64,000 bases of DNA from positions 29,976-93,975 of the forward strand of contig CAWGTM010000025.1 in the NCBI GenBank assembly GCA_963825445.1. Direction: 5' to 3'. This DNA comes from an uncultured Actinomycetota bacterium (GTDB lineage Bacteria; Actinomycetota; Actinomycetes; Mycobacteriales; Pseudonocardiaceae). This document shows, one piece after another, positions 1 through 64,000 of this stretch. The translations under genes were made by a program, and so were the position numbers. Each line of letters begins with the position of its first letter. Positions within the stretch are counted from its first letter, which is position 1. Under the pieces are notes generated by a model, which was not told where the DNA came from, did no database searches, and saw only the letters and a list, made by a program, of their open reading frames with translations.

Positions 1-1
1 C

Positions 2-682
2 TTCGCCGAACTACGGCGGATGGGCATCAGGACCGTCATGATCACCGGGGACAACCCGTTGACGGCCAGGGCCATCGCCGAGGAGTCCGGAGTGGACGAC
101 TACCTCGCGGAGGCCAAGCCCGAGGACAAGATGGCCCTGATCCGCAAGGAGCAGGAGGGCGGCCGGCTGGTCGCGATGACCGGGGACGGCACGAACGACG
201 CCCCCGCGCTCGCCCAGTCCGACGTCGGTGTCGCCATGAACAGCGGCACGTCTGCGGCCAAAGAAGCCGGCAACATGGTCGACCTCGACTCCGACCCGAC
301 CAAGCTGATCGAGATCGTGGAGATCGGCAAGCAGTTGCTGATCACCCGGGGCGCGCTCACCACGTTCAGCGTGGCCAACGACCTGGCGAAGTACTTCGCC
401 ATCCTGCCGGCCATGTTCGCGGGCATCTACCCGCAGCTCGACAAGCTCAACGTGATGAACCTGCACTCACCCAGCTCGGCCATCCTGTCCGCCGTGATCT
501 TCAACGCGCTGATCATCGTCGGCCTCATTCCGCTGGCACTGCGCGGCGTGCGGTACCGGCCGTCGACGGCGTCCTCGCTGCTGCGACGAAACCTGCTGAT
601 CTACGGGCTCGGCGGGATCGTCACACCGTTCATCGGCATCTGGCTCATCGACCTCGTCGTCCGACTCATCCCGGGAATGTGA
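2..682 (+). CDS. kdpB: K+-transporting ATPase subunit B (5' truncated by window edge)
   Basis: [18 protein letters not shown] and [31 protein letters not shown] motifs; followed by kdpC. Confidence 0.97.
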
Positions 683-1323
683 CCTTCATGAACTCGCTCG
701 GCAAACAGACACTCGCCGGCCTGCGGATCCTGCTCGTCCTGACCGTTTTGCTCGGAATCCTGTACCCACTCGGGATCTGGGTGGTCAGCAGGATCCCCGG
801 TCTGCAGGGCAACGCCGAAGGCTCGGTGGTCACGGTGGACGGTCAGGTGGTCGGCTCCGACCTGATCGGCATCGACCCGGTGGCCGAGGACCCGAACGCC
901 GACCCGTGGTTCCACACCCGGCCCTCGGCCGTCGCACTGGACCTCGACGGCGACGGCTCGGCCGACGCGCTCGGCCCGGCCGACCCGTCGATCTCCGCCG
1001 GCTCCAACAAGGGAGCCTTCGACGAGGATCTCGTCGCGGCGATCGAGGCGCGCAAGCAGGCCATCGCCGAGCGTGAGGGCGTCGAGCCCGACCAGGTGCC
1101 CGCCGACGCCGTCACCGCGTCGGCGTCCGGCCTGGACCCGCACATCAGCCCGGCCTACGCCGCGCTGCAGGCACCACGGGTGGCCCAGGAGACCGGCGTC
1201 TCCGAGGACCAGGTCCGCGCGCTCATCAATGAGCACACCGACGGACGCGGTCTCGGCGTCCTCGGGGAGCCCGGGGTGAACGTGCTGGACCTCAACCTGG
1301 CCGTCCAGGCCGTGGCGCGGTGA
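679..1323 (+). CDS. kdpC: K+-transporting ATPase subunit C
   Basis: N-terminal TM helix, [31 protein letters not shown]; GTGA overlap with kdpB. Confidence 0.96.
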
Positions 1324-3905
1324 CCTCACCGGACGGTGCGGCGCCCGGGACGGTCCGCAGGGGAGAACTGCGGATCTACCTGGGCGCCGCGCCCGGCGTC
1401 GGCAAGACCTTCGCCATGCTGGGCGAGGCCCACCGGCGCCTCGAACGCGGCACCGACGTGGTGGCCGGACTGGTCGAGACCCACGGCCGCGCCAAGACGG
1501 CGGGGTTGGCGCAGGGCCTGGAGATCGTGCCCCGCCGCCAGGTGGAGTACCGGGGACGCGGGTTCGAGGAGCTGGACGTCGACGCCGTGCTGGCCCGACG
1601 CCCCGAGGTCGCGGTGGTCGACGAACTCGCGCACACCAACGTGCCCGGCTCCCGCAACGAGAAGAGGTGGGAGGACATCGAGGAACTGCTCGCCGCCGGC
1701 ATCGACGTGCTGTCCACGGTGAACGTCCAGCACCTGGAGAGCCTCAACGACGTGGTCGAGCGGATCACCGGCGCCCACCAGCACGAGACGGTGCCCGACG
1801 ACGTGGTCCGCCGCGCCGAGCAGATCGAGCTGATCGACATCACCCCGGAGGCCCTGCGGCGCCGGCTCGCCCACGGCAACGTCTATCCCGCACACCGCAT
1901 CGACGCCGCGCTGGGCAACTACTTCCGGCCCGGCAACCTGACCGCGCTGCGCGAGCTGGCGCTGCTGTGGGTGGCCGACCAGGTCGACGTCGCGCTCCGC
2001 CGCTACCGCACCGAGCAGGAGATCACCGACACCTGGGAGACCCGGGAACGCGTCGTGGTCGCCATCACCGGCGGCAAGGAGAGCGAGACCCTCATCCGGC
2101 GCGCCAGCCGGATCGCCACCCGCGCGGGCGCCGAACTGCAGGTGCTGCACATTCTGCGTGGCGACGGACTGACCGGGGTCGGGCCGGACGCCGTGGCGCG
2201 ACTGCGGCGGCTGGCCGACGACGTGGGTGCCACGTTCCACACGGTCGTGGGCGACGACGTGCCGAACGCACTGCTCGACTTCGCCCGCGGCGCCAACGCC
2301 ACCCAGCTGGTGCTCGGCACCTCGCGCCGGTCCCGCTGGGCCCGCGCGTTCGACGAGGGCATCGGCGCGGCGGTCGTGCAGCGGTCCGGCCCCATCGACG
2401 TTCACATGGTCACCCACTCCGAGTCCGGCAGCGGCCGCCGGCGCCCGTGGGGACGCAGCCCGCTCACGACGTCCCGCAAGGCGTTCGGGTGGGTCCTCGC
2501 GGTCATCCTGCCGATTCTGGCCACGGTGGCCGGCACGTTCTGGCGCGACGAGCTGACCACCACCACCGACGTGGTCGACTACTTCCTCGCCCTCGTGGCG
2601 GTGGCGCTGGTCGGCGGCCTGGGGCCCGCGCTGTTCGCGTCGGTGTTCAGCGCGTTGCTGCTCAACTTCTTCTTCGTGCCACCGCTGTACTCGTTCACTG
2701 TCGCCGACCCGGAGAACGTGCTCACGCTCGTGATCATGGTGGTGGTAGCGGTCATGGTGGCGGCCGTCGTCGACCGCGCCGCCCGGCGTGCCGAGCAGGC
2801 GGCCCAGGCCCGCACGGAGGCCGCGCTGCTCGCCTCCTACGCCCGCACGGTGCTGACCAGCCCGCGTCCGCTGGACCGGTTGCTGGAGAAGGTGAAGGAG
2901 AACTTCGGGCTCACCTCGGTCGCACTACTGGAGAACCAGGACGACGGGTGGCACCGAGTCGCCTGCGTCGGCGACAAGCCCTGCGACGACCCGGACGAGG
3001 CCGATGTGGACGTTCCCGTGACACCGGACGTCCACCTCGCCCTGCGTGGCCGCCAGGTCCCGGCTCGGGACCGCCGGGTGCTCGAGGCCGCCGCCGGACA
3101 GGCGCTGCTCGCGCTGCGCCAACAGCGGATGGCGACCGAGACCGCGGAGGCGCGCCACGAGAAGGACGCGAACACCTTGCGCACCGCTCTGCTCTCCGCG
3201 GTCGGCCACGACCTGCGCACCCCACTCACGTCGATCAAGGCCGCGATCGGCAGCCTGCGCGCGGCCGACCTCACCCTGTCCGAAGAGGACACCCGCGAAC
3301 TGCTCGCCACGGTCGAGGAGTCCTCCGACCGACTGGCCGGCCTGGTGGACAACCTGCTCGACTCCTCCCGTCTGGCGGCAGGCGTGGTCCGTCCGGTGCT
3401 CAAGGCCGTCGGCTACGACGAGGTGGTGGCCCGCGCACTGTCCGGTCTGGACACCCAGGTCGGGATCTCGGTGGACGTCGACGAGCACCTGTCCCGGGTC
3501 CGCGCCGACGTCGGACTGCTGGAACGGGTCGTCGCGAACCTCATCGACAACGCGCTGCGCTACGGGCTGCTCGCGGAGCGCCGGCCGGTCGATGTGGACG
3601 GTGACGGGGAGATCGCCGACGACGAGCCGGCGATCGCCATCCGGGCCAGTGCCCACGCCGACCAGGCCGAGCTGCGGATCGTCGACCACGGCCGCGGGCT
3701 CCCCAAACGAGCGGCCGAGCTGGCGTTCGCACCGTTCCAACGCCTCGACGACCGCGGCGGCACCGGCATCGGGCTCGGCCTGTCGGTGGCCAAGGGCTTC
3801 GTCGACGCCATGGGCGGCACGCTGCGCGCCGAGGACACCCCGGGCGGCGGTCTCACCATGGTGGTCGCGCTGCCCACCGACACCGGAAGGAACATCACCC
3901 CATGA
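1320..3905 (+). CDS. kdpD: Osmosensitive K+ sensor histidine kinase
   Basis: IYLGAAPGVGKT, VDELAHTN, USP-like region, TM bundle, HDLRTPL H-box, GIGLGL G-box. Confidence 0.97.
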   Translation: MTSPDGAAPGTVRRGELRIYLGAAPGVGKTFAMLGEAHRRLERGTDVVAGLVETHGRAKTAGLAQGLEIVPRRQVEYRGRGFEELDVDAVLARRPEVAVVDELAHTNVPGSRNEKRWEDIEELLAAGIDVLSTVNVQHLESLNDVVERITGAHQHETVPDDVVRRAEQIELIDITPEALRRRLAHGNVYPAHRIDAALGNYFRPGNLTALRELALLWVADQVDVALRRYRTEQEITDTWETRERVVVAITGGKESETLIRRASRIATRAGAELQVLHILRGDGLTGVGPDAVARLRRLADDVGATFHTVVGDDVPNALLDFARGANATQLVLGTSRRSRWARAFDEGIGAAVVQRSGPIDVHMVTHSESGSGRRRPWGRSPLTTSRKAFGWVLAVILPILATVAGTFWRDELTTTTDVVDYFLALVAVALVGGLGPALFASVFSALLLNFFFVPPLYSFTVADPENVLTLVIMVVVAVMVAAVVDRAARRAEQAAQARTEAALLASYARTVLTSPRPLDRLLEKVKENFGLTSVALLENQDDGWHRVACVGDKPCDDPDEADVDVPVTPDVHLALRGRQVPARDRRVLEAAAGQALLALRQQRMATETAEARHEKDANTLRTALLSAVGHDLRTPLTSIKAAIGSLRAADLTLSEEDTRELLATVEESSDRLAGLVDNLLDSSRLAAGVVRPVLKAVGYDEVVARALSGLDTQVGISVDVDEHLSRVRADVGLLERVVANLIDNALRYGLLAERRPVDVDGDGEIADDEPAIAIRASAHADQAELRIVDHGRGLPKRAAELAFAPFQRLDDRGGTGIGLGLSVAKGFVDAMGGTLRAEDTPGGGLTMVVALPTDTGRNITP

Positions 3906-4615
3906 CCACGGTCCTGGTGGTCGACGACGAGCCCCAGATCGTCCGGACCCTGCGCATCAACCTCACGGCCCGGGGCTATCGCGTGCTCGCCGCCGCGGAC
4001 GGCGCCGGCGCGCTCCGGGTGGCCGCGGACGGCAAACCCGACGTGATCGTTCTGGACCTCGGGCTGCCTGACCTCGACGGCACCGTGGTGATCCAGCACC
4101 TGCGCCGGTGGACCTCCGCACCCGTCATCGTGCTGTCCGCCCGCACCGAACCGGGCGACAAGGTCCGCGCGCTGGACGCCGGCGCCGACGACTACGTCAC
4201 CAAACCGTTCGGCATGGACGAACTGCTGGCCCGCCTGCGGGCCGCCGCACGCCGCGCGGCCAGGTCGGGAAACCTCGAGACCATCGTGATCGAGACCGCG
4301 GCGTTCACCATCGACCTGCTGGCCAAGAAGGTGCACCGCGACGGCTCCGAGGTGCACCTGACCCCGACCGAATGGGGACTGCTGGAGATCCTGGTCCGCA
4401 ACCGCGGCAAGCTCATCGCCCAGAAGGCCCTGCTGCACGACGTGTGGGGACCCGGCTACGAGACCGACACCCACTATCTTCGTGTCTACTTGGCACAGTT
4501 GCGTCGCAAGCTCGAACCGGAGCCCGCTCGGCCGCGGTACCTGATCACCGAGCCGGGCATGGGTTACCGGTTCGAACTCGATCCGCCTGCGGTCGCGGCG
4601 GAGGACGACGTGTAG
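3902..4615 (+). CDS. kdpE: OmpR-family response regulator
   Basis: VVDDE, LDLGLPD, GADDYVTKPF, HYLRVYLAQLRRKLE; ATGA overlap with kdpD. Confidence 0.96.
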   Translation: MTTVLVVDDEPQIVRTLRINLTARGYRVLAAADGAGALRVAADGKPDVIVLDLGLPDLDGTVVIQHLRRWTSAPVIVLSARTEPGDKVRALDAGADDYVTKPFGMDELLARLRAAARRAARSGNLETIVIETAAFTIDLLAKKVHRDGSEVHLTPTEWGLLEILVRNRGKLIAQKALLHDVWGPGYETDTHYLRVYLAQLRRKLEPEPARPRYLITEPGMGYRFELDPPAVAAEDDV

Positions 4616-4706
4616 GGATCATGGCCGTGCTAGGAATGGGGTTCCGGCCGTCAAGAACGTGTCCACATCGCGCCAGGTCGGGGTGAACCGGGGTTTCCTG
4701 GAGGAC

Positions 4707-6047
4707 ATGACCTTGAGTGAGTTGATACCCAGTCTGGGGTGCGCGGCGGGAGTACGGTTGCCCGCCGGTGTGTGGCCGGCGAGTACCCGCCGGTGCGCTG
4801 ACGGCGATCTGGTCGTCGGTGGCGTGTCGATGACCCGCCTGGCGGCCACCCATGGCACCCCGGCGTACGTCCTGGACGAGGCGGAGGTGCGGACCGCCTG
4901 CCGGGCCTACCGCACCGCACTGCCCGACGTGGAGATCTCCTATGCGAGCAAGGCATTGTTGACCCGCGCGGTCGCCCGCTGGATGCGCGAGGAGGGCTTC
5001 GGCCTCGACGTGTGCTCGGCGGGCGAGGTCGCGGTCGCGCGGCGCGCGGGCGTGGCGGGGGAGCGGATCACCCTGCACGGCAACGCGAAGACCCCGGAAG
5101 ACCTCAAGGCGGCCATCTCCGGGCAGGTCGGGCGCGTGGTGGTCGACTCCTACGACGAGGTCGACCACCTCGCCGGTGTGGCCAGGGCGCGCCAGCAGGT
5201 CCTGGTCCGGGTGACGCCGGGCATCGACGCACACACCCATCGGGCGATCGCGACCGGTGTGGAGGACCAGAAGTTCGGGTTCTCGTTGGCGGGCGGCGAC
5301 GCGGCGGAGGCGGTGCGCAGGGTCCTGGCGCGGCCCGAATTCGAGCTGGTCGGCCTGCACTGCCATCTCGGTTCGCAGATCACCCGGGTCGCGTGCTTCG
5401 AGGAGGCGACGCGCCGGATGGTGTCGCTGATGGCGCGGATCCGCGACGAGCACGGGGTAATGGTCCCGCTGCTGAATCTCGGCGGCGGGCACGCGGTGCG
5501 GTACGAGGCGGGCGACGACGAGTTCGACCTGACCGCCTTCGCCAGCCGGGTGCGGATCGCGCTCGCCTACGAGTGCGACCGGCACCACCTTCCCGTGCCA
5601 CGGCTGGCGATCGAGCCGGGCCGGGCGCTGGTCGCCCGCGCGGGTATCACCGTGTACCGCGTGGTGACGGTGAAACGGGCGCGCCACCGAACCTACGTCG
5701 CGGTGGGCGGCGGCATGAGCGACAACCCACGGCCCGCGCTGTACGGCTCCCGGTACACCGCCGCGATGATCGGCCGCGCCACGACAGTACCCACGACCGG
5801 GATGACGATCGCCGGCCGGCACTGCGAGGCGGGCGACCTGCTGGCCACCGAAGTGCCGCTCCCGGCCGACATCCACGCCGGCGACCTGCTGGCCGTAGCG
5901 GGCACCGGCGCCTACCACCACTCGATGGCGAACAACTACAACCTCGTATCCCGCCCGCCACTGATCGCCGTCGCTGACGGCGAACCGAGGGTCCTGATCC
6001 GTCGCGAGACCGAGGACGACCTCCTCGCCCGCGACATCGGTTCCTGA
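4707..6047 (+). CDS. lysA: PLP-dependent diaminopimelate decarboxylase family protein (lysA paralogue)
   Basis: YASKA PLP lysine, HCHLGSQ, EPGR, HCEAGD, GAYHHSMANNYN; GGAGG RBS before ATG 4707. Confidence 0.85.
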   Translation: MTLSELIPSLGCAAGVRLPAGVWPASTRRCADGDLVVGGVSMTRLAATHGTPAYVLDEAEVRTACRAYRTALPDVEISYASKALLTRAVARWMREEGFGLDVCSAGEVAVARRAGVAGERITLHGNAKTPEDLKAAISGQVGRVVVDSYDEVDHLAGVARARQQVLVRVTPGIDAHTHRAIATGVEDQKFGFSLAGGDAAEAVRRVLARPEFELVGLHCHLGSQITRVACFEEATRRMVSLMARIRDEHGVMVPLLNLGGGHAVRYEAGDDEFDLTAFASRVRIALAYECDRHHLPVPRLAIEPGRALVARAGITVYRVVTVKRARHRTYVAVGGGMSDNPRPALYGSRYTAAMIGRATTVPTTGMTIAGRHCEAGDLLATEVPLPADIHAGDLLAVAGTGAYHHSMANNYNLVSRPPLIAVADGEPRVLIRRETEDDLLARDIGS

Positions 6048-6104
6048 CGCGGTCCACGGCGAACGGTGTGACCGACGTTGTCACCGAGTGCGCCATGGGC
6101 GTTC

Positions 6105-6255
6105 TCAGCCTCCGACGTGGATTCCGGGTCGGTTGGTCGGGTCGGGTTCGTGTTGGCGGATGATTTCTCGGACGACCGGTGGGGTGTCGCCCTGGCCGAG
6201 GACGAGGTAGCGGACAGGTGGCCGCAGGTAGCCGCCGGCTCTGACCCCGGTCATG
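6105..6255 (-). pseudogene. C-terminal remnant of an actinobacterial APC-type (amino acid/K+) transporter
   Basis: RYLVLGQGDTPPVVREIIRQHEPDPTNRPGIHVGG* resembles the conserved tail of this family as I recall it; no upstream coding part. Confidence 0.5.
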
Positions 6256-6597
6256 GACTGTCCGGGCGTCTGGAACCTCACCGATGCAGCGGCTGTCGTG
6301 CGTGCGCTGGCCGCCCAGTAGCGCGTTGCCCTGGCTGCACGGGATCGCGTCCAATCTGCTACGCGTGCGGAGGTTCGCCAGCTCCGGGCTCTTGCCAGGA
6401 CCGGGGTGGACGGTCCGTTTGCCCACCACGCGGAGGCCGTCGCAGCAGCTCGACGCTGTGGTTGTCGGAACACCGTGACCACCACCGAAACCACATCGCC
6501 GCTCTGCCCGGCAGTGTTCGTGTCGTGGCACCTTCCACCTTCGTTGGTGAAGGCGCCAATGGCAGCGACCCCTGATTGTGTATATGCGACAACCCCG

Positions 6598-7310
6598 TCA
6601 GATTGGTCGCGTCGACCCAGAAACGGGTGTTGTTGCTGAGGTTGGCGGAATTGCTGTTGATCTGGTTCTGGATCCGGTAGATGGCGTCCTTGTAACCGTT
6701 GATGTCGCCGGTGTTGGGGTTGTTCAACCCTGACTCGCCGTTGCGATGGCCGGCGAACCACCTGTTGATCCCGTAGTGGTTCTGGCTCTGGTGTAAGCAG
6801 GAGACGTCGGCGGAGAGGTTGTTGTTGAGCGCGGCCCCGTTGTTCCACTGACTGGTGGACTGATTCCGGAACTGGCCGCACGCGCTGTGCGGCATGAGCC
6901 AGTTCTGCTTGAAGATCCCGAAATTGGCCGAGTCACCGGTCTTGTTGTCGCCGTACGGGTAGTTCGTGGTCATGGTCGTGGTCTCGAGCATGGCCACGGC
7001 CAGGTCGAGGCTGTTGGCGCCGGCGCTGCGCGCCTGCTGTTCGCGGCTCCCGAGGCCGCTGATGGTCTCGGAACCGCACCGCATTCCCGAGGGGCACGCG
7101 AGGTTCGCGTTGGCATCGGCAGGCCGCCTCGGACCACGCAGGAGCGACTGTTCTCCCATCCCCACCCGTCACCGTCGGGATCGGTGACACTGCCATTGGC
7201 GCAGTACGGGTAGCCGTTCGGAGCGTTCTCCGCCTGCGCGGAGAGGTTCCACCGAACGCGCCGGCGGCCGTCAGGAGCACTGTGAGGACCAGGACGAAGA
7301 ATCTTCGCAT
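6598..7310 (-). pseudogene. Secreted CBM10 + GH134 beta-1,4-mannanase, frameshifted
   Basis: Signal peptide MRRFFVLVL (AAGGAG RBS), CBM10-like YPYC...DPDGDGWGWENSRSC and GH134 AMLET-x-YGDNK-x-NFGIFKQNW...WFAGHRNG...RFWVD lie in three different frames. Confidence 0.85.
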
Positions 7311-7364
7311 CGCACGCACTCCTTTGTGAGTTCGTTGCCAAGGGTGCCGTCCAGAGTGAGTTGG

Positions 7365-7376
7365 TTAACCGGTTAA
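7365..7376. promoter_or_regulatory. Palindrome TTAACCGGTTAA, LacI-family operator-like
   Basis: Perfect 12-bp palindrome 55 nt upstream of the mannanase start. Confidence 0.55.
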
Positions 7377-7692
7377 GTCAACGATAAGTTGAGCAGGTGA
7401 TACATCTTGTCTTGTTTTGTCAGCGCTGACGGAGGTGTTCCCGATCCAGGAGGGAGATCAGCTTCTTCATTTGCGCGACGGTGGTCGAACTACTCTGCGA
7501 GCGCTCGTTGACGCAGAGCGACAAACGTTTTATGTTGGGGTGACTTGAAACGTAGCAAATCAGCCCGGCGGGTTGATGCTCTCGCGCGTGCAGTCGATCG
7601 AAGTAACGCGAAACACCAGCATCCTGGCTGCTGGGTTCGTGGATCACCGTCAACGAAGAAGATTCAGTAGAAGTGTGGTCTCTGACCGCTCA

Positions 7693-7706
7693 TGGGAGCG
7701 CTCCCA
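7693..7706. promoter_or_regulatory. CebR/CelR box TGGGAGCGCTCCCA
   Basis: Exact match to the 14-bp actinobacterial cellobiose-repressor operator, 50 nt upstream of the PL11 gene. Confidence 0.92.
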
Positions 7707-7756
7707 AGTCGATTCGCAGGTTCACAAGATCGTTATCGACAGAACGGAGAGGTATC

Positions 7757-9613
7757 GTGCGCACCATTACCCCTGGTCGGACTGTGGCCGTCCTGGCCAT
7801 TGTGGCGGCGTCCGTGTCCGCAGGCGCTCTACCCTCGAGCGCCGCACCGGCCGCCGCCGCACCGATTCATCAGGTGGAGCAACTCGACCGTGGTCTGATC
7901 AGTGTCCACACGGGCACGGGAAACTACGTGAGTTGGCGGGCGTTGGCCAGTGATCCGCCTGGCACGACGTTCAACGTCTACCGCGGTGGCATGAAGGTGA
8001 ATCCCTCGCCGGTCAACGGCGCGTCGAACTTCACCGACACGGGCGCATCGGCCGCCGCCGAGTACAGCGTCCGGCCGGTTGTGCGTGGAGTTGAGCAGGC
8101 GACGGCAACCGAGGCAAACCCGTCAATGCGGTTCGCGGCCAGCCCGAACGCGGGGATCACCGCCAGCACGCGCGATGTGCCGCTGCAGATCCCTCCGGGA
8201 GGCCGAACTCCGTCCGGGGAGAACTACACCTACAACGCGAACGACACGAGCGTGGGTGATCTGGACGGCGACGGGCAGTACGAGCTCGTGGTGAAGTGGG
8301 AGCCGAGCAACGCGAAGGACAACTCGCAGGCCGGCTACACCGGCAACGTGTACGTGGACGCCTACCGGTTGACCGGCGCCAGGTTGTGGCGGATCGACCT
8401 GGGGCGCAACATTCGCGCGGGTGCCCACTACACGCAGTTCCAGGTGTTCGACTACGACGGGGACGGTCGGGCCGAGGTGGCCATGAAGACCGCCGACGGC
8501 ACCAGGTCCGGCACCGGGCAGACGATCGGCAACGGCAGCGCCGATCACCGCAACTCCTCGGGCTACATCCTGGCGGGCCCGGAGTTCCTCACCGTGTTCC
8601 GAGGCACTGACGGCGCCGTGCTGGCCACCTCGGACTACGTCCCGCCACGGGGGAACGTCGCGAGTTGGGGTGACTCCTACGGCAACCGGGTCGACCGGTT
8701 CCTCGCCGGCACCGCCTACGTCGACGGCTCGCGCCCGAGCATCATCATGGCCCGTGGCTACTACACCCGGTCGGTGATCACGGCGTGGGACTGGCGCGAC
8801 GGACAACTGACTCGGCGATGGACCTTCGACAGCGCATCCAGCGGGTCGCAGTGGGCCGGCCAGGGCAACCACAACCTGTCGGTCGCCGACGTCGACTCCG
8901 ATGGCCGAGACGAGATCATCTACGGGGCGATGACCATCGACGACAACGGCACCGGCCTGTACTCCACCCGGCTCGGGCACGGGGACGCCCTGCACGTCAG
9001 CGACTTCGTGCCCGGCCGGCCAGGGTTGGAGGTGTGGGACATCCACGAGAGCGGCACCACCGGCGTGGACCTGCACGACGCGAGAACCGGTGCGATGATC
9101 TTCACCAAACCCAACAACACCGGCGCGGAAGGCCCCGGCCGCGGCGCGGCCGGCAACATCTACGCCGGCAACCCGGGCTCGGAGTTCTGGGCTTTCGGCG
9201 GCGGCGCGCCCTCCGCGCTGCTCAACGCATCGGGCAACAACGTGGGTCGCATACCGTCCTCGGCGAACTTCCTGGTCTGGTGGGACGGGGACGCGGTCCG
9301 TGAGTTGCTGGACGGCACGCGCATCGACAAGTACGGCCCCAACGGCGACACCCGTCTTGTCACCGGCTCCGGCGTCTCGTCCAACAACGGCACCAAGTCG
9401 ACTCCAGCACTCTCGGCCGACATCCTCGGCGACTGGCGCGAGGAGGTCATCTGGCGCACCACCGACAATCGTGCGCTGCGCATCTACTCGACAACCGATC
9501 CGACCAACATCAGTCGTCCGTCGCTGATGCAGGACCGGCAGTACCGGGTCGCTGTCGCGTGGCAGAACACCGCCTACAACCAGCCACCACACCCCAGTTT
9601 CGCCATGGGATGA
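7757..9613 (+). CDS. Secreted rhamnogalacturonan lyase, PL11 (YesW/YesX-like)
   Basis: Signal peptide; EQLDRGL, GDLDGDGQYE, NIRAGAHYTQF, GQGNHNLS, DILGDWREE, WQNTAYNQPPH. Confidence 0.93.
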   Translation: MRTITPGRTVAVLAIVAASVSAGALPSSAAPAAAAPIHQVEQLDRGLISVHTGTGNYVSWRALASDPPGTTFNVYRGGMKVNPSPVNGASNFTDTGASAAAEYSVRPVVRGVEQATATEANPSMRFAASPNAGITASTRDVPLQIPPGGRTPSGENYTYNANDTSVGDLDGDGQYELVVKWEPSNAKDNSQAGYTGNVYVDAYRLTGARLWRIDLGRNIRAGAHYTQFQVFDYDGDGRAEVAMKTADGTRSGTGQTIGNGSADHRNSSGYILAGPEFLTVFRGTDGAVLATSDYVPPRGNVASWGDSYGNRVDRFLAGTAYVDGSRPSIIMARGYYTRSVITAWDWRDGQLTRRWTFDSASSGSQWAGQGNHNLSVADVDSDGRDEIIYGAMTIDDNGTGLYSTRLGHGDALHVSDFVPGRPGLEVWDIHESGTTGVDLHDARTGAMIFTKPNNTGAEGPGRGAAGNIYAGNPGSEFWAFGGGAPSALLNASGNNVGRIPSSANFLVWWDGDAVRELLDGTRIDKYGPNGDTRLVTGSGVSSNNGTKSTPALSADILGDWREEVIWRTTDNRALRIYSTTDPTNISRPSLMQDRQYRVAVAWQNTAYNQPPHPSFAMG

Positions 9614-9626
9614 GCCGTGTCCCGAG

Positions 9627-9982
9627 TTGAAAGGCCTGCCCGAAGTGGTGGAGAACGTGTGGCCGCACACTATTGTGCAAACCTGCGTTGTCCACCTCGT
9701 CCGGAACACGTTCCGGCTCGCGTCTCGCCGGGACTGGGATGCGGTGAAACAGGACATCAAACCCATCTGCACCGCGCCCGGTCCTGCTGCCGCGCTCGCC
9801 GCGTTGGATGCACTTGAGGAGAAATGGGGCAGGAAATACGGTGCGATGATTCGACTCTGGCGCAACGCTTGGAACGAATTCACACCGTTTCTTGACTATG
9901 ACGTCGAAATCCGGACCATGATCTGCTCCACGAACGCGATCGAATCCCTCAACGCACGCTACCGCCGGGCGATACGCGCCTG
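9627..9982 (+). mobile_element. IS256-family transposase internal fragment
   Basis: QTCVVHLVRN...WRNAWNEFTPFLDYDVEIR...STNAIESLNARYRRA; both ends missing. Confidence 0.88.
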
Positions 9983-10084
9983 CGGTGTGGACGAACCAGC
10001 TCTGCTCGTGCTCGATCGACGCGACGGAGCGGTCCATCCGTTCTCGGACTCGTGCGGATCGTCGTCGTCGGGCAGGGTGTGGTG

Positions 10085-10777
10085 ATGGAGTCGAGCATCC
10101 CTGTCCCCGGTGACCCGTACCGTCCGGTCGCCTACCGGCCGCGGCGTGTGCCCGAGGAGGAGTCGCGTCGCATGTCGGCCTGGCTGCGCGAACGTATGTC
10201 GGGTCGGCGGACGGTGCGGGCGTTCTCGACCGACCCGGTGGACGAGCAGGTGGTGGTGGACGCGATCGCGGTGGCGTCGACCGCGCCGTCCGGCGCCCAC
10301 CAGCAGCCGTGGACCTTCGTGCTGGTCACCGACCCGGACGTGCGTGCGCGGATCCGGGAGGCCGCGGAGGCGGAGGAGCGGAAGTCCTACGACGGCAGGC
10401 TGGGCGAGGAGTGGCTGGCGGCGCTGGCACCGCTGGGCACCGATGAGCACAAACCGCACCTGACCGACGCGCCGCATCTGATCGTGGTCTTCGCGCAGCG
10501 GTACTACCTGGACGAGGACACGGGGGCCAAGCGCAAGCACTACTACGTGGACGAGTCCGTGGGTATCGCGATCGGCATGCTCCTCACCGCGCTGCACCTG
10601 GCGGGCCTGGCCGCGTTGACCCACACCCCGAGCCCGATGCGTTTCCTCGGCGAGATCCTGGGGCGGCCACGCAACGAGAAGGCGTTCGCGGTCATCCCCG
10701 TCGGATACGCCGCCGACGACGCGACGGTGCCCGACCTGGTGCGCAAACCTCTGGACGAGGTCCTGGTCCGCATCTGA
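10085..10777 (+). CDS. Nitroreductase-superfamily flavoprotein, iodotyrosine deiodinase (IYD)-like
   Basis: RRTVRAF, TAPSGAHQQPW, EEERKSY, LGTDEHKPHL, YYVDESVGIA, LTHTP. Confidence 0.85.
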   Translation: MESSIPVPGDPYRPVAYRPRRVPEEESRRMSAWLRERMSGRRTVRAFSTDPVDEQVVVDAIAVASTAPSGAHQQPWTFVLVTDPDVRARIREAAEAEERKSYDGRLGEEWLAALAPLGTDEHKPHLTDAPHLIVVFAQRYYLDEDTGAKRKHYYVDESVGIAIGMLLTALHLAGLAALTHTPSPMRFLGEILGRPRNEKAFAVIPVGYAADDATVPDLVRKPLDEVLVRI

Positions 10778-10806
10778 GGCGATGGCCGCGATACGGAAGG
10801 CACGAC

Positions 10807-12243
10807 GTGGCGCGAGGATACGACCTGGTCGTTGTCGGCGGGGGCACCGCCGGCATCATCGCCGCGAAGACGGCGGGTGGGCTCGGCGCGCGGGTGGTGC
10901 TGGTAGAACGTGGCCGGACCGGCGGTGACTGTCTGTGGACCGGTTGTGTGCCGAGCAAGTCCCTGCTGGCCGCCGCCCACGCCGCGCACCGGATGCGCAC
11001 GGCCGGCCGGTTCGGGCTCACCCCGGTGGACCCGGCGGTCGACTTCGCGGCCGTGATGGCCTACGTGCGCGGCGCGATCGAGCGGATCGAGCCGGTGGAC
11101 TCACCCGCGGCGCTGTCCGCGGCGGGCGCCGACGTCGTCACGGGCACGGCCGAGTTCACCGGCTTGGACGAGCTGCGGGTCGACGGCGAGCAGTTGCGGT
11201 TTCGTCACGCCCTGATCGCCACCGGCTCGGCGCCCACACTGCCGCAGGTGCCCGGCCTGCCCGATGTCGACCCGCTGACCAGCGACACCCTGTGGGAGCT
11301 GAACACGCTGCCGGAGCGTCTGGCGGTACTCGGCGGCGGACCGGTCGGATGTGAACTCGCGCAGGCGTTCGCCCGCCTGGGTGCGGAGGTGACGATCATC
11401 GAGGCCACCGGGCGACTGATCCCACGGGAGGAACCGCTGGCCGGTGCCACGTTGTCCGCCGCGCTGTCCGCCGAGGGGATCGGCGTGCGGATCTCGACCA
11501 CCGTGACCAGGGCTGTACGACACGAAGGCGGGGTACGGCTCGAACTGCTCGGCCCCGAGGGCTCCGGCAGGGTCGACGTCGACCGGGTGCTTGTAGCGAC
11601 CGGCCGGCGTCCACGCACAACCGGGCTTGGCCTCGCCGAGGCAGGGGTGCGCCTGGACGAGCGGGGCCACGTCGTCACCGACGCCAGGCTTCGCACCAGC
11701 AACCGCCGCGTCTACGCGGCCGGGGACGTCACCGGGAACCTGCCGTTCACCCATGTCGCCGGGATGCACGGCAGCATCGCCGCGACCAACGCGCTGCTCG
11801 GCCCGGTCCGGAGCATCGACCACGAACGGATCCCGTGGGTGACCTTCACCGATCCCGAGGTCGCCCACGTCGGGCTCACCGAGGACCAGGCACGGCACCG
11901 GCACGGCGAGGCCGTCCGGATCCGCCTGCTGAGCCACGACCATGTCGACCGTGCGATCGTCGAGGACGAGACCGACGGTTTCACCCACGTCGTGCTCGAC
12001 GGGAAGGGCAGGGTGCTCGGCGCGACCGTCGTGGCGCCGAGGGCCGGTGAGATGATCGCCGAACTCACCGGTCTGGTCGCCACCCGCAGGCGGCTGCGCG
12101 ACCTCGCCTCGGTGGTCCATCCCTACCCCGCCTGGTCCGACGGGGTCTGGAACACCGCCGTGGCCGAGTCGGCGCGCGTGCTCGGGTCACCGGTCATGCG
12201 CCGCGTCACGCGGGCACTGCTGCGTGCGCGTCGGTTCTGGTGA
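10807..12243 (+). CDS. Class I pyridine nucleotide-disulfide oxidoreductase (MerA/Lpd-like)
   Basis: GGGTAG, GGDCLWTGCVPSK redox disulfide, GGGPVG, HPYP; no MerA C-terminal CC pair. Confidence 0.88.
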   Translation: MARGYDLVVVGGGTAGIIAAKTAGGLGARVVLVERGRTGGDCLWTGCVPSKSLLAAAHAAHRMRTAGRFGLTPVDPAVDFAAVMAYVRGAIERIEPVDSPAALSAAGADVVTGTAEFTGLDELRVDGEQLRFRHALIATGSAPTLPQVPGLPDVDPLTSDTLWELNTLPERLAVLGGGPVGCELAQAFARLGAEVTIIEATGRLIPREEPLAGATLSAALSAEGIGVRISTTVTRAVRHEGGVRLELLGPEGSGRVDVDRVLVATGRRPRTTGLGLAEAGVRLDERGHVVTDARLRTSNRRVYAAGDVTGNLPFTHVAGMHGSIAATNALLGPVRSIDHERIPWVTFTDPEVAHVGLTEDQARHRHGEAVRIRLLSHDHVDRAIVEDETDGFTHVVLDGKGRVLGATVVAPRAGEMIAELTGLVATRRRLRDLASVVHPYPAWSDGVWNTAVAESARVLGSPVMRRVTRALLRARRFW

Positions 12244-12894
12244 CCGGCGGCGCAGCACGGCGCGGACGGTCAGTACCGCCTGCATCGCCGCGGCCGGCCG
12301 GACGAGGACCGGACGAGGCGCGTCCACCATCCGTCCGCGCGCGACACTCGTGCTCGTGACCGCGACCACGGGCACCACCCACGCGAGCAGCGCGACGGCA
12401 CGCACGCGACGGCTGGGTTCGCGGCGCAGGGCATGCCACGACCAGAACGCCGCGTCGGCCAGCGAGTCGGCGGCAGCCCCGAACGGCGACGTGGTGCCGA
12501 GTCCGCGAGCGAGGCGCCCGTCGACGACGTCGCTCGCGAGCGCGACGACGGGACTCGCCCACCCCGCCGTGAGTGCGGGCAGGTTGGCGCGGGTCAGGGT
12601 GACGGTACTGGCCATCCCGATGGAACGGTGGTGTTCCAGCATGCCGAGGTGGGTGGCCGCCAGCACCCAGCTGGTCACTGTCCACATGGGACGTCTCTGG
12701 TCGCCGAACACCACGAACGCCATGTGCAGCAGGGTGACCTCGCCCAGCGCGCGGGGTCTGCGCCAGGCCTGCCGGGCCGAGCGACGGGTCGCCTCCCACA
12801 GGAACCGTGCCCAGGCCCGCGGTCGCCACCGCCCCCGCCGCAACCCGTCGAGCAGCTCGTTGGTCGCCGCACGGCTTTCCGGTCCGGCCGTCAC
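12187..12894 (-). CDS. CDP-alcohol phosphatidyltransferase family membrane protein
   Basis: DVVDGRLARGLGTTSPFGAAADSLAD fits the DxxDGxxAR...GxxxDxxxD signature. Confidence 0.85.
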   Translation of the reverse strand: MTAGPESRAATNELLDGLRRGRWRPRAWARFLWEATRRSARQAWRRPRALGEVTLLHMAFVVFGDQRRPMWTVTSWVLAATHLGMLEHHRSIGMASTVTLTRANLPALTAGWASPVVALASDVVDGRLARGLGTTSPFGAAADSLADAAFWSWHALRREPSRRVRAVALLAWVVPVVAVTSTSVARGRMVDAPRPVLVRPAAAMQAVLTVRAVLRRRSPEPTRTQQCPRDAAHDR

Positions 12895-12967
12895 GGTCGC
12901 CGGCCCTCGTGTGGCCAGGGAGGGGAGGGTGGGCAGCGCTGCCGCGCAACGGGAACGAGCACCACGT

Positions 12968-13756
12968 CTACGCCTTCTCAGCGATCAGCAGCGCGTAACC
13001 GAGGAGCCCGTCGGCGACAGCCTGCCGGGCGAGCGCGGTGTACCGGAGCACGGCCACGACGTCCACACCGGACTCGGCCAGCCGGGAGGGCGCGGTCATC
13101 CGCAGCACCCGCACCCGGGCGTCGATCTCGTCGATCATGCGCGCGATCGCCGGGTCGTGGTTCTCGGTGTGCACGGTGCGCAGTCCGGCGCGTTCCAGGA
13201 TCGCCGAGTACTCGTCGAGTGGGCGGGCGTCGGCGATGCAGGCGACCCAAGCGGCCAGTGTCGTCAGCTCGTCCGGGAGCCCATCTTCGGAGACCGTGAC
13301 GTCGGTGATGCCGACCCGGCCACCGGGCCGCAGGATCCGCGCGAACTCGGTCGCGGCGGTGGACTTGTCGGGAAAGGTGCAGAACGCGCACTCGCACACC
13401 ACCGCGTCACAGGAGTTGTCCGGCAAGGGGATGCGCTCGGCGTCACCGACGTGGAACCGCACCTTGTCCGCCAGCCCGGCGGCGGCCGTCGCCGACCGTG
13501 CGAGATCCACTGTGGACTGTCCGAGGTCGACGCCGTCGACGGTGACGCCGTGGTCGGTGGCGAGTGCTCGTGCGGTCGCACCGGGGCCCGCCGCCACGTC
13601 GACGACCTGTTGGCCATCGCGCAACCGCAGTCGTTCCGCCAGCCGCCGGGTCAAGGCCGGACCGCCGGGATGGTAGGACTCGCCGAGCACGAGGGCGACG
13701 GCGTCGTTGCCGTAGGTGGCCGCGCAGCAGGCTTTGATCTCGTCCGGCGTGGTCAC
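12968..13756 (-). CDS. Class I SAM-dependent methyltransferase, ArsM/UbiE-like
   Basis: N-terminal CC (KACCAATY), YHPGG, VVDVAAGPG, VVCECAFC, WVACIADA; GTGA coupling to the radical SAM gene. Confidence 0.85.
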   Translation of the reverse strand: MTTPDEIKACCAATYGNDAVALVLGESYHPGGPALTRRLAERLRLRDGQQVVDVAAGPGATARALATDHGVTVDGVDLGQSTVDLARSATAAAGLADKVRFHVGDAERIPLPDNSCDAVVCECAFCTFPDKSTAATEFARILRPGGRVGITDVTVSEDGLPDELTTLAAWVACIADARPLDEYSAILERAGLRTVHTENHDPAIARMIDEIDARVRVLRMTAPSRLAESGVDVVAVLRYTALARQAVADGLLGYALLIAEKA

Positions 13757-15368
13757 TCCGGCACCGCCCGGCGGCCGACGTTGGTGGTGTCCGGTGCGAT
13801 CGCCGGGCTGTCGCCGTTGCTTGGCACGGTGGGCGTCGCGGCGATCTTGGAGCCGTAGGGCGAATCGACCACGACCGGCTGGAGTTCGATCGAGTTCGGA
13901 ACCACGGGGGCGACCTTCACCCCGGACATCCGCTCCCGCACCTGCTCGCGGTAACCGACGGAGTTGTAGGCGCAGAAGGGAATCAGCCGCCCGTCCGGGG
14001 TGATCTCCTCCACGCAGCACTTCATCAGCTGCTTGACGTTGAGCGTGTAGGGGTCCTGGAAGTCCTGCACCACGATCATGAACGCCCGGTCGGTGAGGTT
14101 GGCCAGCGCGTCGGGCAGGTTCACCCCGCACGCGTCGGCGCAGTCGAGTGCCTCGGTGGTCTGGCGGAGTCGTTCTTCGGTGGTGGCGGTGCCCATGAAC
14201 GCCGAGGCACTCCACAGCTTCTCCAGCGCCTCCCGAACCGCGTAGTCGGGCACCACCCGGTTGGACACGTAGTCCAGATAGTCCTCCACCCGCAGCAGGC
14301 GAGGAATCGGCACCACACCGAAGTCCGGTTGCCCGAGTGTGCCGTCGGTGAGCAGGTAGGTGATCGACCGGCAGGTCGGGAAGCAGCAGGGCACCGGGAA
14401 GAAGTCGTCCTTGCCGAACCACTCCGGGCGTTGCGCCGCGATCAGCTCGATGATGTCGGAGTTGGTCAGCCGGGTCAGCGGGTCGAACTCCACGTGCCGT
14501 CCGGAGTGGGTGACCGGCTGGAACGACACCGACCGCACCGCCGGATGCGCCAGGCCGAACTCGACGATGTCACCGAGTTCGTGCTCGTTCAGGCCGCGTT
14601 CGACCGCCGCGACGAGGGTGACCGTGAGCCCGGCCTCGGCGCAGTTGTCCAACGCCTGCCGCTTGCGTTCTCGAAGGTCCTTGCCTCGGATCTCCCGGTG
14701 GGTGCGTTCGTCGAAGCCGTCGAACTGCAGGTAGATGTTGATCGACTTGCCGCCCGGCCGTTGCGTTCCCCCAGCGCGGTGACGAACCGCCTGTCGGTCG
14801 CCAGGCGGATGCCGTTGGTGTTGAGGTTGACGTTGCGGATCGGCTTGGCCTGCGCCAGGTCGATGAAGTCGAGGATGTGCTTGTGGATGGTGGGTTCCCC
14901 GCCGGAGAACATCACCACCTCCGCCTCGCCCTCCGACGCGACGAACACGTCCAGCATCCGGTCGCACTGTTCCAGCGTGATCGAGTACCCGTCCGGCTGG
15001 TGGCCGGAGTCGGCGAAACAGATCGGGCAGTCCAGGTTGCAGTTCGTGTTGACCTCGATGATCCCCAGACACGCGTGCTGCTTGTGCTCCGGACACAGGC
15101 CGCAGTCCGACGGGCAGCCGTCCCGGACCTCGGTCTGGAAGGTCAGCGGGATCGTGCCGGGCTTGTTGAAGCGTGCCGAGTCCAGGTAGGCCTGGGCGTC
15201 GCCGTAGACCAGCGCCTCGAACCCGCCGTGTTCCTTGCACCGCTTGCGCAGATAGACCTTGCCCTCCCGGATGTTGACCTGGGCGTCCACCACCACCTTG
15301 CACACCGGGCAGATGCTCTTGGTGTACTCCAGGAAAACCTCGTCCCGGTCCCGCTTCTGTTGCGCCAC
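13753..15368 (-). CDS. Radical SAM enzyme of the MJ0619/tetraether synthase (Tes/GDGT-MAS)-like family, with one frameshift near 14760
   Basis: CPVC...CKEH, CPSDCGLCPEH, CNLDCPICF, SGGEPT, NTNG, YLQFDG, KCC...PDGRLIPFCAYN; the halves join if one C is added at AAC(C)GG. Confidence 0.8.
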
Positions 15369-15640
15369 GTGCCGCTCCCAGGTCGAGGTCGGTCAACTGT
15401 CTCCAGAACAACTTCACCAGGTCGAGATGGGAAGCGCAGCACGAGTGTCGACGCCTCGTTTGGAGTCGACGGTCGTACGCCGGCGGCGTACTCGAGTGAC
15501 GCACGCGGGACCGAACCCGCCGACGTACTGTGATCGGGGTCAGAGCCCGACAGACCACGGTGTTGTCAGCACGCTGACATTCCCCGCGTGAACAGCGCAC
15601 CCGCTGTCGTGCGATGGCAGTATCGGGCGAGAGGAGTGCC

Positions 15641-16033
15641 GTGACGACTGACAAGGCGAGCGAACAGACAGCCTCCACTGCGGCGAGGCCGGACTCCGAT
15701 CGGCTGCCGATGTGGCGGATCGGGCTGACCGGTGGGCTGGTCGGCATCCTGTGCTGTGTGGGGCCGACCGTGCTGGCGCTGGTGGGCATCGTCAGTGCGG
15801 GTACCGCGTTCGCGTGGGCCACCAACCTCTACGACAACCACGCCTGGTGGTTCCGCCTCGGTGGACTCGCGGTGCTCGCGTTGCTCGTGTGGATCTCCCT
15901 GCGCCGCCGCGACCAGTGCAGCATCGCCGGTGTCCGGCGGTGGCGCTGGCGACTGCTCGCGGTCCTGGGGATCGCGGTGGCCACCTACGTAGCCCTGTAT
16001 GGCCTGACCACCTGGCTGGGTACCTTCGCCTGA
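15641..16033 (+). CDS. Small membrane protein with an intramembrane CC motif (MerT/MerF-like)
   Basis: GILCCVGPTVL in TM1, three predicted TM segments, loop Cys; GAGGAG upstream of GTG. Confidence 0.7.
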   Translation: MTTDKASEQTASTAARPDSDRLPMWRIGLTGGLVGILCCVGPTVLALVGIVSAGTAFAWATNLYDNHAWWFRLGGLAVLALLVWISLRRRDQCSIAGVRRWRWRLLAVLGIAVATYVALYGLTTWLGTFA

Positions 16034-16216
16034 TCGCCGCCGGTGTTCATCAGGCGCGTTTCGCGTTGCGGCACAGGAGGTCGGCGAGCTGGCCGAGTTC
16101 GTTGGAGGTCCGGCTGCCCAGCAGCACGACGTGGTCCTGGTACTCGTTCGAGGGGATGCGAGGAAGCAGCCGAGGTAGTCACCGCGCATAGCGGGCTCGT
16201 TCACCGACAGATCTGG

Positions 16217-16699
16217 TCACGCGGTCGGAAATGGTCGGCTACGTCGGCGCTGGACCGGGACCGGGGTGGTCGTGGGACCGTGGATCGGCGGTGAGTGGAG
16301 GGTGGACAGGTCCACGATGGACTCGATGGACTCGTCGGCCATGAGTTCGGCCCAGTAGGTCTTGGCGTGTCGCCGTCGTTCGACACCCCAGCGTTTGGAC
16401 AGTCCGTTGACGAGCGTCAGTTCTGATCTCGACTCGTCGTCGTCGATCGTGGAGCAGTCGTCGACGGCCACCACGAGGGTGTGGGGTCGGTGGACGGTCA
16501 GTTGGAGCACGTACGGCGGTCGGCCGTGTCGGCGCGCGTTGGCGATGAGTTCGTCGGCGACCAGGGTTGTGCGCAGCCTGGTCAGTGTGGGCAGTTGGTT
16601 GAGTGCGTGTCGGATCCACGTGCGGATCGCGTCCGCCGGCGGGTCCTGGTCCGTGGGCATGATGAGGATCGCGCTGTGCTCGCTGAGCGGCATGGTCAT
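16217..16699 (-). CDS. RsbW-like HATPase (ATP-binding/anti-sigma) protein, degenerate G-box
   Basis: LVADELIANARRHG, RWGVE, KTYWAEL; ATGA coupled to the upstream regulator. Confidence 0.7.
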   Translation of the reverse strand: MTMPLSEHSAILIMPTDQDPPADAIRTWIRHALNQLPTLTRLRTTLVADELIANARRHGRPPYVLQLTVHRPHTLVVAVDDCSTIDDDESRSELTLVNGLSKRWGVERRRHAKTYWAELMADESIESIVDLSTLHSPPIHGPTTTPVPVQRRRSRPFPTA

Positions 16700-17388
16700 G
16701 TCGGCTCCCGTTCGGTGTCCGCGCGCGGCACGGCGGCGTACCTGCTCGCGCCGAGGCAGCCGATCAGCGACCGCACGGCGGCGCGGTTGCCGGAGAGGAC
16801 CAGCGTTCGCTCGCGGACCGCCTGCAGCCAGGTCTGGTGGCCCAGCCACACGGCCGCCAGGCCGCCGATGGTGCCGGCGAGCCGGACGGTGGCGTCCGTG
16901 TCCCGGGTGCGGGGCTGTGCGGTGGCGCCGGTCTTCGACAGTTCGATCCACCAGCGGCGGGGTGGTGGCGCGTCGGTGAGGTTGATGTCCACGGTGAGCG
17001 GTGTGGCCGGCAACCGTTTCTCGTTGATCTCCCGGCAGATGTCGTACACGAGCAGTTCGGCGTTGAGATCACCGATGCTGGGTCGGTCGAGCCAGCGTTG
17101 CCCCCAGCGGCCGAGCTGCTCCACGAGCGGCCGGAGCTCGAGGCCCGCGGTGGTCAGCCGGTAGCGCTTCTCGCCGCGGTCGCCCGGCAGATGCGTGACC
17201 ACGCCGCTCGACTCCAGCGTGCGCAGCCGTGCCCCCAGCAGGGCCTGCGACATCTTCGGCAGACCTTTCGCGATGTCGACGCGCCGCTCGCTGCCTCGCA
17301 TGAGTTCACGCAGGACCAGCAGGGTCCACGGTTCGGTCAGGAGTTCCGCCGTGCGGGCGATCGGACAGTGCTGCTCGTAGCGGTACAT
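16696..17388 (-). CDS. HxlR-family winged-helix regulator with SCP2-like C-terminus
   Basis: YEQHCPIARTAELLTEPWTLLVLREL, YRLTTAG, WGQRW. Confidence 0.88.
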   Translation of the reverse strand: MYRYEQHCPIARTAELLTEPWTLLVLRELMRGSERRVDIAKGLPKMSQALLGARLRTLESSGVVTHLPGDRGEKRYRLTTAGLELRPLVEQLGRWGQRWLDRPSIGDLNAELLVYDICREINEKRLPATPLTVDINLTDAPPPRRWWIELSKTGATAQPRTRDTDATVRLAGTIGGLAAVWLGHQTWLQAVRERTLVLSGNRAAVRSLIGCLGASRYAAVPRADTEREPT

Positions 17389-17448
17389 CGGCTCCCCGGC
17401 TCGGTTGACTTCCCCTCGTCATCCTGACGGGCGAGCGCGCCGGTCAAC

Positions 17449-17464
17449 CTGACGAAGTTCTGAC
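17449..17464. promoter_or_regulatory. CTGAC-N6-CTGAC direct repeat, possible OmpR-family box
   Basis: 11-bp periodicity in the divergent region upstream of the response regulator. Confidence 0.35.
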
Positions 17465-17594
17465 AATTCGGCGGGCACGGCCGGCAGGGATGGCCGGGCG
17501 CGGCATTCGCCAGTAGGAACGCCTCATGGCCGACAGTCAGGACCACCGCGCCGAGCCCCGTAGGATCGGCCCCGAACCTGGGGGCGATGCTGAG

Positions 17595-18299
17595 GTGACG
17601 GTCAGCCTGCTGCTCGTCGAGGACGACGCGCGGATCCGCAAGGCGCTGCGGCTCGCGCTGACCGACGAGGGCTACCGCGTGATCGAGGCGGCCACCGGTG
17701 AGGGTGCGTTGGCCCGGCTCGCCCTCGATCCGGTCGCGCCCGATGTCGTGCTGCTCGACCTCATGCTGCCCGGCATGGACGGTCTCGAGGTGTGTGCGCG
17801 TCTGCGCGAACTGGGCGACCTGCCGATCATCATGGTCACCGCGCGCACCGCGTCGCACGAGATCATCGCCGGTCTGGAGGCGGGCGCCGACGACTACGTC
17901 ACCAAGCCCGTGGACGCGGGCGAGCTGAGCGCCCGCATCCGTGCGCTGCTGCGCCGCGCCCGGGCCGTCGACCCGGACACCCCCGGTGCGATCGAGCTCG
18001 GTGACCTCAGCGTGCGGATCGCCGAGGGCCGGGTGACCCGCGGCGCGGGCGCCGACGCCGAGGAGATCCCGCTGACCAAGACCGAGTTCCGGCTCCTGTG
18101 CGCACTGGCCGCCGCGGGCGGCGCGGTGGTGACCCGCGAGCAGCTGCTGGAACGGGTGTGGGACTACGACTACTTCGGCGACACCCGGCTGTTGGACGTG
18201 CACGTCCGCCGGCTCCGCCGCAAGATCGAACCGGATCCCGGGCAGCCCACCCTCATCATCACGGTGCGTGGGACGGGCTACCGGGCAGGAGTGCCGTGA
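17595..18299 (+). CDS. OmpR/MtrA-family response regulator
   Basis: LVEDD, LDLMLPG, GADDYVTKP, GDTRLLDVHVRRLRRKIE. Confidence 0.93.
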   Translation: MTVSLLLVEDDARIRKALRLALTDEGYRVIEAATGEGALARLALDPVAPDVVLLDLMLPGMDGLEVCARLRELGDLPIIMVTARTASHEIIAGLEAGADDYVTKPVDAGELSARIRALLRRARAVDPDTPGAIELGDLSVRIAEGRVTRGAGADAEEIPLTKTEFRLLCALAAAGGAVVTREQLLERVWDYDYFGDTRLLDVHVRRLRRKIEPDPGQPTLIITVRGTGYRAGVP

Positions 18300-19654
18300 G
18301 CCGACTGACGTTGCGGACCAGGGTGATGGCCTCGTTCGGCCTGGTGTCCCTGGTGGTCGCCGGCACGCTCGCGTTGGCCACCTGGCACCTGGCGACCGGC
18401 TACATGGTCGACCAGCGGGAACGCAGCGCCATCACGCAGGCCACCGGCAACGCGCGGCTCGTTCAGGCGGCGCTGGACCGCGGCTCGGCCGGACTGTCCG
18501 AGCTGATGACCGGCCTGGGCGCGGAGGTGGAGTCCGCGGTGCTGCTGGTCGATGACGGCGAATGGATCAGCGGCGGCAACCTCGTCGACCCCAGACGCCT
18601 GCCCACTCCCTTCCTCGACATGGTCCGGGGCGGCACCGCGGCCCACCAGCGGACGGTGCTGAACGGTGTTCCCGTGCTCGCCGTCGGTCTGCCGCTGGAG
18701 GAGCTGTCGGCCACCTACGTCGAGGTGTCGCCGATGCGCGAGCTGGATCGGACGTTCCGGTACCTCAGTTGGATCCTCGTGGCCGGCACCGCCGCCAGCA
18801 TGCTCGCCGGCGCGCTGCTCGGCCGCTGGGCGACCACGAGCGCGCTGCGCCCGCTGCGCAAGGTGACCGACGCCGCGGCCAGGGCCGCGCGGGGCGATCT
18901 CGGTGTGCGACTGCCCGCCACCCGCGACCCGGACCTCACCCCGCTGGCCGACGCGTTCAACGACACGGCCGAGAAGCTCCAGGCCCGGGTGGCGCGCGAC
19001 ACCCGTTTCGCCGGCGACGTCAGCCACGAGCTGCGCTCGCCGTTGACCACCATGCTCAACGCCATGTCGGTCCTGCACCGACGCAGCGCGGACCTCCCGT
19101 CGAGCACCCGGCAGGCCGTCGAACTGCTCGACACCGACCTGCGCCGGTTCCGCAGGATGGTGGACGATCTGCTCGAGATCTCCCGCGACGACCCGGACGA
19201 CCGGTCGACGTTCGAACAGGTCGACCTGGCCGAGCTGGTGCTCGCCACGATCACCCCCCACGGCGCGTTGCGTGCCGACGCGGTGGAGGTCTCCGCCCAC
19301 CCGCACGTCCTCGGTGACCGGCGCCGGCTGGAACGAGTGGTGGCGAACCTGGTGGACAACGCGGAGCGGCACGGCCGGGGTGTGGTGCGGCTGGGTGTCG
19401 ACAGTCGGGACGGCCGGGCGCGGCTCGAGGTCGACGACGCCGGCCCCGGCGTGCCGGAGGACGCGCGCGAGCACGTGTTCGAACGCTTCGCCCGGGGATC
19501 GCCGGCCGACCGCGACGCCACCGACAGCGGCGTCGGACTCGGCCTGGCACTGGTCAGCCAGCACGTGCGCAGACACGGCGGCCACGCCTGGGTGGAGGAA
19601 AGCCCGGCCGGAGGCGCGAGATTCGTGGTCGAGCTGCCGGAGGTCGTCGAATGA
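18296..19654 (+). CDS. HAMP sensor histidine kinase
   Basis: Two TMs, HAMP, DVSHELRSPL, NLVDNA, DAGPG, GVGLGL. Confidence 0.93.
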   Translation: MSRLTLRTRVMASFGLVSLVVAGTLALATWHLATGYMVDQRERSAITQATGNARLVQAALDRGSAGLSELMTGLGAEVESAVLLVDDGEWISGGNLVDPRRLPTPFLDMVRGGTAAHQRTVLNGVPVLAVGLPLEELSATYVEVSPMRELDRTFRYLSWILVAGTAASMLAGALLGRWATTSALRPLRKVTDAAARAARGDLGVRLPATRDPDLTPLADAFNDTAEKLQARVARDTRFAGDVSHELRSPLTTMLNAMSVLHRRSADLPSSTRQAVELLDTDLRRFRRMVDDLLEISRDDPDDRSTFEQVDLAELVLATITPHGALRADAVEVSAHPHVLGDRRRLERVVANLVDNAERHGRGVVRLGVDSRDGRARLEVDDAGPGVPEDAREHVFERFARGSPADRDATDSGVGLGLALVSQHVRRHGGHAWVEESPAGGARFVVELPEVVE

Positions 19655-19857
19655 GTCGAATGATCCGACACCGGGTGGCCACGGCTCTCGCCGGCCTGAC
19701 CCTCACCGTCGCCGGCTGCGGCGTGGGGAGCGAGGACCAACCACAGCCCATCGAGGACACCTCCATCCCCCGGCTGCCGGCGACGCCGAGCGTGGATGTC
19801 GAGTCCGGACCGTCGTCCACCACGACCTCCACGACAACGACCACGCCGACGCCCTGA
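19651..19857 (+). CDS. Short Thr-rich lipoprotein (possibly a truncated GerMN/LpqB-type partner)
   Basis: Lipobox VAGC, ATGA coupling to the kinase, 68 aa. Confidence 0.6.
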   Translation: MSRMIRHRVATALAGLTLTVAGCGVGSEDQPQPIEDTSIPRLPATPSVDVESGPSSTTTSTTTTTPTP

Positions 19858-19955
19858 CGCTGCCTTGCGGTTGTCTGACACTCTCCGCCGGTCGCGGGAC
19901 GCTCACCGGCCGACGAACCACAATCAGGGGAGTGACCGACGACGGCAGGAGAGTG

Positions 19956-20531
19956 ATGCGGCACCGCAGGACCAACACCGACGAGGGTGGGACACCGCCC
20001 GCCGGCCGCCCGCCCGCCGTGGTCGCGGTCGAGGTGGTCATGCTGTGGCCGCGAGACGTCGGTGGCGCGGCCGTCACCTCCGGCGAGGCCGGGTTGTGGC
20101 CGGTGTTCGTGATGGTCGTCGACGACTCACGAGAGCCGCCGGCGCCCGCCGCCAAGCCGCTGTTCGACCTGTTGGACCGGCCCAAGCAGGAGGGTGAGCT
20201 GACCGTCGTGACCGGCCGCTGCCGCTGGTCGGTCGTCGATCCGAGAACGGCGTTGCTGTGGTGCGACGTCCAGGCGGCCAACCCGGTGCCGTTCGACGTC
20301 CGGATCATGCTGCCCGCCGAGCGGGTGCTCGGCATCCTCGACGTGGTCGCCCGCGGCGACGCGACGATCGGGATCACGGGCCGACGGCACGCCTGGCGAC
20401 TCACCGGTCGCGTCGACGTCCGCGCCGCGTTGCGCGACGTCGTGCTGCTCAGCTGCGCTCCGTCGAGCGAACTCGCCACCATCGGGCGCACCTTGCTCGG
20501 TGCCCGCCATCACCGGAGTGCCGGGAAGTGA
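19956..20531 (+). CDS. Hypothetical protein
   Basis: AGGAG RBS, GC3-biased codons, coupled to the next gene. Confidence 0.6.
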   Translation: MRHRRTNTDEGGTPPAGRPPAVVAVEVVMLWPRDVGGAAVTSGEAGLWPVFVMVVDDSREPPAPAAKPLFDLLDRPKQEGELTVVTGRCRWSVVDPRTALLWCDVQAANPVPFDVRIMLPAERVLGILDVVARGDATIGITGRRHAWRLTGRVDVRAALRDVVLLSCAPSSELATIGRTLLGARHHRSAGK

Positions 20532-20893
20532 CGCACGAGTTGGTCGCGCTCGAACGACGTTGCTGGTCGGCCCTGACCACCGGCGACGCCGGTGACTTCT
20601 ACGAGCGCGTCCTGACCGACACCATGATGATGGTGCTTCCCAGCATGGTGTTGGACCGCAGCGAGGTCCTGGAATCCTGGCTGGCCGCCACACCGTGGCG
20701 TGACTTCCAACTGGAGGACACCAGAGTCGTGTCCTTGGGCAACGGCGCGGCATTGCTGACCTACCGGGTCACGGCCTACAGGGAACGCGAGGTCGCCGCC
20801 TACCGCGCACAGTGCACCAGCGTGTATCGAAGGGTCACCGGCCGGTGGCGTCTGGCGTTCCAACAGCAGACCCCACTGGGAACCAACTCGTAG
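20528..20893 (+). CDS. NTF2-like (DUF4440) protein
   Basis: LVALERRCW...ALLTYRV...TSVYRR...WRLAFQQQTP. Confidence 0.8.
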   Translation: MTHELVALERRCWSALTTGDAGDFYERVLTDTMMMVLPSMVLDRSEVLESWLAATPWRDFQLEDTRVVSLGNGAALLTYRVTAYREREVAAYRAQCTSVYRRVTGRWRLAFQQQTPLGTNS

Positions 20894-21012
20894 CAGGAGC
20901 TTTGTCGGGGCTCGCTCCACTGGGTTCGGAACCCCACTCCTGATCACTGCGGCCGTCGCGCTGAGCTGAGACCGGCTTGCGTGGCGGCCGTCCGTACGGC
21001 ATGTTTGCGCGC

Positions 21013-21061
21013 GGAGCGCCGGGAAGTCTGGTCGGCACGCCCACCGGGACGCGGTGGGCCG
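21013..21061 (+). ncRNA. Conserved leader motif, copy 1 (candidate riboswitch)
   Basis: GGAGCGCCGGGAAGTCTGGTCGGC plus a downstream hairpin; 7 nt after the -10-like CATGTT; upstream of the CPA1 antiporter. Confidence 0.65.
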
Positions 21062-21084
21062 TTTCGACGTGGACGGGGGGCGTC

Positions 21085-22314
21085 ATGGCGCTGGTGTTGG
21101 CGTTCGGGGTCGTGCTGCTGATCAGCGTGTCGTTGTCCGGGGTCGCCGCGCGGACGATCCTGTCCACCGCGTTGCTGTTCCTGGTGGCCGGCGCGTTGCT
21201 CGGGCAGGGCGGCTTCGGTGTGGTGGACATCCCGTCGGACGGCGTGTTCGTGACGGGGCTCGCGGACCTGGCGTTGTTCACCGTGTTGTTCACCGACGGG
21301 CAGCGGGCCGGGTTGCCGGCCATTCGGGACGGTTGGCGGCTTTCCGGCCGGGCGTTGGGGCTCGCGATGCCACTGACCATGGTGGGGATCGCGGTGCCGG
21401 CGCACTATCTGGCCGGGCTCGACTGGTCGACGGCGTTCCTCGTCGGCGCGATCCTGTCGCCGACCGATCCGGTGTTCGCCTCGGCGATCGTGGGGCGCAG
21501 CGATGTGCCGCTGCGGCTGCGCCGGTTGCTGAACGTGGAGTCGGGTCTGAACGACGGGCTCGCGCTGCCGTTCGTGCTGATCTTCCTGGCCACGGCGGCG
21601 AACCGGGACGCTCATCTGGGCACGGTGGCGATCGAGCTGGTCGCGGGACTCGCGCTCGGCGTGGTCATTCCCGCCGTCGTGGTCCTGGCGTGGCGGTGGC
21701 GGGTGCTGACCGCCGAACCGAGACTGCAGGCGTTGGGGCCGCTGGCGATCGGGGTCATCCTCTACGCGGCGTGCCACCTCACGCACGCGAATCCGTACCT
21801 CGCCGCGTTCGCCGCCGGGTCGACGGTGGTGACGTTGGACCGGGTGGCCGCGGAACGGTTCGAACACTTCGGGGATCTGCTGTCGGAGACGACGAAGTTC
21901 GCCGCGCTGCTCGTGTTCGGCGCGCTCATCACCCCGGACCGGTTGGCGGACCTGAGCCTGGGGGACTGGGCGGTCGCGGTGATCGCGATCCTGCTGGTGC
22001 GGCCGGCGGCGATGATGCTGTCGTTGGTGCGCAGCACCTTGCCGCCACGGGAACGATCGGTCGCCGCGTGGTTCGGCCCCAAGGGGTTCGCGTCGGTCGT
22101 CTACGGACTGCTGGCACTCCAATCGGGCATCCCCACGGGGGAGCACGTCTTCGACCTGGTGGCCATCACCATCGCCCTGTCGATCGTGCTGCACTCGTCC
22201 ACCGATGTGCCCGTCGCCAAGGCGTTGCGTGTGGAACCGCCGGACAACCTGCCGACCGGAATGCCCGCCACCACGCCGCCGGAGACGCCTCCGCCGGACG
22301 AGCCTCGGCGATGA
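21085..22314 (+). CDS. CPA1/NhaP-type cation:proton antiporter
   Basis: LFTDG, LSPTDPV, ESGLNDG, WFGPKG; many TM segments. Confidence 0.92.
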   Translation: MALVLAFGVVLLISVSLSGVAARTILSTALLFLVAGALLGQGGFGVVDIPSDGVFVTGLADLALFTVLFTDGQRAGLPAIRDGWRLSGRALGLAMPLTMVGIAVPAHYLAGLDWSTAFLVGAILSPTDPVFASAIVGRSDVPLRLRRLLNVESGLNDGLALPFVLIFLATAANRDAHLGTVAIELVAGLALGVVIPAVVVLAWRWRVLTAEPRLQALGPLAIGVILYAACHLTHANPYLAAFAAGSTVVTLDRVAAERFEHFGDLLSETTKFAALLVFGALITPDRLADLSLGDWAVAVIAILLVRPAAMMLSLVRSTLPPRERSVAAWFGPKGFASVVYGLLALQSGIPTGEHVFDLVAITIALSIVLHSSTDVPVAKALRVEPPDNLPTGMPATTPPETPPPDEPRR

Positions 22315-22350
22315 GGTCCCGGCTGGCGTGCGTGGTGGCGTCGCGCAGAC

Positions 22351-23406
22351 TCAGCGATCGCCCTCCGCCTGAGCCGGACCGGTCAGCCGGGTAGGTGTGC
22401 CGGGTCGTCGGGCGTCGGCGGCGTCCGCCACCGCTTCGGCTGCGGCGTCGGCGGCCTTCGCTGCGTCGGCTGCTGCTTTGGCGGCCAGTTCGTCGGTTTG
22501 GGAGACCTCTCGGGTGGCGGGTGAGCGTGGCAGCGTTTCGTTGAACGCTTTCGACACGCCTTGGAGTGCGGCGGTGAACTCGCTGGGGATGACGAAGAAG
22601 GTGTTGTTCGGGCCTTGCGCGAGTTTGGGGAGTGTTTGGAGGTACTGGTAGGCCAGGAGTTGCGGGTCGGGGTCGTTGCGGTGTACGGCTTGGAAGACCT
22701 CGTCGATCGCGCGTGCCTCGCCCTCGGCTGTGAGGATTCGTGCCGATCGGTTGCCTTCCGCGCGTAGTACGGCTGCCTGCTTGTCGCCCTCGGCGGTCAG
22801 GATCTGTGACTGGCGCTGGCCCTCGGCGGCGAGGATGGCGGCGCGCTTGTCGCGCTCGGCGCGCATCTGCTTTTCCATGGCGTCCTTGATGGTCATGGGC
22901 GGGTCGATGGCCTTGATCTCGACGCGGTTGACTCGCAGGCCCCATTTGCCGGTGGCGTCGTCGAGCACGCCGCGCAGTTGGCTGTTGATCACGTCGCGGG
23001 AGGTGAGTGCGCCCTCCAGGTCCATGGAGCCGACGACGTTGCGCAGTGTGGTGACCGTGAGCTGCTCGACGGCTTGCAGGAAGTTCGCGATCTCGTAGGC
23101 GGCCGCGCGGGGGTCGGTGACCTGGAAGTACAGGACTGTGTCGATCTCGACGACCAGGTTGTCCTCGGTGATCACCGGCTGTGGCTGGAACGAGACGACC
23201 TGCTCGCGCAGGTCGATGGCGGGGTGGACGCGGTCGATGTAGGGGATCACGAAGCTCAGGCCGGGTTGCAGTGTGCGCAGGTAGCGGCCGAGTCGTTCGA
23301 CGTTGCGTGCGCGGGCCTGCGGCACGATGCGCACCGAGCGCGTCACCGTGAAGAACGCCAGCAGCACGATGAGGATGCCGACGATCAGAGCGGCGGTGAT
23401 TTCCAT
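22351..23406 (-). CDS. SPFH/stomatin (band 7, QmcA-like) protein
   Basis: VERLGRY, IDLREQV, VITEDN, LRNVVG, KQMRAER. Confidence 0.93.
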   Translation of the reverse strand: MEITAALIVGILIVLLAFFTVTRSVRIVPQARARNVERLGRYLRTLQPGLSFVIPYIDRVHPAIDLREQVVSFQPQPVITEDNLVVEIDTVLYFQVTDPRAAAYEIANFLQAVEQLTVTTLRNVVGSMDLEGALTSRDVINSQLRGVLDDATGKWGLRVNRVEIKAIDPPMTIKDAMEKQMRAERDKRAAILAAEGQRQSQILTAEGDKQAAVLRAEGNRSARILTAEGEARAIDEVFQAVHRNDPDPQLLAYQYLQTLPKLAQGPNNTFFVIPSEFTAALQGVSKAFNETLPRSPATREVSQTDELAAKAAADAAKAADAAAEAVADAADARRPGTPTRLTGPAQAEGDR

Positions 23407-23840
23407 GGTCCCTCCCTGGGATAGACGAGAGCGGTGGTGCCGGTGATCTCCATGACGTCGACGACCTCGCCGACGGGGATCACGAGCGTGGTGTCGTAGG
23501 GGCGGGCCGTCCACTCCTCGCCACCGATCCGGACCCGACCGTCCATTTCGGACACCTCCTGGACGACGAACGCCGCCCTGCCGACCAGCGCGTCCACCCC
23601 GAACGGCTCGAGGGACGGTTGGTGCAGGTGACGCAGTGCTACGGGGCGGATCAGCACCACGCCCGCCACGGCGGCCAGGGCGTAGGCGACGAGTTGGCCC
23701 GCCAGGGGGACACCGATCGCGGCCAGAGCCGCGGGTACCAGCGCCGCTCCGGCGAGTACACCGAGAGCCGCGGTCAGCGTGAAGATCTCCGCGACGCCCA
23801 GCGCGACGGCGACGACCAGCCAGATCAGCCAGAGTGCCAT
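23385..23840 (-). CDS. NfeD-family membrane protein
   Basis: Hydrophobic N-terminus, LVGR, GRVRIGGEEWTAR; canonical partner of SPFH. Confidence 0.9.
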   Translation of the reverse strand: MALWLIWLVVAVALGVAEIFTLTAALGVLAGAALVPAALAAIGVPLAGQLVAYALAAVAGVVLIRPVALRHLHQPSLEPFGVDALVGRAAFVVQEVSEMDGRVRIGGEEWTARPYDTTLVIPVGEVVDVMEITGTTALVYPREGPWKSPPL

Positions 23841-23940
23841 TCGGCGCCTCCGAGCCGGTGACGGCGTGCACGAAGACGTGCGGAACAGGCAACCTCGAGG
23901 CGGAAGAAACGGAGAAGCACGGGTTCAACTCCCTGGTCGA

Positions 23941-23981
23941 CGGCAAGCAACAGCTCTGCCGACCAGACTTCCCGGCGCACC
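23941..23981 (-). ncRNA. Conserved leader motif, copy 2 (candidate riboswitch)
   Basis: GGTGCGCCGGGAAGTCTGGTCGGC (23981-23958) plus hairpin CGGCAGAGC-TGTT-GCTTGCCG; 7 nt after TACGTT. Confidence 0.65.
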
Positions 23982-24170
23982 TGACACCAACGTAGCACTT
24001 GGGGCCCGCGACCGTGTGTCACTCGGCGTGCGGCAGGTTCTTTCGGACCGTGACGGCGGTGCCGAATCGACGCGACGTGACCTGGCGCACGTTGGCCTCT
24101 AGATGGTTGATTCCGTGCAGGTCGTGTGAAGCGGGTCGGTGTCACTGCCTAGGAGGAGGGTGTCCAAGAT

Positions 24171-24506
24171 CAATGAAGTGATCTCACCAACTTTAGTTGA
24201 GTCGGCCGTGTTCGAAGTGGGTGAGGACGAGGGCGGCTTTGGTGACGTCGCCGATCTTGCTTGGGCTGGCGGTGGTGTGGTGGAGGGTGCGCCAGCGGCC
24301 GGTGAGGACGACGAAGCCGCGTTCGCCCAGGCAGCGCAGGCCACGCAGGAATGCGTTGTAGGTGCGGCTGTCGAGGTCGAGTATCTGGTCGCTGGCGGGT
24401 TGTTTGATCGGAGTGTGCACGCCGATCCCCGCGCTTTGTAGCCCCCGTCGGCCAGTGCGGGCAGGTCGAGATGGGCTGCGGCCCAGTACAGAGCGCCGAG
24501 CACGTG
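24171..24506 (-). mobile_element. IS5-like (DDE_Tnp_4) transposase 3' remnant with probable terminal sequence
   Basis: HVLGALYWAAA...LADGGY, frameshift, then VHTPIKQP...RCLGERGF...RWRTL. Confidence 0.75.
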
Positions 24507-24982
24507 GCGACGGCGTAAGCGGTCTTCCAGGTCGACGGCCTGGCGGGTGGGCTGGTCGTCGTCGTGTGGTTCGTCATGCGATCGCGCTGCCGTTGTTGTT
24601 CGGTGGCCCCGGCCTATGACCCACACCTCGTCATGTCGATCCTGACGGCCACCATGACGCTGCTGCTGTACGCGACGTCGGAGCCGCAGAACCCGTACTC
24701 CGGTGGTGCGCAGGTGGACGGTAGTAGAGTCCACATTGGACAGACTGGGACGAACTGTCTGCTGTATGTCGCTAAAAGCGGCTGGTCTCGAGTCAGGGTT
24801 TATGCCGGGAAAGGCGCGATCACTCGCGTACATTCTATTTCACGGCGGTAAAAGCTCACCGATCAGAACAGGGCTACTCAAGGATGGGGCTCGACCGCAC
24901 GGCTCGCCGGCAGTGGATCACTCGAACTCCTGCCGGACTCCCTGTCGAACCCGCCGCGGTGACGCATGGCAGGCTGCTTTCC

Positions 24983-25480
24983 ATGGCCACGCCGAAGCCA
25001 CCGAAACCATCGAAACCGCTGTCCAAGGGCGGCAGGGTGGTCATCTGGATCCTGATCGTGCTCATCGTCACGCTCGGCGTGCTCGGTGGCGTCGCCGTGA
25101 TCGCCGATGGAGTCAACGGCGGCGATGCCCTGGCCGAGGGGCCGGTCGGCACCCTCACCCCCACCGACCTCGAGTGTGGCGACGAAAGCTGCTGGTGGAT
25201 CGGCGAGTTCGTCAGCGCGGACGGCGCGATCACCCGGAGCGGTGTCAGGCTGCGCGACGCCGAGAAGGTCCGCAGGGGCGACCCGATGCCGAGCGGGATC
25301 GACAACGTGCGCCTGCACGACGACGCTGAGCGCCCCACCGCCTACACCGACGACTACAACCCGGTCCCGGGTATCGTCGGCGGCGGGTTCCTGGTGGTGT
25401 TCTGCCTGGTGACAGCGGTGTTGCTGACGCGGATGGTCAGGCGTCACACAGCGGAACGCTCACGCCGACCAGGCGGCTGA
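24983..25480 (+). CDS. Hypothetical membrane protein (two TMs, extracellular loop with a Cys pair)
   Basis: Hydrophobic segments at both ends; ECGDESCWWIGEF. Confidence 0.7.
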   Translation: MATPKPPKPSKPLSKGGRVVIWILIVLIVTLGVLGGVAVIADGVNGGDALAEGPVGTLTPTDLECGDESCWWIGEFVSADGAITRSGVRLRDAEKVRRGDPMPSGIDNVRLHDDAERPTAYTDDYNPVPGIVGGGFLVVFCLVTAVLLTRMVRRHTAERSRRPGG

Positions 25481-25649
25481 GGCGTAGTCCGCGAAGTCGA
25501 TCGAGCACCTGCCGCCCCCCGTCAGCGGGCCCCGCGCGGTGCCCGGCCCGCGTCGCGGCGAACATCACGTTCCGCTCGTCCGCGACCATGAGGCCTCGGC
25601 AGGCCTTCGGCCCGCAACGACGCCCGGTACCGCGCGGGCGTCACCTCCT

Positions 25650-25929
25650 CGCCCCGGATCTGCGCGACGCGTTGCAGCGAGCCAAAGACGACGGTGTGAC
25701 GCGCCTGGTCCTGGACGGCGAGCTGTTCTCCAGTGATCGGAAGAGCGAGAAGACGACCAATGTCAAGGGCGAGCAGCTCGACGCCTGGAACTCCGGCAAG
25801 CACCGTGAAGAGGGCGGCAACGTCCAGGCGCTGATGGAACCCGATGGGATCCCGCTGTGGCTCTCCGAGGTCGAACCGGGCTCCACCCACAACATCACCG
25901 CGGCTCCGAGAACACGTTCTCGGAGCACC
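25650..25929 (+). mobile_element. IS5-like (DDE_Tnp_4) transposase internal remnant
   Basis: APDLRDAL...LVLDG...SGKH...GGNVQ...PDGIPLWLSEVEPGSTH. Confidence 0.75.
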
Positions 25930-26097
25930 CATCCAGGATGACTGTTATGTCCGCAATGGTGCCGGCGTTGGTGTTCATCGCGGCGTTTGTCGTGTTGGCG
26001 TTGTCGATCAGGTTCGCGGGTCGGTCGGTCGGCTCGCGACCGCTGAGGCTCCGCGCCCGATTTGCTCCACAGCCGTGCGTACGGCATGGTTGCTGGT

Positions 26098-26144
26098 GGT
26101 GCGCCGGGAAGTCTGGTCGGCCGTCCGTCCCAGCCGGGGCCGAC
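26098..26144 (+). ncRNA. Conserved leader motif, copy 3 (candidate riboswitch)
   Basis: GGTGCGCCGGGAAGTCTGGTCGGC plus GTCGGCC/GGCCGAC stem; 7 nt after CATGGT; upstream of the mrp operon. Confidence 0.65.
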
Positions 26145-26214
26145 GTTGTGCGCCGACCCCTGGGATCATGAGCATGAAGCTGGTTCGCGGTACCGCTGAT
26201 GCGTTCGGTGGCCG

Positions 26215-26763
26215 GTGGGTCCGAGCCGGGCGGCGCCGCGTGACCGACTCCACCAGCGCCTCGCCCTCTTCGGGTGGGGGCCGCAAAGCGGGGGCGTGCT
26301 GCACACCGCGCCCGCGCTGATCGTGTTCTGGATCATCCTGTCCGGACACTTCGAGGTGTTGTTCCTGTCGCTCGGCGCGGCGTCGGTGCTGCTGGTCTGC
26401 CTGATCTCGTATCGTGCCGGCGTGCTCGAGCGCGACGGGATCACCTTCGCGCTGGTGCTGGGCCTGCCGCGGTACCTGCTGTGGCTGGTCAAGGAGGTAC
26501 TCGTCTCGGCGGTCGGTGTGGTGCGCAAGGCCTGGTCGCCGCGTCCTGACCTGCGGCCGATCGTGGCGAAGACCCCCTCCCCGGGGTTGTCCGAGGTCGG
26601 CCAGGTCGTCTACGCGAACTCCATCACCTTCACGCCGGGCACGCTCTCCTTCGACGTGGACGACGACTGCATCAACGTCCACAGCCTCGACGAGGCGGGC
26701 ATCGAGGACCTGCGTGCCGGGGCGATGTTGCGCCGGGTCCGCCGGCTGGAGCCGCGCCGATGA
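26215..26763 (+). CDS. mrpE: Mrp Na+/H+ antiporter subunit E (start uncertain, possibly 26296)
   Basis: FWIILSGHF, YANSITFTPGT, VHSL. Confidence 0.9.
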   Translation: MGPSRAAPRDRLHQRLALFGWGPQSGGVLHTAPALIVFWIILSGHFEVLFLSLGAASVLLVCLISYRAGVLERDGITFALVLGLPRYLLWLVKEVLVSAVGVVRKAWSPRPDLRPIVAKTPSPGLSEVGQVVYANSITFTPGTLSFDVDDDCINVHSLDEAGIEDLRAGAMLRRVRRLEPRR

Positions 26764-27047
26764 TCTACGCGGTGATGGCCGCGGTGCTGGTCGCCATGCT
26801 GCTCGTGCTGGTGCGCGCGTTCGTGGGGCCCGGCCGGTACAACCGCATTCTCGCGATCAACACGTTCGGCACCAAGACCGTGCTGTTCGTGGCGATCGCC
26901 GGGTTCCTCTTCGGACGGCCGGAGTTCCTCGACATCGCGATCCTCTACGCGCTCGTCAACTTCGTGTCCGTCGTCGCGGTGCTGCGCCTGACCCACCGGG
27001 ACGACCGGGACGACCCGACCGAGCAGAACGAGCAGGTGGCGCGATGA
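26760..27047 (+). CDS. mrpF: Mrp subunit F
   Basis: GPGRYNRILAINTFGTK, DIAILYALVNF. Confidence 0.9.
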   Translation: MIYAVMAAVLVAMLLVLVRAFVGPGRYNRILAINTFGTKTVLFVAIAGFLFGRPEFLDIAILYALVNFVSVVAVLRLTHRDDRDDPTEQNEQVAR

Positions 27048-27358
27048 CCGTCGTCGACATCGTGAGCGGTGTGCTGCTGGGCGCGGGTGGTCTGTTCGTC
27101 CTGTCCGGGGGCGTGGGGTTGCTGCGGTTCCCGGACTTCTACACGCGCACCCACGCGGCGGGCATCACCGACTCCGCTGGTGCCGGTTTGATCCTGCTGG
27201 GCCTGCTGGTGTTGACCCCGGGGTGGGAGACGGGGATCCGGCTGGTGATCATCATGGTGTTCCTGCTGCTGACCAGTCCCACCGCGACGTACGTGCTGGC
27301 GTTCGCCGCCCGCCGCGACGGGGTGCGGATCTGGCGCGAGGGGGATCGGCGCCGTTGA
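27044..27358 (+). CDS. mrpG: Mrp subunit G
   Basis: GLLRFPDFYTRTHAAGITD, LTSPTA. Confidence 0.92.
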   Translation: MTVVDIVSGVLLGAGGLFVLSGGVGLLRFPDFYTRTHAAGITDSAGAGLILLGLLVLTPGWETGIRLVIIMVFLLLTSPTATYVLAFAARRDGVRIWREGDRRR

Positions 27359-28362
27359 TGACCGCCTTCATAATGATCAACATCACGCTTCTCGCGGTCC
27401 TGGTGGCCACGGCGCTCACCATCTCGCGCATGCGGGCCCTGTACGAGGCCACCATGTTGACCGCGTTGTTCAGCCTGGTCACCGCGTGCCTGTTCGTGCT
27501 GATGGACGCCGTGGACGTCGCCTTCACCGAGGCCGCGGTCGGGGTGGGCATCAGTACGGTGCTGCTGCTCGGTGGCCTGAGCCTGACCCGGTCGCGGGAG
27601 GCCGTGACCGCCCGCCGGCGCCGGATCCCCGGGGCCGTCGTCGCGATCCTGACCGGCGGGACGCTGATCTACGCGGTGCAGGACCTGCCCGGCTTCGGCT
27701 CGGCCGACACCCCGATCCGCGACCACCCCATCACCGATGTCTACCTGCGACAGTCCCAGGAGGACATCGGTATCCCGAACACCGTCACCTCGGTACTCGC
27801 GAGCTACCGCGGCCTGGACACGCTGGGCGAGCTGGTGGTGGTGTTCACCGCGGCGGTCACCGTTCTCATCCTGCTCGGGCCGCTCGCCCGGCCGGCGGAC
27901 GCCGCGTGGCGCAAGGACCTCGACCTCGTCGACTACCGGGTCCTTCGGGTGGTGAGCGCGATCCTGATGCCGTTCATCCTGCTGTTCGCCCTGTACGTGC
28001 TCTTCCACGGCGACTTCGGTCCCGGCGGCGGCTTCCAGGCGGGCGTGATCTTCGCGTCCGGCTTCGTTCTCTACGGACTGGTGTTCGGTCTGGACAAGGC
28101 CCAGCAGGTGCTGCCGAAGGCGGTGCTCTGGTCGCTGATCCCGCTCGGCCTGCTGGTGTTCGTGGGCGTCGGCGTGGCGACCCTGCTGCTCGGCGGCTCG
28201 TTCCTCGACTACGACCTGCTCAGCCCCGGCGACCCGGCCGCGGGCCAGCACCTCGGGATCCTGCTCGTCGAGTCCGCCATCGGCCTGACCGTCGCGGCGG
28301 TCATGACGTCGATCTTCTTCAGCTTCGCCAACCGAAGGGCGACCCAGGGGGTGACCCGGTGA
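27358..28362 (+). CDS. mrpB: Mrp subunit B (DUF4040 + MnhB fusion)
   Basis: DAVDVAFTEAAVGVG, NTVTSVLASYRGLDTLGE, HGDFGPGGGFQAG. Confidence 0.9.
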   Translation: MTAFIMINITLLAVLVATALTISRMRALYEATMLTALFSLVTACLFVLMDAVDVAFTEAAVGVGISTVLLLGGLSLTRSREAVTARRRRIPGAVVAILTGGTLIYAVQDLPGFGSADTPIRDHPITDVYLRQSQEDIGIPNTVTSVLASYRGLDTLGELVVVFTAAVTVLILLGPLARPADAAWRKDLDLVDYRVLRVVSAILMPFILLFALYVLFHGDFGPGGGFQAGVIFASGFVLYGLVFGLDKAQQVLPKAVLWSLIPLGLLVFVGVGVATLLLGGSFLDYDLLSPGDPAAGQHLGILLVESAIGLTVAAVMTSIFFSFANRRATQGVTR

Positions 28363-28751
28363 TCGGGACTCACTACGTCTACTGGCTGCTCTTCGCGCTC
28401 ATGATGATCGGGCTGTACGTGGTCATCAGCCACGGCAACCTGCTCAAGAAGCTGATCGGCCTCACCCTGTTCCAGGTCGGCGTGTTCCTGTTCTTCATCA
28501 GCCTCGGCAAGGTCGACGGGGGCAGCGCGCCGATCGTCTCCGAGGACGTGGAGACCTACTCCCACCCGCTGCCGCAGGTGTTGATCCTGACGGCCATCGT
28601 GGTCGGCGTCGCCACCCTGGCGGTCGGCCTGGCGCTCTCGGTCCGGGTCTTCGAGGCGTACGGCACGGTCGAGGAGGACGACCTGGTCGAGCGCGAGGAG
28701 GACGAGCTGGTCGCGCAGGAGTCCGGCGACCGCGACGGGGCCGCCTCGTGA
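28359..28751 (+). CDS. mrpC: Mrp subunit C
   Basis: NLLKKLIGL, PLPQVLILTAIVVG. Confidence 0.92.
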   Translation: MIGTHYVYWLLFALMMIGLYVVISHGNLLKKLIGLTLFQVGVFLFFISLGKVDGGSAPIVSEDVETYSHPLPQVLILTAIVVGVATLAVGLALSVRVFEAYGTVEEDDLVEREEDELVAQESGDRDGAAS

Positions 28752-30220
28752 TGACACACCTGCCGGTGCTGCAGGTGGTGGTGCCGCTGGCCTGCGCCCC
28801 CCTGTGCGTGCTGTTCCGGTCCCGGACGGTGGCCTGGCTGCTGTTCCTGCTGGCGTCGGTGAGTTCGCTGACCTGCGCGGTCCTGCTGGCCGTGCGGGTG
28901 GGCGACGGCGAGTCGCTGCGCTATGCCATGGGTGGCTGGCCGGCGCCGGAGGGCATCGAGTTCGTGGTCGCCGGGTTCAACACCCCGGTGCTGCTGCTCG
29001 TGTCGGCCATCGCCGTGGTCGCGGCGGTCTACGCCCGGCGCAGCGTCCTCGCCGAGATCGACGAGCGGCGGGTGCCGCTGGTGTACACCTGTCTGTGCCT
29101 CACGTTGACCGGGTTGCTGGGCATCACGATCACCGGGGACGCGTTCAACGTGTTCGTGTTCCTGGAGATCAGCTCGCTGTCGTCCTACGCGCTGATCGCC
29201 ATGGGACGACGGCGGCGGGCACTGGTCGCGAGCTTCCGCTACCTGGTCATCGGGACGGTCGGCGCCACGTTCGTGCTGCTGGGCATCGGGCTGGCCTACG
29301 CGGTCACCGGCACCCTCAACATGGCCGACCTGGCCGCGCGACTGTCCGAACTGGACGGCAACCGCGCGCTGTACGCGGCCGTGGTGTTCGTCTTCATCGG
29401 ACTCGCGGTCAAGATGGCCGTGTTCCCGCTGCACGCCTGGCTGCCGGCGGCCTACGGCGAGGCGCCCTCGGCGGTCAGCATGTTCCTGGCCGCGGCCAGC
29501 ACCAAGGTCGCCATCTACGTCTTCTGCCGGTTCGCCTTCACCGTCTTCGGCGCGGGTCTCGTGTTCGGGGCGATGCCCGTCGGCCAGGTCGGGCTGCTGC
29601 TGGCCGCGCTGGCGATGCTGGTCGGCTCCGCGGTGGCCTGCTTCCAGACCGACCTCAAGTACCTGCTGGCCTGGTCGAGCGTCGCGCAGATCGGCTACAT
29701 CGTGGCCGGCATCAGCCTGGCCACCGCCGCGGGCGTGTCGGCGGGCTACCTGCACGTCATCAACCACGCGATCATCAAGGCCGCGCTGTTCGCCGCGGCC
29801 GGGTTGTTGTTGCTGCGGCTGGGTTCGGTGCGGCTCACCGCCCTCGCCGGACTCGGCCGGCGGATGCCGTGGACGTTCGCGGCGATCGTGGTCGCGGGTC
29901 TCGGGCTGATCGGTGTGCCGCCGACGTCGGGGTTCGCGAGCAAGTGGGCGCTGGCGGCGGCGCTGATCGAGCGGAACCAGTGGCCGGTGCTCGTGGCCAT
30001 GCTCCTGAGTTCCCTGTTGGCGCTGGTCTACATCGGACGCATCGTCGAGGTCGCCTGGTTCCGCGAGCCGGCACCGGATCTCGAGCCGAAGAAGCCGCCG
30101 GTGTCGATGGTCGCGGCGATCTGGGTGCTGGTGCTCGCTTCCGTCTACTTCGGACTCGACGCGACGCTGCCGGCCGGCCTCGCCGACGCGGCGGCCGACG
30201 CCCTGCTCGGGGGTGGGTGA
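28748..30220 (+). CDS. mrpD: Mrp subunit D-family antiporter (1)
   Basis: GGWPAPEGIE, DAFNVFVFLEI, KMAVFPLHAWLP, SSVAQIGY. Confidence 0.92.
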   Translation: MMTHLPVLQVVVPLACAPLCVLFRSRTVAWLLFLLASVSSLTCAVLLAVRVGDGESLRYAMGGWPAPEGIEFVVAGFNTPVLLLVSAIAVVAAVYARRSVLAEIDERRVPLVYTCLCLTLTGLLGITITGDAFNVFVFLEISSLSSYALIAMGRRRRALVASFRYLVIGTVGATFVLLGIGLAYAVTGTLNMADLAARLSELDGNRALYAAVVFVFIGLAVKMAVFPLHAWLPAAYGEAPSAVSMFLAAASTKVAIYVFCRFAFTVFGAGLVFGAMPVGQVGLLLAALAMLVGSAVACFQTDLKYLLAWSSVAQIGYIVAGISLATAAGVSAGYLHVINHAIIKAALFAAAGLLLLRLGSVRLTALAGLGRRMPWTFAAIVVAGLGLIGVPPTSGFASKWALAAALIERNQWPVLVAMLLSSLLALVYIGRIVEVAWFREPAPDLEPKKPPVSMVAAIWVLVLASVYFGLDATLPAGLADAAADALLGGG

Positions 30221-31694
30221 GGTGTTCCCCGGCTGGACCGAACCCGACCGCGCGCTGGCCCTGCCGCTCACGGTCGCGCTGCCGCTGCTGGGCTGTGGCG
30301 CCCTGCTCCTCCTGCGGCGCCGGCCCAACGCCCGCGAGACGGCGTCGGTGGTCACCGGTGTGCTGCTGGTGGTCGCCGTGCTCTCGCTGTGGCCGGCGGT
30401 CGACGACGGCCTGCGGTTCGAGCTGTGGACCTGGCTGCCGGGACTGTCGTTCGAGTTCTCCCTGGAGCCGCTCGGCCTGCTCTTCGCGACGATCGCCGCC
30501 GTGCTGTGGCCGATCACCACGGTGTTCGCCACCGGCTACCTCCGCGCCGAGGACGAACACGACCAGACCCGCTTCTTCGCCTTCTTCGCGGTCACCATCG
30601 CGGCCGCCATGTGGATCGCGTTGTCCGGCAACATGATCACCCTGTTCGTCGGCTACGAGATCATGACCCTGGCGACCTGGCCGCTGGTCGCGCACAAGGG
30701 CGACGCGGACGCCCGACGCGGCGGCCGGACCTACCTGGTGGTGCTGCTGACCACGTCCATCGGTCTGCTGCTGCCGGCCATCGTGTGGACCTGGCTGCTG
30801 GCCGGCAGCACCGACTTCGAGCCCGGTGGCCTGCTCACCGACGAGGCCGGCAGCGTCGTGCTGACCGTGCTGTTCACGCTCTACCTGTTCGGCATCGGCA
30901 AGGCCGCGCTGATGCCCGTGCACCGCTGGCTCCCGGCCGCGATGGTCGCACCCACCCCGGTCTCCGCGCTGCTGCACGCGGTGGCCGTGGTGAAGGCCGG
31001 CGTGTTCACCGTCCTCAAGGTCACCGTCTACGTGTTCGGGCTCGACACGCTCACCGCGAGCGGCGCCGCCCGGCCGATGATGTGGGTCGCCGCTTTCACC
31101 TTGCTGGCCGCGGCCGTGGTGGCGCTGCGGGCGGACAACCTCAAGCGGCGCCTCGCCTACTCGACGGTCAGCCAACTCGCCTACATCGTGCTCGCCGCGA
31201 CGCTGGCCAACGACCTCGCCGTGGCCGGCGGCGCACTGCACATGGTGACCCACGCGGTCGGCAAGATCACCCTGTTCCTCTGCGCCGGCGCCATCTACGT
31301 GACCGCGCACAAGTCGCGGGTGTCCGAACTGGACGGACTGGGCCGCGCCATGCCCTGGACGTTCGCGGCGTTCCTGCTGGCGTCGATCTCGATCATCGGG
31401 CTGCCGCCGCTCGGCGGCACGTGGAGCAAGTGGTTCCTCCTTCTCGGCGCGGTCGACGCCGAACAGACGGTGATGGTCATCGTGCTGCTGGTGGGCTCGC
31501 TGCTCGCCCTGGCCTACCTGATGCCGATCCCCATGCGGGCGTTCTTCCTGCCCGCACCCGACAAACCCGTGCACGGCGAGGCCCGCCTGACCATCGCCGC
31601 ACCGTTGACCCTGACCGCGTTCGGCTGCGTCGCGCTGTTCTTCGGCGCGGAGGCGGTGCTCGCGCCGCTGGCCGGGATCCTGGAGCTGCCGTGA
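30213..31694 (+). CDS. Mrp D/A-family antiporter subunit (2)
   Basis: YEIMTL, KAALMPVHRWLPAAMVAPTPVSALLHAV, LAYSTVSQL. Confidence 0.9.
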   Translation: MGEVFPGWTEPDRALALPLTVALPLLGCGALLLLRRRPNARETASVVTGVLLVVAVLSLWPAVDDGLRFELWTWLPGLSFEFSLEPLGLLFATIAAVLWPITTVFATGYLRAEDEHDQTRFFAFFAVTIAAAMWIALSGNMITLFVGYEIMTLATWPLVAHKGDADARRGGRTYLVVLLTTSIGLLLPAIVWTWLLAGSTDFEPGGLLTDEAGSVVLTVLFTLYLFGIGKAALMPVHRWLPAAMVAPTPVSALLHAVAVVKAGVFTVLKVTVYVFGLDTLTASGAARPMMWVAAFTLLAAAVVALRADNLKRRLAYSTVSQLAYIVLAATLANDLAVAGGALHMVTHAVGKITLFLCAGAIYVTAHKSRVSELDGLGRAMPWTFAAFLLASISIIGLPPLGGTWSKWFLLLGAVDAEQTVMVIVLLVGSLLALAYLMPIPMRAFFLPAPDKPVHGEARLTIAAPLTLTAFGCVALFFGAEAVLAPLAGILELP

Positions 31695-31951
31695 ACGACC
31701 GTGATCCCCGGTGGCTCGACAACCCGCGGAACGTGACCAGGATCGTCTATGGGCTGGCCACGCTCTGCGCACTGTCGTTCGCGGCCGACCTGTTCTACGA
31801 CAAACACCCTCACTTCGGCTTCGAGGGCTGGTTCGGCTTCTACGCGGTGTACGGCTTCCTCGGCAGCGTCGGACTGGTGCTGTCGGCCAAGTGGCTGCGC
31901 CGCTGGCTGAAACGGGACGAGAACTACTACGAGGGGCCGGGCGATGACTAA
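31691..31951 (+). CDS. Small two-TM protein inside the mrp operon
   Basis: WLDNPRNV...GFYAVYGF...LKRDENYY; overlaps both neighbours. Confidence 0.8.
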   Translation: MNDRDPRWLDNPRNVTRIVYGLATLCALSFAADLFYDKHPHFGFEGWFGFYAVYGFLGSVGLVLSAKWLRRWLKRDENYYEGPGDD

Positions 31952-33623
31952 CCCCGCCCTGCTGATGTTACTCGGCGCGCTCGGCGTGCCGCTGCTGCGC
32001 GGGTGGCCGCGCCGGGTGCTGATGGTGGCGCTGCCGGTCGGCGGGCTGGTGCTGCTGTGGCTGCTGCCCGAGGGCACCGGCACGACGTTCGAACTGTTCG
32101 GCCTGGTGCTGAACCCGATGCGGATCGACGGGCTGTCCCGGATCTTCGCCACGGGATTCCTGGTGGCCGCCCTGCTCACCGCGATCTACGCGCTGCACCT
32201 GCGGGACTCCCTGCAGCAGACGGTGATCCTGGTCTACGCGGCGAGCGCCGTGGGTGGCGCGCTGGCCGGCGACCTGCTCACCCTGTTCGTGTTCTGGGAA
32301 CTGGCCGGACTGTCCTCGGCGTTCCTGATCTGGGCCGGCCGCACCGAACGCAGCCACCGCGCCGCCATGCGGTACCTGGTCGCGCAGGTGGCCTCCGGGC
32401 TCCTGCTGCTCGCCGGGATCGTCGTGCGGGTCGGCGCGGGCGAGGGGCTCGAGTTCAGCTACATCGGACTCGACGGCCCGGGCGGGATGCTCATCCTGGT
32501 GGCCGTCGGCATCAAGTGCGCCTTCCCCGTGCTGCACGCCTGGCTCACCGACACCTACCCCGAGGCGACCATCGTCGGCGCAGTCGCGCTGTCGGCGTTC
32601 ACCACGAAGTTCGCGATCTACACCCTGGCACGCGGGTTCCCCGGCACCGAAGCGCTCATCTGGGTCGGCGCGGCCATGACCGTGTTCCCCATCTTCTACG
32701 CGGTGATCGAGAACGACCTGCGCCGCGTGCTCGCCTACAGCATGATCAACCAGCTGGGCTTCATGGTCGTCGGCATCGGCATCGGCGGCGCGCTCGGCAT
32801 CAACGGCGCGAGCGCGCACGCCGTGGCCGACATGGTGTTCAAGGGCCTGCTGTTCATGACCATGGGCGCGGTGCTCCTGCGAACCGGCACGGTGAAGGGC
32901 TCCGAACTCGGCGGGCTCTACAAGTCCATGCCCCAGACCACCGTGCTCTGCATGGTCGGCGCCGCGTCGATCTCCGCGTTCCCGCTGTTCTCCGGTTTCG
33001 TGACCAAGTCGCTGATTCTCGAGGCGGTGGGCCAGGAACACCGGACCGTGGTGTGGCTGTTGCTGTTGTTCGCCTCCGCCGGGGTGTTCCACCACGCGGG
33101 GATCAAGATCCCGTACTTCGCGTTCTTCGCCCACGACCGGGGTTTCCGTGTCGCCGAGCCGCCGCTGAACATGCGTGCGGCCATGGCGTTGGCCGCCGTG
33201 CTCTGCGTGGGGATCGGGGTGGCGCCGGGCCTGCTGTACGGAATCCTGCCGTACGCCATGGACTACGTGCCCTACACGACGCCCCATGTCATCAACCAGG
33301 TGCAGCTGCTGTTGTTGGCGTCACTGGCTTTTACGGTCCTGGTCCGCACCGGGCTCTACCCGCCGGAGCTGCGTTCGGTGAACCTCGACGCCGACGTGCT
33401 CTACCGCCGGGCGCTGCCCGCGGGGTGGCGTGCGCTCACCCTCGGCGTGAGCCGGACCCGCCGGTGGGGGTCGCCGGTCCGGCGCCGCGCCGCCCGTCTG
33501 TGGACGGTCGCCACCGGGCCGCTGCGGCCCACGGGACGGGTCGCCATCCCGTGGGCGACCGACCTGATGGTGCTGTGGGGGCTGTTCCTGCTCGGCGTGG
33601 TGCTCCTGCTGACCCTGTGGTGA
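31944..33623 (+). CDS. Mrp D-family antiporter subunit (3)
   Basis: FWEL, KCAFPVLHAWLTDTYPEAT, LSAFTTK, ENDLRRVLAYS. Confidence 0.9.
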   Translation: MTNPALLMLLGALGVPLLRGWPRRVLMVALPVGGLVLLWLLPEGTGTTFELFGLVLNPMRIDGLSRIFATGFLVAALLTAIYALHLRDSLQQTVILVYAASAVGGALAGDLLTLFVFWELAGLSSAFLIWAGRTERSHRAAMRYLVAQVASGLLLLAGIVVRVGAGEGLEFSYIGLDGPGGMLILVAVGIKCAFPVLHAWLTDTYPEATIVGAVALSAFTTKFAIYTLARGFPGTEALIWVGAAMTVFPIFYAVIENDLRRVLAYSMINQLGFMVVGIGIGGALGINGASAHAVADMVFKGLLFMTMGAVLLRTGTVKGSELGGLYKSMPQTTVLCMVGAASISAFPLFSGFVTKSLILEAVGQEHRTVVWLLLLFASAGVFHHAGIKIPYFAFFAHDRGFRVAEPPLNMRAAMALAAVLCVGIGVAPGLLYGILPYAMDYVPYTTPHVINQVQLLLLASLAFTVLVRTGLYPPELRSVNLDADVLYRRALPAGWRALTLGVSRTRRWGSPVRRRAARLWTVATGPLRPTGRVAIPWATDLMVLWGLFLLGVVLLLTLW

Positions 33624-33627
33624 GGGT

Positions 33628-34395
33628 TCAGCGGTCGAGTTGGAGCCGGCGCCAGGTGGTGAGCAGGACCGGGAGCAGCACCAGCGGGATGGTGGCGACC
33701 AGGGCGAGTTGGAGGGGGCTGACGGCGTCCGGTCGTAGGGCCCAGAGGGCGGGGGCGGCGACGGGGAACCACGCTCCGGTGCCGCCGACCACCATCACTT
33801 GGGCGATCACGATGAGGCCGACCGCGGTGGCGATACCGGGCAGCGGTCCCCGGCCGAGCGTGGCGGCCCACGCGGTGGGCAGCGCGACGACGGCTGACAG
33901 GCAGGTGAGGACGTGCTGGCGGGCCAGTGCGGCGAGGACGTCGCCGGTGAGTGGTCCGAGGCGGAGGACCAGGCCGAGGACTCCGAGTAGGACGGTCAGC
34001 AGGGTGGCGACCGCGAGTGCCCAGAGCAGGTAGACGGCGATCTTCGCGGCGGCGATGGTGGTTCGGCTGACGGGTAGGGCGAACAGGCCGGTGATGGTGC
34101 CGTCGGTGAACTCGCGGCCGAACATCCAGCCGAGGGCGACGCCGAAGCCGAGGACGGCCGCGGCGGCGGTGACCTGGGCGACCACGCCGGTCAGCAGTGC
34201 CCAGCCGGTGCGGTCGCCCAGCGGTCCGAGTTGAGCGATGACCTGGTGGTTGCCGTGGGTGGCGGCCATGGTGAGGGAGCCGGCGAGCAGGGCGGTGCCG
34301 GCGACCAGCAGGACGGTCGTGGTGAGCACGACGCGGGCGCCGGTGGTCTTGCGGCGTTCGGCGCCGAGCGCGGCGGCGAACGAGGAGCCGGTCAT
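33628..34395 (-). CDS. ABC-2 type exporter permease
   Basis: FGREFTDGTITGLFALPVSR; about six TMs. Confidence 0.85.
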   Translation of the reverse strand: MTGSSFAAALGAERRKTTGARVVLTTTVLLVAGTALLAGSLTMAATHGNHQVIAQLGPLGDRTGWALLTGVVAQVTAAAAVLGFGVALGWMFGREFTDGTITGLFALPVSRTTIAAAKIAVYLLWALAVATLLTVLLGVLGLVLRLGPLTGDVLAALARQHVLTCLSAVVALPTAWAATLGRGPLPGIATAVGLIVIAQVMVVGGTGAWFPVAAPALWALRPDAVSPLQLALVATIPLVLLPVLLTTWRRLQLDR

Positions 34396-35114
34396 GTCGT
34401 GCCGTCGTGGGTGTGGACGAGCGCGAAGAACGAGCGTTCGATGTCGATGCCGGCGGGGTCGAGGGCGCCGATGATCGTGCCGTGGTTGAGGACGGTGATG
34501 CGGTCGGCGACGCGGGCGACCTCGTCGAGGTGGTGGCTGGAGACCAGGATTCCCGCGCCCGCGTCGGCCCGGCGCAGGAGTGCCTCGCGGAGCAGGATCA
34601 CCCCGGCCGGGTCGAGGGCGTTCGTGGGTTCGTCGAGCACGATGACCTCCGGGTGGTGCTGCAGCGCGGCGGCGAGGCCGACGCGCCGCAGGTTGCCCTG
34701 GGACAGGTGCCGCGCGCGGATGTCGCGATAGTGGTGCAGGTCGAGTTCGGCGATCACGTCGTCGACCGTGCGGTCGGTGTCGCGGCGGGAGACACCGTGC
34801 AACCGTGCGGCGAGCGCGAGGTTGGCGCGGGTGTCGAGGTCGCGGTAGGCGAGGGGCGCGTCGACCAGATGCCCGACCGCCGACCAGATCCCCGCGCCGG
34901 CCGAGCGGAGGTCACACCCGTTGACCATCGCGGTACCGGAGTCCGGACGCAGCATCCCCAGCAGTAAGCGCATGAGCGTGGTCTTGCCGGCTCCGTTGAG
35001 TCCGACCAGCGCGTGGATCTCGCCGGGCGCGACGTGGAGGTCGACGCCGAACACGCCGGCGGAGGCGGAGAACCGCCGCGCCAGGCGGTGTGCGGCCAGT
35101 CGATGGTCAGCCAC
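34392..35114 (-). CDS. ABC transporter ATP-binding protein
   Basis: GLNGAGKT, LSQG, VLDEPTNALD, SSH. Confidence 0.9.
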   Translation of the reverse strand: MADHRLAAHRLARRFSASAGVFGVDLHVAPGEIHALVGLNGAGKTTLMRLLLGMLRPDSGTAMVNGCDLRSAGAGIWSAVGHLVDAPLAYRDLDTRANLALAARLHGVSRRDTDRTVDDVIAELDLHHYRDIRARHLSQGNLRRVGLAAALQHHPEVIVLDEPTNALDPAGVILLREALLRRADAGAGILVSSHHLDEVARVADRITVLNHGTIIGALDPAGIDIERSFFALVHTHDGTT

Positions 35115-35682
35115 GGCTACCCTCCACTGTGTCCGATGCGATGGTGTCCAGTGCGATGCCGACGGCGGCGGCCAGGGTGGTGTCGTCGCGGCGGGACCAC
35201 TCGAACAGGGCGGCCATGATCGCGGCGAGCACGGCCCCCGCGGCGGCGTGCGCGCGCAGCGGATCGGTGCCGTCACGCACGAGCTGGTCGACGATCAGCT
35301 GCTCGGTGGTGGCGTTGTTGCGCCAGGTCGCGGCCCGCAGCGCCGGCGTGTCGGCCACGATCCGCACCCGGCGCCGGACCAGGTCGCCCTCCGGTTCACT
35401 GAGCTGGCTCCACGCCTGCCGGATCCCGCGCACGGTCCGGGTGAGCGGGTCGAGGGTGGTGGGCTGGCCGGCGACCGCGGCCGCGATGAGCGGGTCGTAG
35501 GGGTCGTCGAGCAGCAGCAGTTCCTTGGCGGGGAAGTACCGGAAGAACGTCATCTCCGTGACGCCCGCGGCCGCCGCGATCTGCCCGACCGTCGTGTTCT
35601 CGAAACCCTGGCGCTCGAACAGGTCCAGCGCCCGGTCCAGGATGCGGGCCTGGGTCCGCTGCCGCTTGCTCGGTTCCGCCAC
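35107..35682 (-). CDS. TetR-family regulator (MftR-like C-terminus)
   Basis: LFERQGFENTTVGQIAAAAGVTEMTFFRYFPAKE. Confidence 0.9.
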   Translation of the reverse strand: MAEPSKRQRTQARILDRALDLFERQGFENTTVGQIAAAAGVTEMTFFRYFPAKELLLLDDPYDPLIAAAVAGQPTTLDPLTRTVRGIRQAWSQLSEPEGDLVRRRVRIVADTPALRAATWRNNATTEQLIVDQLVRDGTDPLRAHAAAGAVLAAIMAALFEWSRRDDTTLAAAVGIALDTIASDTVEGSRG

Positions 35683-35688
35683 GCCCAG

Positions 35689-35707
35689 AATGTTAGCCCC
35701 TAACATT
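35689..35707. promoter_or_regulatory. Inverted repeat AATGTTAG-ccc-CTAACATT, probable TetR operator
   Basis: Perfect 8-bp arms immediately upstream of the leftward tetR start. Confidence 0.75.
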
Positions 35708-35736
35708 ACCTGTGTCACCTGCCGGTTGCGCTCGCG

Positions 35737-35752
35737 TTGAACAGTCGTTTAA
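35737..35752. promoter_or_regulatory. TTGAAC-agtc-GTTTAA imperfect palindrome, probable operator of the rightward TetR
   Basis: AT-rich near-palindrome 9 nt before the GTG of the RaaS-like gene. Confidence 0.6.
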
Positions 35753-35761
35753 TGTGAGCGT

Positions 35762-36397
35762 GTGCAGACGGCCGAGCGGATCCGCGACGCCGCGGTCGCC
35801 AGGTTCGGCCGCGACGGTTTCTCCGCGGGACTGCGCGCGGTCGCCACCGACGCCGGGGTGACGGCGGGCCTGGTGCTCCACCACTTCGGGTCGAAGGACG
35901 GCCTGCGTCAGGCGTGCGACGTGCACGTGCTCGCCGTGATTCGCGCGGAGAAGACCAAGGCAACCACGAACGGGAGCGCGGCCGCACTCATCGCGCAGCT
36001 CGCCGAGGTCGAGCGGTTCGCGCCGATGGTGCTGTACGTGGTCCGCAGCCTCCAGTCCGGCGGCGGGCTGGCGACGGCGTTCGTCGAGCACATGATCAGC
36101 GACGCGCAGGAGTACCTCGAGGCGGGCGTGACCGCCGGGGTCATCCGGCCCAGCCGCGACCCCGAGGGACGGGCACGGTGGCTGGCGTACCAGGGCATCG
36201 GCGGGATGCTCCTGTGGACCACGCTGCACCCCGACCTCGACCCCTCGACGTTCGCCGCCGGGCTGCGCGAGTACATCGAGCAGCTGACCGTGCCGGCGCT
36301 CGAGACGTTCAGCCACGGGCTGTTCGTCGACCGCACCATGCTCGACGACTACCTGATGTACGTACCGGATCCGCCATCCGGTGGCCAGCACACCTAG
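35762..36397 (+). CDS. TetR regulator, RaaS (Rv1219c)-like
   Basis: RIRDAAV...[17 protein letters not shown]...PSRDP...LETFSHGL; precedes a TnrB-type ABC pair. Confidence 0.88.
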
Positions 36398-36467
36398 CCA
36401 CCCAGGCGGACGTTTCCTGACGTCCGATCACTCCCGGATTCCCGGGCTCATCGAACGAGGTACGACG

Positions 36468-37379
36468 ATGACTGCTGCGCTGACCCCTGCCCACGCCATC
36501 GAGGTGCGCGGGCTGACCAAGACCTACGGCCGGGTGACCGCCCTCGACGGTCTCGACCTGACCGTCGAGACCGGCCACGTCCACGGCTTCCTCGGCCCCA
36601 ACGGTGCCGGCAAGTCGACCACCATCCGGGTGCTGCTCGGACTGCTCCGCGCCGACACCGGCACCGCCCGGCTGCTCGGCCACGACCCGTGGGCCGACGC
36701 CGTCCGTGTCCACCGCCGCCTGGCCTACGTGCCCGGCGACGTCGAGCTGTGGCCCAACCTGACCGGCGGCGCGGCGATCGACCTCCTCTCCCGCCTGCGC
36801 GGCGGCACCGACGCCGCCCGCCGCGACGAGCTGTGCGAACGGTTCGACCTCGACCCGACGAAGAAGGGCCGCACCTACTCGAAGGGCAACCGGCAGAAGG
36901 TCGCGCTGATCGCGGCACTCGCCAGCGACGTGGACCTGCTGCTCCTGGACGAACCGACCGCCGGGCTGGACCCGCTGATGGAGGTCGTGTTCCAGGACTG
37001 CATCCGGGAGGCGAAGGCCGCCGGCCGCACCGTCCTGCTCTCCAGCCACATCCTCGCCCAGGTCGAGGCGCTCGCCGACCGCGTCTCGATCATCCGACAC
37101 GGCCGGATCGTCGAGACCGGCACCCTGGCCGAACTGCGCCACCTCACCCGCACATCGATCACCGCGAGCACCGAACGACCCGCCGCGACACTGGCCACGC
37201 TGCCCGGCGTGCACGACCTGCGCACCGAGGGCGACGTCATCCGGTTCGAGGTCGACGGCGCCGCACTGCCCGCCGTCATGCGCGGACTCGGCGACCTGGG
37301 AGTGCGGGCCGTGACCGCCCATCCACCCACCCTCGAACAGCTCCTGCTGCGCCACTACGGCGACGAGGCGGCGGCGTGA
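36468..37379 (+). CDS. ABC ATPase, TnrB2/Rv1218c-like
   Basis: [37 protein letters not shown]. Confidence 0.92.
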
Positions 37380-39004
37380 TGGCCACCTCCCGTTCGTACG
37401 ACGGACTGGTCGGCGTCGGTGGACTGCTGCGGTTCATGCTGCGCCGCGACCGGATCCGCCTGCCCGGCTGGGTCCTCGGCCTCACCCTGCTCATGGCCTA
37501 CTTCACCACCGCCCTGCAGACGCTGCTCGCGACTCCGGAGGACGTGGCCGGCATGGCCGGATTCGCCAGCACCCCGGTCGGAGCGCTGTTCGGCGGTCCC
37601 GGGCTCGGCTACGACAACCTCACCATCGAGCGGTTCCTCGCCAGCCAGTACGGGCTCTACATCCTGCTCGGCGCGGCGCTCATGGGACTGCTGACCGTCA
37701 CCCGGCACACCCGCGCCGAGGAACGTTCGGGGCGCGCGGAACTCGTGCGTGCCAACGTGGTGGGCCGCCACGCGCAGCTCACCGCCGCGCTGGTCCTGGC
37801 CGCCGTGATGAGCCTGCTGGTCGCGCTGCTGGTCGCCGGGGTGATGGCCGGCTCGGGCTTCGACACCGCCGGTTCCCTGTTGTTCGGCGCCGGAGTAGGT
37901 GCCGGCGGACTCGCGTTCGCCGGGATCGCGGCGATCACCGTCCAGCTGTCGGAGTACCCGCGGGCCGCCGCCGGCATGGCCGGGACCGTGCTCGGAGCGG
38001 CGTTCGTGCTCCGCGGCCTCGGCGACATGGCCGCCGTGCAGGGGAGCGGGCCGGCGTGGCTGTCCTGGCTGTCACCGCTGGGCTGGTCCCAACAGACCGC
38101 CCCGTACGTGTTCGACCGGTGGTGGCCGCTCGTCCTCTCGCTGCTGTTCGCCGGCGCCACCGCCGCCGCGGGCTACGTACTGTCGGCACGCCGCGACCTC
38201 GGCGCCGGGCTGGTGCCACCGCGGCCGGGATCACCCGTCGCCGCGTCCTGGCTGCGGAGCCCGCTCGCGCTCGCGTTCCGGCTGCACCGCGGCAGCCTCG
38301 TCGGGTGGAGCACCGCGCTGCTCGTCGCGGGCCTCGCCTACGGCGCGTTCACCCAGCCCATGATCGACGGCTTCGCCGACGCGCCGCCGGACCTGGTGGC
38401 GGTCATGGGCGGCGGCGAGGACCTGCTCAACGGGTTCCTCGGACTGATGGGCCTCATGATGGCGTTCACCGTCTCGGTGTTCGCCGTCCTCGCGATGCAG
38501 TCGGTACGCGGCGAGGAGAACGACGGCCGCACCGAGCCGGTCCTGGCCACCGCCGTCAGCCGACCCGGCTGGCTCGGCGCCCACACCGTCGTCATCGCGG
38601 CAGGAGTCCTCTGGCTGCTGCTCGTCGCCGGCACCGGCATGGGCATCGGCGCGGCCGTCAGCACGGGAGACGCCGGCCTGGTCGGCGACCTGGTACTCGG
38701 ACACGTGGCGCACACCCCGGCCGTGTGGCTCGTTCTCGTGGTCGCCGCCCTGCTCTACGGGGCCGTCCCGCGCGCCCTGCCGGCGGTGTGGCTGATCCTC
38801 GGCTACGGGGTGCTCGTCGGGTTCTTCGCGCCACTCCTGGACATCCCGGACACGGCCGCGTACCTCTCACCCTTCGAACACGTCGGCCGGTACCCATTGG
38901 AGGACATCGGCACCGGTGCTCTGCTCATCCTGGTGACCGGCTCCGGCCTGATCGCCGCCTCGGCACTCGGGACGTTCCGCCGCCGGGACCTGATCACGAC
39001 CTGA
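37379..39004 (+). CDS. ABC permease, TnrB3/Rv1217c-like
   Basis: LRRDR, RHTRAEERSGRAEL, WLSPLGW, RRDLGAG, FRRRDL. Confidence 0.9.
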   Translation: MATSRSYDGLVGVGGLLRFMLRRDRIRLPGWVLGLTLLMAYFTTALQTLLATPEDVAGMAGFASTPVGALFGGPGLGYDNLTIERFLASQYGLYILLGAALMGLLTVTRHTRAEERSGRAELVRANVVGRHAQLTAALVLAAVMSLLVALLVAGVMAGSGFDTAGSLLFGAGVGAGGLAFAGIAAITVQLSEYPRAAAGMAGTVLGAAFVLRGLGDMAAVQGSGPAWLSWLSPLGWSQQTAPYVFDRWWPLVLSLLFAGATAAAGYVLSARRDLGAGLVPPRPGSPVAASWLRSPLALAFRLHRGSLVGWSTALLVAGLAYGAFTQPMIDGFADAPPDLVAVMGGGEDLLNGFLGLMGLMMAFTVSVFAVLAMQSVRGEENDGRTEPVLATAVSRPGWLGAHTVVIAAGVLWLLLVAGTGMGIGAAVSTGDAGLVGDLVLGHVAHTPAVWLVLVVAALLYGAVPRALPAVWLILGYGVLVGFFAPLLDIPDTAAYLSPFEHVGRYPLEDIGTGALLILVTGSGLIAASALGTFRRRDLITT

Positions 39005-39359
39005 CCGTACCTGGGCCGAAGGTGACCACAATGGACAGCTGGGCCGGACAGCTGGTCCGGACGGCTCGCCCGTACAGCCGGTCCGGGTTGGTCCACAGTT
39101 CTCGAGCCGAACGTGGCGTACTCGGCATGCGGCTGCTGACCGTCAGCCTGTCGCCGAGCGCGCGCAACGTCGTCGGCCGCGCGCCGACACCGGTCACCTT
39201 CGGCCCAGGTGCGCCGCCAACATGCCTGAATGGACAGAAGGACCAATGAGGATCCAACTGGGCGGATCGCGCATCACCTGTTGCTTGATCCATACGTGAA
39301 ATTTCACATTGCTGGTCACCAAAACTGGTGTCCGAGGGGGTGTCGGCGCGTGAATCCGG

Positions 39360-39514
39360 TATCGGCGACCGCGTCGGCCACCTCGGTGCGGCTGGCGAGC
39401 GGCACCCGCAGCTGTACGTCGCCGGTGTTGGGATCGAACACGTCGCCGAAGCGGCCGGAGGTTCCGGGGGATCTTCCTGCCGGCCACGAAATGGGCCAGT
39501 TCTGGCACGGACAT
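39360..39514 (-). pseudogene. N-terminal remnant of methylmalonate-semialdehyde dehydrogenase (MmsA/IolA-like)
   Basis: MSVPELAHFVAGRKIP, frameshift, then GTSGRFGDVFDPNTGDVQLRVPLASRTEVADAVAD; truncated. Confidence 0.7.
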
Positions 39515-39647
39515 CAGCCCCCCACAGTGGACTCGGTGGGAGGGGAGTGCCGTCGGGTACACGTGCCGTGGCCGCCGAAAACTTCGGCAGGGCAGGGAGA
39601 ACCGTCATGCGTGCGGCTCCATCCTCGTGGAATGACACGGTCATCCG

Positions 39648-39795
39648 CGGCCGGTATCCTGACTTCCGGATCATCACGTGGACCACAGCCTTCCCGACTC
39701 GCGTCAGTGGCTCTCTCGTGGCGGCCGTGCGCCCCGGTCACAGTGGCGGGACCGCGCCGGATTCACACCGGCTTCCCTGCACCGCAGACCATTTG
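39648..39795 (-). ncRNA. Cobalamin riboswitch
   Basis: Minus strand reads AGGGAAGCCGGTGTGAATCCGGCGCGGTCCCGCCACTGTGA...GCCACTG...GGGAAGG...AAGTCAGGATACC (B12 box). Confidence 0.93.
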
Positions 39796-39829
39796 GTCAC
39801 CCTGAATAGGACATCCAACTGTGTCGGGT

Positions 39830-40430
39830 GTGACGAAGCCGACGCGCACCTGCGGACGAAGCGGTCCACCAGCTCTGGATGGCCGGCGGGATGCACGTGG
39901 AGGTACGAGGCTTGCACGTGTCGGCGGATCGTCCGTCCGTTCGAGTCGTGCCGTCCGCGTCCTGCCATCGCCAGGCGGGCGGGATCGACGAGGACCCGTG
40001 CACATCGGATGCCCGCCCATCTGGCGCGTCAGGTACAACCGCCCACCGCACGGCGACCGTTACAACCGCCCACCGCACGGCGACCGTGGCGCCGGCCGCG
40101 GCCAGAAGTTCGCGGTGCTCCTCGTACCCGGACGTGAAGGCCGCGCCACCCGCGACGGCGACCACTGGCGCACCAGGGACCCGCGTGACGCACTCGTCGG
40201 GCGTCCACGCCTGTCCGGTCGGTGTGTCCGCCGTTCCCGCCAGTGGGACGACGGCCTCGAGGTCGACGTGATCGTTGACAAGTGCCGCCATCGCGTCGAT
40301 CGCCGTGGTCGCGGCCGTGTTCGGTGGCGGTGACCAGGCAGAGGTGGCGGGACTGGAACTGGACCAGGTCGCTCCAGGGGACGGCGCCGAGCATCGGCAC
40401 GCCGACGTCCGCGCAGACCTGCGCCGACCA
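39830..40430 (-). pseudogene. cobB: Cobyrinate a,c-diamide synthase (CobB/CbiA) remnant
   Basis: GVPMLGAVP...SRHLCLVTATEH, HVDLEAV, VAVAGGAAFTSGYEEHRELLAAAGA, ASYLHVHPAGHP in several frames with an internal deletion. Confidence 0.8.
40034..40087 (+). repeat. 27-bp perfect tandem duplication
   Basis: TACAACCGCCCACCGCACGGCGACCGT twice. Confidence 0.95.
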
Positions 40431-40562
40431 GCACGGGATCCAGATTCCGCCCCGGTCGTCCCGCCGCCACATCGGCGACGAGAAGCTCGTGATCGACATG
40501 CTCATCGGCGACCTTCAACCCCGCGGAACAGCGCCCGTGCGACAGGATTCGTTGGATTTCGG

Positions 40563-40590
40563 GGGAACTCTCCGAACCCGGCGGCCGACT
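40563..40590 (+). promoter_or_regulatory. SigC-type ECF promoter GGGAAC-N17-CGACT
   Basis: Exact spacing; GTG of fabH is 8 nt downstream (probably leaderless). Confidence 0.85.
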
Positions 40591-40598
40591 CTTTGGCC

Positions 40599-41633
40599 GT
40601 GCGTAGAGTCGCAGTTGTGGCAGGGGTCGGCGGCTTCGTGCCGAACAGGGTCGTGACGAACGCCGAACTGTCCACTGTCTACGACACCTCCGACGAGTGG
40701 ATCCGCTCCCGCACGGGCATCGTCAGTAGACACTGGGTCGGCCCCGGTGAGTCCACATCGGATCTGGCCGTTGAGGCGGCGCGCGCCGCCCTCAGGTCGG
40801 CGGAGGCTTCCCCGGGTCCTCCGGTCGACATGGTGGTCCTCGCGACCGCGACCCCGGACCATTCCTGTCCGGCGACCGCGCCCGCGGTGGCCCGGCGGCT
40901 GGGGCTGGGAGAGACGCCTGCGTTCGATCTCGCCGCCGTGTGTTCCGGGTTCGTGTACGGGCTGGCCGTGGCGGACGGCATGATCGCGGCGGGCACCGCG
41001 CGCCGCGTGCTGCTGATCGGCGCCGACACGTTCTCGACGATCCTCAACCCCGCCGATCGTGCGACGGGGGCGGTGTTCGGCGACGGCGCGGGCGCTGTCG
41101 TCCTGCGCGTCGGCGACCCTGGTGAGCCCGGAGCGGTGCTCGGGTTCGATCTCGGCAGTGACGGGGAGCTCGGCGGGCTCATCACGGTCGCGGCGGGCGG
41201 GAGCAGACAACCGAATCGCGACGCTGCGACACCCGAGGACCGGTGGTTCGCGATGCGGGGTCAGGCGGTCTACCGGCACGCGGTGATCCGCATGGCCGAG
41301 GCTGCCCGTGGCGCCATGAGATCCGCGGACTGGCGACCGGACGAGGTGGACCGGTTCGTCGCACACCAGGCCAACGGCCGGATCCTCGCCACGGTCGGCG
41401 CGGAACTCGGCATCGCCCCCGACCGCGTCTACGCCAATCTCGCGGACGTCGGCAATACCGTCGCCGCCTCGATCCCTCTCGCGCTCGCGGACGCGGCGGC
41501 TGATGGGGTGCTGCGGACGGGTGACCGCGTCCTGTTGTCAGCGTTCGGGGGTGGCGCTACTTGGGGAGCCGCGGCGCTGACATGGCCAGATCTCATCATC
41601 CCGTCCCGAGCAGGCGGTAGGCACGCGTCGTGA
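40599..41633 (+). CDS. fabH: Beta-ketoacyl-ACP synthase III
   Basis: DEWIRSRTGI, AVCSGF (Cys), FGDGAGA, HQAN (His), GNT (Asn), AFGGG. Confidence 0.92.
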   Translation: MRRVAVVAGVGGFVPNRVVTNAELSTVYDTSDEWIRSRTGIVSRHWVGPGESTSDLAVEAARAALRSAEASPGPPVDMVVLATATPDHSCPATAPAVARRLGLGETPAFDLAAVCSGFVYGLAVADGMIAAGTARRVLLIGADTFSTILNPADRATGAVFGDGAGAVVLRVGDPGEPGAVLGFDLGSDGELGGLITVAAGGSRQPNRDAATPEDRWFAMRGQAVYRHAVIRMAEAARGAMRSADWRPDEVDRFVAHQANGRILATVGAELGIAPDRVYANLADVGNTVAASIPLALADAAADGVLRTGDRVLLSAFGGGATWGAAALTWPDLIIPSRAGGRHAS

Positions 41634-41789
41634 ACCACCAACGAGGTGACGTCGAGGGCTGACGGCCCGGTGCGAACTGTCCGCGTCGTTCGTGAGTCCG
41701 GCGCGCCAGGTGGTTCTCCGTGTGTCGGCATGTCGGTCGCGCACGTGCTGTCGTCGTCACAAGAGTGTGGCTTCCCGGTCGGTCCGGCC

Positions 41790-42211
41790 GGTGGCGAACC
41801 GCTCGGGGACGGTACGCCGTCCAGGGCATGGCCACGCCCAGCGCGAGGTTCCAGGCGGAACTCTCGTGGACCAGGTGGTCGCCCGCCGACCCGTCGTGCC
41901 CGCCGTGGGAGGTGCCGTCATCCCTGAGTTGGCCCAGCCGGGCGTGACCTGAGCGATCGCCACGCCCGTGAGCGCCTCGCCGTCGGGCCGTCGCGGTGCC
42001 TGGCGCGTCGGCGAGGATGGTACGGACGAGGTCCGACACGGCAACTGCCGGCCGCACTCCCAGCAGCCGGTTCAGCTCCTCGGCACGGGTGGCGCCAGGC
42101 CCGGCACGAACCGCACCCGGCCAGGTGAGCGTCGACCTGCTCTTCGGCCACGGGCCCTGTCTCGCCGTCCACCAGTGCCGAAACGGACTCGCGATAGAAC
42201 TCACAGTCCAC
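41790..42211 (-). pseudogene. zf-HC2 membrane anti-sigma factor (Rv0093c-like), multiply frameshifted
   Basis: MDCEFYRESVSALVDGE...HLAGCGSC, then RPAVAVSDL and HLVHESSAWNLALG in shifted frames. Confidence 0.8.
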
Positions 42212-42219
42212 ACCCTGAT

Positions 42220-42247
42220 GGTCGGGCAAAATGGACCTGTGGTTCCC
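42220..42247 (-). promoter_or_regulatory. SigC-type promoter GGGAAC-N17-CGACC
   Basis: Anti-sigma GTG is 8 nt downstream. Confidence 0.85.
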
Positions 42248-42275
42248 GGTGCGCGGCCGGTTACGCTCCAGCCTC

Positions 42276-42842
42276 GTGGGAAGTCCGGGTGGTGCCGACG
42301 AGGTGACCGAGGCGGCGTTGGCCGCCGGCAGGGGTGATCGGGTCGCCCTGGAGCGGTTCGTACGCGCGACCCAGCGCGACGTGTGGCGGCTCGTCGCGCA
42401 CCTCGGCGGGCCCGGTCTGGCCGACGATCTCGTACAGGAGACGTACCTGCGCGCGCTGCCCAGCCTGCCGTCGTTCGAGGGCCGCTCCTCCGCCAAGACG
42501 TGGCTGCTGTCGATCGCCCGTCATGCCGTGGTCGACCACATCAGAACCGTCACCTCGCGCCCCCGCACGACCGGGGCTGTCGACTGGGTCCGGGTCTCGG
42601 ATTCCCGGCGGAATGACTCGCAGCGTCCCGGTTTCGAGGACATCGTCGAGGTCGCCGTACTTCTCGACGGGCTCTCGCCGGACCGCCGGGAAGCTCTCGT
42701 ACTGACCCAGATCCTGGGCATGTCGTACGACGAGGCGGCCGACGTCTGCGGCGTTCCGGTCGGCACCATCCGCTCCCGTGTCGCACGCGGACGGCACGAT
42801 CTTCTCGAAGCCGACGAGTCACGGCGGCGCGGCACGGCCTGA
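42276..42842 (+). CDS. sigC: ECF sigma factor, mycobacterial SigC-like
   Basis: VTEAALAAGRGDRVALERFVRATQRDVWR, ADDLVQETYLRA, LTQILGMSYDEAA, GTIRSRVAR; TACGCT -10 just upstream. Confidence 0.85.
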   Translation: MGSPGGADEVTEAALAAGRGDRVALERFVRATQRDVWRLVAHLGGPGLADDLVQETYLRALPSLPSFEGRSSAKTWLLSIARHAVVDHIRTVTSRPRTTGAVDWVRVSDSRRNDSQRPGFEDIVEVAVLLDGLSPDRREALVLTQILGMSYDEAADVCGVPVGTIRSRVARGRHDLLEADESRRRGTA

Positions 42843-42864
42843 CGCCAGGTGGGTCGGCGATCGT

Positions 42865-45072
42865 TCAGCGGAAGCGACGTAGCCGCAGGCTGTTGGAGAC
42901 GACGAGCACCGAACTGCACGCCATGGCGGCACCCGCGAGCATCGGGTTGAGCAGTCCGGCCGCGGCGATCGGGAGTGCGGCGACGTTGTAGCCGAACGCC
43001 CAGAACAGGTTGCCCTTGATGGTGTCCAGTGTGCGCCGCGACAGTCGGATGGCGTCCGACACCGCGCGGGGGTCGTCCCGGACGAGCGTCAGGTCGGCGG
43101 CCTCGATGGCGACGTCGGCTCCGGTGCCCATGGCGATCCCCAGGTCGGCCTGTGCGAGGGCGGCGGCGTCGTTGACGCCGTCGCCGACCATCGCCACGAC
43201 TCTGCCCTGCACCTGAAGGCGCTTGACAGCGGCGACCTTGTCCTGGGGAAGCGCCTCGGCGATCACGTCATCGATCCCGATTCTGCTGGCGACGGATCGC
43301 GCGACAGCCTCGTTGTCGCCCGTGAGCAGCACCGGAGCGAGGCCGAGCCGCCTGAGTGTCGTGACGGCTTCGGCGGCGGTCGGCTTGACCGTGTCCGCCA
43401 CACCCACCACCGCGCGGGCATGCCCGTCCCAGGCGATGACCACGGCCGTGTGACCGTGACGTTCCTCGGCCGCCACGGCCTCGGTCAGCTCGGTGGGCAG
43501 TGCCATGTCGAGCAGAGCGGCACGTCCCACGATCACCGCGTGGCCGTTTACCGTTCCCCGCACGCCGAGGCCGGCTCGGTTCTCGAAGTCCTCGACGTCG
43601 GGAAGGTCGGCCATCTGATCCCGGGCCGCCCGGAGAATGGCGTGCGCGACCGGATGTTCCGAGGCGTTCTCGACGGCGCCGGCGAACAGGAGCGCCTCGT
43701 CGGGGCTCTGGCCCTCGGCGGTGTGGATCCCCACCACGGACATCCGTCCGTCGGTCACCGTGCCGGTCTTGTCCAAAATCACCGTGTCCACGCGTCGTGT
43801 GGACTCGAGCACTTCCGGGCCCCTGACCAGGATGCCCAGCTGCGCTCCTCGCCCGGTGCCGACCAGGAACGCCGTCGGTGTGGCGAGACCGAGCGCGCAC
43901 GGGCAGGCGATGATCAGGACCGCGACCGCCGCGGTGAACGCCGCGGGTGCCGACGCGCCCGTGGCGAGCCAGAACGTCAGGGTGCTGGTGGCCAACGCGA
44001 TCACGGCGGGCACGAACACCGCCGAGACCCGGTCTGCCAGCCGCTGCGCCCGTGCCTTGCCGTTCTGTGCGTCCTCCACCAGTCGCGCCATGCCCGCGAG
44101 CTGGGTGTCACCGCCGATCTGTGTCGCGCGAACGACCAGGTGGCCGTCCACGTTGACCGTGGCGCCGACGACCGCATCGCCTTCCGTCACCTCCGCGGGG
44201 ACGGATTCACCGGTGAGCATGCTCGCGTCGACGCTGGAGCTGCCGCTCTCGACAACGCCGTCGGTGGCGACCTTCTCGCCGGGCCGAACGACGAAGCGGT
44301 CGCCCACCACCAGGGCGCTGACGGGAATCCAGTTCTCCGTTCCCTCTCGCAGGACCGCGACGTCCTTGGCGCCGAGCGCCAGCAGGGAGCGCAGCGCCGC
44401 ACCCGCTCTGCCCTTGGCACGGGCCTCGACGTACCGGCCGGCCAGGATGAAGGTGGTGACCCCGGCGGCCACTTCGAGGTAGATCGCGCCGTCTCCACCG
44501 CCGGACTGGATGGTGAGGGTGAACGCGTGCCGCATGCCCGGCGCGCCCGCCGAACCGAAGAACAGCGCGTACAACGACCAGCCGAGCGCCGCGAGTGTGC
44601 CGACGGAGATCAGCGTGTCCATGCTGGCCGCGCCGTGTCGAAGGTTCAGCCAGGCGGCACGGTGGAACGGCCAGGCCGCCCACGTCACGACCGGAAGGGT
44701 GAGCACCAGGGAGAGCCACTGCCAGTACGGGAACTGGAGTACCGGGACCATCGCCATCAGCACGACCGGGACGGACAGGCAGGCGGCCACCGCCAACCTC
44801 GTCCTCGGTGTGTCCTCGTGGCCGTGGAGGCCTGACGGTGCGTCCGGTCCGGGGACCTGCGCGGAGTAGCCCGCGGCCTCCACCTGCGCGACCAGCAGAC
44901 GTGCGTCGACGTCCGGCGGGAACACCACCTTCGCCTTCGACGTGGCGTAGTTGACCGATGCGGTCACACCGTCGAGCTTGTTCAGCTTCCGCTCGACCCG
45001 GCCCGCGCAGGCGGCACAGGTCATCCCGCCGATGATCAGTTCGGCCTCGGCGGTCTTCGTGTCCTGGATCAT
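42865..45072 (-). CDS. P1B-1 Cu(I)-type ATPase (CtpB/CopA-like)
   Basis: GMTCAAC, TGES, CPC, DKTGT, SEHP, GDGVND, YN, MACSS. Confidence 0.95.
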
Positions 45073-45113
45073 CGCTCACCCGTCATGGTCGTCGCGTCCT
45101 TCGTCCTCGCGGA

Positions 45114-45317
45114 TCAGCTCACGACGCGAAATCCGGCTTCGGCGATGGCGGCGTGCACCAGGTCGACGGGCGGTTGGTCACCGGTCACGGTGACGGTCCC
45201 TGTTCTCAGGTCGACCTGGACGTCGTGGATGCCGTCGATGCCGCCGACCTCGGTGCGTACGGCGTTGACGCAGTGCTCGCAGGTCATGCCTTCGACGGTG
45301 TAGCTGGTGGTCGACAT
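45114..45317 (-). CDS. copZ: CopZ-like copper chaperone (HMA domain)
   Basis: VEGMTCEHCVNAV, 67 aa. Confidence 0.92.
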   Translation of the reverse strand: MSTTSYTVEGMTCEHCVNAVRTEVGGIDGIHDVQVDLRTGTVTVTGDQPPVDLVHAAIAEAGFRVVS

Positions 45318-45337
45318 CCTGGTGGGCCTTTCTCCGG

Positions 45338-46108
45338 TCAGGCGAGTGGTTGCGCGTGGTAGGTGATCCGGACGATGCCGTCCGGGTGCCGCTCCGTCGT
45401 GGCGTTGATGCCGAAGACATCGCGGAGTACGGCGGGGGTCAGGACGTCGAGCACGGCACCGGCCGCGGCGATCTGTCCGTTGTGGAGGACCACGAGCTGG
45501 TCGCAGCTGCGTGCGGCGAGATCGAGGTCGTGGAGCACGGCGAGGGTGGTGATACCGGTGGAACGGATGAGCGCGAGGAGTTCGAAGCGCGCGCGGATGT
45601 CGAGGTGGTTGGTGGGTTCGTCGAGGACGAGCAGCCGGGGCTGCTGGGCCAGCGCGCGGGCGAGCAGCACACGTTGACGTTCCCCGCCGGAGAGGGTGCC
45701 GTAGGGGCGATCGGCGTAGGACAGAACGCCGGTTCGCTTCAGGGCATCCCTGACGACTTCCTGGTCCTGTGTGGACTCCCGGTCGAGCAGGCCGTGATGC
45801 GGCGTGCGGCCGAGTGCGACGACCTCGGTCACGGTGAGGGCGGCCGGGGTCTGGCCGCTCTGCAGCACGGCGGCGGTCCGCTGTGCCGCGGAGCGGGCGG
45901 ACAGCGTCCACACGTTGTCCTCGCCCACCCGCACCAGACCGCTGTCGGGGCGCAGCGATCGGTAGACGGTGCGCAGCAGCGTGGTCTTGCCGCTGCCGTT
46001 GGGGCCGACGAGACCGACCATCTCTCCTGGCGCCACGTCGAGGTCGGCGTCGCGCAGGATCGTGGTGGTGTCGATGGAGACGGAGACGGCGGTGATGTCC
46101 AGCTTCAC
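45338..46108 (-). CDS. Metal-chelate ABC transporter ATPase (FecE-like)
   Basis: GPNGSGKT, LSGGERQR, LDEPTNHLD, LHDLDLA. Confidence 0.93.
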   Translation of the reverse strand: MKLDITAVSVSIDTTTILRDADLDVAPGEMVGLVGPNGSGKTTLLRTVYRSLRPDSGLVRVGEDNVWTLSARSAAQRTAAVLQSGQTPAALTVTEVVALGRTPHHGLLDRESTQDQEVVRDALKRTGVLSYADRPYGTLSGGERQRVLLARALAQQPRLLVLDEPTNHLDIRARFELLALIRSTGITTLAVLHDLDLAARSCDQLVVLHNGQIAAAGAVLDVLTPAVLRDVFGINATTERHPDGIVRITYHAQPLA

Positions 46109-47175
46109 TGTTCGCTCACCCCGGTCTGGTTGCGGCGCATGAGCCAGAGCAGGAACGGGGCGCCGAACGCGGCGGTGAAGATCCCGAGGGGTAGTTCGTT
46201 GGGGCTGTCCACGGTGCGGGACAGCAGGTCCACCGCGACGAGGTAGGCCGCTCCCACGATGGCCGAGAGCGGTAGCAGCCGGCGATGGTCCAGTCCGAAC
46301 GCCAGCCGAACAACGTGCGGGACCAACAGACCCACGAAACTGATGCCACCCGCGACCCCCGCCACGGTTCCGGCGAGCAGCGCGGCAGCCGTGAGCAGGA
46401 CGATGCGCAGGACACGCACGTCGACGCCCAGGGAGGTCGCGGTCTCCTCACCGGTCACCATGGCATTGAGCCGACGTCCGGTGAGCAGCAGGGCACCGGT
46501 CAGTCCGAGAATGACCGTCGTTGCCACACCGAGCTGGTCCCACTGCGCGCCCGCGACGCTGCCGAGCAGCCAGAACATCACCCGGCGCAGGTCGTTGGAG
46601 TCGGCCTTCAACTGCAGGTAGCTGGTCAGGGCCACCAGGACGTAGCCGACCGCGACCCCGGCGAGCACCAGCCTGGTCGGGGCCAGTCGGCCGTGCTGCT
46701 GCCCGAGGGCGAACACCAGGACTCCCGCGATCATCGCCCCGGCGAACGCCGCGACCGATACGCTCAACCCGCCGACCGCCCCGGCGCCGAGCGTGATCAC
46801 CAGTACCGCACCGACCGAGGCACCCGGGACCAGGCCCAGCACATAGGGCTCGGCCAGCGGGTTGTTCACCAGCGCCTGCAACAACACCCCGGCCACGGCC
46901 AGGCCGGCTCCGCACAGCGCGGCGAGCAGCACTCGGGGTACCCGGAAATCCCACACGATCTGGTCGTAGATGAAGTCCCCGCCGGATTCCCGGCCGGTGA
47001 GGTGGGCCAGCACGATCCCCCAGACGTCGCCCAGCGGCACCGACACCGACCCGATCCCGATCGCGACCAGCATCAGGACGACCAGTCCCGCACCAGCCAC
47101 GACCAGGCACACGCCCAGCGGGACCCCGTGCAGGGGTGCCTGCCGGACGGGCTGGTGACCGCGTCGACGCAGCAT
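46105..47175 (-). CDS. Metal-chelate ABC permease (FecCD family)
   Basis: RVPRV, NPLAEPYVLG, GEETATSLG, ISFVGLLVPH. Confidence 0.93.
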   Translation of the reverse strand: MLRRRGHQPVRQAPLHGVPLGVCLVVAGAGLVVLMLVAIGIGSVSVPLGDVWGIVLAHLTGRESGGDFIYDQIVWDFRVPRVLLAALCGAGLAVAGVLLQALVNNPLAEPYVLGLVPGASVGAVLVITLGAGAVGGLSVSVAAFAGAMIAGVLVFALGQQHGRLAPTRLVLAGVAVGYVLVALTSYLQLKADSNDLRRVMFWLLGSVAGAQWDQLGVATTVILGLTGALLLTGRRLNAMVTGEETATSLGVDVRVLRIVLLTAAALLAGTVAGVAGGISFVGLLVPHVVRLAFGLDHRRLLPLSAIVGAAYLVAVDLLSRTVDSPNELPLGIFTAAFGAPFLLWLMRRNQTGVSEQ

Positions 47176-47179
47176 CAGG

Positions 47180-48214
47180 TCAGAAGACTTCTGGGTGAAG
47201 GAGCTTCGCGATCTCCTCGACGGCGACGGCGTTGCTGGGACCCAGATAGATGGAGTCGGACAGCACCAGGCTGGTTTCCTCCTTGGAGGCCTGCCACTGC
47301 GGGAACAGGTCGAACATCGCCGTGGCGTTGGCCTGCGGGTCGGGGTTCATGTAGTTGATCACGACCAGCGCGTCGACCTGCGCGGCGGAGGCCTGTTCCT
47401 TGCTGATCTTGAGGAAGACGTCCTCGCCGGCGTCGGCGAAGGCGTTGACGGCGCCGGCCTTTGCGAGGATGTCGTTCCAGATGCCGTTGCCGGCCACGGA
47501 GTTCAGGTCCTCCGCGCCCATGCCCGGGAAGATGACCATCACCTTCTTGACGGGCTCGTCGGCCACCTTCGCCTCGATGTCGGCGATCGTGGCCTTCGCG
47601 TCGGCGATGACCTTTTCGGCGCGGTCGGGGACGTCGAAGATCTCGCCGAAGTCGCTCAGCATCGTGTAGCTGTTCTCGATCGTCGCGGTGGCCGAGTAGG
47701 ACTCGCCGCAGGAGGACTCCGGAGCGTAGCTGTTGGCGCCGGCCTTGAGCAGGTCGTCGCGGGTGGCGAAGCCCGAGTCCGCCGAGAATCCCCCGTCATA
47801 GGTGGAGATCACGAAGTCGGGACGCAGTCCGAGCATCGGCTCACGCGGAATGTCCGCGAAGTCGTTGAGCGCCACGTCGCCGGTGGGCAGGTCCTTGATG
47901 GCCTCGACGCGGCCGTCCACCTCGGACGCACCGTAGTTCTGCGCGTTGGCGGCGATCCGGTCGCCGAGGCCGAGTTCGAGCAACGAGGAGACCTCGGCGA
48001 CCGAACCGCCGTTCATCACCACGACCCGGCTCGGCGCCTTGGTGAACGTGTAGTCCTTGCCACAGTTGCTGAACGTCAGCGGATACTCGGTCTTTCCCTC
48101 GCCCGCGGCCGCGGTGTTCTGTGCCTGCCCCGCGGTCGGAGTGGAGGAACCGCAGGCCGTGGCGGTCAACGCCACAGCCGCCACGGTGCAGGCGATCAGC
48201 TGCCGAGCGGACAT
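47180..48214 (-). CDS. Metal-chelate ABC substrate-binding lipoprotein
   Basis: Lipobox ATAC, YPLTFSNCG...FTKAPSRVV; GAGGAG RBS. Confidence 0.9.
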   Translation of the reverse strand: MSARQLIACTVAAVALTATACGSSTPTAGQAQNTAAAGEGKTEYPLTFSNCGKDYTFTKAPSRVVVMNGGSVAEVSSLLELGLGDRIAANAQNYGASEVDGRVEAIKDLPTGDVALNDFADIPREPMLGLRPDFVISTYDGGFSADSGFATRDDLLKAGANSYAPESSCGESYSATATIENSYTMLSDFGEIFDVPDRAEKVIADAKATIADIEAKVADEPVKKVMVIFPGMGAEDLNSVAGNGIWNDILAKAGAVNAFADAGEDVFLKISKEQASAAQVDALVVINYMNPDPQANATAMFDLFPQWQASKEETSLVLSDSIYLGPSNAVAVEEIAKLLHPEVF

Positions 48215-48255
48215 TCTTGTGCTCCTCATGAGGTTGCGCATGTGTCGTTGAAGTA

Positions 48256-48283
48256 AGTCGAACCGGAGAGTGGGAAAGTTCCC
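48256..48283 (-). promoter_or_regulatory. SigC-type promoter GGGAAC-N17-CGACT
   Basis: Exact consensus upstream of the SBP-permease-ATPase-copZ-P1B operon. Confidence 0.88.
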
Positions 48284-48288
48284 GTCAT

Positions 48289-49731
48289 CTACGCCGCCCG
48301 GTCCAGCCGGGACAGGCGCCAGCAGAGCAGGCTGGTGATCGCGGCGCCCACTGCCAGCAGCAGCGCGGCGGCCATGAAGGCGGTGTTCTGGGCGGCGAGG
48401 TCGTTGCCCGGGCCGCCGGGCGGGCCGCCGAGCACGATCCCGTACCAGACTCCGGTGACCGCGAACCCGAAGGCCAGGCCGAACTGGACGACGGTGGAGG
48501 CGATGCCCGACGCGGCGCCGGCGTCGTCCGGGGTGATGCGGCCCAGGATGCCCGCCACGAGCGGGGTGACCACCACGCCCTGTGCGAGCCCCAGCACGGC
48601 GATCATGATGGTCAGCACGACCTGCTGGACGCCCGGGTCGGTGTGTGCCATGGCCGCTCCGATGATCAGGCAGACCGCGTTCACGCAGGTGCCGACGATC
48701 GGCACTCGCATGCCCCACCGGTTGCCGAGGCGTGGAGCGACGGCCGAACCGACCGCGAACATCACACCCAGCGGCATGAACATCAGTCCGGCCGCGAGCG
48801 GGTCGAGCCCCAGCCCGGTCTGCAGGTGGTAGGTGAACACCAGGAACAGCCCGGCGTTGCCGGCGAAGAACACCCCGACCGTGGTCAGGCTGAGCGGAAA
48901 CCCGCGGGTGGTGAGCACGTGCGGCGGATAGAGCGGAGCACCACCACGCCGGGCCACGCCTCGTTGCTGGCGCGCGAGCGCGACCAGCACGAGTACCCCC
49001 GCCGCCGCGCTGCCCCAGATCCATCCCGACCAGCCGGTCCTCGGGCCGAGGATCAGCGGGACCAGCAGCGCCGGGACCGCGACCGCGGTCAGCGCGGCTC
49101 CGATGCCGTCGATGCCGACGACGGTGCCGGGCCGGGACTCGGCGATGGTCAGCGGGCCGAGTACCAGGAGGATGATGCCGATCGGAACGTTGATCAGGAA
49201 CACCGCGCGCCAGCCCAGGCCGGCCACGTCGAGGTCGGTCAACACACCGCCGGCGGCGATCCCGACGATCGTGCCGAGCCCCAGCGAGACTCCGTAGTAG
49301 CCGACCGCCCGGCCGCGTTGTGCCGCGTCGAGGAACGTGGACCGCACGATCGCCAGCACCTGCGGGCCCTGCAGCGCGGCGAACACGCCCTGGACGAACC
49401 GGGCCGCGATGAGCAGTTCGGCGTTCGGTGCGAGCCCGCAGAGCAGCGAGGCGACGGTGAACCCGGCCGCGCCGACCAGGAACATCCTGCGGTGGCCGAA
49501 CCGGTCGCCGAGCCGTCCCCCGGTGACCAGCAGGGCGGCGGCCGCGAACACGAAGACGGCGCCGATGAGTTGGATCTGGTCGAACCCGGCCGGCAGGTCG
49601 CGTTGGATGGTGGGGCTGGCGACGTTGACGATGAACCCGTCGACCTGCCCCATGAACGTGGCCGTCAGGACCACAGCCAGCCCGACCCAGTTGCGGGTGG
49701 ACGCCGTGGTGCGGTCGTCGACGGCGGTCAC
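48289..49731 (-). CDS. MFS (DHA2, 14-TM) exporter
   Basis: DGFIVNVASP, GGRLGDRFGHRR, WRAVFLINVPIG; coupled to the NRPS. Confidence 0.92.
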   Translation of the reverse strand: MTAVDDRTTASTRNWVGLAVVLTATFMGQVDGFIVNVASPTIQRDLPAGFDQIQLIGAVFVFAAAALLVTGGRLGDRFGHRRMFLVGAAGFTVASLLCGLAPNAELLIAARFVQGVFAALQGPQVLAIVRSTFLDAAQRGRAVGYYGVSLGLGTIVGIAAGGVLTDLDVAGLGWRAVFLINVPIGIILLVLGPLTIAESRPGTVVGIDGIGAALTAVAVPALLVPLILGPRTGWSGWIWGSAAAGVLVLVALARQQRGVARRGGAPLYPPHVLTTRGFPLSLTTVGVFFAGNAGLFLVFTYHLQTGLGLDPLAAGLMFMPLGVMFAVGSAVAPRLGNRWGMRVPIVGTCVNAVCLIIGAAMAHTDPGVQQVVLTIMIAVLGLAQGVVVTPLVAGILGRITPDDAGAASGIASTVVQFGLAFGFAVTGVWYGIVLGGPPGGPGNDLAAQNTAFMAAALLLAVGAAITSLLCWRLSRLDRAA

Positions 49732-52700
49732 GCGGTCACCTTCGTCCGGATGCGGTCGGCCAGGATGGTGCCGATCCGCTCCAAAGCCCACGGGTAGACG
49801 ATCTCGTGGTGTACGCAGTCCAACTCGTGGATCTCCAGGTTTCCGTCGATGAACGGTGCCCAGTCGTCGGGGACCGGCCAGTGCGTGGGTTTCTCTTTCG
49901 TGGCCACGAACAGCACGGCGTCGCCGGTGAACTTGCCCGGTGTGAACTCGGCGCCCAGTTCGGAGTTGTTGACGAAGACCCGGTAGAGCCGGTCGATGTG
50001 CTGCTCGACGAGTTCGCCGTACCGCTGGAAGACGTTGGCGACGTAGACCGCCTTGGACTCCACGGTGAAGGTCTCGCGCCAGGACGTGGGGATCGGGAAC
50101 GAGTCCAGCATGGCGAGCAGGGCGACCTCCTCGCCGACGGCCTGCAGTTGTACCGCCATCTCGTGGGCCGCCACGCCGCCGAGGGACCAGCCGAGCAGGT
50201 GGTAGGGGCCGTGCGGTTGCACCGAGCGGAGCTGGTCCACCCAGCGGGCGGCGATCTCGGGGATGCTGGTGGGCAGCGGCTCGTCGCCGGTGATGCCGTC
50301 CGACTGCAGACCGTAGATCCGCTGGTCCGAGCCCAGTCCGGTGACCAGGCTGACGTAGGGCCAGCTCAGCCCCGTCGACGGGGCCACACACCACAGCGGC
50401 ACCGTGTCCCCCTTCTCCCGCAGCGGGAGCAGGACGTCGAACGCGTTCCTGTCGTCCTCGTGGAGCCGTTTGGCCAGCGTGGCGACGGTGGGCGCCTCGA
50501 ACACCGCATTGACCGAGAGCCGGACACCGAACTCGGTGCGGATCCGGCCGAGCAGCCGGGCCACCAGCAGGGAGTGCCCGCCGAGGGCGAAGAAGTCGTC
50601 GTCGACACCGACCTGGGGGAGGTCGAGAATCTCGGCGAACAACGTGCCGAGCAGGCGCTCCCGATGGTCCCGGAGGAGCACACCGGTCGCCGCCGTCGGC
50701 GCTTCCGGGGCCGGCAGCGCCGCCCGGTCCAGCTTGCCGTTCGGGTTGACCGGGAAACGGTCCAGCACGACGTACGCGGGCGGCACCAGGTAGTCCGGCA
50801 ACCGCTCGCTCAGGTATCGGCGCAGGTCGGCGGCCTCCGAGGCGGGGCGGTCCGCTGCCGTCACGGTGTAGGCGACCAGGCGGTCGGCCCGGACGGCGAC
50901 CGCGGCCCGTGCCACGTTCGGGTGTCCACCGAGGACGGCTTCGATCTCGCCGGGCTCGATGCGGAAGCCGCGGATCTTGATCTGGTCGTCGGCGCGGCCG
51001 AGGTACTCCAGCCGGCCGTCGGGTCGCCAGCGGGCCAGGTCCCCGGTGCGGTACATCCGGGCACCGGATCCGCCGTAGGGGTCCGGGAGGAAACGCTGCT
51101 CGGTCAGTTCCGGCCGGTGGTGATAGCCGCGGGCCAGTGGGGTACCGGCCAGGTACAGCTCACCGACCGCGCCGGGCGGCAGCAGTCGGTGCGAGGCGTC
51201 GAGCACGTAGGCCCGGGAGTTGGTCACGGGCCTGCCGACGATCGGGGTGGGGCTGTCGGCGAGCCGGCACCACAGGGTGTCCACCGTGCATTCCGTGGGG
51301 CCGTACAGGTTGTAGCCGGAGACCCCCGGGGTGTCGCGCAGCGCCGTCCACAGCGCCGCTCCGGCCGCCTCGCCGCCGAGTGCGATCACCGCGGGTATGT
51401 GGTGACTGCCGGTGAGCAGTCCCGCGGCGAGCAGTTCCTCGGCGTAGGTCGGGGTGATGTCCAGGAAGTCGACGCCCGCCGTGTCGATGTACTCGATCAG
51501 CCGTTCGGGTTCGCGGCGCACGTCGTCGCCGATGAAGTGCAGTTCGTGGCCGGCGAGCAACCACAGCAGCCCTTCCCAGGAGGTGTCGAACGACAGCGAG
51601 GCGGTCAGCGCCGCCCGGAACCGGCGTCCACCGGCGCGCTCCACCTCGTGGCGGATCAGGTGCTCGTGGTGGTGGTGGAACAGGTTGACCATGCCCCTGT
51701 GCTCCAGCACCGCGCCCTTCGGCGTACCCGTCGAGCCCGAGGTGTAGATCAGGCACAGTGCGGAGTCCGGCGTCAGCGGGCCGGTCCGGTCGGCGTCGGT
51801 CAGCGCGGCACCGGATCGTCGGCCGACCTCGGCACCGACCGCCGGATCGTCGAGCACGATCGCGCCCGGCACATTGTGGGCGAGCGCGTCGTCGGTCAGG
51901 GTGAGCACCGGGTCGGCGTCCTCCAGCAGAAGGCTGATCCGGGTCCGGGGGTAGCTGGGGTCGATCGGGAGGTAGCCCGCGCCGGACTTGAGCACGGCGA
52001 GCAGCGCGACGATCCCCATGGTGGTGCGGGGAAGCAGTAGTGCGACGTAGGTGTCGGGGCCCGCGCCGTGGTCGACCAGGTGGCGGGCGAGCTGGTTGGC
52101 CCGTGTCTCGAGTTCGGTGAACGTCAGCGACGCGTCCTCCGCCACCAGTGCTGTCGCGTCCGGGGTGCGTGCGGCCCGGTCGGCGAACAGGTCCGGTACG
52201 GTCGCCGGCGGCACCCGCCGCGCGGTGTCGTTCCAGTCCACCAGCAGCTCGCGGCGCTCGTGGGCCCCGAGCAGCGCCGCATCCCCGATCGGCCGGGCGG
52301 AGTTGGTGGTCAGCTCCTGGACGAACGCCAGGTACCGGCGCAGATGGGCGTCGAGTTCGTCACGGGTGTAGAGGACCGGGTTGCCGTCGAAGGTCAGGTG
52401 CAGGCCGCTGCCGTCGGCCCGGTCGTAGACGTTGACCACCATGTCCTCGACCAGCCCGGCCGAGACGTTGCGCACGACCGCGGGGTGGCCGGCGAAGTGC
52501 AACCCGTAGTCGAACGGCATGATGTTCATCGACGGACCGAACATCTTGCGGTCGCTGGACACGAGCTTGAGGTCGCGGCGGAGCTGTTCGTAGCGGTAGC
52601 GGTGGTGCCGCCGTCCGGCGCGGACCTCGGCGACGACCGCGCCGGTCAGGTCCTTGAGGTTCACGTCTGGTTCGACCATGAGCCACAGCGGGACGACGTT

Positions 52701-53564
52701 GAGCACCATGCACGGCACCCGCAGCGACACCGAGCACATCCGGGCCATCACCGGCAGGGCGAAGTTCACGTGCGTGGCCCCGGTCATCCGGTGCAGGTAC
52801 GCGGCGAACGTGGCGATGAGGACGTCGGTCCACACGGCCTTCGCGGTGTGCGCCACCGTCCGCAGTTGCTCCACGGTGGACCGGTCGATGACGTCCTCGA
52901 CGCGGCACACCGTCCGGGCGAGCGCGCCGGTCCGGCCCGCCAGGGTCACCGGCTCCGACCTGCCCTCCGCGTAGCCCGTCCAGTGGTCGCGATCTCGTTG
53001 GTAGCGCTCGGACTCCTGATAGGCGAGGTCCTCGTCCACAACGGACCGGAGTGTCCCGAACCCGCACTCCTCGGGTTCCCGTCCCTCGACCAGTGCGGTG
53101 TAGTGCTCGGCCACCCGGCGGGCGACCAGACCGAGGCCGTAGCCGTCCAGCGCGATGTGGTGCACCCGGTGGTACCACAGGGTCCGGTCCTCGGCCAGGC
53201 GGAACACCGCGTGCCCGAACACCGGGTCGGTCGCGAAGTCCACCGGACGGGACAGGTCCTCGGCCATCCACGCGCGGGCGGCGGCCATCGGGTCGTCGTG
53301 ACCGGACAGGTCCGCGACGTGCACCGTCCACACGGGAGCCTGCCCGAGGAACTGCGCCGGTCCGTCGTCGTCCTCGGCGAACCGAACGCCAAGGGCCTCC
53401 GTCTCGTCGACGGCGCGGCGGATCGAGGTGACGAGCAGGTCGACGTCGACCGGCCCGGCGATGTCGACGTACTCGGCGGTGTTGAACGCCGGGCTGTCCA
53501 CCGCGAGTTGCTGCCCGGTCCAGATTCCGTACTGCGCGGCCGACAGCGCGATCCGCTCGGTCAT
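49728..53564 (-). CDS. Single-module NRPS, C-A-T-TE
   Basis: HHIALDG (C), YTSGSTGTPKG, NLYGPTE, YRTGDL, NGKLDR (A), LGGHSLL (T), GWSLGG (TE). Confidence 0.95.
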   Translation of the reverse strand: MTERIALSAAQYGIWTGQQLAVDSPAFNTAEYVDIAGPVDVDLLVTSIRRAVDETEALGVRFAEDDDGPAQFLGQAPVWTVHVADLSGHDDPMAAARAWMAEDLSRPVDFATDPVFGHAVFRLAEDRTLWYHRVHHIALDGYGLGLVARRVAEHYTALVEGREPEECGFGTLRSVVDEDLAYQESERYQRDRDHWTGYAEGRSEPVTLAGRTGALARTVCRVEDVIDRSTVEQLRTVAHTAKAVWTDVLIATFAAYLHRMTGATHVNFALPVMARMCSVSLRVPCMVLNVVPLWLMVEPDVNLKDLTGAVVAEVRAGRRHHRYRYEQLRRDLKLVSSDRKMFGPSMNIMPFDYGLHFAGHPAVVRNVSAGLVEDMVVNVYDRADGSGLHLTFDGNPVLYTRDELDAHLRRYLAFVQELTTNSARPIGDAALLGAHERRELLVDWNDTARRVPPATVPDLFADRAARTPDATALVAEDASLTFTELETRANQLARHLVDHGAGPDTYVALLLPRTTMGIVALLAVLKSGAGYLPIDPSYPRTRISLLLEDADPVLTLTDDALAHNVPGAIVLDDPAVGAEVGRRSGAALTDADRTGPLTPDSALCLIYTSGSTGTPKGAVLEHRGMVNLFHHHHEHLIRHEVERAGGRRFRAALTASLSFDTSWEGLLWLLAGHELHFIGDDVRREPERLIEYIDTAGVDFLDITPTYAEELLAAGLLTGSHHIPAVIALGGEAAGAALWTALRDTPGVSGYNLYGPTECTVDTLWCRLADSPTPIVGRPVTNSRAYVLDASHRLLPPGAVGELYLAGTPLARGYHHRPELTEQRFLPDPYGGSGARMYRTGDLARWRPDGRLEYLGRADDQIKIRGFRIEPGEIEAVLGGHPNVARAAVAVRADRLVAYTVTAADRPASEAADLRRYLSERLPDYLVPPAYVVLDRFPVNPNGKLDRAALPAPEAPTAATGVLLRDHRERLLGTLFAEILDLPQVGVDDDFFALGGHSLLVARLLGRIRTEFGVRLSVNAVFEAPTVATLAKRLHEDDRNAFDVLLPLREKGDTVPLWCVAPSTGLSWPYVSLVTGLGSDQRIYGLQSDGITGDEPLPTSIPEIAARWVDQLRSVQPHGPYHLLGWSLGGVAAHEMAVQLQAVGEEVALLAMLDSFPIPTSWRETFTVESKAVYVANVFQRYGELVEQHIDRLYRVFVNNSELGAEFTPGKFTGDAVLFVATKEKPTHWPVPDDWAPFIDGNLEIHELDCVHHEIVYPWALERIGTILADRIRTKVTA

Positions 53565-53809
53565 GGCCGTCGCCCCGGCGAATCCACGGACAGCACCCGC
53601 CACCACCCGGCGAGCGTGGGTTCCTCGGCCAGCTGCAGGAAGCTGACGTTCGCACCCGCGTTCCGCCAGCGTTCCACCAGAGTCAGGATGCGCACCGAGT
53701 CCAGTCCCTCGGTCAGCAGGTCAGCGTCGTCGGCCACGTCGGAAGGGGCGAGGTGCAGCAGTTCGGCGACGTCGGCGCGAATCTGGTCCCTCGTCAGTGA
53801 GTCGGTCAC
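53561..53809 (-). CDS. Stand-alone carrier protein, EntB/DhbB ArCP-like
   Basis: GLDSVRILTLVERWR...FLQLAEEPTLAGWW. Confidence 0.88.
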   Translation of the reverse strand: MTDSLTRDQIRADVAELLHLAPSDVADDADLLTEGLDSVRILTLVERWRNAGANVSFLQLAEEPTLAGWWRVLSVDSPGRRP

Positions 53810-53819
53810 GGTAGTCCCT

Positions 53820-55379
53820 TCAGTTGACTTGGCGGTCGCGGTCGCGCCAGAAGGCCTCGCGCAGCTCGCGGCGGAGGATCTTGCCGCTGGGGTTGCGGGG
53901 CACGGCGTCGAGGAACTCGAAGCGGGCCGGGATCTTGAACGCCGCGAGGTGGTCCCGCAGGAACACCATCAGGTCCCGCGGCCCCGCCCGCTGCCCGGGT
54001 CGCAGCGCGACGAACGCGCAGACCGCCTCCCCGAAGGTTTCGTCGGGGACACCGATCACCGCGGCCTCGGCGACCGCGGGATGCTTGGTGAGGGCGTTCT
54101 CGATCTCGGTCGGGTAGAGCTTCTCGCCACCGACGATGATCATGTCCTTGAGCCGGTCACTGATGAAGACGTAGCCGTCCTCGTCGACGTGGCCCGCGTC
54201 GCCGGTGTGGACCCACCCGTCGACCAGCGTGCCGGCGGTGGCCGCGGGATTGCCCCAGTACTCCAACATCCGGGCCGGTGTGTGCAGGCACACCTCGCCG
54301 ACCTCGCCCTGCGGCAACGGTTGACCGTCCCCGTCGATGATCTTGACCCGCACGCCGGGGTAGGGCCGGCCCGCGGCCCGCAGCCGGGGACTGCCGGGGG
54401 TGTGGTCGGCGGGTGGGAGGCAGACCGCCGTGTTGCCGGTCTCGGTCAGTCCGTAGATCTGGGCGAGGTCCGCGCCGCAGACGTCGATGGCCTCCTTCAG
54501 GAGGGTTTCCGCGATGGGTGAGCCGCCGTAGACGATCTTGCGGACCGTGCTGAAGTCGGCAGGCCCGACGCCGGGTTCGCCGATCATCAGACGCAGCATC
54601 GAGGGCACCACGCAGATCGCGGTGATGCCCAGCTCTCTGACCAGCTCCACCGCCAGGGTGCTGTCGAAGCGGGGCATGGCGACGTTCGTGATGCCCGCGT
54701 TGAAGCCCTGCATCGCCCACCAGATCCCGCCGACGTGGAAGCCGGGCATGCCGACCAGGCTGCGGTCCCCGGCCCGCCAGTCGATCCAGTCCAGACCCTC
54801 CTCGGCCAACGCGTCCCGGATGGCGAAGAAGCTGCGCTGCGCCAGCACGACGCCCTTGGGCAGGCCCGTGGTGCCACTGGTGTAGAGCTGCACGATCGGG
54901 TCTTCCGGACCGGTGTCCGGTCGAAGGTCCGTCTCCGGTCGCCCGGCCTTCCACCCGGCGAACCCGGCGCCGAGTTCGACGATCGTGCGCAGCCCCGGCA
55001 ACTCCGCGCGGACCTTCTGCGCGATCGCCATCAGTTCGGGCTCCACGAACAGCAGCTCGGTGCCGGAGTCGCGCATGATGTGGTCGACCTCGCCCGTGGT
55101 GAGCCGCCAGTTGACCGGCACCAGCACCGTCGCGCTCTTCGCGCAGCCGAACAGGATCTCGTAGTACTGCTCGGACTCCTTGCCCAGGTAGGCCACCCGG
55201 GCACCCGGCCGCAGCCCGGCCGCGACGATCGCGTGGGCGACCCGGGAGCTTTCCCGGTGGAGCTCGGCGTAGGTCAGGGACCGGCCGGCGCAGATGACCG
55301 CCCGCGTGTCCGGCTGTCCGTCCGCGTGAAACTCGACCACGTCGGCCACTGTCCGCAGGTTCGGGAAGTACACCACCAT
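53820..55379 (-). CDS. Acyl-AMP/acyl-ACP ligase (ScoC/FadD10/SfaB position)
   Basis: YTSGTTGLPKG, IYGLTE, HTGDAG, NPSGKI. Confidence 0.9.
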   Translation of the reverse strand: MVVYFPNLRTVADVVEFHADGQPDTRAVICAGRSLTYAELHRESSRVAHAIVAAGLRPGARVAYLGKESEQYYEILFGCAKSATVLVPVNWRLTTGEVDHIMRDSGTELLFVEPELMAIAQKVRAELPGLRTIVELGAGFAGWKAGRPETDLRPDTGPEDPIVQLYTSGTTGLPKGVVLAQRSFFAIRDALAEEGLDWIDWRAGDRSLVGMPGFHVGGIWWAMQGFNAGITNVAMPRFDSTLAVELVRELGITAICVVPSMLRLMIGEPGVGPADFSTVRKIVYGGSPIAETLLKEAIDVCGADLAQIYGLTETGNTAVCLPPADHTPGSPRLRAAGRPYPGVRVKIIDGDGQPLPQGEVGEVCLHTPARMLEYWGNPAATAGTLVDGWVHTGDAGHVDEDGYVFISDRLKDMIIVGGEKLYPTEIENALTKHPAVAEAAVIGVPDETFGEAVCAFVALRPGQRAGPRDLMVFLRDHLAAFKIPARFEFLDAVPRNPSGKILRRELREAFWRDRDRQVN

Positions 55380-55927
55380 CACCCTTCCTGCCCCGTGCGT
55401 CCGGAACCGACGATCGCGACGGTGACCTCGCCCTCGGACCTGCCGGCGCGGTCGTCCCAGAATCGGAACACCGTGTCCAGCGCGATCAGGGGCGGGCTCT
55501 CCGAGTTGAGCCGCCGCTGTGTCACTCCCGTGAAAGTGATCTCGCCGTGAAAGCCGCGGGGATCGACCGGCGATCGGAAACGGCTGACCAGCTTGGTGAT
55601 CAGGATGTCCGGCAGCCTCCGCCGCCAGTAGTCGTCCATCGTCCACGTGGCGAACACCGGGTCGAGCCGGTCTCGGACCGCGGTGGCGATGACGTGGTAG
55701 AGCATCTGGTTGTAGGCGATGTTGACCTCGACCGCGTTGAGATGGCCGGTGTCGTCGATGTAGCACGACTCGTCGATGGTCAGCTCGCCCACGCCGCGGA
55801 GCTGTCCGTCCACTTCGGAGACCGACATCGCCGTCAGGTACCGACAGTGCGGTTTGTAGCAGTGCAGCACCTGTTCCAGCAGCGCGTCGTCGGCGTCCGG
55901 TGGTGCCTGCGTCCGCGCGGCGGTCAT
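55379..55927 (-). CDS. FcoT-family thioesterase (ScoD/Rv0098-like)
   Basis: [33 protein letters not shown]. Confidence 0.93.
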
Positions 55928-56793
55928 GCGCCGACCCGGTCGTCGTAGACGGTGACCCGGTGGGACACGGCCGGTTCGGACGTGGCCGTGTGCAGTGCGC
56001 GGTGGACCAGGCTGCGGTTGTCCCAGACCAGAAGGTCCCCCTTCTCGAAGGTCTGCAGGTGGATGCTGTCGTGTTCGAAGGTGGTGTCCAGCTGTCCCGT
56101 GGCGGCCAGCAGTTCGCGCAGCAGCTCCGGCTGCGCACGCCCTTCGGCGTCCCTTACGGACAGGGTGAAGCCCTCGCTGATGTACAGGATCGTCTCGTCG
56201 GTGAAGCGGTGCGCGTGCGCGGTCGGCAGCGACACCGGCGGGGTCTTCCGGTCGACCTCGTCGAGCACCTCGGAGATGGGCCGGTAGACATCACTCGGTC
56301 GGATCTTGAAGTACCTGCGCACGCTGTGCACCGCGGTGGTGTTCGCGACAGCGGTCTTCAGTTCGTCGCTGAGCCCGTCGTAGGCGGCGCACAGGTCGAT
56401 GAAGAAGGTGCCCCGGTTCCTGGTCGGCACCACCTGCGGGTGGATGAGGGTGATGTCGAAGGGACGTGGCATGAACTGGTAGTCCGAGTGCCAGAACTTC
56501 CCGGTCTTCGGCACCCCGATCTGTTTGCCGTCCTGTTCCACATTGGACGATACGAAGACCTCCCGGACCTCCGGGTGGTGGTAGATCGGCTCGTAGTACG
56601 TCTCGGGGGTCCCGAGACGGCTGCCTAACTCCAGAAAGGCCTTGGGGTCGAGATCCTGATCCTTGAGTACCGCGATCTTGTCGGTGTAGACGGCGTTCTT
56701 GAGCGTCGCGATGTCCTCGTCGGACACGCTGCCGGCGTCGAAGTCCTCGACCACGACGCCGAACCTGCCGGTGCTCTGCGGGCTGATCCTCAT
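55924..56793 (-). CDS. Fe(II)/2OG isonitrile synthase (ScoE/Rv0097-like)
   Basis: [52 protein letters not shown]. Confidence 0.93.
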
Positions 56794-57038
56794 CGGACGG
56801 TCTCCCGCGCGGCGGAGGCGACGAGGTCCACCAGGTCCGAGATGGTCCGAACACCGGCCAACAGATCGTCCGGGATGGCTACACCGAACTCCTTCTCCAC
56901 CCGCATCAACAGGTCCATCGTGCCCATCGAGTCGACTCCCAGGGTGTCCAGACTCGCCTGCGGTGACACCGGCTCGGTGACACCGTCGACCTCCCGCACG
57001 AACTCGACGATGACAGCTGTGATCTGTTCCTTGTTCAC
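56790..57038 (-). CDS. Acyl carrier protein (ScoB/Rv0100 position)
   Basis: [18 protein letters not shown]; AAGGAG RBS. Confidence 0.9.
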
Positions 57039-57258
57039 GTCCCGCTCCTTCTTGGTCGGACAACCCGCGGCCCACGGGCTCACCCACGCACTCCCGAACC
57101 ACGAAGGAACGGCGCGGATGCCGCCGTTCCGCTGCGGCCACATGTCCCTTCCTCGGATTTGTCGCGCGGTGGCGGGAGAACTCCGTCGGCCACCGCCGTT
57201 GACGGTGCGTGTCCGTCCACATCGCACAGCACCACCACGGCGAAGCTCACGTCACCAT

Positions 57259-57286
57259 TGTCGGCAGGCGTGGCGTTCCAGTTCCC
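57259..57286 (-). promoter_or_regulatory. SigC-type promoter GGGAAC-N17-CGACA
   Basis: Upstream of the isonitrile operon. Confidence 0.82.
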
Positions 57287-57317
57287 GCGCGCCCGCAGAA
57301 TGTTCGCTGAGCGGCGC

Positions 57318-57345
57318 GGGAACTATTCGGTGTCGGGGAACGACG
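57318..57345 (+). promoter_or_regulatory. SigC-type promoter GGGAAC-N17-CGACG
   Basis: Back-to-back with the previous promoter; upstream of the TauE gene. Confidence 0.8.
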
Positions 57346-57430
57346 TGCCGTGGTCCCGGCCGCATCACGTCGGTTGTTCGAGCGTGCGGACTCGGTCCAC
57401 CCCCGTTGACCCACTCTCGCCTCCGCGAGG

Positions 57431-58471
57431 ATGGTCGATGACGTGACGCGACTCGACCAGCATCTGCCCGTCGACGCCGACTCGCCGGTCCGCTCGGCGT
57501 TTCGCTTCCACCTCGTGATCGTCGCGATCGTCTGGGCGGGTTGGCTGGTGTTGGGAGGCGAGGCCGCGTTCGACGCTCTCCGTCGACAGTGGGCGGTCGC
57601 CGTGACGATGGTGTTCGGCTCGCTGGTCGGCGGCGGCACCAGTGAGGGCGGCGGGGCCGTCGCGTTCCCCGTGTTCACCAAACTGCTCCACATCGCCTCC
57701 GACGACGCCCGGATCTTCACCTACGCCGTGCAGTGCGTGGGCATGACGGCCGCGTCGCTGTGCATCCTCTGGATGCGGGTACCCATCGAACGACGAGTGC
57801 TCGCGCTGGGAGTACCAGCGGGGATCGCGGGAGTCGTGCTGAGCGTGACGGCGTTCGCGCCGCTGCTGTCGCTGAGCCACATCCGGATCTACTTCACCGT
57901 CCTGCTCACCAGCCTCGCACTCGCGATGCTCGTGATGCAGTGGCGCGGTGGGAACGCCCGCAACGAGCGGGTGCCCGTCGCGGGCGCGCTGGAAGCCCGG
58001 ATGATCATCGCGGCCGGGTTCGTCGGCGGCATCGTCAGCGGACTGGTCGGCGTCGGTGAGAACACGGTCATGTTCATCCTGCTGGTGCTGCTGTTCCGCG
58101 TGTCGGAGAAAGTGGCCACCCCCACCACCGTGATCCTCATGACCGCGGTGTCACTCGCCGCGTTCGCCGCACACGTGTTCCTGATGCGGGACTTCCACGG
58201 CCCGGTGGTCGAGTACTGGCTCGCCGCGGTGCCGATAGTCGTGGTGGGCGCTCCGATCGGCGCCATCGTGTGCGCGCGGATGTCCCGCGTCCTCATCCGG
58301 CGGACACTGCTCGGACTCATCGCGGTGGAGTTCGTCAGCACCCTGGTCCTGGTACCGATGACCGGTCCCACACTCGCGATCTCGGCCGCCGTACTGCTGG
58401 CCGTGACAATCGGCTGCTGCCTCATGACCGACGTACGCCGCTACGATCCCCGGCGCGGCAACCGAACCTGA
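57431..58471 (+). CDS. TauE/SafE (TSUP) family membrane transporter
   Basis: MVFGSLVGGGTSEGGGAVAFPV, GGIVSGLVGVG, VVVGAPIGA. Confidence 0.85.
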   Translation: MVDDVTRLDQHLPVDADSPVRSAFRFHLVIVAIVWAGWLVLGGEAAFDALRRQWAVAVTMVFGSLVGGGTSEGGGAVAFPVFTKLLHIASDDARIFTYAVQCVGMTAASLCILWMRVPIERRVLALGVPAGIAGVVLSVTAFAPLLSLSHIRIYFTVLLTSLALAMLVMQWRGGNARNERVPVAGALEARMIIAAGFVGGIVSGLVGVGENTVMFILLVLLFRVSEKVATPTTVILMTAVSLAAFAAHVFLMRDFHGPVVEYWLAAVPIVVVGAPIGAIVCARMSRVLIRRTLLGLIAVEFVSTLVLVPMTGPTLAISAAVLLAVTIGCCLMTDVRRYDPRRGNRT

Positions 58472-58482
58472 GTCGGTCCGCC

Positions 58483-58510
58483 GGGAACCGGACGGTCGGT
58501 CCGTCCGACC
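58483..58510 (+). promoter_or_regulatory. SigC-type promoter GGGAAC-N17-CGACC
   Basis: Exact spacing, just after the TauE stop. Confidence 0.78.
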
Positions 58511-58516
58511 ATTACT

Positions 58517-58963
58517 GTGCCGGGTCCTGACGGGGAGCCGGCACTCCTGAATGGTGAGTACCGCCGGGCAGGCACAACCCCTCTGTCGGCCCGGCGTCTC
58601 CACCGACCGTGGTCGAGAGGACAAGACGCTGTACAGGTTCAGCCGCCACCACACCGAACGCAACGACAAGGTGTCGCGGGCCGACCGGATCGGCCTCTCG
58701 TGATCACGGTGATCGCAGGGGCGCTCACCCTGGCCCTCGTCGCCGGTTGCGCCTGGGCCGTGTCGGTGGGCGAGTTGAGCGCGTTCCTCGGCCGGCTGAA
58801 CCCCGTCGGCCGATTGGTGACCTACGGCGTCGTCCTGGTCCTGGTGGCGTCCGCCGGGTGGACGGTCGGCTCGGTGGCGGGACCGGCCGACGACCGACCG
58901 GTGCCGGTGGTCCCGGTGTCCGGAGACACCGGGGACGGCGGGGGCCACGGTCACGGCGGATGA
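58517..58963 (+). CDS. Small membrane protein with a His-containing tail (start uncertain, perhaps near 58775)
   Basis: RLVTYGVVLVLVASAGWTVGSVAGP...GGGHGHGG. Confidence 0.55.
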   Translation: MPGPDGEPALLNGEYRRAGTTPLSARRLHRPWSRGQDAVQVQPPPHRTQRQGVAGRPDRPLVITVIAGALTLALVAGCAWAVSVGELSAFLGRLNPVGRLVTYGVVLVLVASAGWTVGSVAGPADDRPVPVVPVSGDTGDGGGHGHGG

Positions 58964-58969
58964 GCCGCT

Positions 58970-58986
58970 GCCCGGACCGACCGGGC
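58970..58986. terminator. GC hairpin between convergent genes
   Basis: GCCCGG-ACCGA-CCGGGC. Confidence 0.35.
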
Positions 58987-59772
58987 TCAGCCGCCGAGTG
59001 CGTTGGCGATCTCCGTCGCGTTCGCCGTGTAGACATCGAGTAGGTCGAGGTCGTCGCCGGGAAAGTTGACGATGGTGACCTGCTCGGCCGAGGTGTCGGG
59101 CAGGACCGTGCCGGTCGACATGTGTGCGTTGTCGAAGACCAGGTCGGGCCCGGCGGCAGAGAGTTCCGCGAGTCGGGTGGGCGTGACGGGCTCGGGTCCG
59201 AAGGTGCCGACGGTCTGCGACCCCGTGATGACGGCCATGTAGGCCACGAAGACCTGGGTGGCCACCTTCGGCGCCTCGCCGTCCCGCCAGGACTGTTCGA
59301 CAGTGGTCCTCGCCTCCGTCAACGTGGTGTCGAACTCCTCGAGCCAGTCCTCCGCGGCGTCCTCCGTACCCAGGATGCCGGCGATCCTGCGCACCTCGGC
59401 GCGAACCACGTCCGGGGTGTTGTCGAGCCGCAGTTCCTCCATCCGCGCGTCGCCGCCGGCCGCTTCGCGGAGCCTGTCCGCGAAGCTCTCGTACTCCGCG
59501 TACAGCACGAGGTCCGCCTCGCCGACCGCTACGAGGTCCGAGGCCTTCGGGTCGTACTCGAACGCGTGCGTGATCGACGAGGGCACGACCACCGTGACGT
59601 CGGTCGCGCCGGCGGCCGCGGCGAGGGCGCCTTCCCAGGTGGTGGCGGCGACGATCTTCTTGCCGGCTTCCCCGTCCCCCGTGGTGCTCGAGCCGGCGGT
59701 GTCGTCGCCGCACGCGGTCAAGATCAGTGTCGCCGCGGTCAGCGCGGCGATCAGTGGTCGGGCGGTGTTCAC
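58987..59772 (-). CDS. ZnuA/TroA-like metal-binding lipoprotein
   Basis: Lipobox LTAC, THAFEYDPKASD, ADLVLY. Confidence 0.8.
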   Translation of the reverse strand: MNTARPLIAALTAATLILTACGDDTAGSSTTGDGEAGKKIVAATTWEGALAAAAGATDVTVVVPSSITHAFEYDPKASDLVAVGEADLVLYAEYESFADRLREAAGGDARMEELRLDNTPDVVRAEVRRIAGILGTEDAAEDWLEEFDTTLTEARTTVEQSWRDGEAPKVATQVFVAYMAVITGSQTVGTFGPEPVTPTRLAELSAAGPDLVFDNAHMSTGTVLPDTSAEQVTIVNFPGDDLDLLDVYTANATEIANALGG

Positions 59773-59773
59773 G

Positions 59774-60583
59774 TCAGGTTCTCCTCGTCGGTATCAACTG
59801 GGCCAGCAAGGCGATGGCGCCTGCCAGCAGAACGAGCACGGGGCCGGGCGGCTGGTCCAGCACGAGGGCGACCCAGAGGCCGACGACGGCCACCACCAGC
59901 CCGATGACGATCGAGGCGATGACCATGCCCGTGAGCCCGCGTCCGATCCGTCGGGCCGCCAGCGCGGGCAGCAACGTCAGCGCGTCGACCAGCAGCGCAC
60001 CGGTCAGTTTGATGGCGCCGGCGATCGACACGGCGATCACCACGAGCAGCAGAACCGTCATCGGACCGGTCCGCACTCCTGAGGCCGCCGCGAGTTCCCG
60101 GTCGTGCAGCAGCAGTGCGAGGTCCCGCCGTCGCCACCAGAACAGCGTGGGGATCACCACCGCCAGCACGCCGAGGATCGCCAGGTCCACCGGCCGGGTG
60201 GACAGGATGGACCCCCACAGCAGCTCGAACGCTCCGCCAGCGCTGACCCCGGAGATCGACAACACCAACAGCGCCACGGCGATCGCCAGGCTCATCAGAA
60301 GGCCCATGGCGCCGCTGAGCCCGCCGGACGTCGTCGCGAACGGCGCGAGCCCGCCACCGGCGACCGCGCACAGCAGCAGCGCCCACAGCAACGGGTCGGA
60401 GCCGGTCAGCATGCCGATGGCGGCACCGAGCAGCGCCACGTGCATGATCGCGAACCGCACCGGATAGATGTCCAGGCCGACGATCAGTACACCGACCGGC
60501 GGCAGTGCGATCGCACCGAGCAGCAAACCGAACCCGGCCCGCTGCACCGACGCCAGCCCCAGCAGTTCCATGACGTCGGTCAC
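59774..60583 (-). CDS. ZnuB/ABC-3 family permease
   Basis: MHVALLG, LWGSIL, DRELAAASG, GALLVDAL. Confidence 0.88.
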   Translation of the reverse strand: MTDVMELLGLASVQRAGFGLLLGAIALPPVGVLIVGLDIYPVRFAIMHVALLGAAIGMLTGSDPLLWALLLCAVAGGGLAPFATTSGGLSGAMGLLMSLAIAVALLVLSISGVSAGGAFELLWGSILSTRPVDLAILGVLAVVIPTLFWWRRRDLALLLHDRELAAASGVRTGPMTVLLLVVIAVSIAGAIKLTGALLVDALTLLPALAARRIGRGLTGMVIASIVIGLVVAVVGLWVALVLDQPPGPVLVLLAGAIALLAQLIPTRRT

Positions 60584-61211
60584 GAGGCGTCCCGCAGACG
60601 GCCGGCGGCCATCTCCACCACTCGGTCGCAGGCCCGCACCACGGCGCGGTCGTGTGTGGCGACCAGCAGTGTCACGGCGAGTCCGGCGAGCATCTCGGCT
60701 GCCTCGGCCTGTCCGTCGAAGTCCAGCGCCGCTGTCGGCTCGTCCGCGAGCAGGACCTCCGCGCCCGCCGCCACGCAGCCCACCGCTCTCGCCAGCCAGG
60801 CTCGCTGAGCCTGACCACCTGAGAGGGTGTGCACACCACGTCGCTCCAATCCGTCCAGACCGAGTCGCCGGGCCGCCTCCCGCGCGGCGTCCCGGTCGCC
60901 GCTGCTGTCGAGCAGTTCATCCACCAACAGGGGGAAACGGCCCGCCGCCCGCGACTGGGGAATCCACGCCACCATCCGCCGGCGCCGCCGCCACTGCGCC
61001 GCGCTCACCGCCTGGTGTCCACCGATCTCGACCACGCCCGCGGTGACCGGGTGGAATCCCAGCACCGCCCGCAGCAGCGTCGACTTGCCCGACCCGTTGG
61101 TGCCGACGAGTGCGACCCGCTGCCCGGCGGGCACGGTCAGGCTCACGTTCCGCACGACGACATGCCGGCCATGGCGGCACTCGACCTCGCGCAACGACAC
61201 GGCCGGCGCGG

Positions 61212-61215
<4 letters not shown>
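60580..61215 (-). CDS. ZnuC-like ABC ATPase
   Basis: GTNGSGKST, LSGGQAQR, ADEPTAALD. Confidence 0.88.
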
Positions 61216-62008
<793 letters not shown>

Positions 62009-62012
<4 letters not shown>

Positions 62013-63072
62013 GACTCGCCGAACCGGACGTCGCGGCGCGCCATCAGCATCAGGAACGCGGGTGCGCCGAGCACCGCGGTGACCACACCGACCGGGAGCT
62101 CTTCCGGTGGCATGACCGTCCGGCCGAGCAGGTCGACCGCGACCATGAACGCTGCCTCCGAGCAGGGCCGCGACCGGAGTGCAGCCGGCGGTGGTCGCTG
62201 CCGACGAGCAGCCGCGCGGCATGCGGCACGATCAGGCCGACGAACGCGATGACCCCGGACACGGCGACCGCGACGCCCGTCAGTGCCGCCGAGACGACGT
62301 ACAACAGCAGCCGGACGCGGTTCGGATCGATGCCCAGCGCCGCCGCCGTGGCGTCACCGAACAGAAGCGCGTTCAGCTGACGGGACAACAACAGCACGAC
62401 CACCACGCCCGTGACGAGCACGACCGTCGGTGCGAGGAGTTGGTCCCACCGCGCTCCGGACAGACTGCCGAGGATCCAGAACAGTGCGGAGTTGGTCGTG
62501 CCGACGTCGCGGGCCTGGAAGATCAGGAAGTTCGTGAGGCCGGTGAACCCGGCACCGATCACGATCCCCGCCAGCACCAGGCGACTGGACGAGAAGGTGC
62601 CGGTGAACCGCACGAAACCTGCCACCGCCACCAGCGCCACCGCGGCGCCGAGGAACGCCGCCACCCCGACCGACGCTCCGCCGAAGACCGCGGACCCGAG
62701 CACGAGCCAGGCGACCGCGCCCAGCGCGGCTCCCGAGGAGATGCCGAGGACGTAGGGGTCGGCGAGCGGATTGCGCATCATCGCCTGGGCCACTACGCCG
62801 ACCACCGAGAGCGCCGCGCCGACCAGGATCGCGAGCAGCACCCTCGGCAGCCGCAGGTTCCACACGATGTCGTCCTGGGTGAGGGTCCAGTTGGCCGGGT
62901 CGCCGAGTCCGGTGACGCGGTGTCCGAGGATCTCGGCGACGGTCGTCGGCGGGATGAACGCGGAGCCGATCCCGACGGCGACGACACTGAGCGTGAGCCC
63001 CGCGAGCACGAGGCCGGCGAGGACGAGCCCGGTGTGCGCACCCCCGCGTCGCGGGTCCGTCGTGGCGCCCAC
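62009..63072 (-). pseudogene. FecCD permease with two frameshifts near 62150-62185
   Basis: RLPRV, RNPLADPYVLG, IAFVGLIVPH; the C-terminal ELPVGVVTAVLGAPAF is in another frame. Confidence 0.82.
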
Positions 63073-63998
63073 TACTCGAACGCATCCGGGTGCAGTGCCC
63101 TGGCGAGGGCCTCGACCGCCTCGGCGTTGCGGGTGCCGCCGACGTAGTACGTCTCGGCGAGGACGGGGATGAACGCCCGGTTCTTCACGGCGGTCACGTT
63201 CCGGAGTGCCGGGTCGGTGGTGAAGAACGTCTCCGCCTCAGCGACCACCTGGTCGAACTCGGCCTGGGTCGCCTTGCCGAACACCTCGATGAGGATGACG
63301 TCGGGATTCCGCTCGACGACCTCCTCCCAGCCCGTGTCACCGAAGACCGTGTCGATGTCGTCGAAGACGTTCCTCCCGCCGGCCAGGGAGACGATCGCGT
63401 TCCCCAGGTGCTGGTTGCCCATGGCGTAGGCCTCGCCCCGGCCGTCCTCCCAGCTGTAGGAGAACACCGCGGGCGGCGTCGCGTCGTCGACCGCGTCGCG
63501 CACCAGGTCGAGGGTGTCCTTCATCTCCGAGACCATCGCCCCGGCTTCGTCCTCGACGTCGAAGATCGCGCCGTAGTTCGCGATGTCCTCGTACACGACC
63601 GACAGGTCGGTCACCGGGGCGTCGCGCTCGCAGGTGACCGAGTGGGCGTAGTAGCTGGCGATGCCGCGCTCGGCCAGTTCGTCCTGCGACAGCGCGCCCT
63701 TCGTGGTGTCGAAGTTCGACGGCCAGCCACCGATCACGAGATCGGGGCTCGCCGAGAGCAACTGTTCCCGCTGGACCGGCACGAAGTTGCCGGGGACGTA
63801 CTCGCCGCCGAGTCTGGGGAGCCCGTCGGCGATCTTCTGCAGGTCGGCGGGGAACGCGCCGGGGGCGACGGCCTGGACGCCGACGACCCGGTCCTCGAGT
63901 CCGAGTGCCAGCAGGAACTCCAGCACGCTGGTCGTCACCGTGGCGACGCGGGTGGGCGCGGCGGTGAACGTCGCGGTCGTGCCGGTGCAGTCGGTCAC
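63072..63998 (-). CDS. Metal-chelate ABC substrate-binding protein (5' end outside window)
   Basis: TDCTG...FTAAPTRV, GGRNVF, WEEVVERNPDVI, VTAVKN. Confidence 0.88.
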   Translation of the reverse strand: MTDCTGTTATFTAAPTRVATVTTSVLEFLLALGLEDRVVGVQAVAPGAFPADLQKIADGLPRLGGEYVPGNFVPVQREQLLSASPDLVIGGWPSNFDTTKGALSQDELAERGIASYYAHSVTCERDAPVTDLSVVYEDIANYGAIFDVEDEAGAMVSEMKDTLDLVRDAVDDATPPAVFSYSWEDGRGEAYAMGNQHLGNAIVSLAGGRNVFDDIDTVFGDTGWEEVVERNPDVILIEVFGKATQAEFDQVVAEAETFFTTDPALRNVTAVKNRAFIPVLAETYYVGGTRNAEAVEALARALHPDAFE

Positions 63999-64000
63999 CG

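Follow-up and report, generated by a model that had tools for sequence, protein, structure and literature searches.

What is a single 24-nt motif doing at the head of three neighbouring operons? The question arises from a window of 64,000 nucleotides (the whole stretch of DNA that was analysed) of an uncultured member of the Pseudonocardiaceae, obtained from soil-metagenome DNA runs, in which an earlier note, made from the letters alone, had placed the motif in sense orientation ahead of a CPA1 antiporter gene, an nfeD-SPFH operon and an mrp operon, and had proposed a strand-specific RNA element responsive to cations. A pattern search of the window with GGWGCGCCGGGAAGTCTGGTCGGC returned matches without mismatch at 21013-21036(+), 23958-23981(-) and 26098-26121(+), exactly at the positions and in the gene contexts described, and no fourth match in the window with up to three mismatches allowed; the chance expectation there was 0 in 100 shuffles. 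No further copy was found in the whole genome, either by pattern search or with the covariance model R1, which scored the three at 44.7, 47.4 and 42.9 bits (copies 1 to 3). Two extra matches in the genome pattern search, with three mismatches each, are no excess over a reversed-pattern control; a 3-mismatch search picks up chance matches by that control, and prevalence tallies were taken from the covariance model. The features of the three leaders are as follows.

20977-20982 and 21000-21005, forward strand: predicted CPA1 promoter read from the sequence, -35 TTGCGT and -10 CATGTT with a 17-nt spacer
21013-21037, forward strand: leader hairpin copy 1, with tail GGAG, closing pair C21017.A21037 and stem GCCG 21018-21021/CGGC 21033-21036
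21022-21032, forward strand: 11-nt loop of copy 1, GGAAGTCTGGT
21064-21068, forward strand: P2 partner of copy 1, TCGAC, pairing with GUCGG of copy 1 in the centroid fold
21071-21080, forward strand: G-rich Shine-Dalgarno region of the CPA1 leader, downstream of TCGAC
21085-22314, forward strand: CPA1 gene, ATG at 21085 (Pfam Na_H_Exchanger, E 4e-33)
23989-23994, reverse strand: -10 TACGTT of the nfeD-SPFH operon, 7 nt before the motif
23957-23981, reverse strand: leader hairpin copy 2, with tail GGTG 23981-23978, closing pair C23977.A23957, stem 23976-23973/23961-23958 and loop 23972-23962
23933-23941, reverse strand: P2 partner of copy 2, GTCGACCAG, forming 9 bp with CUGGUCGGC in the MFE and centroid folds
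23934-23929, reverse strand: Shine-Dalgarno-like AGGGAG adjoining GTCGACCAG, followed by GTG 23920
23920 (start), reverse strand: 31-codon ORF from this GTG, with a low GC3 of 0.58
23840-23385, reverse strand: nfeD, ATG at 23840 (Pfam NfeD)
22351 (end), reverse strand: SPFH/Band7 gene downstream of nfeD (Pfam Band_7)
26061-26066 and 26085-26090, forward strand: predicted mrp promoter read from the sequence, -35-like TTTGCT and -10 CATGGT
26098-26122, forward strand: leader hairpin copy 3, with tail GGTG, closing position C26102/C26122 (C.C, which is rare), stem 26103-26106/26118-26121 and loop 26107-26117
26139-26144, forward strand: candidate P2 partner of copy 3, GCCGAC, complementary to the 3' end of the motif
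26152-26158, forward strand: candidate P2 partner of copy 3, GCCGACC, used in the MFE fold, 3 nt before GGGA
26162-26165, forward strand: GGGA of the mrp leader, after GCCGACC and followed by ATG 26168
from about 26215, forward strand: coding sequence of mnhE, first gene of the Mrp operon, by frame analysis (Pfam MNHE)

As the note had also observed, exactly 7 nt separate each of the -10-like hexamers CATGTT, TACGTT and CATGGT from the first G of the motif, and 7 nt is also the commonest spacing among the collected sites. Of 153 such sites, 114 have a NANNNT -10 hexamer 6-8 nt (mode 7) ahead of the first G, and 135 have a Shine-Dalgarno sequence and a start codon no more than 140 nt downstream, the median leader being 60 nt long; the promoter type TACGGCATG.T of the mrp copy recurs before the element in Nocardia loci, and one locus (L197) has no clear promoter. 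Promoter spacing and strict sense orientation agree with a strand-specific RNA element at the predicted mRNA 5' end, and we infer from the predicted promoters that each copy begins its mRNA. Two other readings of this region were discarded: an ECF-type promoter (GGAA ... GTT) had inconsistent downstream spacing among the three copies, and a leaderless upstream ORF from the GUG of GGUG did not fit the 37 of 153 sites that have GGAG, GGCG or GGGG, nor variable positions that would be non-synonymous.

Comparison of the sites supports a predicted hairpin with a 4-nt tail GGNG, a closing U.G or C.A, a stem GCCG/CGGC and an 11-nt loop GGAAGNCUGGU, in which the loop and the tail GG.G are invariant and the stem covaries. 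The core being near-invariant, this covariation rests on few events, namely five double compensatory changes in the stem and the exchanges at the closing pair. Compensated stem variants are UCCG/CGGA (L194), GUCG/CGAC (L192, L212, L214), GGCG/CGCC (L197) and G-C to G.U (L213), and double changes fall at three stem pairs versus 1.0 in shuffles, none of 500 shuffles reaching three. At the closing position, C is accompanied by A in 54 of 58 sites and U by G in 63 of 78, with C-G found once, and the pattern is present within each gene family. On the NhaA tree, the 5' base of this position provides 14 independent contrasts, in about 12 of which the 3' base follows and in none of which it moves the opposite way (sign test p ~5e-4). 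The exchange of U.G for C.A is an isosteric wobble exchange, meaningful only on one strand of RNA. Covariation, which the earlier note had proposed to look for, is hence present in the GCCG/CGGC stem and the closing pair, and not in the core fold GCCGGG-AAG-UCUGGU that it had drawn, which has zero double changes; the "lack of dyad symmetry" that it reported has likewise to be corrected, as the dyad GCCG ... CGGC is the real stem. What emerges is a conserved, structured, sense-oriented 5'-leader RNA with covariation, as expected of a riboswitch. Folded as single sequences, the three leaders and the bare motif did not surpass shuffles (z -0.1 to -1.5), and in the whole-leader partition function everything pairs with the GC-rich sequence downstream, which makes it uninformative. 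A two-quartet G-quadruplex built from the four GG runs was rejected, given that G24 is replaced with stem compensation in L192, L212, L214 and L197.

The 3' end of the motif has a downstream complement in all three window copies, and the suggestion that it closes a downstream hairpin of variable sequence held for these copies and across the collected sites. Of 153 sites, 72 have CGACC downstream, its distance varying from site to site, where shuffles give 20 (maximum 37); a clear CGACC partner is missing in about a third to half of the leaders. Of 86 leaders, 58 have 0-7 nt between the end of CGACC and the Shine-Dalgarno sequence, and in about 12 the pentamer is found beyond the start codon. 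The duplex energy between the 3' half and the Shine-Dalgarno-proximal region is -10.2 versus -7.6 +/- 0.2 kcal/mol (z -12.9), and the same duplex test gave no pairing signal between the 5' tail or 5' half of the hairpin and the Shine-Dalgarno region. In MFE folds of whole leaders, 79 of 135 have their Shine-Dalgarno sequence paired with the motif, versus 48-61 in controls, a modest excess. No terminator is evident in the leaders, the competing helix adjoining the ribosome-binding site instead. Given the specific complementarity of the 3' half to sequence adjoining the ribosome-binding site, the leader sequences point to a two-state translational switch; they hold an alternative pairing coupled to the ribosome-binding site, as expected of a riboswitch expression platform, with the open site as the presumed on state.

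By covariance model, 87 of the 151 genomes sampled in the class, and 48 of the 151 sampled in the phylum, carry the core GCCGGGAAGNCUGGUCGGC behind GGNGN; these tallies include four genomes (G179, G214, G236 and G242) from which no sequence is cited here. Exact-core matches extend over Streptomyces, Nocardia, Mycobacterium, Micrococcales, Acidimicrobiia, Gaiellales and Solirubrobacterales. The gene behind the element, in the 153 collected sites, encodes NhaA in 68, CPA1 in 25, CBS proteins in 8, NfeD in 7, DUF2254 in 7, Na_Ca_ex in 6, an ABC ATPase in 4, CitMHS/ArsB-like (NhaD-like) proteins in 3, Mrp in 2 and TrkH in 1. Recurrent families account for 131 of 152 downstream genes, comprising 116 cation transporters or their partners, the 8 CBS and the 7 DUF2254 genes, in ten unrelated families. 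The proposed tie to cation-transport genes is thereby confirmed, and the set is functionally coherent and non-homologous, as is typical of a riboswitch regulon. The further proposal that the element links SPFH-NfeD to ion stress stands in part: the association with the element is real, and within our sample it is limited to the window's own genus (L002, L020-L022, L029, L030 and L033). Where two genes diverge, each has a copy of its own in sense orientation (L008, L027, L081). No regulator or partner gene recurs beside the sites, the recurrent neighbours being transporters, CBS, NfeD and DUF2254 proteins.

Taken together, we consider it fairly probable that the element is a 5'-terminal two-state leader hairpin serving as a cation-stress switch of cation exporters. 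The 3' half NCUGGUCGGC would pair alternatively with a stretch such as (G)CCGACC, situated immediately ahead of the Shine-Dalgarno sequence or immediately behind the start codon, giving two mutually exclusive leader states, the 5' hairpin or a longer downstream helix. With the downstream helix formed, crowding or partial pairing would affect the ribosome-binding site and the 5' end would be single-stranded, presumably the off state; with the 5' hairpin closed, the ribosome-binding site would be free and the 5' end protected, presumably the on state. The signal would then be whatever keeps the hairpin closed, most likely cation stress, for example by Na+ or Li+, and sensing might be direct, as in a riboswitch, or proceed via a conserved factor. 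Judged by the genes it precedes, the element looks like an ion-stress switch, with sodium, lithium or alkaline stress as the putative cue. A bolder version, in which the hairpin of about 26 nt is itself the aptamer of a new class of alkali-cation (Na+ or Li+) riboswitches in many lineages of Actinomycetota, we put forward tentatively, as a possibility to which we give somewhat less than even weight. We accordingly speak of a riboswitch candidate and not of a riboswitch, direct ligand binding by the RNA alone being putative. For an aptamer selective for an ion, about 26 nt would be a very small size, and a fixed distance from the -10 hexamer is unusual for riboswitches and would also suit a protein reading the 5' end or the DNA.

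The strongest rival explanation, which we regard as rather unlikely, accepts the leader hairpin and denies it any sensing: the invariant loop and 5' tail would be recognised by some conserved factor acting in trans, whether RNA-binding protein, ribonuclease or small RNA, and this factor would convey the ion stress. A covarying stem with an invariant 11-nt loop and a GG.G tail is typical of a hairpin recognised by protein or RNA, and both the very small size of the element and its fixed site at the very 5' end would suit a factor that reads 5' ends; however, no candidate partner gene recurs beside the sites, an actinobacterial partner would also be needed in a Saccharibacteria MAG (locus L150) where the sequence is kept, and known cation leaders of similar gene sets sense directly (PMC9337991, PMC9646797). 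That MAG is of low GC content.

A DNA operator, in which a transcription factor would bind the imperfect inverted repeat GCCG-N11-CGGC from +1 to +25 and repress the promoter, appears highly improbable. It would account for the fixed 7-nt spacing from the -10 hexamer and for the partial dyad symmetry, the most variable core position lying at the dyad centre, but symmetric double changes that preserve pairing would weaken both half-sites, and the flanks covary as U.G or C.A while avoiding C-G, which is meaningless in duplex DNA. Moreover, the asymmetric inner bases (GGA versus ACC) are invariant, the complement of the 3' half sits at variable distance beside the ribosome-binding site, the divergent pairs carry one sense copy per gene, and there is no linked regulator gene. 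Recognition in the duplex would be indifferent to strand and pairing, and the element depends on both; the preference for RNA over a DNA operator voiced at the outset is upheld by the pair-preserving changes, the U.G / C.A covariation and the strict sense orientation. 5'-terminal hairpins shield mRNAs from 5'-end-dependent decay, and such protection might underlie a purely constitutive role, in which the element would stabilise the 5' end or enhance translation, without switching, and would have spread along with cation-transporter genes. This is the least probable account of all: it leaves unexplained why the element is restricted to a single functional class of non-homologous genes, why the 11-nt loop is invariant and why a specific competing helix adjoins the ribosome-binding site.

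The element marks a compact, conserved antiporter and exporter regulon across the sampled lineages of Actinomycetota, and it suggests a probable ion-stress role for DUF2254, for small CBS proteins and, in the window's genus, for NfeD-SPFH. We found no account in the literature of sodium- or alkaline-stress sensing in Actinomycetota, including streptomycetes, nocardiae and mycobacteria, and an RNA of about 26 nt, easy to probe and mutate, could thus offer a testable handle on it. If the cation is bound directly, the element would represent a structurally new riboswitch class and one of the smallest natural aptamers; as a true aptamer, it would define a sodium-stress regulon including NfeD-SPFH, CBS-domain, DUF2254 and NatA-like ABC genes, and a cation riboswitch in a phylum with none reported in the literature consulted on cation riboswitches.

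The element looks undescribed in the RNA catalogues and literature searched. As the note had advised checking, in particular for nhaA-I, nhaA-II and DUF1646, cmscan of the whole window against all 4227 families of Rfam 15 at gathering thresholds gave nothing at the element, and at E up to 10 nothing overlapped it in 20800-26400 or at 17 further element loci; the covariance models of Li+-I (nhaA-I), Li+-II (nhaA-II) and Na+-I (DUF1646) do not include it. The only match in the whole-window scan was a cobalamin riboswitch at 39632-39819. The motif sequence was not found in the literature, and searches on riboswitches, nhaA and Actinobacteria returned nothing on the element.

[quoted passage not shown] 2022, PMC9646797), and the present element is likewise a 5'-leader RNA with NhaA as its commonest downstream gene. 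As nhaA-I and nhaA-II are structurally unrelated and yet share gene associations, a third unrelated architecture is plausible. In contrast to both, the present element consists of one hairpin, of 5 bp and with a loop of 11 nt, located right at the 5' end; it occurs in many lineages of Actinomycetota, whereas the validated nhaA-I and nhaA-II examples come from Proteobacteria (Azorhizobium, Pseudomonas, Desulfobulbus). The Na+-I (DUF1646) riboswitch controls nhaA-like antiporters, NhaD and ATP-driven Na+ exporters (White et al. 2022, PMC9337991), a mixture of non-homologous sodium-related genes such as we find here. DUF1646 RNAs have predicted downstream transcription terminators (Weinberg et al.), whereas the present element has a competing helix next to the ribosome-binding site instead, and its gene set extends beyond that of Na+-I to NfeD-SPFH, CBS, DUF2254, Mrp and Ca/cation exchangers.

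A pattern search of the window for the 24-nt motif GG(A/T)GCGCCGGGAAGTCTGGTCGGC recovered the three copies claimed in the earlier note, and Pfam matches agree with their sense position ahead of a CPA1 antiporter gene, nfeD-SPFH and the mrp operon. Folding also bears out the claim that the 3' end of each copy has a downstream partner.

21013-21036, + strand: motif copy 1, followed by a CPA1 Na+/H+ exchanger gene (ATG 21085; Pfam Na_H_Exchanger, E 4e-33)
21064-21068, + strand: helix partner of copy 1
23958-23981, - strand: motif copy 2, followed by NfeD (ATG 23840) and then an SPFH/Band7 gene
23941-23933, - strand: helix partner of copy 2
26098-26121, + strand: motif copy 3, followed by the Mrp operon (MnhE first, then G, B, C and D-type subunits)
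26152-26158, + strand: helix partner of copy 3

At up to 3 mismatches there was no further match to the motif in the window and 0 in 100 shuffles, and pattern search and covariance model found only these three copies in the whole genome (searched as 7.8 Mb in 40 contigs, 85% complete). Upstream of the CPA1 promoter, at a distance of about 1.4 kb, lies a HAMP-HisKA-HATPase sensor kinase gene (18098-19654, + strand), with a possible response regulator directly ahead of it. Between the nfeD and mrp promoters is a DDE_Tnp_4 transposase fragment (25588-25941, + strand; Pfam E 2e-4, below the curated cut-off), and the ORFs at 24.1-25.5 kb have no Pfam match.

The hexamers CATGTT, TACGTT and CATGGT do stand 7 nt ahead of the respective copies, as had been noted, and all fit the actinobacterial -10 pattern NANNNT. 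Among 153 collected sites, all with a GGNGN prefix (GGTG 116, GGAG 19, GGCG 13, GGGG 5), 114 have a NANNNT hexamer ending 6-8 nt (mode 7) ahead of the first G, and 135 have a Shine-Dalgarno sequence and open start within 140 nt downstream, with a median leader of 60 nt. From this -10 spacing and these start positions, the element is predicted to occupy positions +1 to +25 of the mRNA. Divergent gene pairs carry one sense copy per gene (loci L008, L027 and L081 in other genomes). The first downstream gene is NhaA at 68 sites, CPA1 at 25, a small CBS-domain protein at 8, NfeD and DUF2254 at 7 each, Na_Ca_ex at 6, a NatA-like ABC ATPase at 4, a CitMHS/ArsB/NhaD-like protein at 3, Mrp at 2, TrkH and SulP at 1 each, and other families at a few. 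This tabulation, which the earlier note had called for, gives a set of unrelated gene families such as a cation-stress regulon would be expected to show. The DUF2254 membrane proteins (L117, L053, L069, L088, L041, L151, L101) are mostly from Acidimicrobiia; for these and the small CBS-domain proteins, both uncharacterised, a cation-related role is suggested.

The same core, varying at only three positions, was found by pattern search in nearly all of 61 related genomes. When one genome per species was scanned for the exact core, at least 119 loci emerged, nearly all in Actinomycetota among the matches listed, with carriers including Streptomyces, Nocardia, Mycobacterium/Mycolicibacterium, Amycolatopsis, Micromonospora, many Micrococcales, Acidimicrobiia, Gaiellales and Solirubrobacterales; one site (L054) is in a MAG labelled Chloroflexi. 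Two matches, one from Thauera (L147) and one from a cyanobacterial MAG (L123), have no GGNGN prefix and seem to be due to chance. Searched with covariance model R1, the 28-nt element was detected in 87 of 151 genomes from an even sample of the class and 48 of 151 from a phylum sample (tallies that include the unpublished genomes G179, G214, G236 and G242, which supplied none of the sequences described), with no match in many of the small-genome families covered. A full element also precedes an nhaA gene in a low-GC Candidatus Saccharibacteria MAG (L150, 7860-7887, - strand), where CGAC adjoins the Shine-Dalgarno sequence; since Saccharibacteria live on Actinobacteria, this looks like a gene acquired from the host along with its leader. 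Two genomes of one family hold a shortened look-alike, GGGTGC-GCCGG-GAAGA-CCGGC-ATC (L203 and L204, both 251-274, + strand; 27 bits), with a perfect 5-bp stem and a 5-nt loop, which may or may not be related.

The supported structure consists of a GGNG tail, a Y.R closing pair, a GCCG/CGGC stem and the loop GGAAGNCUGGU, which is invariant save for its sixth base and rare U-to-G changes or deletions (L196, L217-L219, L199, L200, L220). In lower-scoring covariance-model matches, changes in GCCG are mirrored in CGGC: UCCG...CGGA ahead of an ABC ATPase with a good -10 (L194), GUCG...CGAC with good -10s and NhaA-type genes (L192, L212, L214), GGCG...CGCC with no clear promoter (L197), a G-C to G.U change (L213) and one C.A mismatch (L210). 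Across 86 aligned sites, double changes occur in 3 of 5 pairs, against 1.0 in shuffles, of which 0 of 500 reach 3. The core helix drawn earlier, GCCGGG with UCUGGU, shows no double change and leaves the changes in CGGC unexplained.

The covariation that had been sought extends to the bases flanking the stem: a 5' C is opposed by A in 54 of 58 sites and a 5' U by G in 63 of 78 (by A in 11), with C-G occurring once and a mutual information of 0.51 bit. The pattern is kept inside each gene family. In a 61-protein NhaA tree the base on the 5' side changed at least 17 times; of 14 phylogenetically independent contrasts, about 12 show the 3' base following and none shows the opposite direction (sign test p ~5e-4). 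U.G and C.A(+) are isosteric wobble pairs whose exchange is known from structured RNAs and is meaningless in duplex DNA. Together with a complement at variable distance, covariation in the stem and at the closing position points to an RNA, as the earlier note had preferred; a DNA operator is unlikely, because the symmetric, pair-preserving changes would harm the two half-sites alike and the asymmetric bases inside do not vary. In all six Na_Ca_ex-linked copies (L056, L058, L085, L090, L106, L121; Solirubrobacterales and unclassified MAGs) the 5' closing base is A, facing A or G, and the variable loop base is mostly C or G; these features may simply reflect the lineage or may mark a variant in specificity.

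The complement in question is CGACC, which pairs with GGUCG and is present at 72 of 153 sites in the 70 nt that follow (shuffles: mean 20, maximum 37). CGAC(C) ends 0-7 nt ahead of the Shine-Dalgarno sequence in 58 of the 86 leaders that have it, and directly follows the start codon in about a dozen (e.g. AUG-ACCGAC in L025, L028, L117 and L152). Paired with the 18 nt that precede and span the Shine-Dalgarno sequence, NCUGGUCGGC gives a duplex energy of -10.2 kcal/mol, versus -7.6 +/- 0.2 in shuffles (z -12.9); the same test gave no comparable signal between the hairpin's 5' half and tail and the Shine-Dalgarno-proximal region. In leaders of the type CCGACCGGAGG, pairing extends into the Shine-Dalgarno GGA. 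Hairpin stem and downstream helix use the same CGGC and are therefore mutually exclusive, and with 5-9 Watson-Crick pairs the latter should win at equilibrium over a hairpin of 4-5 bp (about -7 kcal/mol).

On our reading, translation initiation would be hindered by default, and a signal stabilising the 5' hairpin would free the ribosome-binding site. Lying 4 nt from the 5' end, the hairpin would also shield the mRNA from 5'-end-dependent decay, which could account for the constant place of the element at the beginning of the predicted transcript. The main rival to direct sensing, which is possible but unproven for so small an RNA, is that a conserved protein or RNA reads the invariant loop. 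A C.A closing pair as a general pH sensor was rejected, as U.G takes its place at half of the sites and gene class does not separate the two types. In the window, a short ORF, and not the main gene, follows the partner and a Shine-Dalgarno-like site in both the nfeD leader (23920-23825, - strand; 31 codons, GC3 0.58; overlapping the nfeD start) and the mrp leader (26168-26320, + strand; 50 codons; overlapping the start of the mnhE frame), and in the relatives L029 and L030 nfeD leaders of ~130 nt have an ORF directly after the element. The ORFs in these leaders could either be remnants or serve as upstream ORFs with coupling to the main gene.

In the window region and 17 other leaders, no Rfam 15 family matched the element even with the E threshold relaxed to 10, and literature searches found neither the motif sequence nor such an element described for Actinobacteria. 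The sole Rfam family in the window at gathering threshold is a cobalamin riboswitch (39632-39819, - strand; RF00174, 92 bits, E 1e-21). The idea of an uncatalogued leader RNA tied to cation stress stands, and the fold first drawn for it does not. The genes behind the element form a set similar to those of the Na+-I, Li+-I and Li+-II riboswitches, and by this analogy the signal would most likely be Na+, Li+ or alkaline stress. The element would act in the manner of the Li+ and Na+ leader switches without belonging to them, and we regard it as a structurally new candidate, with ligand binding unproven, within the cation-responsive leader RNAs.

Follow-up and report, generated by a model that had tools for sequence, protein, structure and literature searches.

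The isonitrile lipopeptide (INLP) clusters characterised so far, ScoA-E of S. coeruleorubidus, MmaA-E of M. marinum, Rv0097-0101 of M. tuberculosis and the sfa cluster of S. thioluteus (SF2768), encode ScoE, ScoD and ScoC homologues, an ArCP-class carrier and an NRPS with a single C-A-T module, which loads Lys or Orn. In every one of them release is to the aldehyde or alcohol by an NAD(P)H reductase (R). SfaB, SfaC and SfaD have already been related to MxcE, MxcF and MxcG of the myxochelin system (PMC13500777). In the latter, as in EntB/EntF, a starter-type C domain joins an ArCP-borne acyl group to an amino acid on the T domain, and MxcG (C-A-T-R) leaves both lysine amines acylated.

The window, a 64,000-nt stretch of a soil-metagenome genome (85% complete), carries the ScoE, ScoD, ScoC, carrier and C-A-T elements, with loading of Lys or Orn predicted, but its NRPS ends in a thioesterase (TE). 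The earlier note had described a nearly completely translationally coupled, seven-gene isonitrile cluster of the ScoE type, and this was borne out: the seven genes occupy 48289-57038 on the minus strand, with ATGA or GTGA overlaps at four junctions (ACP/ScoE, ScoE/ScoD, carrier/NRPS and NRPS/MFS), a 1-base overlap between ScoD and ligase and a 10-nt gap between ligase and carrier. A survey yielded 82 related loci, 70 of which were classified, 48 as R-type and 22 as TE-type. The architecture is not unique: the TE-type was present in 22 of the 82 loci. No description of TE-terminated INLP synthetases, or of a free-acid version of the isonitrile chelator, was found in the literature.

The operon starts with a classical acyl carrier protein, ACP1 (56790-57038, minus strand, as are all genes of the operon; 82 aa, LGVDSM motif, PF00550 E 1.3e-14, ACP-type NCBIfam matches), whose GTG start is preceded, 7 nt upstream, by an AAGGAG ribosome-binding site. 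It is followed by a ScoE-type Fe(II)/2OG isonitrilase (55924-56793, 289 aa; NF049937 458.7 bits, cut-off 400). This enzyme matched crystallised ScoE (6DCH) with 417 bits and E 2.6e-124 at an ungapped offset, and His102 and Asp104 were conserved. At the pocket positions used for reading chain length (PMC11811631) its residues, EGF 207-209, S157 and Y161, are of the short-chain type. By analogy with its family, it would convert a 3-[(carboxymethyl)amino] fatty acid to the 3-isocyano acid. The third gene encodes a ScoD/FcoT-like (2E)-enoyl-ACP glycyltransferase-thioesterase (55379-55927, 182 aa; PF10862 E 5.2e-55), which scored 228 bits with NF049938, under the equivalog cut-off of 250; its orthologues, 48-73% identical, were syntenic, in the same position, in 48/48 R-type loci. 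The ScoC-type acyl-ACP ligase (53820-55379, 519 aa; AMP-binding E 1.8e-77) belongs to the FadD10 family (4IR7, E 2.2e-72) and likewise had syntenic orthologues, 60-84% identical, in all 48. Its best NCBIfam matches were fatty-acid-CoA ligases and FadD10, and no DHB-AMP ligase was among the top 25. The ligase is of the FadD10-like fatty-acyl type and not of the EntE type. The window also differs from the myxochelin and enterobactin systems in lacking dihydroxybenzoate genes and in having a carrier without a fused isochorismatase. At the other end of the operon, GTGA-coupled to the NRPS gene, lies a DHA2-family MFS efflux pump (48289-49731, 480 aa; MFS_1 E 5.6e-43, EmrB subfamily), presumed to export the apo-chelator. 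An MFS gene after the NRPS gene was kept in 22/22 TE-type and 40/48 R-type loci.

The stand-alone carrier encoded between ligase and NRPS (CP2, 53561-53809, 82 aa) has a PP-binding match only, and among solved structures it best matches the ArCP domains of EntB (9.5e-11), PchE and HMWP2. The earlier note had taken this carrier for an EntB-style addition. Homologues with 46-66% identity were, however, located between ligase and NRPS in each of the 48 R-type clusters, and with the 22 TE-type clusters CP2 was found in all 70 classified loci. A GLDSxR...ERW...WW motif is conserved across both types. By sequence and by its ScoB/SfaC position CP2 is the canonical INLP carrier, which would hand the isocyano-acyl group to the C domain. 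Nor is the presence of two carriers distinctive, as the note had held: an extra ACP occurred in at least 22 of the 48 R-type clusters, usually with a KAS III, and KAS III itself in 39. Although the five-gene INLP core as described has neither, many uncharacterised R-type clusters, like the window, have both. The FabH-type KAS III of the window (40599-41633, plus strand; NF006829 365.7 bits) is detached from the operon. ACP1 orthologues adjoin KAS III in R-type clusters, and judged by sequence the detached gene is the orthologue of the KAS III directly before ACP-ScoE in those clusters. The roles of ACP1 and KAS III are suggested by neighbourhood alone.

The single-module NRPS (49728-53564, 1278 aa) gave Pfam matches to Condensation, AMP-binding, PP-binding and Thioesterase: C at 52230-53564 (HHIALDG motif), A at 50685-52229, T at 50430-50684 and TE at 49731-50429. 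Its C-terminal 233 aa matched PF00975 with E 2.5e-22, and the Ser-Asp-His triad is intact (GWSLGG / MLDSF / CVHHE). No NAD_binding_4 or Epimerase match was found in the NRPS, and an R-domain query matched nothing in the window, which agrees with the note's statement that the protein ends in TE and not in R. MxcG matched with 889 bits over C-A-T and EntF with 670 bits over the full length (EntF structure 5JA1, E 2e-173). The note had seen the EntF layout in C-A-T-TE, but the C-A-T part is up to 72% identical to MxcG-like R-type synthetases and nests among them in trees. Of the supposed "enterobactin-style fusion" the TE terminus stands, whereas the ArCP carrier and C-A-T are normal INLP machinery. 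The terminal thioesterase is the sole real departure from that machinery.

With acidic residues at positions 239, 278 and 331, the adenylation code, DTEDAGLVDK, suggests ornithine or lysine and not serine as the substrate; it does not match that of EntF, DVWHFSLVDK. Identical codes were present in 24 TE-type and 18 R-type enzymes, Actinomadura included, and one further R-type row agreed at nine positions with a gap at the tenth. A domains of Streptomyces are only about 35% identical to that of the window. The A1 domain of M. tuberculosis was predicted to load Lys, and the natural product contains Orn. SF2369, from an Actinomadura strain whose genome was not compared here, has an ornithine core (PMC9600254).

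The nearest relatives are uncharacterised R-type clusters of Actinocrispum wychmicini DSM 45934 (L010) and Actinokineospora fastidiosa JCM 3276 (L009/L013). Identities to these two are 83% and 80% for ScoE, 84% and 79% for ScoC, and 74% and 68% for the C domain; the same clusters are nearest for MFS, SBP and FecCD. The gene order ACP-ScoE-ScoD-ScoC-carrier-NRPS-MFS-SBP-FecCD is common to all of them, and the A code of L009 is identical to that of the window, while that of L010 matches it at nine positions, the tenth being a gap. Unlike in the window, the NRPS of L009 and L010 ends in R. Their KAS III genes, whose products are 68-75% identical to that of the window, directly precede the ACP gene, whereas 16 kb, including the transport genes, separate the two in the window.

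The TE-type clusters of Actinophytocola, Saccharothrix/Actinosynnema and Micromonospora (L004-L006, L008 and others) and contig L007, all uncharacterised, share with the window a core of ScoE-carrier-C-A-T-TE-MFS-SBP-FecCD-ATPase, and a P1B ATPase close by. They have the same A code, and their TEs form one group with that of the window. These clusters differ from the window in several ways: C-A-T and ScoE fall in a different clade, ScoE is not adjoined by ScoD and ScoC (ScoD lay 2-8 kb beyond the fetched loci in 3/3 genomes checked), and an alpha/beta hydrolase is present in 15 of the 22 and a 338-aa protein that belongs to no known family in 18. Only one TE-type locus, that of Allokutzneria sp. 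A3M-2-11 16 (L049), has the complete compact layout of the window, and its TE is of separate origin.

In the trees the C, A and ScoE sequences of the window grouped with the R-type clusters of Actinocrispum and Actinokineospora, the C and A domains nesting among the R-type enzymes with 96-97% SH-aLRT. The TE grouped with those of some 20 further ScoE-linked NRPSs from Actinophytocola, Saccharothrix and Micromonospora. An AU test, in which the tested group was named after the tree had been seen, rejected a single TE clade (p 0.0098). The trees show a terminal-domain swap, by which the R domain of a ScoA/SfaD/MxcG-like NRPS appears to have been replaced by a type I thioesterase. Such a difference in nearest relatives between ScoE, C and A on the one hand and TE on the other, in a genome of this source and completeness, could also arise if the cluster were a recent non-functional recombinant or the contig a chimera of R-type and TE-type strains. 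We hold this to be extremely unlikely. Independent Logan contigs of the same run bridged both the T|TE junction (48000-50800) and the ligase-carrier-NRPS junction (52516-54744) at an even depth of about 9-13, which makes an assembly chimera unlikely; the independent metagenome contig L007 has the same C-A-T-TE fusion, with an NRPS 82% identical; and in the seven genes all frames are open, starts are coupled, GC3 is high and catalytic motifs are intact.

Our best explanation, which seems reasonably likely, is a chalkophore cluster of the ScoA-E / SF2768 / Rv0097-0101 kind, in which a type I thioesterase took the place of the NRPS reductase and the product would be a free acid. Every core enzyme family was found, syntenic with the R-type INLP clusters. 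KAS III, ACP1 and a housekeeping reductase and dehydratase may provide a short enoyl-ACP (crotonyl), to which ScoD would add glycine before hydrolysing the adduct, and ScoE would then form 3-isocyanobutanoate; the families are seen here, and the chemistry is that of characterised homologues. As synteny suggests, the ScoC ligase would put the isocyano acid on CP2. From the identical A code and the kinship to R-type enzymes, the C domain is expected to acylate both amines of T-bound Orn or Lys, an extrapolation from the more distantly related ScoA and MmaA. With TE in place of R a non-reduced product, as the note had concluded, would follow logically, and release as free acid is probable; with both amines acylated no internal nucleophile is left, so hydrolysis would be the default. 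The most likely product is predicted to be N,N'-bis(3-isocyanobutanoyl)-ornithine or -lysine, with a free carboxylate in place of the amino-alcohol. Reduced myxochelin and the free acid azotochelin, a bis-catechol-lysine, form the catechol analogy to R-type and TE-type INLPs. The MFS pump would export the product, the SBP-FecCD-ATPase importer would bring back its Cu complex, and CopZ and the P1B ATPase would handle the metal.

Other readings assign a different reaction to the TE. It might cyclise: if the alpha-amine of Orn/Lys alone were acylated, the side-chain amine could close on the thioester, by TE action or spontaneously, giving a mono-isonitrile 3-acylamino-piperidin-2-one or caprolactam. 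The best solved relative, the skyllamycin TE (Skyxy-TE), is cyclising and bifunctional, Orn thioesters readily form the six-membered lactam, and a lactam was already among the options of the earlier note. We nevertheless consider this unlikely, as characterised INLP C domains acylate both amines, the C domain of the window falls among R-type enzymes in the tree and shares 74% identity with one of them, and Cu(I) binding by a mono-isonitrile would be weaker than by the known diisonitriles. Off-loading onto an amine, polyamine or alcohol, or modification of the acid by a trans-acting enzyme, to give an amide or ester, appears quite unlikely as well. The TauE-family and small membrane protein genes that share the promoter-like motif described below, and the alpha/beta hydrolase and conserved 338-aa protein of other TE-type clusters, would fit this possibility, but the genes for the latter two are both absent from the window and the biosynthetic operon contains no tailoring enzyme.

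The earlier note had also invoked oligomerisation of the EntF type; on this reading an iterative TE would collect two or three acyl-amino-acid units to make a multi-isonitrile. The C-A-T-TE layout and the full-length alignment are shared with EntF, and a tetra-isonitrile would bind Cu(I) 1:1, where SF2768 needs 2:1 (PMC13500777). The code, however, is basic, as in the R-type relatives, and not that for Ser, so no Ser hydroxyl would be available for ester formation; C-A-T is of MxcG/ScoA and not EntF descent; and the TE is nearer to Skyxy-TE (2.2e-46) than to EntF-TE (5e-28) and is not specifically EntF-like. Iterative oligomerisation is in our view highly improbable. There is a small chance that the TE joins two bis- or mono-acylated Orn/Lys units, or macrolactamises, to yield a tri- or tetra-isonitrile binding Cu(I) 1:1. 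If so, the chalkophore scaffold and its stoichiometry would be unlike the 2:1 SF2768 type, and repeated R-to-TE swaps in actinomycetes would be the mark of selection for such a scaffold.

The surroundings of the operon relate to copper. As in sfa, an MFS exporter is combined with a chelate-type ABC importer, encoded on the minus strand by genes for a lipoprotein SBP (47180-48214; Peripla_BP_2, lipobox), a permease (46105-47175; FecCD) and an ATPase (45338-46108; ABC_tran). This SBP-FecCD-ATPase importer is conserved in R- and TE-type loci, and a homologous transporter takes up Cu-SF2768 in S. thioluteus (PMC13500777). On the same strand follow a CopZ-like metallochaperone (45114-45317; MTCEHC motif) and a P1B-type copper ATPase (42865-45072; HMA, E1-E2_ATPase and Hydrolase, TIGR01511 533 bits). 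Of the 22 TE-type loci 17, and of the 48 R-type loci 25, also had a P1B ATPase no more than 10 kb away.

A SigC-like ECF sigma factor (42231-42842, plus strand; Sigma70_r2/r4_2) is divergent from the gene of an anti-sigma factor (41918-42211, minus strand; zf-HC2). It scored 213.6 bits with the SigC equivalog NF007231 (cut-off 219), and tblastn against the fetched ScoE loci gave 53 matches, 43-70% identical, a figure that counts the match in the window itself and, in some loci, a second one. An ECF-type promoter-like site, GGGAAC-N17-CGAC, lies upstream of the biosynthetic operon (57260-57286, minus strand). Five other sites are at 48257-48283 and 42221-42247 on the minus strand and at 40563-40589, 57318-57344 and 58483-58509 on the plus strand; the P1B ATPase gene, in the importer operon, is behind one of them. 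All six exact matches fall within 40.5-58.5 kb, against 0.39 expected, and none of 100 shuffles reached six. The sigma factor probably drives all operons from these putative promoters, and the cluster is probably regulated by copper starvation. The combination of a SigC-like sigma factor with a P1B ATPase resembles the copper-starvation regulon of M. tuberculosis, in which ctpB and nrp (ppe1-nrp) are driven by SigC (PMC7924339). Two membrane proteins, one small and one of the TauE family, also have the promoter-like motif at their genes.

Gene calling guided by GC3 (the G+C content of the window is ~70%), followed by Pfam and NCBIfam scans, placed seven genes of the isonitrile lipopeptide (INLP) cluster on the minus strand, exactly where the earlier note had put them. 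They encode a carrier of the LGVDSM type (ACP1, 56790-57038), ScoE (55924-56793; NF049937, 458.7 bits, cut-off 400), ScoD/FcoT (55379-55927; PF10862, E 5e-55; NF049938, 228 bits, below the cut-off of 250), a ligase of the FadD10 family (ScoC, 53820-55379), a second carrier of 82 aa (CP2, 53561-53809), a 1278-aa C-A-T-TE NRPS (49728-53564, ATG start at 53564) and a DHA2-type MFS pump (48289-49731). The near-complete translational coupling was confirmed: four junctions are ATGA/GTGA overlaps of a stop with a start codon, the fifth has a one-base overlap and the sixth a 10-nt gap. The source of the window is a soil-metagenome genome bin (85% complete). Logan contigs from the same run tile the region at even depth and bridge both the T|TE and the ligase-carrier-NRPS junctions, and an independent JGI metagenome contig (L007) carries a C-A-T-TE gene 82% identical to that of the window. 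The architecture is therefore real.

To survey related clusters, 80 genomic loci were collected by ScoE alignment and six by exact protein look-up, and the loci were scored by tblastn with domain-level queries. The 82 unique loci comprised 48 whose NRPS ends in a reductase domain (R-type), 22 whose NRPS ends in a thioesterase (TE-type, like the window) and 12 that were truncated or different. The TE-type family is common, with about one in four of these nearest ScoE loci (22/82).

ScoD, ScoC and a CP2 homologue were present in all R-type loci (48/48), the CP2 homologue always lying between ligase and NRPS (46-66% identity). The EntB-ArCP hallmark (GLDSxR...ERW...WW..LL) aligned in Kutzneria sp. 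744, Streptomyces, Nocardia, Actinomadura and the TE-type clusters alike. Because every R-type locus has the homologue and the hallmark is common to both types, CP2, judged by its sequence, is the canonical INLP carrier and not the EntB-style addition suggested before. This distribution fits the published resemblance of SfaB/C/D to MxcE/F/G (PMC13500777). Having two carriers is not distinctive either: at least 22 of the 48 R-type loci also have a counterpart of ACP1, usually with a KAS III gene directly before it (KAS III being present in 39/48), so the pair is not specific to the cluster of the window. The gene order in Actinokineospora fastidiosa, for example, is KAS III-ACP-ScoE-ScoD-ligase-carrier-NRPS(R)-MFS-SBP-FecCD-ATPase. 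Only the window and the Allokutzneria locus (L049) have ACP, ScoD and ScoC next to a TE-type NRPS; ScoD of the other TE-type genomes checked is 2-8 kb outside the fetched locus.

The EntF-like layout claimed for the NRPS holds for the domain order, which ends in a TE without R, but not for kinship. With the C-A-T segment MxcG ranked first in NCBIfam (889 bits), EntF matching only in overall layout, and the nearest homologues of this segment are R-type proteins (up to 72% identity). Motif positions and alignment gave DTEDAGLVDK as the ten-residue code of the A domain; the window shares it with all 23 other TE-type sequences and with 18 R-type sequences. The R-type enzyme of Actinocrispum wychmicini matches it at nine positions, the tenth being a gap, and the code of two Actinomadura enzymes is DTEDAGLIDK. 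Acidic residues at 239, 278 and 331 indicate a basic substrate. The code does not separate Orn from Lys: as documented for Rv0101, the M. tuberculosis product contains Orn although Lys was predicted, and ornithine forms the core of SF2369, a compound from Actinomadura (PMC9600254). The substrate is therefore stated as Orn/Lys. ScoE aligned without gaps with the crystallised ScoE, the short-chain pocket residues E237/G238/F239, S187 and Y191 corresponding to E207/G208/F209, S157 and Y161 in the window. An acyl chain of C4, perhaps C6, is expected.

The C-terminal 233 residues of the NRPS form a type I TE, whose catalytic Ser (GWSLGG), Asp (MLDSF) and His (CVHHE) each align with the triad of the skyllamycin TE. 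The latter was also the best match of solved structure (7CRN/7DXO, E 2.2e-46), followed by EntF-TE (5e-28). The terminal domain is the sole defining INLP feature in which the cluster deviates; rather than a fusion of two pathways or a categorically new scaffold, it is INLP machinery with a terminal TE as the only departure.

Maximum-likelihood trees were built for C-A-T, C alone and A alone. The enzymes of the window and L007 were sisters in all three (99-100% SH-aLRT), and nested with the R-type enzymes of A. wychmicini and A. fastidiosa in the C-A-T and C trees (96-97%); in the A tree these two were the nearest rows, and the smallest starred set beyond the pair contained 20 rows. In all three trees the pair fell outside the 18-member TE clade of Actinophytocola, Saccharothrix and Micromonospora. 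Constraining the 20 TE-type rows to one group, which was named after the tree had been seen, cost 66 log-likelihood units (AU p 0.0098). ScoE of the window (83% identical to that of Actinocrispum, 96% support) agreed with the NRPS trees; ScoE of L007, unlike that of the window, grouped with the Actinophytocola group. The TE domains of the window and L007 grouped with those of the large TE clade, the Allokutzneria TE being separate from this group. In the simplest history, a TE from the TE-type lineage would have replaced the terminal domain of an R-type cluster resembling that of Actinocrispum, and elsewhere a TE would have been acquired independently at least once more. At least three origins or transfers account for the TE-released branch.

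Enzyme families, gene order, coupling, motifs and kinship were observed directly; the remaining steps of the route are inferred. KAS III and ACP1 would supply crotonyl-ACP, ScoD would add glycine with release of the adduct, and ScoE would make 3-isocyanobutanoate, which the ligase would load onto CP2. The C domain would then acylate both amines of T-bound Orn/Lys, and hydrolysis of the thioester by the TE would give N,N'-bis(3-isocyanobutanoyl)-Orn/Lys. The product would leave through the MFS pump and its Cu complex would be re-imported by the ABC system, as the homologous transporter does for the Cu complex of SF2768 (PMC13500777).

Release by the TE probably gives the free acid. Among catechol siderophores the reduced myxochelin and the free acid azotochelin offer an analogy for R- and TE-type INLPs; a literature search on the architecture of the azotochelin NRPS returned nothing useful for it. 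Formation of a lactam from a mono-acylated intermediate is an unlikely outcome, and transfer by the TE to another nucleophile, or further tailoring, is quite improbable. EntF-like oligomerisation is very doubtful, because neither a hydroxyl nor a free amine would remain after diacylation and the TE is not of EntF type. That the locus is dead or chimeric seems extremely improbable.

The neighbourhood of this presumed free-acid pathway points to copper. Downstream of the operon, also on the minus strand, are genes for a lipoprotein SBP (start 48214), a FecCD permease, an ABC ATPase, a CopZ-like chaperone (67 aa, motif MTCEHC) and a P1B copper ATPase. Beyond them lie a SigC-like ECF sigma factor gene (213.6 bits, SigC equivalog cut-off 219), a divergent zf-HC2 anti-sigma factor gene and a FabH-type KAS III gene (probable start 40599). 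The generic ECF promoter pattern GGAAC ... CGT gave nothing coherent in the window. The pattern GGGAAC-N17-CGAC, derived from three upstream regions and then counted over the window, had six exact sites, all within 40.5-58.5 kb (0.39 expected; six sites in 0/100 shuffled sequences). They precede KAS III (40563-40589, +), the anti-sigma gene (42221-42247, -), the importer-CopZ-ATPase operon (48257-48283, -), the biosynthetic operon (57260-57286, -), a TauE-family gene (57318-57344, +) and a small membrane-protein ORF (58483-58509, +). The start codons of KAS III and the anti-sigma gene are ~10 nt past CGAC, which suggests leaderless mRNAs. A tblastn comparison with the SigC-like factor gave 53 matches (43-70% identity) among the fetched ScoE loci; this total counts the match of the window itself and, for some loci, a second match. 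During copper starvation of M. tuberculosis, both ctpB (encoding a P1B ATPase) and the isonitrile operon ppe1-nrp are driven directly by SigC (PMC7924339). With the importer, CopZ, the P1B ATPase, the SigC-like factor, the shared sites and this parallel, a copper-chalkophore context is well supported by the neighbouring genes.

The TauE/SafE-family membrane protein gene (57443-58471, +) and a hydrophobic 87-aa ORF (58700-58963, +) each follow a promoter-like site. None of the 86 related loci had a homologue of the TauE gene, which is thus specific to this genome. A second metal-uptake block adjoins the cluster (58987-63998, -): a ZnuA-like SBP fragment, an ABC-3 permease, an ABC ATPase, a FecCD permease and a Peripla_BP_2 SBP. 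With 161 aa and a match confined to the C-terminal half of ABC_tran, the ATPase looks short, and some genes of the block may be truncated.

Diisonitrile chalkophores are required by M. tuberculosis against copper starvation and are antibiotics in Streptomyces. To our knowledge all those described are reductively released alcohols or their derivatives. Searches of the open-access literature, which excludes most subscription journals and thus cannot prove absence, found neither a TE-terminated INLP synthetase nor a diisonitrile amino acid whose carboxylate is free. A TE-released branch would extend the family with carboxylate (or cyclised) diisonitriles differing in charge, solubility and perhaps metal stoichiometry. 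The cluster of the window represents, in compact and self-contained form, a release mode that is uncharacterised in this medically relevant family of metallophores. As one of only two compact versions, with all biosynthetic genes, exporter, importer, copper-handling genes and regulator within 17 kb, it would be the most convenient for heterologous expression, and its NRPS, conserved apart from the natural T|R to T|TE swap, could be useful for engineering.

Other isonitrile loci were seen alongside. Most TE-type clusters of Actinophytocola, Saccharothrix and Micromonospora encode, between P1B ATPase and ScoE, a 338-aa protein (18/22 loci) and an alpha/beta hydrolase (15/22), for instance at L004:3516-4532 and 7149-7949 and also in L005, L006 and others. 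The former had no Pfam or NCBIfam match, and neither had a homologue in the window. Four Pseudonocardiaceae-like loci (L011, L012, L014, L015) have an ACP-ScoE-ScoD-ScoC-carrier block followed by a C domain of 59-62% identity and an A domain unrelated to that of the window (27-28%), which suggests a third kind of downstream assembly line. One of them (L011, CAWFTJ010000008.1) is on an 860-kb contig labelled 'Candidatus Melainabacteria'; its ScoE is 79% identical to that of the window, and its KAS III, ACP, ScoD and ScoC resemble Pseudonocardiaceae genes. It looks like a wrongly labelled bin or a mis-binned contig.

The genome of the window has a second ScoE (contig C7:78454-79329, 452.9 bits; locus L003:12449-13330, downstream to L003:1850). 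Its cluster is of PKS type, with ScoE, ACP, a KS-AT-DH-KR-ACP polyketide synthase, a stand-alone KS, an acyl ligase, a P450 and an acetoacetate decarboxylase-like protein; no FcoT homologue adjoins this ScoE. We take it to resemble the epoxy-isonitrile fatty acid (amycomicin/aerocyanidin) type. Two unrelated systems for isonitrile formation are neighbours in Micromonospora sp. KLBMP9576: 8 kb upstream of its ScoE-NRPS(TE) cluster are a PvcA/DIT1-type isonitrile synthase with its partner of the TauD family, a UbiA prenyltransferase and a NUDIX gene (L005:1-1088).
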